Assembly (NCBI GenBank): GCA_964016885.1
Contig: OZ024750.1
Span: forward strand, 50,220,001-50,284,000
Origin: Eledone cirrhosa
Taxonomy: Eukaryota
DNA length: 64,000 bases
Direction of reading: 5' to 3'
Part shown: positions 1 to 64,000 of the stretch, piece by piece
How positions within the stretch are numbered: the stretch's first letter is position 1
Layout of the letters: each line of letters starts with the position of its first letter
Notes under the pieces: model-generated
The model's database searches: none
What the model saw: the letters and a program-made list of their open reading frames with translations, nothing else
Told to the model about the DNA's origin: nothing
Translations under genes and position numbers: made by a program

Positions 1-15455: not shown

Positions 15456-15645
15456 GGCGGTGGATTGGCAGTATCGGTAGAGGGTCGGACGCCATGCTTT
15501 CCAGCATAGTTACGTCCCTTTACGATCTGAGTTCAAATCCCGCCGAGGTTGACTTTGCCTTTCATCCTTACGGGGGCGATAAAATAAAGTACCAGTAATG
15601 AACTGGGTAATTGCTGGCCTTGTGCCTAAAGTAGAAACAAATATT
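15456..15645 (+). mobile_element. Deu/Nin-domain SINE, full length
   Basis: GGCGGTGGATTGGCAGTATCGGTAGA..GAGTTCAAATCC..GCCTTTCATCC..TAGAAACAA. TSD ATATTATAATATAAT. Confidence 0.92.
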
Positions 15646-17520
15646 ATAATATAATTATGTTAAATTTCTAAAATTCAAATTTTATGAAGACAAATTTAAA
15701 GGATTTACAAAACCCGCGAAAGAAAGAAAATATAAATGTAATGTTCGATATCCCCACAAAGGTAATCTTTACCAAAAATTACTTATAATATTGACAACAA
15801 TTTCTATAGTATAATTTATGAGATATTTACAGTTATAACTATTAAGGAATTTATTGTTAAATAGTTAGAGTGCCTAAAGTATTAACAGGTCTTATAATTA
15901 AACTTAAAGGGGTCAGAGTTTTCAGCCATACATATATGTGTGCATTGATCATAATATACCAGGACTATAATTTATTATTTGTTCATATATTGTATTAAGT
16001 AAAGTATTATATAAGTTCTACCTTCCAGGGAAAACCAAACATTTATAATAATGTCATTTGAGTGTTTAAATTATTTATATAAATGTAACTACGATTATGT
16101 TATTACCCTAGATAAAAATGTTTGTACAAACTATATATAGATATACTAGGTATTAATGAAACGGTATACATTTAATTAAAAAAATAACGATTATAATCAT
16201 GGTTAGTAGTTTTACCTCCAGTTCAGTGGAGAAATAAACCAATATTTGTCAGCTATTATTGCTTGTTAACTATACATAAAAAGGCAAAAAAAAAAGCAAA
16301 CCGCCAATCCAACTTTCTGAGTCCCCAATAACCCTCTCAAAATGAGTAATATATATATATATATGTATAATATGTAAACGCATGAATGATCCATAGTTCA
16401 AATTAAAATCAGTACATTTACAGGTTAGATATCTAAATTATATATTTAAAACAAAGACAGAAAAATAAAGATCTGAATGAAAGTCAAAAATATCCAAAAT
16501 CTCTAGGGCATGCATATCTATCAAGTAAACAAGTTTTCAAAACAGTGTCATTCATTCAGACATTAATTCCATTATATATGATTAGAAGATAAAGCAATTA
16601 TTAAAGTTTTATAAGCCGTTATGACTTATATGTTCAACAGTTGATGATAGACGTCGAAAATCAGACTTGATTGCTTCCTGTTTTTTTCATGACTTTTTGT
16701 GAGGCTTGGAATGTAGATAAAGCTTTATGAAGGCAGTTTGAGAATAATTCACTTTTTTTGTTAAATAAGTTTTCATAATTATTAATTGTTAATAGAGTCT
16801 CCTTTGTACAGAGGCTGCATTTAATTGATATACTAGAGTTGACATAAACTCCACTATTACAAAACTTCGTCCAAAATATCGAGTATTTTAAATGTTTGTC
16901 TTTTGATGACCATATATGCTGTGATAAAGAAGTCGAATATTTCCTATTAGAATTCGAGAATGAGCATTTATGATTCACAAATCTTGCCTTAAATGTAGAA
17001 GAAGTTGCTCCTATGTGTTGTATGTGTTGTTATTTGTTTTTACTGTGCATTTATACATCAAATTTCTGTCCAAACAATTATTTTGCAGAGAGCAATCTGG
17101 TTTATTTCTACAATTACATTTTGATTTATTATTATTTATATTAACACTATTATTAATATCATTATGTTGATTTTGATTTTAAATCTTACTGTTTATTTTA
17201 GTGATGTTTTGGGCCATATTCATAGTTGTAGAATAAGATAATTTAGTGTATCTATTAAAAATGGAATGATATTTATGTTGACTAGGGAATGAGCTATCCA
17301 AAGCTTTAAATAATAGATTACCAATTGGTGTTCTTACTGAAGGGGGATGGGGCATACCATATAACTGATTTAGTTCTGGTTCTTTTCCCCGATTTATTCA
17401 CAGTATAGGTGTTTGAATTATAATTACTAGAATTTATAGAATTTCGTTTATATGTGCCATTATTTTTATCAGGATTAGAACTTGGACTATTATTGTTTAC
17501 ATATTCTACATTATTTTTAT

Positions 17521-17700
17521 TGGCAGTATCGGTAGAGGGTCGGACGCCATGCTTTCCAACATAGTTACGTCCCTTTACTATCTGAGTTCAAATCCCGCCG
17601 AGGTTGACTTTGCCTTTCATCCTTACGGGGTCGATAAAATAAAGTACCAGTAATGCACTGGGTAATTGCTGGCCTTGTGCCTAAAGTAGAAACAATTATT
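17521..17700 (+). mobile_element. Deu/Nin-domain SINE nested in the Penelope-like element
   Basis: Consensus-like SINE, slightly 5'-truncated. TSD ATTATTTTTAT. Confidence 0.92.
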
Positions 17701-18914
17701 TTTATAACCTGCCTTTTTTAGCGCATCATTGTAATATGATACATTTTCATCAAATATTGCTTTATTGGCAGATATTCAATAAATGCGTTTTTGCACTCTA
17801 TTTACAATTGCTTTTTTCACAGACTTAGGGTGATTGGAGTAATAACTAACATAATTTATGTTTTCATTGGGCTTATGGAAAGGGTAATAAAAACGAGTCT
17901 TTAAGTTAAACGTAACATCAAGGAAATTAACTATTTTGGTACCACTTTCTACTTCTAGTTTAAGGTCGTAAAGTTTAAAGAATTCAATTATATTTTTCTT
18001 TACTCTATTTAGTTCAATATTGTTGTGTTTGACAACCGTAAATAAATGATCGTCCCTATATAAACCACCGGTAATCTCCGGCAGTTTTCTATTTATCATA
18101 TTTAAGATGAATATCCCCAGAAGATCTGTGATTTGCGCTGAATTAGATGACCCCATGGTAATGTTAAAGTTTCTATTTCTATTTGAGCGGGTCCAATATT
18201 CATTGTCGAAGTTAATAAAAGTTCTTCTAGCAGTTAATATGATATCAATTTCATACGTAGTTAGATCAGTATGCTTGTAAGCCTATGATAGAGCCTTATT
18301 TAGTAGGTTGGGCGTTATGGAAGAATAATAGCTTGTTATGTCCATCTGGATGAATCTACGGTTTATATTATCATCTATATTCTTATACCATTCAATGACT
18401 TCGTTTGTATCCTTCTACAAGCTCAATTTAGACCTCAATTTCAGAGTAGTAGAATTCTATCAATAATATTTTTACTAATTACTCCAATATCCGATTTGGA
18501 TGGAGCAATCTTTTAGAGTTCTAAGGTATTGGTGACCTATATATGGGTTTTTCCTAAATTTAATTTTTTTAAGTATACCGAGGATTTCGGTTTCAAAATC
18601 CTCCAGGAGTTTGTTGTATGGAGAATTCTTTGTTGATTTAAATAAAGACTCGAAATGATTGTATATATATATATTTATAAACGTTTGTATTTGTAAAGCC
18701 AAAACAATGCAGGTATGGATATAGAATATAAATGAAAATGTAAAAGATATTGTTGACAATTAGTCTTTTACCTTAAATTTATTTAAATATCCTTAATTTT
18801 CGAGATAATATCTCTTCTTCGGATAGAAGTAAAGTTGTTAAACCAGCGTTCTACCATTTCCTGTCAGCATGACTTGGCAAGCTATTTAGAACGCTGGTTT
18901 AACAACTTTACTTC

Positions 18915-18949
18915 CCTCCGAAGAAGAGATATTATCTCGAAAATTAAGG
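18915..18949 (+). ncRNA. Minimal hammerhead ribozyme (inverted copy at about 18791-18825)
   Basis: cct-CCGAAGA-a gagat att atctc-GAAA-at-TA-agg. Confidence 0.6.
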
Positions 18950-19489
18950 ATATTTAAATAAATTTAAGGTAAAAGACTAATTGTCAACAATATCTTTTAA
19001 ATTTACATTTTTATTCTATGTCCATACTTGCATTGTTTTGGTTTTACAAATAAAAACGTTTATACCTCATTACACAATACTTCAAGTGAACTATAACTTC
19101 CTCCTATATATATATATATATATATATATAACTAGTGCGTGTATGTTTATATATATATATATATATATTATTATTATTATGTAATAAACAACATAAGGCA
19201 ATTATTCCATTTACCAGTGGTTTCTTAAAAGCAAAAGGTTTTGCTTTCAATCCTCAGAATGAAAAATCCTGGTTTGTTTATTGAATATGGATTCTAAAAA
19301 CAAAAATGCAATCTATATGAAAGTGAGGCTGGAAAAGGGAGAAGGAAAGGAAAAATAAAATAAAACTACACATGCAAACACACACAAAAAAACACAAAAG
19401 CATACTTACACACACATACATATATACATATATATAAATGTACGCATACACATATACACATATATATATAAAGCGTACACATACACACC

Positions 19490-19548
<59 letters not shown>

Positions 19549-19561
19549 CTAGTGCGTGTTT

Positions 19562-19623
<62 letters not shown>

Positions 19624-19629
19624 ACAGTA

Positions 19630-21815
19630 TCAGTCCCTAGACGTTTGTAGCCGTGGGGTTGCGCTCCTACTGCTGAAGCATCACACACTCAAAATAGTCT
19701 AACCAATCTAGTGCCGTAGGGGAGAACGATGAATGGGTATTACCTGCGACTCTGAAGAAAACTCTCACAGCCCAGTGACGTAGCTACGCTGAGGCGTGTA
19801 AAGGCCGCCCCTAATTACGCTTAATCTTCGGGTGGTTGACGAAGTACCAGATTGGTGACTGGCGCAAATAAGACCATGTATTGGGAGGTGTGGGATGGAC
19901 GCACAAATATTGCCTATTCCGAGACGGTGAAGATGGTCCAGAAGAGAGCAAACTTTGACAGTTGGAACCTGAAACATCACAATCTTTCAGTCAAGGACAA
20001 GGAACTAGTGGAGGAAGATAGATGCTACCGACTAAACATAGACGAGATTTCCTCAACAAAGTTCCGATGCTCTGACGCTGTTGGTTTGGATAACGGATGG
20101 AACTCCACTATACAGATGTGACACCAGAAATTATTGCACAGGCGGGAGTTGAAATATTCACAAGCCCCCCGACTGTCTGAATAACCTTTGTACTGGATCC
20201 AGTTAGGAGCGAGAATTTGCGTCTTGAAGATTAAGCTGAAAATAAGGTCTCTGTGGGTGGTGCAAGTTTATGTACCAAACAAGGAGTCTGAATACAGGTT
20301 CTTCCTTGTCACTGAAGTCACTGCAGCGTTTGATGTAGTTAAGACCGACTCATATATCCTGATGGTAAATATCAATGCACATTTTAGCACTGACCACCTG
20401 AAATGGAAAGGAGTATTTAGAAGAAATGGCGAGCACAATATAAATAAGAATGCAGGATCCCTACTAGACGTCCGTTCAAACAATGGACTCTCTATTTTGA
20501 ACACCTTCCAGCATAGACACATCCATAAATATACATGTTATAAGAAGAATGAGGGATAGAGAACAATTATTGATTTTGTTATTGTCTCTGATCTCTTTGA
20601 TTCTGTGCTGGATGTTCTTGTTAAGAAAGGGGCTCATCTATCAACTAATTACTATCTAGTTATCTGTAGCTTTTGACTACATAAAGCGAAAGAGTCCCAC
20701 TAAACTGTTAGTTTCAGGGTGACCTACAGGATAAAGGAGAAATCATTGGTGGATTAGGAAGTCAGGACAAGTTATGAAGATACTATTGCATCCAAATTCA
20801 AAGAACTCTCTGAGCAAACTGAGGATGTTGAGACAGAGTGGAGATTGTTCAGCGCTGCACCTTCTGCTTCAGCTATTAAGTCCTGGGGGCGAAAGAAGCT
20901 TGGTGTGGCGCCGAATGTTAGGAGAACTCCGTGGTTAAATCAAGATATCAAAGATAACATCTGAGCAAAGGAAGAGGCCTACGAAATTTGGCTTTGAAAA
21001 TAAGTCCTCCTTATTGCTCTTGCAGTACAAAGGAGACTGTAAAAGCTTCAAACATTAAAATATAAGAGGAATTTGGTTTTAAGCTGGAATCCAAGTTCAG
21101 ATCAGCAAACAAATTGATCTGGCAGATTATCTGCCGACTTCATAAACAGAAGCCCTCCTCCATACCTGCTATCAGGAACTTGTCTGAGGTTTTTTCTCTC
21201 TCCAGAGTGGTGCATCCTCCCGAGGTGGAGAGAATAAATTGCTGATCTCCTAAACATGATCACAACAGTATCTCAGTGTGTACAAGAGGTGCAGTGACTA
21301 ATCTCCCCAAAGGCTGTGGTCACTAGAGCAGTTAAAGAGCTCCAATGTGACAAAGCCACAGGGGAAGATGAAATCCGGCTCGAGATGTTAAAAGACTTAA
21401 ATAGAGAAGGTATTCTATGGCTGACTCGTGTGTGCTAGGTGGCCTGTATCTCTGGAATGGCACCTAAGCAATGGCAATCGGAGGTGATCATCTCAATTTT
21501 CAAAAAGGGAGACAAGAGAGAGTGTTCCTATTACTGAAGGAGCTCCTTGTTAAGCCTGCCCGGTAAAGTCTATGCTAAGTGTTTGGCAAAGATATGCTGG
21601 GAGATTGTCAATTCCAAGTTAGCTGATGAAAAGTATGCTTTTCGACGCAGGACAGACGACCAAATGTTTACACAGCAGCAGGTATTCGATAAATCTTTGC
21701 TATACTGCCAAGAAGTATATACTTGTTTTGTCGATCTTCAGAAGGCATATGACACGTTTCTCGGGACCAGGTTTGGAGAGCTGTGCGGGAACACGGGATT
21801 GATGGTCAGTTTGAA
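19630..21815 (+). mobile_element. Degraded RTE-clade LINE (APE endonuclease + N-terminal RT; Expander/Rex3-like), 3'-truncated
   Basis: VVQVYVPN, NINAH, LSILNTFQHRHIHKYT, IIDFVIVS, KATGEDEI, LLSLPGKVYAK and FVDLQKAYD, with many stops and frameshifts. Confidence 0.88.
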
Positions 21816-22379
21816 ATACCGTGGCCTACATAGGTGTTTCGTGTAAAATGTCCACTATTTTGCTCATGCTACCTTCATCGGGGTCCTGCAGTTAGTTATG
21901 GGAATAGCCCTTCCGAATGTAAAATGGAATATGAGTGTATATATATTTGGCCTGAAACCTCATGGCTTTACTATTACTGTTCGGTCTAACATCGCAGGAT
22001 CCTGATACCTATTTATGGTAGCGTGTTGTGCCTTTTTGTGACGATCTTTTACACGTTGCTACAAAACATTCAGCTGGTGAAATAAACAGTACTTCCCGTG
22101 AGAGCTATCATCGTTATCGTGTCTATAGTATGCATAATTTTAATACACAAACACCTTTGCCTGCTTGATATCCTTGTAAACCTATGTTATTTTATGTGAT
22201 ACCTTTGCCATGCAGTAATTATATATGCCTTGTACCATTGCTTGTTTCCTACATAACTGTCCTGTATATGCCTAACGCAGTTGCACTTTCTATACTGCTT
22301 TATTTATTATACGATTCTCTTGTAATCTCTGTCACATACATTCCACTCTGTGCCTCTTTAATTATTATACAATTCTCTT

Positions 22380-22652
22380 GTAATCTCTGTCACATCTATT
22401 CCACTCTGTAAATACGAAGCTGTTGATGACAACATTAATATCCATGTATCTATATGATTGTTCATATGTCCAAACTTTGCTAGTCCTCCGAGGAAAGCAA
22501 ACGAACGTTTGGAAGAAACGATTGTCAGCAATAAAATGAGTTGAACATACTTTTGATTATTGTGTAATTTATACTCCTGCTCTGTAAATCATCTGATGTA
22601 TCTACATTGAGCTATTTTCTTACTGGTAATAAGGTAGTAATAAATTACTGAC
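22380..22652 (+). repeat. Solo diverged pLTR related to the intact Penelope-like element, with HHR-like motif
   Basis: CTGCTCTGTAAATCATCTGATGT..CATTGAGCTA..CTTACTGGTAATAAGGTAGTAATA matches 35330-35396. Motif CCGAGGA..caaacg aa cgtttg..GAAAC gatt GTC. Confidence 0.75.
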
Positions 22653-23267
22653 CTTTCCTGTTTATAGTTGTATATAGTGTGTATATAACTATAAATAATA
22701 TTATTATTATATGTATCTATCTATCTATCTATATATATATCTCTATATATATAATCATAGCATATATTATATTTATATATGTGTGAATATGGGTGGGTGT
22801 GGACGTGGATCTTAAATAAATATTACTTCGTTGATTTCTACATTTAAGACATGAAGAAGCTAGCCAAATACAACGAAAAACATCATGTTATCAACGACCA
22901 CTTTCTAACATATTGAGATACAATTACATATATATTATTATTAGGAACTCTTAAGTAGGATGAAGTCGAATAATCAGTCAACTCCCCTTGCTATCATCAA
23001 TGAATGCGTTGACTTATGGTCAATATTAGACAAAGACCACTCTGATAAATATATAAATATTTATCTATTAGCTATATTACAGAAACCTATATTTAGATAT
23101 AAAAATACACACAATATCGGACTGGAGAGCGGAAAGTATTTTTATTGTGCACTAGAATGCACGAATTCCCTCATGATTTGGTAAAGCAATGTTTTTTTTT
23201 TTTATTTCTCTATTAAAATGTCTTTTATTTATTCGTTTCTTCCTCTACTTCAGCGTATTTACATCCA

Positions 23268-23366
<99 letters not shown>

Positions 23367-23475
23367 GCATATATGTTATAGAATGCCGTTAACTTCTTGC
23401 TAAAACAATCTCTATACCTCTCATTTATATATATATAGATATAGATATATAGATATAGATATATTTACATCCACA

Positions 23476-23574
<99 letters not shown>

Positions 23575-23935
23575 CTATCTATCTATGTATTCCTATTTTG
23601 CTCGGCCTTCGTCACGCTCTCTATCTTTCTCTCTGTCTCTCTGTCTGCCTGTCTCTCTCTCTCTCCCTCTCTCTCCATCTCTCTCCCTTTCTGTCTGTGT
23701 CTGTCTTGCTCTCCCTCTCTCAACATATGTAGGTATGTATACATTTGTATATGTCTGTTTCTCTGTGACCATGTGAGTCTTTGTATATGTGTTGGTGCAG
23801 GAAGGTTTGTGTATTCGTGTGGGTCTGCATGAATGTATGGTGTGTGTATGGTGTGTGTGTGTCTTTGTGTGTCTGTGTGTCAATAGGGAACAGTTCGTCT
23901 TCCAACATATTATATTAAAGACACGGTGTTCATTT

Positions 23936-24128
23936 TCGGTGACTTGGCAGTATCTGTAGAGGGTTGGATTATGCTTTCCAGCATAGTTACGTCCCTTTAC
24001 GATCTGAGTTCAATTCCCGCCCCGCCGAGGTTAACTTTGCCTTTCATCCTTACGGGGTCGATAAAACAAAGTACCATTAATGTACTGGGATAATTGCTGG
24101 CTTTGTGCCAACAAGTAGAAACAATTAT
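23936..24128 (+). mobile_element. Deu/Nin-domain SINE (followed by a 5' fragment at 24151-24187)
   Basis: Consensus-like SINE body. Confidence 0.88.
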
Positions 24129-24189
24129 TATATCTAATAAACAAATCATTATTGGCAGAATCGGTAGAGGGTCAGACGCCATGCTTTAC

Positions 24190-25530
24190 ACACATATACA
24201 CATATTACATTTCCTTCAAACGTGTTGCTCATTTTCTTTCCTAACAAACTTTCCTGAGTTCTAATGATATATTTGTAAAAAGATACTTATACATTTATTC
24301 CTTAATGTCATTTCTATATATGCTGCACACTTTATGGAACTATTTTCTAGAAATAAACTTTTAAAGCATTTTTAAAAAGTTTAATCACTTTCTCGTGCCA
24401 GTACCCGATATAAACTACAGGGTTTGTCTCATCCAAACCATGAATCTAATAAAATCCAAATTTCCCAGTTGATAGTTGATATACCTGCTAATCTTTGGAC
24501 TCACACCCATTCTGAACATCACACATTTAATGTAATTGTCGTCAGAGTTACGGCTCTTTATAGTTTGAGTTCAAATCCTGCCGAGGTTGACTTTGCCTTT
24601 CATCCTTACGGGGTCGATAAAATAAAGTACCAGTAATGTACTGGGTAATTGCTGGCCCTGTGCCTAAAATAGAAAGAATTATTAAAGGTTTTCATATTCC
24701 GTTATTTATCCTGTGTGTGTTTTTCAGTAGTAGCTCTCCTCAAGCTATAAATCTATTAATATTTCGAGACCTTCACAGCCTTCTCCGAAGAATAACAACT
24801 GTTTGAGTTAATAGCATGCTCTTCGGATCAATTTCATAGATGTGGTCAATGAAATACACAAGGCCAAGAATTTTGGAAGAGAGAGAAAGTGGATTAAATT
24901 GAAAGCAGTGTATTACTGGTACTTTATTTTATCGTCCCCGTAATGATGAAAGGCAGAGCTAACAACGGCTGGATGTGAACTCAGTACGTAAAGGGCCGTA
25001 ACTATATGCCGCAAAACATTTTATGCAACCAATAATTGTTTCTACTTTTGGCCAGCAATTATCTCAGTGTATTACTGGTACTTTATTTTATCGACCACGT
25101 AAGGATGAAAGGCAAAGTCAACCTCGGCAGGATTTGAACTCAAAACATAAAGAGCCGTAACTCTGACGACAATTACATTAAATGTTCGATATCCAGAATG
25201 GGTGTGAGTCCAAAGATTAGCAGGTATATCAACTATCAACTGGGAAATTTGTATTTTATTAGATTCATGATTTGGATGAGACAAACCCTGTAGTTTATAT
25301 CGGGTACTGACACGCGAAAGTGATTAAACTTTTTTTTAATGCTTTAAAAGTTTATTTCTAGAAAATAGTTCCATAAAATGTGCAGCATATATAGAAATGA
25401 CATTAAGGAATAAATGTATAAGTATCTTTTTTACAAATATATCATTAGAACTCAAGAAAGTTTGTTAGGAAAGAACATTTCTTGATGGAGCAACACGTTT
25501 GAAGGAAATGTAATGTGTGTATAAGTGTGT
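24190..25530. repeat. Inverted repeat with arms of about 460-490 bp, each containing a truncated SINE (24545-24682 +, 25031-25162 -); another SINE (24856-25025 -) lies in the spacer
   Basis: ORFs 24424..24636(+) and 25072..25284(-) give nearly identical translations. Confidence 0.9.
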
Positions 25531-25640
25531 GCTTGTCTGTATGAGTGTTTAATTTTAAAGAGTTACAGACAGGTGTGTATGTATATACTCAAACACACGC
25601 ACGCATTCACGCATGCATATACATATATATATATATATAT

Positions 25641-25826
25641 GAACAAGTAAGACCCCGACGGCTGAGCTCAAGCCGTTTCGACGGCTAATTCTGGACTAAG
25701 AATTAGCCGTCGAAACGGCTTGAGCTCAGCCGTCGGGGTCTTGTTCCTATTACCCACTCTACTACCCTAAGTATTGAGTACTTTGGTGCGTTATGGTCCA
25801 CCTGGTTCCTTACCACATTTCCTTCG

Positions 25827-25829
<3 letters not shown>
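25641..25829. repeat. Palindromic HHR fragment (axis 25695/25696) with short left and long right end
   Basis: GACCCCGACGGCTGAGCTCAAGCCGTTTCGACGGCTAATTCT ggacta AGAATTAGCCGTCGAAACGGCTTGAGCTCAGCCGTCGGGGTC. Confidence 0.85.
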
Positions 25830-25865
<36 letters not shown>

Positions 25866-26836
25866 CACACAAACAAAAACACATGACCTATTATTGTGGT
25901 TGATTGATATAGCTTGTACTTATGTTCAAATTTGCTTCCTTGACAATTTTCTCAATTGCTTTATTTTCATTTGCTCTATTCACTGCTTTTATCGAGTTGT
26001 GCTATTTTCAGTAAGAATGCTCACTCTTCAGTTCAACAACGTTACTCCAATGTAAGGTTGTTTTTCTGTCCTATAGTGTTATGTTTTCTAAGGAATTTGT
26101 ACCGATAAATGATCATAGTAATGCTGCTGCTGATGATGATGATGTTTTATATTTACGAATGGTGAGCTGTTTTATTTATTTCATATATTTATTTTACTGT
26201 AAAGATACGTGCCTTGGTGGTTATATAGTATTGGACTTCTGATATTGTTGGTTCTGTATTTAGACAAGCTGAAGTCATGTTATATTTTTTCTAGCAAAAA
26301 AAAAACAAAGCATCCAGCAGTAGCTAGGATTCGTCTACTCCAAGGGAGTACAAGATTTCCTATACTATCAGTCGCCTCAAGTCATTGAAACCTGGAGCGG
26401 CATCGGCCTGTTGATCTCCGTTTTTAGGTCAGGTTTTAGCGCTTTTTTTTAATGCAGTTTACTAATGATACCAACTTTTTGCGATTTTGTTATTTTTTAT
26501 ATAAAAGTCTCGTAAAGTTTCCGAGAGCCTGTGCCACTTATATATTAAATATATCTTCTTACATACAAAATGCATTTTCCATCAATTCTTGCTCAGCATC
26601 AGTAGATAGTTTCTCAAGTTTATGTAAGTATTACATTCCGAATAGAGAAATATAACTGAACTTCGTATAACCTATACAATGTCATTTTAAATCTATTTCT
26701 GTCAAATACTTCAACGTTTGTGAATCTTTCAAGCCTAAGTATGATACTATACGAAATCTTTCATTTCATTTGACTGAGATATAAAGTTACAATAATAAAT
26801 ATACACACTTTCTGTCATACTCTCTCAAACTCATTC

Positions 26837-26951
<115 letters not shown>

Positions 26952-27116
26952 GGGGGTGGGGTCTGTGTGTGTGTATAACGTATATAGCCGCATATAAGGA
27001 CGCACACTGATATCGTGAGAGAACTTTAAGTAAAAAGAAAATAATTTTGCTTTTAAGAAATGGCATATGGATGAACATCGTGCAGGTTATTTAAGGACCC
27101 GAAGTTTAGAAATATG

Positions 27117-27164
<48 letters not shown>

Positions 27165-27174
27165 CGTATATATA

Positions 27175-28305
27175 TGCAGTTCTCTGGCTACAATCAGAGA
27201 GATAAAATCAGAGTGTATAGAGGAGCCAGAACCAAATGGGAAAAAATGGTAAATAATGACATAAATGGGACCTGCCCCTTGTATAGGAGCAAATTTTGGA
27301 ATAGAATAGAAAGAACTAGGAACAAGGCTAATAGAATAAACTCATGGTATGATAGCAATAAATACCAGAGTGTAATGTTCATCGATACAATCCCTAGAGG
27401 TGAATTAGCTTACAAATTTAGAAGCTAAATATAACTAAACATAAACTCAATATTAAGATAGTAGAAAGACCAGGTATCTCCGTAAAAACACTTATTAGCA
27501 AGACATACCCTTTTCAAAGACCCTCATGTATAGATAAGAAATGTATAACCTGTAAAATAAGCCCCCATATTAACTGTAAAACTAGAAATGTAGTGTATAG
27601 CATAAGATGTACTGAAGGACAATGTAGAGACAAAAATATAGTGTACATAGGTGAGACAGCTCGTAGTGTAGGGGAACGGATAAATGAACACTGGCGAGAC
27701 CTTCAAGATAATAAAGAATCATCTGTACTCTACCAATATGCTAAGATAGAACACAGGGGTAGATTAGAGAACATAGAAATAAAAATAGAATCTACACACA
27801 GAAAAGACGCAATGTTTAGACAAATTACAGAGGCAATAAACATAAAAGAATTACAACCAAACTTAAATAGAAAATATGAGTGGAACAGCAACATCACAAC
27901 TTACAATTAAGGACAAAATGAAAACACACACACACATAGAACAAACAACCAACCAGTAACATGTAAATAAACAAATAAATAAATGAACATAAACACACAC
28001 AGACACCCGGATGTGGCGTATGCGCAGACTGAGCACACAACACACACACAGAAACAAAATGGCGTAGGACAGAACAAAGGAGAGGCACAGAAACAAAGAA
28101 AGGAATGCCCAGTCACTGAAGAGGTCACATAGTGTGTGACGAAAGAACTATGACTATATATAAACAACTATCTGGTTGTGGAACCAACCAATCAACCAGA
28201 AATTTATAAGTTTGTAGATTTATTATAAATTTATTATAATAAATTGAAGCGAAAGCAACTGGTGCGTGTGTTTCTTATTGGCAACATGACCCTCCCAAAG
28301 TATAA
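27175..28305 (+). mobile_element. 3' fragment of a Penelope-like element (Cys-rich linker + GIY-YIG, 3' UTR, HHR)
   Basis: CIDKKCITC..NCKTRNVVYSIRC..C..YIGETARSVGERINEH..EAINI..PNLN (ORF 27593..27910). Confidence 0.88.
28111..28155 (+). ncRNA. Minimal type I hammerhead ribozyme
   Basis: agtca-CTGAAGA-g gtcaca tagtg tgtgac-GAAA-g aa c-TA-tgact. 5-bp stem I and 6-bp stem II. Confidence 0.85.
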
Positions 28306-28332
28306 CAATATATATATATATATATATATATA

Positions 28333-28461
28333 CATGACGGTCAACTGAAAAGTTCATATGCTAACTTGATTGACCGAATGTATATATATATATATATATA
28401 TAAATATATATATCATTCGGTCAATCCAGTCAGCATACGAACTTTTCAATTGACCCTCATG
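28333..28461. mobile_element. Tc1/mariner-like MITE (TIRs of about 48 bp, TA flanks); third TIR copy at 28496-28543
   Basis: TA-CATGAsGGTCAACTGAAAAGTTC.. and its reverse complement flank a short (TA)n. Resembles mariner TACGAGGG..AAAAGT ends. Confidence 0.6.
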
Positions 28462-28965
28462 TATGTGTATATATATATATATGTGTATATATATACATGA
28501 GGGTCAACTGAAAAGTTCATATGCTGATTGGAATGAGCGAATGAGGTTTACTTTTCAATACAGGTCTTGGAAAGAAACAATGCTGTTATTAATAATAGTT
28601 GAAATTAATGCATGCAAGAATCCCCCATTCCAGCTGCAATCCATTTCAGTCGAACCTCGTATATTAGTTACGGCTCTAGTTAAATAATATTACACGTCCT
28701 TAGGATTATTATTTTATAAATATTTGGAAGCGGAAATTGCAGTGTTTCATTCAATGGATGACTTTATACATTAACAGCCATCTAATATAAAAGCACTGAA
28801 GTAATTCAATGTAATCTCCCGCCGCAATTACTCGACAACTGACTATTTTAAGATGACTGACTCCACTATTACTACCCAGATGTCTTTTTCTCCCCTTTAT
28901 AAACCTAGCATCCTGGTATTTGGGTATTGTCAATCTCGTCTTGCATTTACCTAATACATTAAATA

Positions 28966-29155
28966 AGTATTTCTCCTTTTGGCACAAGGCCGACAATTAT
29001 GTCAGTGCATTACTGGTACTTTATTTTATCAACCCCGTAAGGATGAAAGACATAGTTAACCTCGGCGGGATTTGAACTCAGACCATAAAGGGCCGTAACT
29101 CTTTGCTACAAAGCATGGCATCCGACCCTCTACCGAGACTGCCAAGCCACCGCCC
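28966..29155 (-). mobile_element. Deu/Nin-domain SINE with TSD
   Basis: Flanked by ACCTAATACATTAAATAA on both sides (28949 and 29166). Confidence 0.9.
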
Positions 29156-30553
29156 TAAATAATCCACCTAATACATTAAATAATGTCTGCAAATGTCTTC
29201 TTTCACGATTGTGTTAGATGTTTTCAGTATTTAGACTATCATTCAAGACTTACCATTCATAACAAAACGTTGTGCCATTACAACCTGTATTAGCTTCTTA
29301 GTAATAATCTTAATAGTTTACATGCTTATGATATTCGGAAGAGATACAGTTTCGAAGGTTTACATCGCAAACACGCCGATGATAATTATAAAGGTATTAC
29401 CTACATATCAACACACAGTTTTTTCATGAGTCCTTCATGTTACTAAAGACTGGGATTATGTCAGATTCTCTAGTGCCATTTCTATAACAAGGAATTACTT
29501 ACAAAAATACTTCTATCAAGATAGTAATAATCTACTTCTTGGAACATATCTCTCTGCGAAATATTAAGAAAATAGAGAGGAATCAATGTTGTGTGTGTGT
29601 GTGTGGTGGGGTGGGGGCTAAACTGAAGGTATGTCATGTAGACATTGGTTACACATTAACAGCACACAAACACCACTGACAGAGAGAAAGAATGCGCTTT
29701 CTTTCTTGTTTCAATTGCATTTCTATAAAAAAATAATGTAAAAAATGAAATTAAAATCTGAGAGTGGAGAGATGGATATACCTTAACGATATTTGGAAAG
29801 AATTAAATACATTATGAATAAATATAGCAAATAAATATAATTAAATGAAACATACATTCATATTAACTGAAGTAAAACACATGAAATAGGGATTTACATA
29901 GAATTCGGGAAGGCTAATTAGTGGTTTATTTAAATATAATTGCTTCATGCTTAGGTCTCATACACATATTTACAAGGTAAACACATTCATATACATGATA
30001 CGTGAGAATATATACACGAAAACCTATACACACATACATACACAAAGGTGGGGCAACACTATTTCTGTTTGTGTGTCACTAATGTTTGTGATAAGACATA
30101 TGTTAAATAGATAATACGCTCTCAAACTACGACATATTTCAATAGTAATGCCGAAAACAAAGCTATATTGTTCGAAGTATAGTAATTTGAATTATGGAAT
30201 TAAAAGTCCTGATTTTCTATTTTATATTATGTGGGTGGCTATTTGTCAGCATGAACGACTGTTTAGCTGCACGTAAATATTTCAAGTTCTGAAAGAGGTG
30301 TTCTGAGGCATTTCTTATTGATTTGAAATCGTTAGACCTTGCAGTGGCGATATACGAGATATGTCAGGGTAGCAAACGTGCTGGATTTACCACTGATTGA
30401 CATATGTATGTAATCTATCAATATATATATATATCATATATACACATATATAGAGGGAGAGGGGGTCACATATCTCTAAACCCACGCTAAATCTCCCCGG
30501 GTATTGAGTACTCACATGGTAGGTGGTCTCCTCGATTTCGGTACTTTGGAATA

Positions 30554-30619
<66 letters not shown>

Positions 30620-30665
30620 GGAATACTGTTGGGTTCTTGCTACAATGATTTCTATACTTTTCATT

Positions 30666-30762
<97 letters not shown>

Positions 30763-30763
30763 T

Positions 30764-30836
<73 letters not shown>

Positions 30837-31037
30837 TTAGTTATACTATTTATGGTTATGTAAACACAAAACCTTAAGCAGTTGTAAGTATTTTACACAC
30901 ACCCTAAATAGTGGTAGGCAGTAATGTATTACTACCTTATTACCAGTAAGTTAAGTAGCTCAATGTAAAAACATCAGATGATTTACAGAGCAGTTATATG
31001 AAATATAAGAATCAAAGAACTGTTCAAAACATTATTG

Positions 31038-31084
31038 TGCTTACAGCTGTTTCCTCCAAACCGAGGTTTGGATTCTTCGGAGCA
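31038..31084 (-). ncRNA. Minimal type I hammerhead ribozyme in pLTR of left copy
   Basis: Mirror of 39438..39484 with fully Watson-Crick stem I (tgct/agca). Confidence 0.8.
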
Positions 31085-32527
31085 ATTTATTAATGCATGG
31101 ACAGTTATATGACCTCCTTTTCAGCCGAGAGACATACCAATACATATTCAAACATTGATACATATTCAAACATTGTGGGTCAACATTCATTACAGAATTT
31201 AGAGTGGCAGTACACACTTCGAGATTACATTTATATTAATAGGTACAATCAAAAATCAAAGATATAGGTTAAAGTACAACATGAAGATAAGTGGTTATAT
31301 AGTGCAAATGTTATATGTGTGGCACGCATGTGCGTCTTGTTTATATAGTGTGGCAGAGAGATATGTGTGGTAGAGGCACTTAGGTAGGTAAATAAGAGTG
31401 TTAGGTTGGTAGATCTGGTGGCAAAGTCTTTATATGATTGATATAGTCTGTGTGTGGAGAAATATTATAAGCATTAAAGATAGTGCAAGCATTAAAAGTG
31501 TTATAAGTATTGGAGATGCACAGCGCAGGGATGTCAAGTAATTCATGTACTTCGGTATTTTCATGGTCAAGGGAGTGTATATTTCGATTATATGCCTTTC
31601 ACATAATCCACGACAATCCAGTTAGAGATCGTAGTCTGGTGTTCTTTAGTTCGATACAGGAGGTTGTTACGTTTCGAGAGACGCCATTGAATACCGGAAG
31701 TGTGTGTGTGGCTAAGGGGAGTTAATGCATGCGGGGAGGTAACTCTGGGGTTTCTATATCTAGCCATTAAAATATGTCTCAATATAGACCCTAAATTCTA
31801 TGGTGAGGTGCACCTTCCAAGAGAGACTTTTAAAGCATAAAGTGTACTAACTATAGAGTAGTTTAACTAAATTATGCTGAAGGTGATCATATTATTATTA
31901 GGGTGGATTAACCCATCTTAAGGTGCTACAAATGGAAATTATAGATGATGAGCGAGGATTCTAAATTAATGATCTCTATGGTTGTAGTCTGCTCATATGA
32001 CCAGGCGCGGTGATTGCAGGATTGCTTCAGGACCCAATGATCTCTGGTAAGATCTGGGTCATCGCTTGCTACATTGGATGTCGAAAGATAATCATCCCCA
32101 GGCAGGCCAAAGGTCAATCCGCAGTCCTCGCGACCCCTCTCTGACCGTCAGATCATCCATATACGTACAACCCGCACGGCAGTTGCATTGCATTCACTCA
32201 CTGCGTTCAGCAGCCTGGTCCTACTGGTCAACAGCGCTACTCGATTAAATCATTTTACATCTGTCTAAGGAAGGTGTTTCCTCTGCCCAACACCATCCAA
32301 CCGATCAATTCATGCTCAAATTACCCTTAGAGCGGTGTAGTGCCGTCCAGGTGGGTGGATGTTGTCACACCTGCCGTAGAGGTATAAATGGGTATTTTCC
32401 CTGCGAAGGGTTCCAGAGGGATGTCGTTGTTTGTGTTATAATGGATCAGCTAGTGTTGGGTATGTAGTATAGGGTGTGTCTCTGGTGTTTGATGCTAGAT
32501 GTGGTGTTAGGTTCCAGTCCGACATTG

Positions 32528-34984
32528 CTATATATGGGGCTTAAAGTTTTGGAAGGAATGTCTGAGGCGGTGCTGGCAAGTTGCAAACACCTCAGATTTT
32601 TTAAGTAGGTTACGGTTGGAGAAGATAATATTGTGTGTCTCTAGTATACAGAGGTTACAGAATTTATTAGGTGGTTTGTACGAGGTCGCGCTGCCTATCA
32701 CTTCCCATTTGAGTGTGTATGGTTTATTTTTAGATTTTAGATAGTGAATGTAGCTAGAAAGTGAGGTGGAGTTGGCTAGGCTGTGCTTTTTGAACGAGTG
32801 GATGTGCGAGTTATATCTAATTTTGAAGCAGTTAGAAGTGGAGCCTACATAGGTTTCTGAAGAGTTATTAGTCGTGACTGTGCATGAGTATATGACATCC
32901 TTGGTTAGGCATTTTTTATCTAAAGGGCAGGTTCTATTAGCTCTACAGTTACAATTATTCTGTGCGTTAGTCCGCTGGTTATAATGCAATGCGGAAGTCT
33001 GTGTGGTGGGTATAGGATTTTGGGTGTTCAGGTTGACAACCCTGGTGTTATTACTTATACTAGTGTTATTTCTATTGTTACTGCCGTTGCTATTGTTGCT
33101 TGCTACAGTGGTATTTAGAGGGTTTGCATCCCGTTGCGATTTTGTTTGTTGGAAGTAAGAACTAATTTTACTATTATTGCTGCTAGCTATGTGGTATGCT
33201 AAGTTAGGCGTCGTGGAGTATGAGATTTTAATGGTGTTTTTGTTTAAGAGGTTGTGGTACTTGTGTCCTAGAGGGAAGTTTTTATCTAGTAGTGAGAAGA
33301 AAGCCCTAGGTATGTTGGTGGAGACATTTAGGTTGAAAGGAGGGTTGAAAAATGTATTATTTCTTCTTCTATTTTTGCTTTTAGTGTTTGGTGTGTTGCT
33401 TCCTCCTAAGGCCTCACAGTAGTTTCCATGGTAATGGTTACTTCCGGTGGCACCCTCCGCTTTGGTGTACTTGTGGTTGCTATTCCTATTATTAGATTTC
33501 CTCATGGACATGTTGTGCGAGATGATGTTGTAGCTATGTGTTTTCTTAGGTAGGAACTCAATTTCTATATTATGGCCGGAGCTAGCTAATGCTTGATTGT
33601 AATATTGTGAGTTTTTGCTAAATATGTTTGCGTCATAGGACAGACTAGAGATTCTATTGGACACCCCCTTAGAGATAGAGTTTAATATTGATCTAGGGTG
33701 ATTAGACTTGGTATCTACGTAAATAAGTTTCTCATTAGGCTTATGGAAGGGTGTATATATTTTTGAGTCTAGGTATAGTGTGGCGTCTAGGAAGTTAACA
33801 TTTTTAGTGTTTTTGTCCATGGTGATACTAAGGTTAAAGTTTTTGAATGTCTTATGCAGTTGTTTTCTAGTTCTTTCTATATTAAATTTTTTATATTCTA
33901 TGAGTAGAAGTGCATCATCGCGGTACAAACCACCGTTGAGGTAAGGGAGGTCTTTATGGATTTCATTGAGGAGGTATAGGCCGACCAAATCAGTGACCTG
34001 CGCCGAGTCACTAGATCCCATGGTTATGTCGAAGTTGTTGTGCGTATCCTTGCGTGTCCATAGTTGGTCCTCGAAGGTGATTATGGTTTTACGGGCCGCA
34101 AGGATGACATCAACCTGGGCTCTAGTCAGGTCGCTATTGGTCATGGCCATGATAAGTGCCTTATTTAATAGGATAGGGGAAATAGAGGTGTAGTATGAAT
34201 TGATATCAAATTGAATAAATTTTTTGTTCTTATTATTCTTGATATCCTTAAACCATTCAATTACTTCACCCGTATTTCCCCATTGTTTAAGGTGTATCTT
34301 GTGTTTAATTTGTGGGATGATTTTATCCAAAATCTTCTTGCTGATAATACCAATGTCGGACCTGGAAGGGCAGATAAGTCTTATCGTGGGGTTGCTGATG
34401 AAGTTCTCCTTATGGTCCTTCAGAGAGAATCTAGGGGGGTTCGGAGTGAAAGGTTGTGTATGCCTCTGTAGTCCTAGTTTAGACACTATATTATAACCCT
34501 CTACATTAATATCTTCTAAGTTTTTCAAGGTGGTTTTTTTGTAGCTTTTATGTAGTTCATTATATATAAACTTTCTATAAGTAATATAATCTAGGCTGTA
34601 TATGTTATTAGTTTTATCTGCGTGTACAATAATTTTATTACTAGTTTTGAATCCACTAATAGAAGTGTTAAGTTTGTTTAAGAAGGTGTTGCTTCTAATA
34701 TGGTGCTTATTGTATTTAATGTTCTTAACTAGTTTAACTAGGTCATTTTCAAAGGAGTTAAGTAGAGTGTTATGAGGGGGGCTTTTAAAGGTTTTAAAGC
34801 CGAAGGAGTCAAAATTGTTAGTATTATTCAAGTTGTTAGATTTGTTTCTATCATAATGGAATGTCCTCCATCTCACTCTATTGATAAATGAATTTACACT
34901 GTTGATCAGCAATTTCTCATATGTATTCCTGGATGGTATTGGTATGTTCTTGGTTGACATGGGGAGTTGGTCTTTGATTAGCAT
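32528..34984 (-). CDS. Second intact Penelope-like ORF (818 aa), inverted copy
   Basis: Translation is identical to 35535..37994 except for one missing residue (LLKKSE vs LLNKKSE). Confidence 0.96.
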   Translation of the reverse strand: MLIKDQLPMSTKNIPIPSRNTYEKLLINSVNSFINRVRWRTFHYDRNKSNNLNNTNNFDSFGFKTFKSPPHNTLLNSFENDLVKLVKNIKYNKHHIRSNTFLNKLNTSISGFKTSNKIIVHADKTNNIYSLDYITYRKFIYNELHKSYKKTTLKNLEDINVEGYNIVSKLGLQRHTQPFTPNPPRFSLKDHKENFISNPTIRLICPSRSDIGIISKKILDKIIPQIKHKIHLKQWGNTGEVIEWFKDIKNNKNKKFIQFDINSYYTSISPILLNKALIMAMTNSDLTRAQVDVILAARKTIITFEDQLWTRKDTHNNFDITMGSSDSAQVTDLVGLYLLNEIHKDLPYLNGGLYRDDALLLIEYKKFNIERTRKQLHKTFKNFNLSITMDKNTKNVNFLDATLYLDSKIYTPFHKPNEKLIYVDTKSNHPRSILNSISKGVSNRISSLSYDANIFSKNSQYYNQALASSGHNIEIEFLPKKTHSYNIISHNMSMRKSNNRNSNHKYTKAEGATGSNHYHGNYCEALGGSNTPNTKSKNRRRNNTFFNPPFNLNVSTNIPRAFFSLLDKNFPLGHKYHNLLNKNTIKISYSTTPNLAYHIASSNNSKISSYFQQTKSQRDANPLNTTVASNNSNGSNNRNNTSISNNTRVVNLNTQNPIPTTQTSALHYNQRTNAQNNCNCRANRTCPLDKKCLTKDVIYSCTVTTNNSSETYVGSTSNCFKIRYNSHIHSFKKHSLANSTSLSSYIHYLKSKNKPYTLKWEVIGSATSYKPPNKFCNLCILETHNIIFSNRNLLKKSEVFATCQHRLRHSFQNFKPHI

Positions 34985-35534
34985 ATTGGCAATATTATAT
35001 GTCAGCTCAACGATATGGAGCAGTTAATAGTATTAGTTATACTATTTATGGTTATGTAAACACAAAACCTTAAGCAGTTGTAAGTATTTTACACACACCC
35101 TAAATAGTGGTAGGCAGTAATGTATTACTACCTTATTACCAGTAAGTTAAGTAGCTCAATGTAAAAACATCAGATGATTTACAGAGCAGTTATATGAAAT
35201 ATAAGAATCAAAGAACTGTTCAAAACATTATTGTGCTTACAGCTGTTTCCTCCAAACCTCGGTTTGGAGGAAACAGCTGTAAGCACAATAATGTTTTGAA
35301 CAGTTCTTTGATTCTTATATTTCATATAACTGCTCTGTAAATCATCTGATGTTTTTACATTGAGCTACTTAACTTACTGGTAATAAGGTAGTAATACATT
35401 ACTGCCTACCACTATTTAGGGTGTGTGTAAAATACTTACAACTGCTTAAGGTTTTGTGTTTACATAACCATAAATAGTATAACTAATACTATTAACTGCT
35501 CCATATCGTTGAGCTGACATATAATATTGCCAAT

Positions 35535-37994
35535 ATGCTAATCAAAGACCAACTCCCCATGTCAACCAAGAACATACCAATACCATCCAGGAATACATAT
35601 GAGAAATTGCTGATCAACAGTGTAAATTCATTTATCAATAGAGTGAGATGGAGGACATTCCATTATGATAGAAACAAATCTAACAACTTGAATAATACTA
35701 ACAATTTTGACTCCTTCGGCTTTAAAACCTTTAAAAGCCCCCCTCATAACACTCTACTTAACTCCTTTGAAAATGACCTAGTTAAACTAGTTAAGAACAT
35801 TAAATACAATAAGCACCATATTAGAAGCAACACCTTCTTAAACAAACTTAACACTTCTATTAGTGGATTCAAAACTAGTAATAAAATTATTGTACACGCA
35901 GATAAAACTAATAACATATACAGCCTAGATTATATTACTTATAGAAAGTTTATATATAATGAACTACATAAAAGCTACAAAAAAACCACCTTGAAAAACT
36001 TAGAAGATATTAATGTAGAGGGTTATAATATAGTGTCTAAACTAGGACTACAGAGGCATACACAACCTTTCACTCCGAACCCCCCTAGATTCTCTCTGAA
36101 GGACCATAAGGAGAACTTCATCAGCAACCCCACGATAAGACTTATCTGCCCTTCCAGGTCCGACATTGGTATTATCAGCAAGAAGATTTTGGATAAAATC
36201 ATCCCACAAATTAAACACAAGATACACCTTAAACAATGGGGAAATACGGGTGAAGTAATTGAATGGTTTAAGGATATCAAGAATAATAAGAACAAAAAAT
36301 TTATTCAATTTGATATCAATTCATACTACACCTCTATTTCCCCTATCCTATTAAATAAGGCACTTATCATGGCCATGACCAATAGCGACCTGACTAGAGC
36401 CCAGGTTGATGTCATCCTTGCGGCCCGTAAAACCATAATCACCTTCGAGGACCAACTATGGACACGCAAGGATACGCACAACAACTTCGACATAACCATG
36501 GGATCTAGTGACTCGGCGCAGGTCACTGATTTGGTCGGCCTATACCTCCTCAATGAAATCCATAAAGACCTCCCTTACCTCAACGGTGGTTTGTACCGCG
36601 ATGATGCACTTCTACTCATAGAATATAAAAAATTTAATATAGAAAGAACTAGAAAACAACTGCATAAGACATTCAAAAACTTTAACCTTAGTATCACCAT
36701 GGACAAAAACACTAAAAATGTTAACTTCCTAGACGCCACACTATACCTAGACTCAAAAATATATACACCCTTCCATAAGCCTAATGAGAAACTTATTTAC
36801 GTAGATACCAAGTCTAATCACCCTAGATCAATATTAAACTCTATCTCTAAGGGGGTGTCCAATAGAATCTCTAGTCTGTCCTATGACGCAAACATATTTA
36901 GCAAAAACTCACAATATTACAATCAAGCATTAGCTAGCTCCGGCCATAATATAGAAATTGAGTTCCTACCTAAGAAAACACATAGCTACAACATCATCTC
37001 GCACAACATGTCCATGAGGAAATCTAATAATAGGAATAGCAACCACAAGTACACCAAAGCGGAGGGTGCCACCGGAAGTAACCATTACCATGGAAACTAC
37101 TGTGAGGCCTTAGGAGGAAGCAACACACCAAACACTAAAAGCAAAAATAGAAGAAGAAATAATACATTTTTCAACCCTCCTTTCAACCTAAATGTCTCCA
37201 CCAACATACCTAGGGCTTTCTTCTCACTACTAGATAAAAACTTCCCTCTAGGACACAAGTACCACAACCTCTTAAACAAAAACACCATTAAAATCTCATA
37301 CTCCACGACGCCTAACTTAGCATACCACATAGCTAGCAGCAATAATAGTAAAATTAGTTCTTACTTCCAACAAACAAAATCGCAACGGGATGCAAACCCT
37401 CTAAATACCACTGTAGCAAGCAACAATAGCAACGGCAGTAACAATAGAAATAACACTAGTATAAGTAATAACACCAGGGTTGTCAACCTGAACACCCAAA
37501 ATCCTATACCCACCACACAGACTTCCGCATTGCATTATAACCAGCGGACTAACGCACAGAATAATTGTAACTGTAGAGCTAATAGAACCTGCCCTTTAGA
37601 TAAAAAATGCCTAACCAAGGATGTCATATACTCATGCACAGTCACGACTAATAACTCTTCAGAAACCTATGTAGGCTCCACTTCTAACTGCTTCAAAATT
37701 AGATATAACTCGCACATCCACTCGTTCAAAAAGCACAGCCTAGCCAACTCCACCTCACTTTCTAGCTACATTCACTATCTAAAATCTAAAAATAAACCAT
37801 ACACACTCAAATGGGAAGTGATAGGCAGCGCGACCTCGTACAAACCACCTAATAAATTCTGTAACCTCTGTATACTAGAGACACACAATATTATCTTCTC
37901 CAACCGTAACCTACTTAACAAAAAATCTGAGGTGTTTGCAACTTGCCAGCACCGCCTCAGACATTCCTTCCAAAACTTTAAGCCCCATATATAG
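35535..37994 (+). CDS. Intact Penelope-like element ORF: reverse transcriptase + C-terminal GIY-YIG endonuclease (819 aa), probably Naiad-like
   Basis: RT motifs FIQFDINSYYTSI, TMGSSDSAQVTDLVG, GGLYRDD and VNFLDATL. Asn-rich linker, then CNCx5CPx4C, VIY..YVGST..FKIRYNSH and C-terminal CxxCxxE..LN..SE..CQH. No CxxC between GIY and YIG. The clade call comes from recalled motif layout, not a phylogeny. Confidence 0.96.
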   Translation: MLIKDQLPMSTKNIPIPSRNTYEKLLINSVNSFINRVRWRTFHYDRNKSNNLNNTNNFDSFGFKTFKSPPHNTLLNSFENDLVKLVKNIKYNKHHIRSNTFLNKLNTSISGFKTSNKIIVHADKTNNIYSLDYITYRKFIYNELHKSYKKTTLKNLEDINVEGYNIVSKLGLQRHTQPFTPNPPRFSLKDHKENFISNPTIRLICPSRSDIGIISKKILDKIIPQIKHKIHLKQWGNTGEVIEWFKDIKNNKNKKFIQFDINSYYTSISPILLNKALIMAMTNSDLTRAQVDVILAARKTIITFEDQLWTRKDTHNNFDITMGSSDSAQVTDLVGLYLLNEIHKDLPYLNGGLYRDDALLLIEYKKFNIERTRKQLHKTFKNFNLSITMDKNTKNVNFLDATLYLDSKIYTPFHKPNEKLIYVDTKSNHPRSILNSISKGVSNRISSLSYDANIFSKNSQYYNQALASSGHNIEIEFLPKKTHSYNIISHNMSMRKSNNRNSNHKYTKAEGATGSNHYHGNYCEALGGSNTPNTKSKNRRRNNTFFNPPFNLNVSTNIPRAFFSLLDKNFPLGHKYHNLLNKNTIKISYSTTPNLAYHIASSNNSKISSYFQQTKSQRDANPLNTTVASNNSNGSNNRNNTSISNNTRVVNLNTQNPIPTTQTSALHYNQRTNAQNNCNCRANRTCPLDKKCLTKDVIYSCTVTTNNSSETYVGSTSNCFKIRYNSHIHSFKKHSLANSTSLSSYIHYLKSKNKPYTLKWEVIGSATSYKPPNKFCNLCILETHNIIFSNRNLLNKKSEVFATCQHRLRHSFQNFKPHI

Positions 37995-39437
37995 CAATGT
38001 CGGACTGGAACCTAACACCACATCTAGCATCAAACACCAGAGACACACCCTATACTACATACCCAACACTAGCTGATCCATTATAACACAAACAACGACA
38101 TCCCTCTGGAACCCTTCGCAGGGAAAATACCCATTTATACCTCTACGGCAGGTGTGACAACATCCACCCACCTGGACGGCACTACACCGCTCTAAGGGTA
38201 ATTTGAGCATGAATTGATCGGTTGGATGGTGTTGGGCAGAGGAAACACCTTCCTTAGACAGATGTAAAATGATTTAATCGAGTAGCGCTGTTGACCAGTA
38301 GGACCAGGCTGCTGAACGCAGTGAGTGAATGCAATGCAACTGCCGTGCGGGTTGTACGTATATGGATGATCTGACGGTCAGAGAGGGGTCGCGAGGACTG
38401 CGGATTGACCTTTGGCCTGCCTGGGGATGATTATCTTTCGACATCCAATGTAGCAAGCGATGACCCAGATCTTACCAGAGATCATTGGGTCCTGAAGCAA
38501 TCCTGCAATCACCGCGCCTGGTCATATGAGCAGACTACAACCATAGAGATCATTAATTTAGAATCCTCGCTCATCATCTATAATTTCCATTTGTAGCACC
38601 TTAAGATGGGTTAATCCACCCTAATAATAATATGATCACCTTCAGCATAATTTAGTTAAACTACTCTATAGTTAGTACACTTTATGCTTTAAAAGTCTCT
38701 CTTGGAAGGTGCACCTCACCATAGAATTTAGGGTCTATATTGAGACACATTTTAATGGCTAGATATAGAAACCCCAGAGTTACCTCCCCGCATGCATTAA
38801 CTCCCCTTAGCCACACACACACTTCCGGTATTCAATGGCGTCTCTCGAAACGTAACAACCTCCTGTATCGAACTAAAGAACACCAGACTACGATCTCTAA
38901 CTGGATTGTCGTGGATTATGTGAAAGGCATATAATCGAAATATACACTCCCTTGACTATGAAAATACCGAAGTACATGAATTACTTGACATCCCTGCGCT
39001 GTGCATCTCCAATACTTATAACACTTTTAATGCTTGCACTATCTTTAATGCTTATAATATTTCTCCACACACAGACTATATCAATCATATAAAGACTTTG
39101 CCACCAGATCTACCAACCTAACACTCTTATTTACCTACCTAAGTGCCTCTACCACACATATCTCTCTGCCACACTATATAAACAAGACGCACATGCGTGC
39201 CACACATATAACATTTGCACTATATAACCACTTATCTTCATGTTGTACTTTAACCTATATCTTTGATTTTTGATTGTACCTATTAATATAAATGTAATCT
39301 CGAAGTGTGTACTGCCACTCTAAATTCTGTAATGAATGTTGACCCACAATGTTTGAATATGTATCAATGTTTGAATATGTATTGGTATGTCTCTCGGCTG
39401 AAAAGGAGGTCATATAACTGTCCATGCATTAATAAAT

Positions 39438-39484
39438 TGTTCCGAAGAATCCAAACCTCGGTTTGGAGGAAACAGCTGTAAGCA
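39438..39484 (+). ncRNA. Minimal type I hammerhead ribozyme in pLTR
   Basis: tgtt-CCGAAGA-a-TCCAAACC tc GGTTTGGA-g-GAAA-C agct G-TA-agca. Palindromic stem III ACAGCTGT, U4C core variant. Confidence 0.8.
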
Positions 39485-39515
39485 CAATAATGTTTTGAAC
39501 AGTTCTTTGATTCTT

Positions 39516-39564
<49 letters not shown>

Positions 39565-40829
39565 ATTTATATATATATATTTATATATATATATTTATAT
39601 ATTATATTATATTTATATATTATATTATATTTAGAGTTTAAACTCAAAGTCATTTACAATTAATCAGCTCAAAGAAAGAAGCATTTCCGAGCAGTGAAAT
39701 ACAAGTTAATATATATTAATATATGATAAACACATACGTGTTTGTATAGTAAGAGACAAAGTTAGCTAGAATGAAATAAACTAATTAAAATGAATACAAT
39801 TTGTCTGTCTCGATATAAGTCAATAAAGACAAGCTTATATTGGCAAAAGCCGTGATTCCTGGACAAATTTAAATTTCAAAATCCAAACCTGCTCCGTAGA
39901 TGAATTTGAACTTCGAAACCTAAATATGTTTCGCAACGATGGTATAAAAATTGAAATATAAAAAAATTGAAATATACAAAGTGAAATATTCAAATCGTCT
40001 GTGCTTATCAACAGGAATCCAGTAAAATTAGTACATTTCATCTCCAAAAATGTTGCAGCACTGATTCACACGTCGTATAATCAGCTATACTAGCCATCCC
40101 ATACTCCCGGTGCTAGACATAACAGCCGTTTATATGGGATTACAAATTAGCTCTACAGTTAAGGAGCAATTATATTATATTATATTTAGAGTTTAAACTC
40201 AAAGTCATTTACAATTAATCAGCTCAAAGAAAGAAGCATGTCCGAGTCATTGTGCGTTTCTTTTCTATCTGTGTTCACTAGTTTGTGTTTATGTGTGTTT
40301 GTTGTTATTGTACTTGTGTATATTTATTTATATTTACCTTAGGTCAGTATTGTGTGCTTGGGCATGGTTGTTGTTATTATTCTTATTCCATTCGTTTTTT
40401 CCATTCAACTTTGGTTTTCTTAGTTCTATTTCAGTTGCTTCTTTGATTTGTCTCCCTGTTGAGTCAGTTCTATATTTAGATATTATTTTAATTTCTGTGG
40501 TGTCTATATTACCATAATGTCTTTGTCTGGCGTGTTCTTATAGCACCGAACTGTCTTGTTGTCCTTGTAGTTTCCCCCAGTGTTGGTCCATTTTTCTCCT
40601 ATGCTTCGAGCTCGCTCACCTATGTATGTCGTTGTCATTTTTCTGCAAGTACCCTAAGTACATCTTAGGCTATAGACTACATTTCTAGTTCTACAATCTA
40701 TATGAGGATTCATTGTACATATAACACATTTCTTATTAGTACCGTGGGTTTCTTAAAGGTGTATCTCTTGCTAATGAGGGATGTCATGGTAATTCCTGGC
40801 TCTTCTACAAATTTAATCTTTTTATGTGG

Positions 40830-40899
<70 letters not shown>

Positions 40900-40904
40900 A
40901 TATA

Positions 40905-41760
40905 TGCAATGATAGTCTATGTGGCCTATGTCAATCCATAGACACCGGTCAATATATAAACACAAAGATTGGAAAAATATTCACAAATGCAAATATGAAC
41001 TGCAAAAGCAGAAATCTAATTTACTGCATTAAATGCCCGAATTGTGAAGAACTGTATGTCGGTCAAACTGGAAATGCACTATCGAAACGTGCACGGGTGC
41101 ACGGAGAGCAAATCAGAGACCCAAATGTATGTCAGATACCCCTGAGTAACCATCTAGTAACATGTGGTCAGAAAATATTTATAATATTTCCATTCTACAA
41201 ATTATACAGCCCAAGTGAAATCAAGAAAATAATTAAAGAAAATAATGTTATTGATAAATTCCATCCCAAGCTAAATGAACAATAATAATGCCTAGGGGTA
41301 TTACTCCTACTATGACTACGCCTACGACCATGTCGACTACCACCACTAACAACAACAATAATAATAATAAAAGTGATGTTGATGGTGATGATTACTGAAG
41401 ATATTTTATAAAAACCCTAGAACATGCTATTTTCATCATTTCTAAAAATAGCAAAACGATTGCTGCTTTGGATAGGGTCAAATAGAAGTCGTTAGACATG
41501 CTCAACCAGCTGTGATGCCTAAACCAATCCGCGTTAGTAATCCAGAGAAACTGCACACCGATTGGTCGAAATACAGTTTGCAAAACTTATCATTCTGTAG
41601 CCGCTATTTGCTGTATATAATGCACAAAATTTACCCATCTCATTACAGTTGAAAATTGCAAACTTGACTGTCACCACAGAATATGAACCTGAAGATTGAG
41701 AAATCATGAAAGTACTTGTTCAATTAACACTTAACATTTAATATTCTACCATACTATTGC
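40905..41760 (+). mobile_element. 3' fragment of a Neptune-type Penelope-like element
   Basis: CNDSLCGLC..NCKSRNLIYCIKCPNCEELYVGQTG..RARVH..H..E..PKLN, with an HHR downstream. Confidence 0.88.
41684..41722 (+). ncRNA. Minimal type I hammerhead ribozyme
   Basis: tgaac-CTGAAGA-t tga gaaa tca t-GAAA-gtac-TT-gttca. Palindromic AAGTACTT. The cleavage triplet would be CUU. Confidence 0.75.
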
Positions 41761-42177
41761 ATTATAATATCATTATAATTTTAAAGGATTGTAAATAAAA
41801 CGAGTAAATCAGACAAAGTTGGAATTCCTTTTATTAATATAATTTTCTATACGCAATCATACACACCCGTGTATATTTATTTATATATATATATATATGT
41901 GCGTATGTGTGTGTGTGTGTGTATGTGCGTGTGTGTGTACATATATAGGTATTAGAGGTGCACATGAATTGCGTCCGCAGGCCGTGTGCCAAGATGAGCT
42001 CTCGATGCTACTAGAGGGCAGAGTATCAATGATAATATTATTAAAAGAGAACAAAGAATAAATGTATACGTAGTGTATGTGTGTGTAAATGCGATAGGTA
42101 AATGAAAAAACAACATATAAGAACAGCACAGTACAATGAAGATACATTAGTTTAACGCTTGATATAGTAGGAAAAGT

Positions 42178-42214
42178 GTCATAACGTTTCCGAGGTCAGT
42201 TTCTCATCAGGAGG
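42178..42214 (-). ncRNA. Degenerate minimal hammerhead (AACGTT family)
   Basis: Reverse complement: CTGATGA-gaaactgacctcg-GAAACGTTA. Confidence 0.5.
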
Positions 42215-43281
42215 TCGAATTAGGAATACAACAAGAAATACAATCGAAAGTAAGAAGTGAAAGAAACGGGAAAATGTTTTTCGGTGGGAAATGACGGACT
42301 GACATTCTCAACTTTTCATATTATTGAAATATACGTATTCTCCAATAACCACTTGAACTCTTAACAGTGTGCGTGACAGTATTTCTAGAAATCCAATATG
42401 TTATATTATAATAATGATATACGAGGTCAATCTCAAAACTAAGGTCTCCTTCCGATATTGCAACTTCCGATATTGCAACTTTTCCGTTAAAATCCCGTGG
42501 ATGGTGCTTCGGGAAACCTCAGCAACCAAAATCCAGAGAGCATCCAGAGTGATCCGCCGATCTTTATGAATGTTTCCCTCGGAAGGAGACCTTACTTTTG
42601 GGATTGCCCTCTATATAATAACTGCGCGAAATTTGCACTTGGTGGTAGCGTTCAACGGGAGGTCCATTCTCAACGGCTACCAAGCCAAGATTGAGCAAGC
42701 CAGCGAAGCGCGCGCATGCTTGTTCGGGAGTGAAGGAAGCACCAATCACAAGAGTGTTGCAAACAGCTGTACAAACAGTTTCTGTGCGTCGCCATCGCTT
42801 TGTAGACCTTACTTATGGGATTATCCACGTACTTTCTTACAGGCCACTGTAACTAGTATACTAAACTTATATCACTCTCTCTCCCTCATCTCTCTTCTCG
42901 TCACTCTCCTCCATCTCTCCCTCTCTCTCGTCCCCTCACCCCATCACTCTCCCCCTTCTGTCACCCCCTCCTCTCTCGCCCATCGTTCTACCCACCCCTC
43001 TCCCTATCTCTCCTTAGCTCTCCTTCATGTATCTCCCCCACCTATCCTCATCATTATCCCCCACCTCTCCCCATCACCCTCACCCACCTCTAGGTCCCCA
43101 TCTGTCAATCACCTATCTCTCTCTCACCATACCTCTCTATATCTCTCTATATCTCTCTCTCTCTCACCATACCTCTCTATATCTCTCTATATCTCTCTCT
43201 CTCTCAATATATATATATATGTATATATGTTTGTTTGTGTGTATGTGCGTGTGTGTCTGTGTGTATGTGTGTGTGTGTGTT

Positions 43282-43485
43282 TGAAAGATGAGTATCAAAG
43301 AGAATTGGATTTACAATTGTGAGGCTGTGAGTTCGATTCCCGGACCAGGTGATGCGTTATGTCTTTGAGTAAATTTCACGTTGCTCCTTCTACCTGGAGT
43401 TGCGACCGATAGATAGTATTAGCAATTGGAAAGGCCAATGGAAACATTGTTTCCTCGGTCCGATTTGACGAAAGTCGATCGACTG
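43282..43485 (+). mobile_element. tRNA-derived CORE-type SINE (partial)
   Basis: GAGTTCGATTCCCGGACC. Homologous to 55766-55982. Confidence 0.7.
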
Positions 43486-45681
43486 TCTATATATATATAT
43501 ATATTCATTTGTTAAGGTTATGTGTTGAGACTTGTTACTGTGGAGTGTCACCATTTACCTCACAAGATTATCTACCATCAGGCTTGCGCCTCCCCGAGGT
43601 TTTAATGAGTCCACCCCCGTAGATCTACTGGGGGCTTCTCTATAGTTGCCGTTTACGAATTTCCCTTGCAGTTCCTTGCAGTTCTTGACATGAGAAAGGT
43701 GGTGAAGAAATGATTTCCTTAACTACAAAGTCATTATTTTTCCTCATTTCCTTGAACAGATTTATTTCTACTCTTCCATGGCCTTTGTTGTTAACGTTAC
43801 TATTGCTTTCGTCTTCAGTAGATTGTTCAGATACAAAAGTCATTCGGTGTAAAATAGACGGTTGAATACGTGAATTCGTTGATTGGAAACAGAATTAACG
43901 TATAATTATTTGTACAGGAAGCATTCTTTCTCGTATTTTTCACTTGAATTCAATTTATTCCAATTTAATTATCCTATAATTATCTCTTCTAATCCGAAGC
44001 CAAAATATAGGTTGTACCAATGTTGCTACTTCACGTATGTTCCAAAATACCTTATCCATAAGATTTTTTTTTTAATTCTGATCACATTATCACAAATAAC
44101 AAAACAATATACGCAATGTTTATAACATCGAATGTATTTTTCTCTATAGAAAATATTCGAGCTTTGAATAATAACTAAATCCTGTTTAAATTTTATATTC
44201 CTTAGTTAAATTTGAACAGCGTTATATCAACTATTTATCTATTTTAGATCAACATTACAGGATATTGTATATATTCCAGCATTAAAGATTAGATTATTCG
44301 CATCACAAAATAAAGCTGCACGGGAAATATATAACATCAAAGATTATATTATTGTAAGAAATATTGTTAGTATAGAGATATGTGAAATGTTTTATGTGAT
44401 TATAATCAAAAAGAGTAAAGGAAGATATTGCAGAAGCGATACTATTTCAAGATCACACCCTTAAGTGAACATACTGCCAGTACGAGATTGACCTACAATC
44501 CGAATCGAAGCGATGAGCAGGAAACTCAACTATTCCAGTCATTGCATAAGAAATAATCTTTTGAAGAAAGATTCGCATTCCAACTGAACTATTCTTTGAA
44601 ATTAACCATAACTGCTGTATAGATTTTGTGTGATCTTCTCTTCAATCTTTGAAGTGGGATTTTACTTATCCTGTGCCATACAACCATTGCACATAATTAT
44701 TTAGCAACGTAAACATGCAAAACCTTTTCCTACAACATAGATAGATCAACCAGTATATTGGACCTTTATTTGATATTAAAGTATTCAAAGGGAATATCAT
44801 CGGAAACGTGCACGAAGAAGGAATTCTAATCAAATATGGAGTAGTATTATAGAATAAGGAATTTAATGTCTTTTTTATTATGTTTGTCATAAGGAAGGAA
44901 ATAATGCTTATGAACTTCGGATGCCTTCCTACAAACGTCTGATGCTAATGTTACGTTCTGCCTATTTCTTTATTTCCATTGTGAGATGTGCAGTTGTTCT
45001 AATGGGTAGGGAAGTTACAATTTAATGTTTTATTTAATGTTTGAGCAATTTTCTTAGTACTGAAACATTTACCGAGTGTTACAGATATAATTCTGCTCAG
45101 CATTTTGTTCATTAGGCGAAAACTAGAACGAAAGATTATAAAGAATTGTGAAATATTGTTTGTGAATTCACGATTGGAGGGTATAAAATAGGTCTTCATG
45201 ATAGAAATCCTATTTCCACTTTCGGTGGAGTTATTAAAAAGAAAAACAAGAAATAGAAATTACTATTCAGAAACATAATGGACTCTTACTGGATTACTGG
45301 GATATTTTAATAAGTGAGTCCAGTTCCATAAGGAAATGGATGAGTTACTCAAACCCTAATTAATAGGTAAGGCATATTACAGTGTATATAGCAAATCTAA
45401 AACGTAGACTTCCATTGAAGCACCCCTCCATTTCATCACACGACCCGGTAGCCATATTAAACAAGTTCTCCGAAAACACTTCCTAGCTCACATAATAATA
45501 ATTCTAAAATACAGAACAAACAATAACAATAAATTTTCGGGTCGGGGAATAATTGATCCTTCCGACATAATTGATCCTTCATAGATGAGTGCTATTTTGT
45601 TCATCCGTCTCTTCCCACCCCTCTCCCAGAATGATAAACGACCAGGTTAACCTCGGTCAAAATATATAGAGCGTTAACTAA

Positions 45682-45872
45682 ATAATCGTTTCTACTTTTG
45701 GCACAAGGCCAGCAATTACTCAGTAGATTACTGGTACTTTATTTTATCTACCCGTAAGGATCAATGGCAAAGTTAACATCGGCGGGATTTGAACTCAGAA
45801 TAGCAAGGGCCGTAACTCTATACGTCAAAACATGGCGTCCGACCCTCTACCGATACTGCCAATTCACCGCCC
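45682..45872 (-). mobile_element. Deu/Nin-domain SINE with TSD
   Basis: Flanked by TTAACTAAATAAT on both sides. Confidence 0.9.
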
Positions 45873-46100
45873 TTAACTAAATAATACGAGGACATGTTAT
45901 CCAATCTTCTTTTAACCCGCCACATTCTAGCTAGCTGAATAATATTATCTGAATCAAGCAGGAAATACCTACTGATCTTAGGTCTATCATATATATTACT
46001 AGCCCCAAATATGGCTGACAACATAAAGCTTCTATATATAGGGGGGAGGCGGAGATTCTTTACTAACTCTAAAAATATGTGTGTGTATTTCCATATATGC

Positions 46101-46139
<39 letters not shown>

Positions 46140-46140
<1 letters not shown>

Positions 46141-47705
46141 TTTGAGCATGGGTTGGTTGTTTACCGACACCTCTGTTTGCAGATTGGAGCACTCAACGAA
46201 GTACGCAGGTTGGTTTGTAACTCCGGAGTAATGTAAAATAAGTAAGTCAAACCTGTTAAATTTGGCTTCGTTTTTTTATAAATTATCTGCTATATATATC
46301 TCAGTGACAAATATTATTTGCTGTGACCTCATCAGGCAGTACGAATTAATGCAGAAAAAACAGGTAAACATGTTGTTGAAATGCGTTCCACTCAGTCAAT
46401 TCATCGATATGTCCAGCTCCTGGCTGTGTTGTTAGTCATCCGAGGAACTGGAATCATATGTGCTAGAACAAACGAATTTCAGCGTCAGAGGATACGGTCG
46501 TACCCCATTGGTCAGTTGTCATACCTCTCCCAGCCGAAAGTCTATAGAAATTGTTCAGAAACAAGTCAACCTGTTATAGTTGTTTTTATCAGAATGTTTA
46601 AGTCCAACTGACCTCCTTTACTGTGGTGGTACTGGTAGTGGTACTAAGAAGTCAGCCAGCAGGTCAACCTTAGTAGGCTGCGGCTATGATCGGAAGAATG
46701 TATGTGTAGACCGGCATCTATCCTGCCACCGCGTAGTGGGGGGAGGGGCAAACAAAAAATGCGTGTGTGTTACAACCAATAGGATAAAAAACACAAAAAA
46801 AATTAGAAAAATATAAAATGAAATAAAAAACCTATGTCAGAATCCAGAAATGTGCAGAATTACATTCTTATTTTAGCATAAAGTACATACGTGTAATTGT
46901 CCGTCAACGCATACCTTTGCGCGTGCACACGTATAAACACAGGCTCGAGTGCATTCACCTCTCTACGTCCACACAGTCCAAGAAAAGATGGGTGCATTTT
47001 AAAACAAATGAAGTAATAGTGGAGTAAACAATTAAAAAAAAAGTTATTTTTTTATTTTTTTATTTTTTTATTTTTTTATTTTTTAGTACTTTATGCTAAA
47101 ATAGGAATTGTAATTCTTTACACTTCTGGATTCTGAGACATGTTTTTTATTTCATTTTTTTTTAACGGTGGTAACACACGCGCAATTTTTGTTTGGCACC
47201 CCCATCACGTGAAGTGGTGGAAGGATAGATTCCAGTTTACACACATAAATTCTTCCGATTTATAGCAAGAACCTACTAAGGTTGACCTGCGGCTGACCTC
47301 TTAACACCACTACCACTACCACCACAGTAAAGGAGGTCAGCTGTACTTAAACATTCTGGTAAAAACAACTATAACAGGTTGACCTGTCTCTGAAGAATGT
47401 CTATAGACTTTCGGCTGGGGAGTGGTATGATAACTGACCAATGGGGTACGAGCGTATCCTCTGACGCTGAAATTCGTTTGTTCTAGCACATATGATTCCA
47501 GTTCCTCGGAGGTCTAACAACACAGTCAAGAGCTGGACATATCGATGAATTGACAGATTGGAACACATTTCAACAACATGTTTAACTGTTTTTTCTACAT
47601 TAATTCGTACAGCCTGATGAGGTCACAGCCAATAATAGCTGTCACTGAGATATATATAGCAGGGAATTTATAAAAAGCTAAGCCAAATTTAACATGTTTG
47701 ACTAC

Positions 47706-47712
<7 letters not shown>
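46140..47712. mobile_element. Inverted pair of non-coding HHR-bearing units (arms about 46240-46887 and 47082-47710); HHRs at 46287-46339(-) and 47612-47662(+)
   Basis: CTGATGA-ggtcacagc..gtcact-GAGA-tatata-TA-gcag in both arms. The arms are visibly diverged from each other. Confidence 0.8.
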
Positions 47713-47741
<29 letters not shown>

Positions 47742-47835
47742 ATAATAACAAATGTGAAGACTGAAATCCAAAGAGAGTTCGATAAGGATAAAATATATAT
47801 CAAATATATAAGAACCATAGAGCAAACATTTATTA

Positions 47836-47945
47836 AAATAACAGATTAAAGTTTAAGCAAAGATTCGCTGGTTTCACCCTTAACAGTATCTTCTGAAGAT
47901 CCAGTTAAGCAGCGATTCTTTGTTTAAACTTTAATCTGTTATTTT
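47836..47945. repeat. Short inverted duplication centred on a CTGAAGA hammerhead-core-like motif
   Basis: AAAATAACAGATTAAAGTTTAA.. / ..TTAAACTTTAATCTGTTATTTT, with axis ATCTTC-T-GAAGAT at 47894. Confidence 0.7.
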
Positions 47946-49409
47946 TATATATATATATATTTGTGTTGCGAGGTTTTTGATATGAAATCGTGTGTCGAAA
48001 CAAATATTGTTATATTTGGGGAGGGTCATATTGTTGTAATAATATTGTCAGAAATAATAACAGAACACACTCACTGTTTGGTTGGTTTTCGCTTCTGTAT
48101 CTTTTATATCTTAATAGTTAGTTTATTTGGCAATCAACGATTGTCATTGAGTGGCCAACGGTTAAAAATACAGATATAAATATATATATATATATAAAAG
48201 TTCTTTCGTTGCACATCATCAGTTCCCTAACACGCATATATAAATAAACTAAGGAATGAGTATGAATCTCTCTATTACTTTCAACAACCTATAATATGGA
48301 GGAATATAAAACTTCCACATCTTACTAAAAAAAAAATAATAAACTATCCACGTCAATCCATATAAAATTATCATTAAGTCAAGTTATCATAAAATCAATA
48401 TTTCAGCCAGATAAATGAGAACAGGCGGTTTTGCGATGACACAAAATATAACGTAAATAAACGTTTACACATGAATTTAGGGAAGACAGACTAGGAGTAA
48501 GAGAGGAAAGCCTAAAACTCCTTCATCGTATTTTCTATTGTTCCTTGCAAGCATGAGCTGCAGAATATTATAATTTAGGTACAATATAAATGCATTGAAT
48601 TACCTTTTGTTAAATAAACATATTTTTTTATATTGGCATGAAGGGCGGGGTGGGGGTATTCATTTAAAAATCATGGCCGACGAAAGTGTATGTTTTACAT
48701 CATGTAGCTCTATCCCTAGTTGTGCAGCCATTGGTGAGAGTTATATAGTCGAAGGAAACTGGGACTTCATCGGATACATATATATACACAATGGCTGATT
48801 GAAAAATAAAGTGATTTTTCGACAAATGCCTTCCTCTCTATCTTTGAATTTCTTATTTTATTTTTCCTTTTATATTTTGGTGAAAGATTATTTTCCGAAA
48901 TGTCAGGACAATTCTCCCACTATAACAAGCGTTAAACTAATATATCTTCGTTGTAATCTAACATTTGGCTGGTGTGTTGCTTTTCGTTTAGTTTTCGTAT
49001 GTGTGTACACACATACACACACATACGCACGTACACATACACACACACACACATACACACACACACAGACACACACACATATATATATATATATGAATAG
49101 ACGATGAGTTGTTCAGTAAAACATTTGTTTATTACGTAGCAGTTGTTTCTGTAACAATACTGCCGTTAGTTGTGGTATTAAGCAATATTTTATATAATGG
49201 AAATAGATAACTAAATATTTCTGTAATTCTGTCTATGTACTATTACATAATAGCAGAGTTACAATCAGTCTTCTTACAGAACCGGTCGGCAACAAATGAA
49301 TGTTATACTGAAGATATCATTATTTTCATATATTATACTCTATGATTGCAGGTTCCAATTCACTCGATGGAATTGTATTCTTGGGCTTACAGTATGAAGG
49401 GATTATATA

Positions 49410-51800
49410 GATACATTTCTTTATTAGCCACAGGGACACACAAGAGGGGGACAAATACAAATGGGGAGTTTACATACAGGAATATGAAAATAAAACTATT
49501 AATAAAATAACAAATAACAATTGATATCCCCAATAGGGGGGAGGTGTTAGGTAGGGGTTGTACACACACCGAAAAAAATGTACAACCCTCATCTCCAGGA
49601 GCAACAAGAGTGAGTACTCCCTTCCTCTCTTTCTCTTTTTCCTCAACCTACAGGCTTATATAGAGAGAAGGCCCAACCACTCGGGCCACTTTGCACATTC
49701 ACTCACCTTTTATAAAATTTGCTGGGATGCAGCACCTCTCTCTCCATCCTGATTCTTCTTCCAAAATGATATTTGAAAAAACGACTCAGTTGCTCACCAG
49801 AGAGAAAGGTGTCTGACCTCAGCCCTTTTAACCTCGTCCACCATATAACCTCTTTCACGATAGCCATAACACATAGGAAAAGCGCTTCTCCCTCGTTTTT
49901 GAAGGAGGGTGGCGGTTTGATCATGACAATGGATTCGGTGGTCAACCGGATTTGTCCCAGCCGCAACAATAGTCGTTCTACATAGCCCCACAGGTCGGTA
50001 ACGCCCGGGCAGTGTACAAATGCTTGCGCCACGGTTTCCTCGTCGCGCACGCATCGCATCTCGGACAGATCTTTTTCGAAGGGTCCCTACCCGGGCGCCC
50101 GTGTCTGTAGAGCTTGTCTCGAAATGGTAGAGCTCCTCGGTAGCACTGCCAGGCCAGGGACTTTGGGACGTTGTCCATTGGTCCCGGGCGGAAGGTCCTG
50201 CCGAGCAGACTCGCCAGTTCGTCCTCCTCTACGCCTAGAGATTCTCCGAGCGTGTCGTCGCACTTGCTGCGGACCAACCCTCTATAGAATGTCGAAGTGG
50301 AGTCTCCACTGATCGCCGGGTCCGTTTGCCAGAGGACTGTGAGCGCCTGAGCACATTCGATGTGCCAGTCGCCCATTTTCCTCGGTCTTTGCTTGACCTA
50401 GGACTGGTGAGGAATACGTGGAGCTGCCGCAGCCTGAGCGCGTGTTTGTGCATCATCAGCCACGGCATCCCCAGCTCTCCGTTGGAAGGGTGTTGGCAGC
50501 AGATAGATCTTCTCACCAAAAGAGCCCGTTTCTTCCAAAGGAATTGGAAGAGCGCGCGCACCATTTTGGTGAGCGTTTTGGCTGGACAAGGCACGACGGT
50601 CAAGCGGTAGTAGATGACGAACGCTATAAAAGTGTTCGCCAACTCCGCTCGACCTTTCAATGATAGTTTGCACTCGGCCCACTTCTGGGTGAGTGCAAAC
50701 ACCTTGGCCGTCACTTCGTTCCAGTTCTTCTCCACCTGGAGATCCGGACCAAACCAGACCCCGAGCAGTTTACCGGTGCTTGAGTCCAGCGTCCGACGAC
50801 GTCATCGGAAGGCATCGGTTTGCCCCTCCACGTCCCGAGTTGCAAACCGACGGATTTGTCCCATTTCAGCTTCTCTCCTGTGAACCTTTCGTATTCCTCC
50901 AGTAAGGTGCCGACCTCCCCGATTTGCGAGGTGCTGGACACCATTACTGTCACATCGTCGGCCTAGGCCGACGCCGCTTTTCGCAGTCCCGGTTCCAAAG
51001 AGATGCCCTGCAATAACTCTAACTTCCGCAGTAGTGGCTCGAGAGTCAGTACGTACAAAAGGGAGGAGAGAGGGCATCCCTGTCGATGGATCGCCTGATA
51101 TGGAACGGCTCCGAGAGGTAGTCGTTCACCTTGACACTTGAGCAGTTGTTGCTGCTGTGCATGGCAGCAATCCAGCCCCTGAACACGGGTCCGAAGACTG
51201 CCTGGTCAAACCTATCGAAAGCCTTAAACTGATCCAAGTTGATTAGGACCTCACCGAAGCCGGGTTTACACCCCACCCTCTATATGATGTATCGCATGAG
51301 GTGGAGGTAGTCGCGTATGGACCTGGTCGGGAATGCGCATATCTGCGCTTCTCCCACCAGGTTTGCGCTTCTCCCACCAGGTTTTCGGCGACAAGCGCCA
51401 GCCTCTTTGCCAACACCTTGGCCAAAATCTGTAACTTTGTGTTGAGCAGAGTTATGGGCCGGAAGTTGCCTATGTCATCCCCCTTGTTCTCGTCCTTCCT
51501 GACAAACGTGATTACGCCCTTGGTCACAGAACTTGGAATTCTCCCGTTCTGCTGCCAGTTACAGTAGACCGCGTCCAGGAGACCGGAGCACAAGTTTGGC
51601 ATTCCTACGTAAACTGCATAGGGTAGACCGTCGAGACCTGGAGATTTGCGTTTGCCGCATTGGATCAGCGCGTCCACTATCTCAGCGGCAGAAATCGGCC
51701 TGTCGCAAACTTGGCCTCGCTGTCCGAGAGTCGCGGTAGGCCGTCGAGATATGGACCGAAATCGATAGCCCCTCCCGGCGCTCCGCCCTGCCCTACCAGA
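49410..51800 (-). mobile_element. Degraded L1/Tx1-type non-LTR retrotransposon (RT + C-terminal CCHC), 5'-truncated, GC-rich
   Basis: KSPGLDGLP, NFRPITLLNTKLQILAKVLAKRL, LDQFKAFDR, RQGCPLSPLLYVLTLEPLL, A*ADDVTV and CPRC..EETVAQAFVHC. AATAAA near 49425. Confidence 0.92.
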
Positions 51801-52248
51801 TCCTTTTCGCTCTTATTTCTATCTAACACTAATTATTTACTAAAACCTATCGAGTCTAATCTAACTCCTCTCTTGAGAGAGTACCCCTATATGTTGTTGA
51901 CAATGGCCCCCGTCAAGTGCTGCTTAACTAAAGTGCTAATCCGTCTACCGTAGGATTTGCATGTCGGTAACGACAAGTTCGGCTTCCAGTAGCCGGGTCC
52001 CTGTCTATGGGTTTTGTCCAGGTTGACTAAGCAGGTCACTAATTTGTGATCTGAATAGGTAACCACAGATAGTCCCTAAGTCAGGTGTGTGTATCGATCA
52101 TTGAATGCCGTTTGCGGACATTTTATTTAGTGTCTTGAAAATATTATATATATAGATATCAAGATGAATGGACCAGTTATTTTTTATCTAAAGACATTTA
52201 TCCTATGTTATCCCTCCCTTCCCCTCAATCTATTTTATTTCTCATTTT

Positions 52249-52283
52249 TTTCTGATGAAGGACTAGCCTCCGAAACGTTAAGA
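52249..52283 (+). ncRNA. Minimal hammerhead ribozyme (AACGTT family)
   Basis: ttt-CTGATGA-a gga ctagcc tcc-GAAACGTTA-aga. Confidence 0.7.
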
Positions 52284-52422
52284 CTCTCTTCCTGTTCTAT
52301 CAAGCGTTAAGCTAATATATACCTTCCATATACTGAACCGATTGTGTTGTTATTTCTGTTTACCTTTTACACGCTCACACGCACACACACACACGCGCGC
52401 ACACACACACACATACACACAT

Positions 52423-52456
<34 letters not shown>

Positions 52457-52507
52457 GAAATCAGGGAGAAAAAGACGATTATTAGGAATAACAAAAAATT
52501 TCACTTG

Positions 52508-52660
52508 TTTTCTTTTTTTTCTTTTTTTCTTTTTTTCTTTTTTTCTTTTTTTCTTTTTTTCTTTTTTTCTTTTTTTTCTTTTTTTTCTTTTTTTTTTCTT
52601 TTTTTTCTTTTTTTCTTTTTTTCTTTTTTTCTTTTTTTCTTTTTTTCTTTTTTTCTTTTC
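52508..52660. repeat. Pure pyrimidine (CT6-9)n tract
   Basis: About 150 bp of T runs punctuated by single C. Confidence 0.95.
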
Positions 52661-52959
52661 ACTTCATAAACCTTGTTTGTAAATAACATTATTCTTTCTG
52701 CCCCATTTCTTTAACATGTCCAACACCACCATTCTACACCAATACATATTATTATCATTTGATAATGCATAAACATGCTAAAACCGGTAATAAACAATTA
52801 CTAAATATATAAATAAATAAATAAATGCCATTGTTAATTAATAAATAAATCAACTAAAACCTTTACACTTCACACAAAGTAAAATATTTAATTTTAATCA
52901 TTTTCTAACCCAGAAAATATGAACATCTATGAAAATATTTATATGAAAATATATATGAA

Positions 52960-53525
52960 AATTTCTCTCTCCATAGTTAAATACAATAAATGTAACTGAG
53001 TTTTTCGAATATTAATAATAATATTCGATTTAATTGCAATTTTGAAAACAAGCCTCAATTTTATAGCCATGTCAGGAGAATGAACACTTCATTCTGGCTC
53101 ATACATTTTCACTAGCTCTGACAGTTTGGCAGGTGAACACTGAGCTGTACTGATGAAGGGTGATACCCAGAAACATTAATTTCTGCATTTCTGTTTGCAT
53201 GCCAACACAAGAGCAAGAATGATGTGTTCATTCTCCTGACATGGCTATAAAATTGAGGCTCGTTTGCAAAATTGCAAACGAATCGAATGTTATTATTAAT
53301 ATTCGAAAAGGCGGTGAATTGGCAGTTTCAGTGGATTGTTGGACGCCATGCTTTCTAGAATAGTTACGTTCCTTTACGGTCTGAGTTCAAATCCCGCCAA
53401 GGTTAACTTAGCCTTTCATCCTTACGGGGTCGATAAAATAAAGTACCAGTAATGTACTGGATAATTGCTGGCCTTGTGCCTAAAGTAGAAACAATTATTA
53501 ATATTCGAAAAACTCAGATTACATA
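52960..53525. repeat. Inverted duplication with HHR at 53146-53187 in the spacer; right arm split by a SINE
   Basis: tgta-CTGATGA-a gggt gat accc a-GAAA-cattaat-t-TC-tgca. Related fragments at 57375-57525 and 59620-59712. Confidence 0.75.
53310..53499 (+). mobile_element. Deu/Nin-domain SINE with TSD
   Basis: Flanked by ATTATTAATATTCGAAAA on both sides. Confidence 0.92.
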
Positions 53526-53762
53526 TATATATAATTATTTGTTACAACAGTGATATGTAGAGGTACTTAAGTATTCAAACCCAATCCATTCAGCCTCTCA
53601 TGAAAATATAAATAGCCTCCCAAGGCTAAATGAATTCGCTTCCATAATCCAACAGATCTTAATTACCTGTACTTATCACTGCTGTTATATTTCTTAACTC
53701 GTCCTATGGACTGAGTGCTCTGATCCTTGGATATGTCTACCAAATTTGTGCGGCAGTATATA

Positions 53763-54045
53763 TATATATATTGGTAAACGGAATAGAAAATGCTGACAAA
53801 TTGTTCACAGTGAAAAATAGTTTAATTAGGAATAAGTGAGAATTAGTAATTGTATTGGAGCGTCCGTGATGTTTGCTCAGAGCAAACATCACGGACGCTC
53901 TATCGAAAAATGCGTAACCGGTAAAACTTAAAACCAAAACTGAATACTAACAAATACAATTACTAATTCTCACTTATTCCTAATTAAACTATTTTTCACT
54001 GTGAACAATTTGTCAGCATTTTCTATTCCGTTTACCAATATATAA
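53763..54045. repeat. Perfect inverted repeat (about 95-bp arms) enclosing a second 21-bp perfect hairpin
   Basis: Outer arms 53763-53857 / 53952-54045. Inner GAGCGTCCGTGATGTTTGCTC-A-GAGCAAACATCACGGACGCTC (53858-53900). A related fragment lies at 2532-2612. Confidence 0.9.
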
Positions 54046-54073
54046 TAACTTGTGTGTTACACCTCTATTCTTT

Positions 54074-54151
<78 letters not shown>

Positions 54152-54989
54152 AAATTGATTTTTTTTTATGAAAGAAATTAGATGTCCTACACGAGTGAAA
54201 GTATAAGGTTAAGTGATAGAAAATGCAACTGCAAGAACCCCCCCCCTCCACAAACACACACTTTCAATTCTATTTTTGAAAATCGTAAGAACTGTGAAAC
54301 CGGTAAAGAAAACAGAAATACTCTTAAAAAGACTACAGTTGCATTTTCGATTTCTTTTCCTTATATATATACATATATATATATAAATCACATGAATACA
54401 CCAAATCCGCGATTGAAAGATCAACATTTATTATGTAACTGAAACGTGTTTCGTCGCGTTTCGTATGTGCCTGCTGACATTGCAAGGCCACTCATCTATA
54501 AATTCACTTTTCTTTTTCTCTCAATATACTTCGATACGGTTATAAAAATGTATACAACCTCGATTTCTCTTTAATGACACATCTTCTCTCTATATATACA
54601 TACACGTTACCCTGTATGAATAAAGCTGATATGTCAACGTGCAGACGGAAACTATTTACATTCGATTCCTCTGAAAAGAATACATCGAATGAACGAGACA
54701 CGTGTCAGTTACGTGATAAATGTCAATACTTCAATTGCAATAGTGGTATATTCATGTGATTTATTCTATTCTATATAAATACTCCTGGAATTACCTTCAT
54801 TGTACCTACGGGTGATCAACACGGAAAAGACAAAGATAAGATAAACGGTTCATTTGTTGAATCAAAAACATAGTCTTCGATTTCAAATTCAACTAACGGA
54901 AACCGATGACTACTATAAGTTGTCACTCTCTCTCTCTTTCTCTCTTTCTCTCTCTCTCTCCCTCTCCCTCTATCACCCCCTCTCTCTCT

Positions 54990-55059
<70 letters not shown>

Positions 55060-55065
55060 CATTAT

Positions 55066-55714
55066 AAAGAAAGAAGAAACATTAGATATAATTAATAAGA
55101 TATACCATACCCAAATTCCTTCATCACTCCTCGACTACGTAGTTTCGTGGCATATTATGGAAAAACACTACATCACAGAGATATAGTATTCGTGTGAGGT
55201 TTGCCGACTTATCAAGAGGATACCTCATTAAGAGTTTCAAAACACATCCGTAGGACGCGAGATAGAATGCCGAAATGCGGAGGGGGAGTCAATCACGAGA
55301 TACAGCGGTCAAGAAACAGAGCTAAGCCTCTTACAAACATTCTATTTCGCAAACTACGGATGTGTTTTGAAACTCTTAATGAGGTATCATCTTGACAAGT
55401 CGGCAAACCTCACAAAAATACTATATCTCTGTGATGTAGTGTTTTTGCATAATATGCCACGAAACTACGAAGTCGAGGAGTGATGAAGGAATTTGGGTAT
55501 GGTATATCTTATTAATTATATCTAATGTTTCTTCGGTCTTTAAAATGTATTATGTAGCTCTGATACTGAATCAATCTAATCCATTCGGATTATTTTGTCC
55601 CAGTTATTCATAGAGCAACAAGGGTTGAGTTTGGCACAACACAAATTCAGGGATATATGTGGATATATACATGCATATGTATGTGTCCGCATGTATCTAT
55701 GTATTTCTTAATAT

Positions 55715-55715
<1 letters not shown>
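55066..55715. mobile_element. 592-bp unit family, copy 2, inverted pair; HHR at 55128-55220(-)
   Basis: 55067-55252 mirrors about 55354-55549. Confidence 0.8.
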
Positions 55716-55765
<50 letters not shown>

Positions 55766-55766
<1 letters not shown>

Positions 55767-55982
55767 GAAGACGTTTGGCTGAGTGCTTAGAGAATTGGAT
55801 CACTGTCTTGAGGTTGTGAGTTCGATTCCTGGACCGGGCGATGCGTTATGTCCTTGAGCAAGACACTTCATTTCACGTTGTTCCTTCTACCTGGAGTTTC
55901 GACCGATAGATAGTATTAACAACTGGAAAGACCGACGAAAACATTGTTTCCTTGGTCCGATTTGACGAAAGTCGATCGGTCC
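55766..55982 (+). mobile_element. tRNA-derived CORE-type SINE (octopus OR-like)
   Basis: A box TGGCTGAGTGCTTAG, B box GAGTTCGATTCC and CORE-like GTCCTTGAGCAAGACACTT. Confidence 0.78.
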
Positions 55983-56779
55983 TTTATATATCAATGTCTA
56001 TGTCTATGTGAGAACAGTGAAGTGGGGTATATGTGGACACTCTATACTGCAACTGAATGGCTTGTTTATATTTTTTGTAGACATTGGTCGGGTGACCAAG
56101 TATAATGAACAGTATACCAATGTTTATATTATACAATATATTGTATATATTGTTAGGCAGCAATTCTCTTGATACTTTGCTGTAATTTACGGTATATTGA
56201 GGCCATATATAAGCTCCTCATGGTCAAAGTACCAGTAAGAAGGCGACCATGCCATATATAGTGAAGTGCTTAAACGTTGAAAAGACTTTAATATCAACCG
56301 CAGTAGTTAATCTTGATTCCTACACGAGTTGTTCGGTGCTGTTATCTGAATAAATGATTGATTTTATGTCAATAAACAGCTTACATATTCAGCGGTTCTT
56401 GTATTTGAGTCATTTGTATGGTATTAATGGCAATTATAAAGGAGTGTTACGAAGGTGACATAAGCATTCTATTTCTGGTTTACATGCGATAAATTATGGA
56501 GAACTAAAACAATTTCTGTCTCTGCAAATAACAAAGATGAATGATGTAATACATTACATACTTAGCTATGCTGTAAAGAAGGACGTGATTTAACAACCTC
56601 ATTAGACACTCCCACACAAAGTTTTGTGGTATTTATTCTTCCAGTTAGATGACAATTGACGTTCAAAATATCCCGAATAAATTTGCCATTCATCCTTTCG
56701 TCGATGTGGATAAATAAAGTGTCATGTCAATTTTAGTTTCGGTTGTATATAAATATATAAATATACATATGTATATATA

Positions 56780-56834
<55 letters not shown>

Positions 56835-57280
56835 TTTAGTACAGCATTGACGAAGCTTTAGAATACGGCCAGGCTAGCGTATATGCATAATCGGTCTGTA
56901 GCTTGAGCACTCAGATAAGGAAAGACCCCAGAGTAATAACATTACGTTCAGACAGCTCAGCAAATCATATATAGCGGTCGGCAGTCCAGCCGCATCACTA
57001 GAGCAACGAAAATACAGGAGCCAGGAAAGGATTGTATACTGACCCGGACATAGCGGTGAGGCTGAGTGCAAAATATATAACTTACATGGTATATCAACAA
57101 TATACATCACATATAGCATCCAATATCAGCGCTAAGTTACTGCAAATCCAAGATCGACAAGTTCCTATTGCAGGAGTCTGCAATATAATGGCTTTTGACG
57201 ACAGAACATAGGATTTACTTCTTCAGAAAGTCTTTCGTTCTTATGTATATATGAGCTCAGCCGTCGGTGTCTTACTTGTT

Positions 57281-57346
<66 letters not shown>

Positions 57347-57567
57347 GAGACCTTAGTCTCTACAGTTCCCTTAACATGCCGACATAAGAACAAGAATGAG
57401 GGGCTCATTCTACTGACATGGCTTTAAACATGAGGCTTCTTTGCCTAATAGCAAACGAATCGAATATTATTATTAATATTCTGAAAACTCCGATTACATT
57501 TATTGTATTCATGTAGAGCGAAATGCTTTTTTCTTTTTTTATATATATATGTGTATATATATATATA

Positions 57568-57653
<86 letters not shown>

Positions 57654-57796
57654 TATATATATATATAAGTATATATGTATATATGTATATGTATATATAT
57701 ATATGTATATACATATGTATATATGTATATACATATGTATATATAAATATATATATATATATGTATATATATATTATATATAAATATATATATATT

Positions 57797-57834
<38 letters not shown>

Positions 57835-57904
57835 TAAATATATATGTGTGTATATATATATGTATATATATATATAAATATATATATATACATATATATA
57901 TATG

Positions 57905-57936
<32 letters not shown>

Positions 57937-57950
57937 TGTATATACATATG

Positions 57951-57987
<37 letters not shown>

Positions 57988-58038
57988 GTATATATATATG
58001 TGTATATATAAATATATGTATATATATATATATGTATA

Positions 58039-58127
<89 letters not shown>

Positions 58128-58130
<3 letters not shown>

Positions 58131-58810
58131 GTATAAAAAAACGAAAACTCTGTGATGCATCTGGACTCGGTTTATTGCGTGTTACAATTGTTTCGCCGGC
58201 AGGTAGCTCGAGACATGATCACTGTATGGATCTGGCTGATTCTACGGCTGCAGGTTCCTTCGGACACGGGCACTTCGTTCGGAGCAAATTTTCTCACTGG
58301 AGTGTTATCGTCAAAAAACACCTTCAAAACACATTTTCCACTCTTGTCATGCCATTGGCTGTTGTTAGTCTATGTCATCTTAAGTTCTGGTCACTATTTA
58401 CTGCTACACGGGTCCTCAGCCATTTTCCGTCCGACACACTTCAATGGAGCCACAAATAACGGTAAATAGTGATCAGAACTTAAGATAACGTAGAATAACA
58501 ACGGCCAATGGCATGACAAGAGTGGAAGATGTTTTTTGAAGGTGTTTTTATCGATAACACCCCAGTGAAATTTGGTCCGAACGAACTGCCCGTGTCCGGA
58601 GGAACCTGCGGCCGTAGAATAAGCCAGATCCATACAGTGATCACGTCTCGAGCTACCTGCCGGCGAAACAATTGTAACACGCAATAAACTGAGTCCAGAT
58701 GCATCACAGATTTTTCGTTTTTTATACTATCCACACTCTGCTCTGTATGAATATTAAGTGCTAATTTTGGCATACCGCCTATCGAAGCACAATAGCTACC
58801 ATTATACACA
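58128..58810. repeat. Inverted duplication (58128-58402 / 58461-58730) carrying an atypical hammerhead-like motif at 58591-58681
   Basis: cgtgt-CCG(A/G)AGG..gccg..cggc-GAAAC aatt GTA-acacg. Confidence 0.75.
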
Positions 58811-58811
58811 C

Positions 58812-59486
<675 letters not shown>

Positions 59487-59839
59487 GTATATATATATGT
59501 ATATATATATATATATAAAACTGATGTTGTCTGTGTGTGTGTGTGTGTCCTCATTTTTGCAATGTCTATACAAATCCACTTTTCTACTTCGATTGACTTC
59601 AAACTGGCATTTGTATCTGCAGTTCTGTTCGCATGCCAACACAAGAGTAAGAATGAAGGGTTCATTCTACTGACATGGCTATAAAATTGAGGGTTGTTTG
59701 TATAATTGCAAATATATATATATATAAGTGTATATATATGTATATATATGCATGTATATATAAATATATATGTACATATGTATATACATATATATGCATG
59801 TATATATATATATATGTATGTATATATATGTATATATAT

Positions 59840-59938
<99 letters not shown>

Positions 59939-59941
59939 GTC

Positions 59942-59977
<36 letters not shown>

Positions 59978-60079
59978 TATATGATTGTTTATACATATGT
60001 GAGTATATATTTATATATATGTGTCTGTATATATATACACACATATATATGTATACAAACATATATATATATATGTATA

Positions 60080-60112
<33 letters not shown>

Positions 60113-60289
60113 TTGTCAAGGCAGAATTCTAGGAGAAGGAAAACTCTGATATAACACCTGCAACCCAGATGGTCTCCAATGATGTTGACTTGTTCTACTT
60201 TTTGGTAAATATCATCTTGGTTAAGAGAGTGGGACTGGCTTTGTGCAGTGCCTTTGCTCACTATAAAAGCTTCACGGCACAGGCATTGC

Positions 60290-60498
60290 TTTATATCTGG
60301 AGATCTCTCTGCACTTGTCGTCACATGGTACCACGGGCCAAGCACTGTGTCAATTATTGTCAAAAGTATAGTGTTTGTACCAGAGTTTTCAAGTCGCTGG
60401 CTGGACTAAAAAGTCACACTTGTTCAGCGCATCGGTAGGGGTTCTCCTACATGCAAATAAAGTAGTGGCCGTACTCGAAAACGAGTTGGCATCCACCA
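60290..60498 (+). mobile_element. 3' end of an RTE-type LINE with C2H2-like finger
   Basis: WRSL..CTRVFKSLAGLKSH followed by a short 3' UTR. Confidence 0.55.
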
Positions 60499-60525
60499 TA
60501 TATGTGTATATGTATATATATATTT

Positions 60526-60585
<60 letters not shown>

Positions 60586-60588
60586 ACA

Positions 60589-61671
60589 ATATATTTAGAA
60601 ACACACAGATACAAGCGGACACACACATATACATGAATGCATCCACATCCAACCGTGAGTTAATGGTGCCAACCTTACCGATGTTGCTCAATGAATGACT
60701 GGGACAGACCAATCCGGTTTAACTAGACTGAACTAGTATCAGAGTTAAAAATACATTATGAAGAGAGAAGAAACATTTAGATATAATTAGTAATAAAATG
60801 TATCATACAAAACTGCTCCTAGATTCCTCGACTACGTAGTTTCGTGGCATAAACAAAAACAGTACATCATAAAGATATAGAGCCTTTGCGAAGTCTGCCG
60901 ACTTATCAAGAGGATACCTCATGATAAGTCGGCAGACCTCGCAAAGGCTCTATATCTTTATGATGTACTGTTTTTCTTTATGCCACGAAACTACGTAGTC
61001 GAGGAATCTAGGAGCAGTTTAGGTATGATACATTTTATTACTAATTATATCTAAATGTTTCTTCTCTCTTCATAATGTATTTTTAACTCTGATACTGGTT
61101 CAGTCTAGTTCAACCGGATTGGTCTGTCCCAGTCATTCATTGAGCAACATCGGTAAGGTTGGCACCATTAACTCACGGTTGGATGTGGATGCATTCATGT
61201 ATATGTGTGTGTCCGCATGTATCTGTGTGTTTCTAAATATATTGTTCATAACTCCCTCTGGTCGAGTAATCTTTGAAGTGTGGTGACTGCTGGAAAGCTG
61301 CTATTACTCATATATCTCGCCTCCTTTACCACCTCTTCTACGGCTTCGATATAAATACCCCCTCCGCCTCCGTGGTATTTCTTCGGGGTTATAAGAGGCT
61401 TAGCTCTGTTTCTCGACCGTTATATCGCGTGACTATCTCCCCCTCCTCCTTTTGGGATTCTTTCTCACGTCGTGTAGACGCGTTCTTGAAGCTAGTAAAA
61501 TGAGGTATCCTCTTGATAAGTCGGCAGACCTCGCAAAGGCTCTATATCTTTATGATGTACTGTTTTTGTTTATGCCACGAAACTACGTAGTCGAGGAATC
61601 TAGGAGCAGTTTAGGTATGATACATTTTATTACTAATTATATCTAACTGTTTCTTCTCTCTTCATAATGTA
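60589..61671. mobile_element. 592-bp unit family, copy 3: inverted arm + 1.27 tandem units, three HHR motifs
   Basis: TGATAAGTCGGCAG at 60922 and 61514 (592-bp period). 60589-60908 mirrors 60922-61243. Confidence 0.88.
61508..61597 (+). ncRNA. Hammerhead ribozyme with U3:A8 core and long stem II insert (inverted copy 60825-60914)
   Basis: tcctc-TTGATAA-gt c ggca..tgcc ac-GAAA-c tacgta g-TC-gagga. Confidence 0.75.
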
Positions 61672-61700
61672 TATATATATGTATATATATATATATATAT

Positions 61701-62042
<342 letters not shown>

Positions 62043-63848
62043 GTGAGGTTTTTTTTACAAAATGAAAAATAACCAAGGTGTCCTACACGAGTGGAAGTAT
62101 AAAGAAAAAGAGATGAAATCGAAAATGCAACTGAAGTCTTATTTTTTTAAAAATATATATATTTATTTGGTTCCTTTACCGGTTTCGCAGTTCTTCTGCT
62201 TTTCAAAAGGTGAGTTGAGATGGAGGGTCTGTGGTTTTTCTCACAACTGATATATATATATGTGTGTGTGTGTGTGTCTGTAAATATATATATTCACACA
62301 CGCACACACACATGTTGTTGCCCGAGTCGCTAGATACTGCCATCTTTCAATAAACACCATATTCGAAATCAATTGTATCAGTCTGATATTCAGATGCCCT
62401 CAAGAATAATGAAATGGACCTCTATCGAAACATTGAAAAGAGAAAACATTGGAAGAACTATCCAACATACCGTTCCAGCTTACTATTAATGATAACACTG
62501 AAGATCAGCTTCTGTTAATTTAATTACAGATAATATACCACTAATAAAACAACAACAAATCTGATAGAACGTAAATGCAGCCGGTGTTGTACCCCCGCCA
62601 CAGTCGTTCGACTGAAACTATTATAAGTGTCTAGTCATACATGCTTACTTACATATAGATACATAAATAGATACTTAGATAGATAATATAGATATAATAT
62701 CTGGAGATTATTTCAGAAGTACCATTTATCAAGATAAATAAATTAAGAAAATATCTGCCATATATAATTTAATATGGAAAGTGAGGGAAATTAATTGTGA
62801 CAAAACTTATCGTGTATCCCGATCTTAATTCACTTACTTTAACAAAACAGCACTTCTGTGTCATATATAACAACATACATTATTTCAGCGAAAAGAAAAG
62901 CCTGAAGAGCGGATGATGAGAGCAAAAAGAAAAAAAATTACCGCTATTATAATAGTATCAATGCAGCTTGTGATTTCTTGAGAAAGTTCGTGAAAATAAT
63001 TGTGACACACATTTGTACTGTATGACTTTCTTAAATCATTTACATTCATTAATATTCTTTATGGAATATGTTTCATTTTTATTTTTATTTTATATACATT
63101 TATTTAGAAAGAGTGAAAGACACAAGAGAAGGAGCGATAAATGAACTGTTACTGTTACCACGTCAGCAGATCGTGAGAGTTTAAGACGTTAACGGATGTT
63201 TTGCCTCAGTTTCTTTCTGCAACAGTTCGATTTTGTTTTATACGTACGGAAGTTCAGCAAAAATATATAATGGTTCTGCGAAGTTTCAATGTTAACGTCA
63301 GGTGAAATCTTTAGTCACGTCTGTAATCCTTTATTCATATTTCAAACTACAAATATTTCCTGGTATGACAAAATAGAAGCTAAAACTTTTTTTGTGGGAC
63401 GTGAGTGAAACAACTATGTACTACGTAACGTTCTTAACATATTTAATCTCTTTCATATTTGATCAAACTCTTCATATATATGCCTTGGCTGAATCTAAGT
63501 ATGTGACGTCATTACCTTAAAATTCATAGTGAAAGAACTTCAAAGTGTTTTTAACCATTTATTGTTCAAACCGGCCAAAACCGGCCAGAATTCTCTACCT
63601 CTTTCTGTTGAAACTGGCTGTAACCGGTCGCTCAAACTGATGTTAAGGTATTGTTCTCAAAATAAATACTTTCCAAATCTCCTAGATTCGATATTATGTG
63701 AGATAATTATGCGAGCTAAAGCCTTTACCATGAAAATATAATAGTATATATATAGTAATGGGAATGCTAAAGGGTTAAATAAACACAGTATATTATCAAA
63801 TATATAGTACGTACATTCATATGTATATCGTCATTTAAGAGAACCAAT

Positions 63849-63936
<88 letters not shown>

Positions 63937-64000
63937 GATATTACACCAACAACTACAGGGGATCTCACTGACCCTCAACAGGATCCAGTCCGAGATGGAG

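Follow-up and report, generated by a model that had tools for sequence, protein, structure and literature searches.

A head-to-head pair of almost complete Penelope-type elements of a young family, joined at stem II of a hammerhead motif in Eledone cirrhosa

We analyzed a 64,000-nt stretch of contig OZ024750.1 from the Eledone cirrhosa assembly GCA_964016885.1 (hereafter, the window). Self-comparison returned one 8.5-kb palindrome (30995-39527), the arms of which (30995-35258 and 35261-39527) are 99.84% identical over 8,536 columns and mirror each other around the TC at 35259-35260, as an initial annotation of the sequence had described. The locus consists of a pair of almost complete copies of a young Penelope-type element (PLE), set head to head in a TA repeat (Table 1). 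Unit coordinates are counted from the G after the loop (position 1), with a period of 4,199 nt and the predicted ribozyme cut between 21 and 22. The palindrome centre reads TTTCC TCCAAACC TC GGTTTGGA GGAAA and lacks the CCGAAGA half of the hammerhead core, also as annotated. At its outer end the left arm continues for 164 nt (30831-30994) that the right arm lacks; both ends meet (TA)n, within which a target-site duplication is unreadable. Three substitutions separate the arms (31774/38748, 31565/38957, and 31082/39440), and the sole indel between them is a 3-nt deletion at 32602 in the left arm. Each of these four changes, two per arm, was found in one arm only among the copies first sampled, although the 39440 allele gained one further match in a later comparison. 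We infer that the four changes arose during or after insertion. The window also holds a 200-N scaffold gap (10452-10651).

Table 1. Features of the palindrome and its flanks (positions in the window).
Feature	Positions	Strand	Basis
(TA)n target microsatellite, left side	30556..30830	.	sequence
Left arm: one 4,199-nt unit + pLTR; stops at the long end (unit position 232)	30831..35258	-	
164-nt tail (unit 69-232), outer end of left arm only	30831..30994	-	
Complete minimal type-I hammerhead motif, left arm; predicted cut 31042/31041	31038..31084	-	motif reading
3' untranslated region, left copy	31085..32527	-	
Left ORF, 818 aa from ATG 34984, RT + C-terminal GIY-YIG; deletion at 32602	32528..35023	-	
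Junction: stem II TCCAAACC-TC-GGTTTGGA, axis 35259-35260, loop in right-arm sense	35251..35268	+	
Right arm: one unit + 68 nt; stops at the short end (unit position 68)	35261..39527	+	
TAACTGCTC motif, short end (unit 67), candidate RT start signal (putative role)	35327..35335	+	
Second TAACTGCTC motif, long end (unit 233), putative role	35493..35501	+	
Right ORF, 819 aa from ATG 35535, motif set complete	35496..37994	+	
3' untranslated region, right copy	37995..39437	+	
Complete minimal hammerhead motif, right arm; predicted cut 39480/39481	39438..39484	+	motif reading
(TA)n target microsatellite, right side	39528..39632	.	

Both reading frames are open (832 and 831 aa from stop to stop), in agreement with the initial annotation. 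Its description of two intact elements was overstated, however, since the left ORF has lost Asn795 (numbered from the first ATG) because of the deletion at 32602; this residue is present in the right ORF and invariant in 114/114 homologues with that column. We take Asn795 to matter for GIY-YIG activity. The left copy is probably endonuclease-defective, and only one of the two copies looks intact. A Pfam and PDB sequence search with the ORF gave no direct RT or GIY-YIG match. Among 8,000 candidates, 303 homologues were recovered at E 1e-20, some of which carry PF00078 and PF01541, and motifs were read against the best 120 of these 303. Read in this way, the single right ORF carries an RT followed by a C-terminal GIY-YIG domain (YRDD at 354, YVG, Y699/Y712-x-G714, R723, and E782), together with an RWK-type motif (RWR) at 38, DKT at 123, CxCx5C at 678, and CxxC at 776 and CxH at 804 around conserved E and N residues.

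The same order of domains and the same motifs (RW[KR], DKT, CxCx5C, and CxxC/CxH around E and N) are described for the C-terminal EN+ PLEs of the Hydra clade, as are a pLTR hammerhead motif, (TA)n insertion, a 5' inverted copy, and a one-sided tail (Craig et al. 2021, PMC8557442, accessible text). Insertion into (TA)n was found at both ends here and at the outer ends of other fetched loci. The element thus appears to be Penelope-like with Hydra-clade motifs, a placement by motif content. Compared with that account, the unit here is longer (4.2 kb versus generally <3 kb, a tendency in the paper rather than a criterion), the tail is 164 nt versus 30-40 nt, and the inverted copy is full length versus 5'-truncated.

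A complete hammerhead motif lies at 39438-39484, and the palindrome axis falls on the stem II loop of the incomplete copy of this motif at the centre, as first annotated; we noted a second, previously unnamed one at 31038-31084 on the minus strand. Rfam returned no hammerhead model match at the locus, only hairpin-driven miRNA matches below threshold, hence the ribozyme call depends on motif reading. The putative core reads CCGAAGA ... GAAA ... UA against CUGAnGA ... GAAA ... UH, a single change at position 4. The folded stem II has 7 bp and a loop of 4 nt (CUCG) rather than the 2-nt TC loop initially given. The private C>T at 39440 creates a U-G pair in stem I of the right-arm motif. Consistent with the minimal type-I hammerheads of metazoan PLEs (Cervera and de la Pena 2014, PMC4209133, accessible text), helix II falls within the 7-8 bp range, helix I has 4 bp (4-5 bp in the criteria for this type), and helix III is palindromic and suited to dimers (ACAGCUGU self-duplex, -11.1 kcal/mol). 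Unlike those hammerheads, the motif has a CCGAAGA core (C at position 4) and lacks the usual G10.1-C11.1 pair closing helix II, A and G being apposed on the flanks of stem II instead. Among the short-looped inverted repeats of the unit, stem II is the best.

Both arms read through two predicted cut sites and so point to a template RNA that was uncut or re-ligated, supporting the initial suggestion of an uncleaved or re-ligated template. A circular RNA, as proposed for PLEs in PMC4209133 (accessible text), is allowed and not required; linear uncut RNA spanning one unit and the pLTR suffices. Repeats within arms longer than one unit showed 19 differences over 9,156 sites, of which 12 come from one locus (L091), and 63 shared non-majority bases, a near-identity compatible with both a circular and a tandem template. 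Elsewhere in the genome, L030:75-2239 (G000:C2:284.70 Mb) holds retrozyme-like head-to-head arrays of a 507-nt deleted derivative (unit 4062-373) that keep the same 68 and 232 ends; these tandem arrays allow for circles without proving them.

Next, we examined the family across the 3.0-Gb genome, which contains 1,923 exact copies of the hammerhead 37-mer. An ordered sample was made of the 66 loci holding the first 100 matches on contig 1; it requires one intact hammerhead, and hence misses the shortest stubs. These comprised 39 two-armed head-to-head, 19 one-armed, and 8 complex loci. In addition, a census in which junctions were sought between a pair of exact anchors at 43-58, allowing gaps of 0-190, gave 106 matches at 105 loci, all of which were fetched and read (L163 and L164, with the same junction 21 kb apart, were both kept). 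In all 39 two-armed contig-1 insertions, one arm stops at 68 and the other at 232, and 101 of the 105 census loci likewise pair one short and one long end. The unit has only two TAACTGCTC motifs, one at each fixed end (67 and 233). Short reiterated TTTCATA(TA) units were seen at the position-68 end of L045, L052, L056, L068, L107, and others, and resemble repeated re-priming at initiation.

The arms of the locus differ by 0.07%, compared with a median of 0.87% to other loci. This closeness, together with the instability of long palindromes, might suggest a later rearrangement, whereby hairpin repair or arm conversion made a perfect palindrome of an ordinary asymmetric insertion by extending or homogenising it. 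We consider such an origin improbable, given that both outer ends follow the family rule and that in 26 of 28 loci the two arms resemble each other more closely than the median comparison with other loci, with a tie in the other two. Moreover, apparently private variants shared by the two arms were rejected as a sign of arm conversion for the most part, since they mark a subfamily represented by another 22 or more identical stretches. One shared variant, at unit 897, is present in both arms here and in 0/13 sister stretches covering the site.

Is the stem II axis peculiar to this locus? An exact or one-mismatch pattern found it at 12 loci (0 control matches), and the junction census added three, for 15 loci in total; 14 of these are ~300-bp stubs with the same 68/232 ends and different flanks. 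Within the census, the stem II axis occurs at 13/105 loci, and another nine have one arm ending at the stem II loop. Stem II, which the initial annotation had proposed as the joining point, is therefore a true and recurrent hotspot, but neither the sole nor the main one. The largest cluster lies at unit 28-32, in what is predicted to be the outer portion of stem I (69/210 arm ends, including a shared 28/31 junction at 13/105 loci), and another 22 ends lie at the predicted cut. The stem III palindrome (13-20), which is perfect over 8 nt and lies immediately before the cut on its upstream side, served as axis at 0 loci by an exact pattern. Unit -238 was rejected as a hotspot axis (one locus only), and a fixed RNA start at -127 found little support (two loci by pattern, plus L274). 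Double full-length head-to-head copies with other axes do exist at L274 and L069; the former (G000:C4:30476000-30485999) is a near-perfect ~9 kb palindrome with its axis at unit -127, off the ribozyme, and its right arm is clipped by the fetched stretch.

At the predicted cut, 22 ends fall at 20-23 versus 14 at 3-19 (binomial p 3e-8, for bins chosen after the data were seen and non-independent arm ends; by locus, 16 versus 12). Junctions with both arms ending at 20-23 more often carry inserted bases (4/6 versus 20/99 elsewhere, Fisher p 0.024). Judged from sequence, clustering at the predicted cut in both this family and the second one described below is an indirect sign of cleavage in vivo. 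The cluster could also reflect RT stalling at the folded ribozyme; run-off from a cut end is favoured because of the inserted bases and the same position in two families.

The recurrence of the axis also bears on whether the palindrome is an assembly or library artefact made of fold-back chimeric reads. No axis-spanning read or contig was found in four runs, which were uninformative (three contig sets that drop rare forms and one RAD-seq set, with zero read depth left of 35249 in all four), and the window does have a scaffold gap elsewhere. Nevertheless, the locus is bordered by unique sequence on either side, its unequal ends obey the family rule, and it carries four private differences; the same axis recurs at 14 other loci with different flanks, and opposite-strand joints of the family are present in Illumina RAD reads of other samples. 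An artefact is accordingly the least probable of the explanations considered here.

For replication we took a second family from a 440-bp palindrome in the same window (58907-59348), a PLE-like head-to-head stub, both arms of which carry a different hammerhead motif (CTGAAGA core). A search along the same lines yielded 78 loci, 50 of them among the matches listed. Among these 50, the stem II axis was found in 11, and both arms ended within 2 nt of the predicted cut in 7, five of which have inserted bases. A short and a long end were paired in 29/29 fetched loci (the first 15 plus 14 hand-picked ones).

The initial annotation had offered fold-back or cDNA-cDNA annealing at the ribozyme hairpin. 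In its pure form, the first option involves one nucleic acid that folds back or primes itself, and no second primer; self-priming has been proposed for inverted PLE copies in PMC3846280 (accessible text). Such an origin would account for the excess of symmetric junctions: arms level within 3 nt in 4 of the 39 contig-1 loci versus 0.36 expected by permutation (p 0.00035), and symmetric junctions in 54/105 census loci versus 17 expected. However, when a single cDNA folds back, the second arm is necessarily contained within the first and the loop has the sense of the long arm. Such an arm cannot yield the 18/39 loci in which the short arm reaches further 5' (the long arm does so in 17) or the six with non-overlapping arms, the other 33 being overlapping. 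The loop should always belong to the long arm, yet it does so in 11/26 stem II loci: the native loop is on the long arm in seven and the short arm in eight of the 15 loci of this family, and in four and seven, respectively, of the 11 in the second. At the present locus the loop is on the short arm, which is unable to template the 164-nt tail. Furthermore, many symmetric junctions have a 2-nt overlap, leaving no room for a hairpin. Family data therefore disfavour simple fold-back, which we regard as very improbable, and favour annealing between cDNAs.

Two arms of common origin, two fixed outer ends in (TA)n, a stem II junction, and recurrence in two families are observed. Two primings are needed because the short arm is often the longer-reaching one, arms are sometimes non-overlapping, and loop ownership is mixed; similarly, end-to-end joining of cDNAs must exist because symmetric junctions with 0-1-nt loops occur. 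We consider it probable that the palindrome arose in one retrotransposition event, in which two target-primed cDNAs from both ends of the break were joined through stem II. The endonuclease likely cuts both strands of the (TA)n tract, after which a separate cDNA would be primed from each free end, starting at one or other of two fixed positions on the RNA (unit 68 or 232). An uncut or re-ligated RNA would then be copied beyond one unit, the two cDNAs would be joined by TCCAAACC-GGTTTGGA annealing via the self-complementary stem II, and host repair may fill in the remainder. Predicted folding energies are -17.3 kcal/mol for the two paired cDNA ends versus -4.6 kcal/mol for a single stem II hairpin. 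Junctions in the 39 contig-1 loci have 0-12 nt of overlap in 31 and inserted bases in eight.

Some counts tell against this two-cDNA model, namely the one-armed and complex loci on contig 1 (19/66 and 8/66), and the finding that the only long-armed locus among the 105 in the census is the present one, with none pairing a long and a short arm. Long-long without long-short is not well predicted by independent stopping, and under direct joining would mean that a single RNA set the limit of both cDNAs. A variant with two primings, in which one long cDNA folds at stem II and copies itself, and the new strand is then caught by a shorter cDNA from the other end, accounts for the lack of long-short loci, the exact symmetry, the unit 897 variant, and either loop orientation, and the hairpin it needs is possible at -4.6 kcal/mol. 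It leaves unexplained the symmetric junctions with 0-1-nt loops (13/105 at 28/31, and others). The two private sites per arm are neutral between the models. Arm-end positions are correlated across the 39 loci (rho 0.48, p 0.002), and this correlation and the shared 897 variant fit a shared RNA end and a snap-back copy equally. Weighing these points, we judge the self-copying variant a serious alternative, albeit one considerably less probable than direct joining of two target-primed cDNAs.

Other parts of the window contain comparable structures. A 390-bp palindrome (18676-19064) has a CCGAAGA-core hammerhead-like motif in both arms and adjoins decayed PLE ORF pieces (16706-18509) with 48% identity to the ORF of the 30831-39527 palindrome. 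Seven further palindromes or inverted pairs (60583-61248, 11203-11565, 55051-55556, 53776-54033, 58130-58728, 24188-25530, and 46236-47711), several of which begin at (TA)n, are probably more two-armed stubs; a simple core pattern gave no convincing hammerhead in these seven. An older pLTR relative (22486-22650, 78-80% identity) has a CCGAGGA-type core. Decayed reverse-transcriptase-like pieces at 50235-51812 on the minus strand are presumably those of a non-LTR reverse transcriptase.

Inverted PLE copies, a one-sided tail, and palindromic junctions are already published (PMC8557442 and PMC3846280, accessible texts), and inverted Penelope copies feed siRNAs (PMC3681739, accessible text). The inverted-pLTR Penelope of Adineta vaga (Arkhipova et al. 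2013, PMC3846280) is likewise head to head, with palindromes at the junctions (one of 18 bp lies at the 5' end of the pLTR), and one of its pLTRs has a tail. Its accessible text invokes self-priming on an antisense template and draws no ribozyme link for the junctions, whereas our data favour two target-primed cDNAs. Junction hotspots are absent from the accessible Hydra-clade account (PMC8557442), and the accessible part of a preprint (bioRxiv 10.64898/2026.07.22.740005) has nothing on junctions. In the literature searched, strict pairing of one start per arm and hotspots at stem II and the cut are unreported; subscription papers and supplements may differ.

Two primings accord with in vitro transposition by PAc, in which the PLE protein cuts and extends both target strands and RT starts at two internal sites bounding the tail (Frangieh et al. 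2024, PMC11167929, accessible text). That study also predicts a dimer, and finds uncut RNA to be the main template and ribozyme cleavage dispensable. Unlike in PAc, each arm here has one of the two starts, and junctions are concentrated at the predicted cut; the accessible text on PAc reports no strand-specific start difference and no cut-ending reads. In L1 twin priming (PMC11702581, accessible text), both break ends also prime cDNA, and junctions show microhomology or inserted bases. The second L1 start, however, is variable, internal, and beside the first cDNA end, with little overlap, whereas here neither start varies and the overlap between arms reaches 4.3 kb.

More broadly, PLE priming might be obligatorily double-ended, with one RNP starting a cDNA from each end of the break at two fixed signals on one RNA, and the junctions a fossil record of RNA state, with those at the cut site marking cleavage in vivo, those at stem II an uncut or circular RNA, and the present locus the full-length extreme. 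We advance this generalization tentatively, with somewhat less than even confidence. The origin of PLE inverted structures and the one-sided tail, and hammerhead cutting in vivo, are described as open in the accessible texts of PMC8557442 and PMC11167929; PMC4209133, in its accessible text, gave no in vivo cleavage evidence. The arrangement at this locus is a known one taken to an extreme, and the value of the locus lies in the family statistics that it prompted. With a young high-copy family, an apparently intact ORF, two mapped starts, and three junction hotspots, both questions should be testable in an existing assay.

Follow-up and report, generated by a model that had tools for sequence, protein, structure and literature searches.

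The inverted element and its ends

Positions 30831-39527 of the window, the 64-kb stretch of DNA analyzed here, hold two mirror copies of a PLE joined head to head (Table 1), which we read as a single recent insertion. Global alignment of the arms (the reverse complement of 30780-35258 against 35261-39640) gave a length of ~4.27 kb for each and placed their junction at the loop of a hammerhead stem II, with an unpaired TC at 35259-35260 as the axis. The TC loop is native in the sense of the right copy, as the original prediction had it, and the native copy of the hairpin lies at 39450-39467. Across the whole 4,267-nt arm, a perfect stem of at least 8 bp with a loop of at most 4 nt occurs at one site, the axis stem, indicating that the position of the axis is not due to chance. 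The right arm ends at 39527, the counterpart of 30995 on the left, and the left arm runs on to 30831; the additional 164 bp reported previously were borne out by the alignment and are a PLE tail.

Table 1 Features of the main locus, and loci of the window that share end sites
Feature	Position	Strand	Basis
Left (TA)n target tract; 3-nt microhomology (TAT) to the long end of the element	30682..30833	.	sequence, arm alignment
164-bp tail of left arm, between short and long end sites	30831..30994	-	100% identical to 35329-35492
Left arm 3' pseudo-LTR, long form, 232 bp	30831..31062	-	100% identical to 35261-35492
Type I hammerhead motif, left arm; C-G pair in stem I, predicted cut 31042	31038..31084	-	motif scan
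1.45-kb 3' region, left arm; carries substitutions 31565 and 31774, two of the three	31083..32527	-	arm alignment
Left ORF, 831 aa stop to stop; RT and C-terminal GIY-YIG-type domain	32528..35023	-	translation, motifs
Left arm 5' pseudo-LTR; start is the stem II loop	35027..35258	-	pLTR comparison
Axis, native hammerhead stem II; 8-bp stem and TC loop	35251..35268	.	arm alignment, stem scan
Right arm 5' pseudo-LTR; short site 35328, long site 35492, uncut 3' half of hammerhead	35261..35492	+	pLTR comparison
Right ORF, intact, 832 aa stop to stop (811 aa from Met 35559)	35496..37994	+	motifs, fold model
Right arm 1.45-kb 3' region; substitutions 38748, 38957, 39440	37995..39441	+	arm alignment
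Type I hammerhead motif, right arm; U-G wobble in stem I, predicted cut after 39480	39438..39484	+	motif scan
Right arm 3' pseudo-LTR, short form, 68 bp; end 47 nt past predicted cut, 5-nt microhomology (ATATA) to tract	39460..39527	+	
Right (TA)n and degenerate TA-rich target tract	39524..39615	.	sequence, arm alignment
Indel (element sense): AAC on right arm, missing on left	37917-37919 / 32602/32603		
Substitution (element sense): T left, C right	31774 / 38748		
Substitution (element sense): C left, T right	31565 / 38957		
Substitution (element sense): C left, T right	31082 / 39440		
End-site reuse, family 1 (~74% identical)	46138-47712; 58907-59444		
End-site reuse, family 2	11196-11950; 55058-55717; 60586-61672		
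End-site reuse, family 3	25640-25822; 61702-61799; short site again at 57283		

The short end site lies 47 nt and the long one 211 nt past the predicted hammerhead cut, the 164 nt between them being the tail, and the two sites map upstream of the first ATG, the nearer at 46 nt and the farther at 210 nt. All four pseudo-LTR (pLTR) copies are identical across their common length. A relative with 78% identity at 22.5-22.7 kb stops at about the same long site as the left-arm tail, and a family with a 165-167-nt tail has no DNA similarity to the main pLTR despite the equal tail length. The 5-nt microhomology at the short end is rare, being attained at 3 of 255 positions. The flank beyond the right tract is unrelated to the left flank, and no target-site duplication is readable at this locus.

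Full alignment turned the earlier count of at least four arm differences into exactly four in 4,267 columns, three transitions and one 3-nt indel, with one coordinate corrected (31772 to 31774) and the others upheld. There is no mismatch in the first 2,656 columns from the axis, and all four differences are confined to the 38% of arm length farthest from the axis (post hoc P 0.02-0.04). The divergence of 0.9 events/kb is the lowest among the long pairs of the window, where neighboring pairs span 0-115 events/kb, and the three substitutions require just ~0.1 My at a published octopus rate. The differences therefore fit ordinary ageing, and individual ones could be consensus errors. A-to-I editing of a hairpin transcript was considered as a source of the substitutions and rejected from the arm alignment, as only two of the three match a single transcript strand and editing would be expected to leave clusters. 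Because of the 3-nt loss, the left ORF lacks the near-invariant Asn787, which is kept in 19 of 19 homologues, and the stem I change of the right arm is unlike the outgroup copy; by sequence comparison, both changes look derived, damaging, new and unselected.

The right ORF carries the motifs RWR, DKT, KDHKEN, YRDD, CxCx5C, VIY/YVG and CxxC-E-N-CxH. Its model has a pLDDT of 80, and its three best matches by fold are all telomerase RTs (E 2e-9 to 2e-8). A single ORF with a telomerase-related RT (YRDD at 346), together with pLTRs in both direct and inverted orientation and a tail, identifies a PLE. A candidate GIY-YIG domain at the C-terminus (VIY689/YVG704, with conserved R715, H719, E774 and N787) gave no Pfam match and agrees with the description of the Hydra clade, as do DKT in place of DKG (115), RWR at 30 (alignment consensus RWK), the CNCRANRTC linker (670), CNLC (768) and CQH (796), the lack of CxxC between 689 and 704, the (TA)n insertion, the hammerhead in the pLTR and a motif layout like that of the published Hydra rows. 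The unit of 4,199 bp is outside the Hydra norm of <3 kb, which is descriptive and not diagnostic, because of the 1.45-kb 3' region. No similar sequence to the left-arm copy of this region occurs elsewhere within the window, and a scan of the right-arm copy for a second ORF found none >80 aa. Judged by motifs and layout, the element is a Hydra-clade EN+ PLE; Naiad, Neptune, Nematis and Penelope-Poseidon were rejected on the lack of CCHH inside GIY-YIG and, for Naiad, on an EN-like domain that is C-terminal and not N-terminal.

Sequence searches with the main protein returned no Pfam family, and 21 members of the alignment returned four unrelated matches, each in a single member. The sole match in the PDB sequence search was a weak one to a retron RT (E 0.019). 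The homologue search gave 36 proteins at 30-42% identity, the nearest named one from Argonauta hians (39%), which would suggest an octopod host; none was near enough to reveal the variant of either arm in other copies. A homodimer prediction for residues 1-240 (score 0.00, fold uncertain, alignment not used) is evidence neither way.

The putative hammerhead of the left arm has a CCGAAGA core, an 8-bp stem II and a palindromic helix III, ACAGCTGT, found at 39472-39479 and at the mirror position. Rfam at gathering thresholds gave no match in the window, so the assignment rests on motif scans and comparison with published Hydra motifs. The minimal type I hammerhead has the core CUGANGA...GAAA...UH and a short palindromic helix III (PMC4209133). 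Layout and palindrome agree with this form; here the core reads CCGAAGA, and there is no G10.1-C11.1 pair, which PMC4209133 describes as highly conserved. The minimum-energy structure of the monomer does not form the ribozyme shape.

Inverted pairs elsewhere in the window

An unbiased inverted-repeat scan of the window found 15 loci, four of which (10778, 24188, 53002 and 59749) were not counted as they did not fit or were not classifiable; one of them, 10778-10841, looks like a true short fold-back. In the other 11, all head-to-head pairs, one end lies at a TA tract and the opposite end follows only after an extra tail of ~33-167 nt. Equal ends occur in none of these (P <= 0.5^11 if ends are independent; 0.008 for the initial seven). 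Whether the pairs at 53765 and 47740 are PLEs is uncertain. Within each of three families, the same pair of end sites recurs, with 2-3 nt of microhomology at the exact short sites, indicating that the short ends are programmed and are not random deletions.

At 61702-61799, a long-site piece meets a short-site piece head to head with only a 3-nt microhomology in common; the pieces share no sequence, so neither was copied from the other. The loop was donated by the short-end arm at the main locus and by the long-end arm at 60586-61672, where the non-donor arm carries ~245 bp of internal sequence and a further pLTR missing from the donor, and no fixed first strand fits both loci. At 60586-61672 and at 11196-11950, the short-end arm has hundreds of bases that are missing from the long-end arm. 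Three-copy loci were also tried as an indicator of which pLTR templated the inverted arm, and were set aside as one site of 60586-61672 agrees with the 3' copy and another with the 5' copy.

Offset junctions occur mostly in older pairs (51-115 events/kb, spacers of 12-199 nt) and tight axes in young ones, so the non-overlap in old pairs, possibly including 61702-61799, may reflect later central deletion. A rule that old pairs have offset centers was perfect in the initial seven loci (1 in 35) and was broken by 53765-54077, which has 0 differences in 92 positions and a 96-nt spacer. This pair has the same architecture as the others with no hammerhead seen, and some neighboring pairs join away from any ribozyme helix.

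Origin of the palindrome

The original interpretation is partly supported. Two independently primed cDNAs are the simplest and best reading of the locus, which one cDNA merely folding back on itself fails to explain. We put the probability that the insertion was made by twin priming into the (TA)n tract at about 0.65. The endonuclease would cleave both strands of the tract, as a Poseidon PLE does in vitro, and each 3' end would prime RT on an uncut pLTR-ORF-pLTR (or circular) RNA, with one end starting from the short site and its partner from the long one; the end positions are observed, and from them we infer the priming. The cDNAs would be joined where stem II renders their 3' ends self-complementary, which is where the junction is observed, either by annealing to each other or after the right cDNA had folded back, copied itself for some distance and captured the left cDNA; the main locus fits both routes. 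Fill-in would give the 8.7-kb head-to-head palindrome, and the four differences would be RT errors or later mutations and not marks of two source elements.

The case for two templates against simple self-copying thus stands in its two-cDNA part, on the neighboring pairs, and falls where it used the four differences as evidence, given their low density and the time they require. Two source elements or two RNA molecules, as first proposed, are not needed, since two start sites on one RNA lead to the same product. One RNA is slightly favored because it explains the one short and one long site of each pair. A form with two RNAs, possibly from distinct sources, bridged as a hammerhead dimer via helix III and copied in parallel, is distinctly unlikely. 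The palindromic helix III that the original prediction invoked is present, with a duplex energy of -11.1 kcal/mol, and provides the pairing in the predicted minimum-energy dimer; such minimal motifs may act as dimers with low in vitro activity (PMC4209133), and two cDNAs are backed by the neighboring pairs. The bridge itself is unsupported, as the axis is at stem II, other pairs join off ribozyme helices, the architecture recurs at 53765-54077, and catalytic mutants inserted normally in vitro (PMC11167929), although pairing via helix III is a separate matter from catalysis. In addition, the four differences require no second source, the four pLTR copies agree, and two free RNAs offer no cause for strict short and long pairing.

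A single self-primed cDNA is an unlikely origin, though it has precedent: self-priming was proposed in PMC3846280, and tails were ascribed to endonuclease resolution in PMC8557442. A first strand from the long site, on the left, would fold at stem II, and its copy would be cut or stop at the short site and be joined to the other target end. This is consistent with a right arm fully contained within the left, with a stable cDNA hairpin at stem II (-4.8 kcal/mol) and with the fold-back-like locus 10778. However, it takes a palindromic source with the same axis to fix the loop at the main locus (the claim that loop orientation fixes the first strand holds only for a non-palindromic source), 60586-61672 and 11196-11950 would require later solo-pLTR collapse twice on the same side, and in vitro the distance separating two RT start sites corresponds to the tail (PMC11167929). 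A right cDNA that folded back, copied itself to its own start and jumped to the 5' pLTR over 68 nt of homology would also give the loop orientation; the 164 bp it adds are available in cis in the right arm's 5' pLTR, as is the homology, contrary to the argument that self-copying could not lengthen the left arm. We regard this as highly improbable, as a stop would be needed at the very site where an independent relative ends and no tail could form in pairs with a single pLTR per arm (46138, 55058, 58128 and 58907). The ends may instead once have been equal, with the right arm later losing 164 bp by microhomology deletion between an internal ATATA and the (TA)n tract. The rare microhomology at the short end and the instability of microsatellite flanks agree with this, but the one-sided tail in ten other pairs, the exact short sites reused in three families with just 2-3 nt of microhomology and the youth of the locus make it very unlikely. 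Least credible is a fold-back chimera of assembly or library with polishing errors as differences, which the original prediction had also disfavored. Near-perfect long palindromes do cause assembly trouble (PMC8557442), the indel is within an A-run, and the differences cluster toward the unique flanks as collapsed polishing would produce, but the flanks are not mirrored, the arm ends are unequal and family-typical, and diverged neighbors (up to 115 events/kb) of the same architecture cannot be chimeras.

Some observations weigh against twin priming itself. The short site of the main locus is known from a single copy, and its rare microhomology also fits the later deletion. The clustering of differences is not predicted by direct annealing of two full cDNAs. 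In vitro start sites have no strand preference (PMC11167929), which alone does not predict strict short and long pairing, and such palindromic junctions have been read as self-priming (PMC3846280). As a tentative and broader model, somewhat short of even odds, Hydra-type PLEs and their non-autonomous partners may load one RNP at two fixed sites on a single RNA and prime both ends of the (TA)n break, one end per site. Palindromes with a short and a long end would then be the primary integration product, both cDNAs here would be full 4.2-kb copies of one template, the tail would correspond to the distance separating two RT subunits, and offset centers would partly result from later decay.

Relation to known elements and significance

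Twin priming is known from LINE-1, where both target strands prime cDNAs that are joined head to head via microhomology, the pieces being non-overlapping parts of one RNA and the second site random. The arms of the main locus, in contrast, overlap almost entirely and both sites are fixed, whereas 61702-61799 has the L1-like non-overlapping form.

The Hydra clade comprises C-terminal EN+ PLEs, including Hydra-1_Obim of Octopus bimaculoides and Penelope-13_HM, which has a 5'-truncated inverted copy (PMC8557442). The main element has in common with the clade RW(K/R), DKT, the CxCx5C linker, the lack of CCHH, CxxC and CxH around conserved E and N, the hammerhead in the pLTR, the (TA)n target and an inverted copy at the 5' end. 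It differs in its length, as Hydra elements are generally <3 kb (PMC8557442), in an inverted copy that is full length with an open ORF, and in the 164-nt tail; judged by eye, its N-terminus and hammerhead differ from those of Hydra-1_Obim. Head-to-head PLEs, palindromic junctions and one-sided tails are already published, and long tails with two full-length arms are a variant. Pen2a, Pen2 and Pen3a of Adineta vaga likewise have head-to-head inverted junctions with palindromes and a tail on the 3' end of one inverted pLTR only, but their tail measures 31 bp, most of the inverted part is pLTR, and the authors propose self-priming on an antisense template, not two primed cDNAs (PMC3846280). Poseidon of Anolis carolinensis (PAc), the one PLE tested in vitro (PMC11167929), resembles our model for the main locus in its two RT start sites with an interval equal to the tail, the cleavage and extension of both strands, the AT-rich target and uncut RNA as the main substrate. 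PAc belongs to a different clade, its start sites are inside the ORF, not upstream of the first ATG, and its initiation is described as non-homologous, whereas ends here have 2-5 nt of microhomology; the parts of that paper covered here do not take up inverted products.

The origin of tandem and inverted PLE structures has been called undefined and an in vitro system requested (PMC8557442). The window links the self-priming proposal (PMC3846280) to two start sites and extension of both strands (PMC11167929). Strict short and long pairing across several families would provide a genome-wide statistic for deciding between self-priming and twin priming, and this young copy, whose right ORF is intact and whose end sites are known, is a ready substrate for the same decision. 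Such PLE repeats can pass for MITEs or assembly errors. The unequal ends, repeated in smaller neighboring pairs, point to an enzyme family that reverse-transcribes its RNA simultaneously from the two sides of the cut DNA. By implication, PLE activity would seed long, tightly spaced palindromes, described as recombinogenic (PMC7999016), densely in the genome (11 pairs in 64 kb).

Structure and identity of the main element

Full alignment of the two arms bore out the original prediction's description of the main locus, inverted arms parted by two nucleotides (TC at 35259-35260), with a left arm longer by 164 bp (30831-30994) and four differences between the arms, namely exactly three C/T transitions and one 3-nt indel over 4,267 columns. 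The first 2,656 columns counted from the axis contain none. The TC reads, as had been stated, in the sense of the right copy, where it forms the loop of hammerhead stem II; nowhere else in the arm do 8 or more base pairs in an unbroken stem close a loop of 4 nt or fewer. (TA)n tracts adjoin both outer ends, and the flanks further out are unrelated to each other.

There is a single ORF in each arm (832 aa on the right, 831 aa on the left). No family was named by a Pfam search with the protein, and the best fold matches of its predicted structure (pLDDT 80) were telomerase reverse transcriptases. Its motifs (RWR, DKT, YRDD, a CxCx5C linker and CxxC-E-N-CxH, with CCHH absent) are the Hydra-clade signature of Penelope-like elements (PLEs) in PMC8557442, which also describes this clade as hammerhead-bearing and targeting (TA)n; entries in its supplement include a Hydra family of Octopus bimaculoides. 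Among 36 protein matches, the closest named homologue was from Argonauta hians, which makes an octopod host likely. The main element is a new, long family of the Hydra clade. Two low-confidence Asn-rich segments of the ORF (35559-37991; residues 474-531 and 613-667, with 22% N over residues 490-670) resemble N-rich inserts described in PMC3846280. Each 3′ pseudo-LTR (pLTR) holds a type I hammerhead motif with a palindromic helix III and the core CCGAAGA, lacking the usual G10.1-C11.1 pair; the motif was not reported by an Rfam scan and is a predicted ribozyme at the motif level. Since the arms read past the cut site as far as stem II, the template was either uncut at the 5′ ribozyme or re-ligated.

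Tails at one end of head-to-head pairs

The length asymmetry of the main locus is a tail. PLEs are known to carry a 30-40-bp tail, often at one end only, with a copy in inverted orientation at the 5′ end (PMC8557442), and palindromic head-to-head junctions in which one of the inverted pLTRs has a tail are described in PMC3846280. An unbiased scan of the window returned 15 inverted-repeat loci, 11 of which are head-to-head pairs: in each, one end lies at a TA tract and the other reaches such a tract only after an extra tail; the remaining four (10778, 24188, 53002 and 59749), which did not fit or could not be classed, were outside the count. None of the 11 pairs has equal ends, an outcome with a chance of at most about 1 in 2,000 under independent end choice. 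In three families, independent insertions end at the same short and long sites, and the short site shows 2-3 nt of microhomology, indicating that short ends are programmed.

Features of the main locus and its neighbours in the window
Position	Feature	Tail	Observations
31774/38748	Transition, left/right arm		Arm alignment
31565/38957	Transition, left/right arm		Arm alignment
31082/39440	Transition, left/right arm		Arm alignment
32602/32603 and 37917-37919	3-nt indel		Arm alignment; AAC in right arm, missing in left
30831-39527	Tailed pair (main locus)	164 nt	
11196-11950, 55058-55717, 60586-61672	Tailed pairs, one family	159-167 nt	Non-autonomous, retrozyme-like; about 592 bp per unit; hammerhead-like motif whose helix III is a 10-nt palindrome; short and long sites shared by all three head-to-head insertions; tail nearly equals that of main element, no DNA similarity
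46138-47712, 58907-59444	Tailed pairs, one family	96 nt	Hammerhead-bearing; about 74% identical; homologous end sites; younger pair has loopless axis (6-bp palindrome at 58907-59444)
58128-58812	Tailed pair	82 nt	Degenerate hammerhead; centre offset 60 nt; adjoins 58907 pair, (TA)n tract common to both
25640-25822	Tailed pair	about 80 nt	Short hammerhead-like family, also at 61702-61799, 57252-57283, 4317-4343; members comprise a pair with axis within ribozyme-like motif, a head-to-head pair joined at 3-nt microhomology without overlap, and single short ends
18676-19104	Tailed pair	40 nt	Borders 5′ side of 16703-18642 ORF; hammerhead with same CCGAAGA core as main element
53765-54077	Tailed pair, PLE identity uncertain	about 33 nt	Identical 92-bp arms, no hammerhead seen; 96-nt spacer, beside second near-perfect palindrome of 21 bp; second family member (2540-2608) ends at same short site
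47740-47945	Tailed pair, PLE identity uncertain	about 95 nt	
10772-11070	Short inverted piece		5′ of hammerhead-core motif; flanked by two (TA)n tracts; relative at 14355-14476
16703-18642 (-)	Decayed Hydra-type ORF		RT about 48% identical to main protein
39616-40830 (-), 40900-41285 (+)	Decayed GIY-YIG PLE remnants, right flank		CxxC between motifs; diverge from a (TA)n tract; first has 76-bp direct repeat (39616-39691, 40171-40246)
11995-13138 (+)	Hydra-type C-terminal PLE fragment		
22440-22710 (+)	pLTR relative of main family		78% identical
27422-27910 (+)	GIY-YIG fragment, PLE remnant		
24188-25530	500-bp inverted pair		Includes dispersed SINE-like repeat; no tie to TA tracts
53002-53309	MITE-like 99-bp inverted pair		No tie to TA tracts
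2366, 19200, 14926, 54305, 62177	Solitary hammerhead-like motifs close to TA tracts		No inverted partner found
50235-51812 (-)	GC-rich decayed fragments		Non-LTR-type RT
10452-10651	200-N gap		Probably scaffolding gap

Priming and joining of the cDNAs

We favour, at a probability of about 0.65, twin priming, in which both target ends would prime reverse transcription, one at each start site, the two cDNAs would be joined through stem II, and fill-in would then make the palindrome. According to PMC11167929, both target strands are cleaved and extended by a PLE protein, which in vitro uses two RNA start sites separated by the tail, inserts without need for ribozyme catalysis and is predicted by modelling to dimerize.

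Self-priming of a single folded-back cDNA, favoured in PMC3846280, had been dismissed on the ground that it could not give a longer left arm. This argument has a gap, since a template for the additional 164 nt is available in cis (30831-30994 is identical to 35329-35492, within the right arm's own 5′ pLTR). A second gap is that the axis loop identifies the first strand only where the source element was not itself a palindrome. Fold-back could also draw on offset centres, which occur mostly in older pairs and may reflect later deletions, on unequal arm content, which solo-pLTR collapse could mimic, and on the 10772-11070 locus, which looks like a genuine single-cDNA fold-back. Against it, neighbouring loci narrow both gaps. 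The sense of the native loop follows the long-end arm at 60586-61672 and the short-end arm at the main locus, and a fixed first strand does not account for both. The arm opposite the loop donor at 60586-61672 has ~245 bp of internal sequence plus another pLTR, both absent from the donor, at 61702-61799 a long-site piece abuts a short-site piece head to head with only 3 nt of overlap, and the loopless axis at 58907-59444 would make annealing of two ends easier than folding of one. For the main locus taken alone, the right arm's short end may instead be a later deletion, given its rarer 5-nt microhomology (3/255 positions) and a short site with no second copy, the one relative supporting only the long site.

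Two cDNAs, as in the original prediction, are the favoured reading. Their joining at stem II could proceed by direct annealing or by fold-back and capture of the second cDNA, two routes that end in an identical junction. DNA energies computed for this axis (hairpin -4.8 kcal/mol, duplex -17.7, standard state) do not decide between these routes, and the difference-free inner 62% of the arms (P 0.02-0.04, post hoc) leans to fold-back and capture, gene conversion or collapsed polishing. Under twin priming, one RNA would be enough if a trailing RT displaced the leading cDNA, and PLE RTs are not known to carry RNase H. The strict pairing of short and long ends is better explained by one RNA than by two free RNAs; twin priming from a single RNA is nevertheless proposed tentatively. 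A hammerhead dimer holding two RNAs together, as had been suggested, is possible in principle, as PMC4209133 allows, but nothing at the main locus or in the window requires it.

Arm differences and age of the pairs

The four arm differences, previously taken as a sign of two templates, do not establish these and are compatible with ageing. Arm divergence is 0.9 events/kb at the main locus and 0, 0, 9, 24, 51, 61, 75, 75, 77 and 115 events/kb in its head-to-head neighbours (the two zeros from arms of 44 and 92 bp only), placing the main locus among the youngest of pairs that form an age series. Three substitutions correspond to ~0.1 My (95% range 0.02-0.29) if the octopus calibration in PMC13282606 (JC 0.09 = 25 My) holds here. 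The two polarisable differences look like new, unselected changes: the left arm lacks Asn787, present in 19/19 homologues (all search matches with at least 95% coverage) and at a position among those implicated in GIY-YIG catalysis in PMC8557442, and in the right arm a stem I C-G pair has become U-G, the outgroup copy at 22.5 kb carrying C. Individual differences could be consensus errors, but an assembly artefact is unlikely, as had been argued, since the flanks are unmirrored, the outer ends are typical of the family and diverged neighbours have the same design.

In the open-access literature we found no paper stating that short plus long ends mean twin priming; older subscription papers on Penelope structure lay outside this search, and priority is not claimed. 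The head-to-head architecture is already published, and what sets the present case apart is a pair of full-length arms whose ORFs are open, tails that measure 80-167 nt, and a strict short-plus-long rule, which we read as twin priming.
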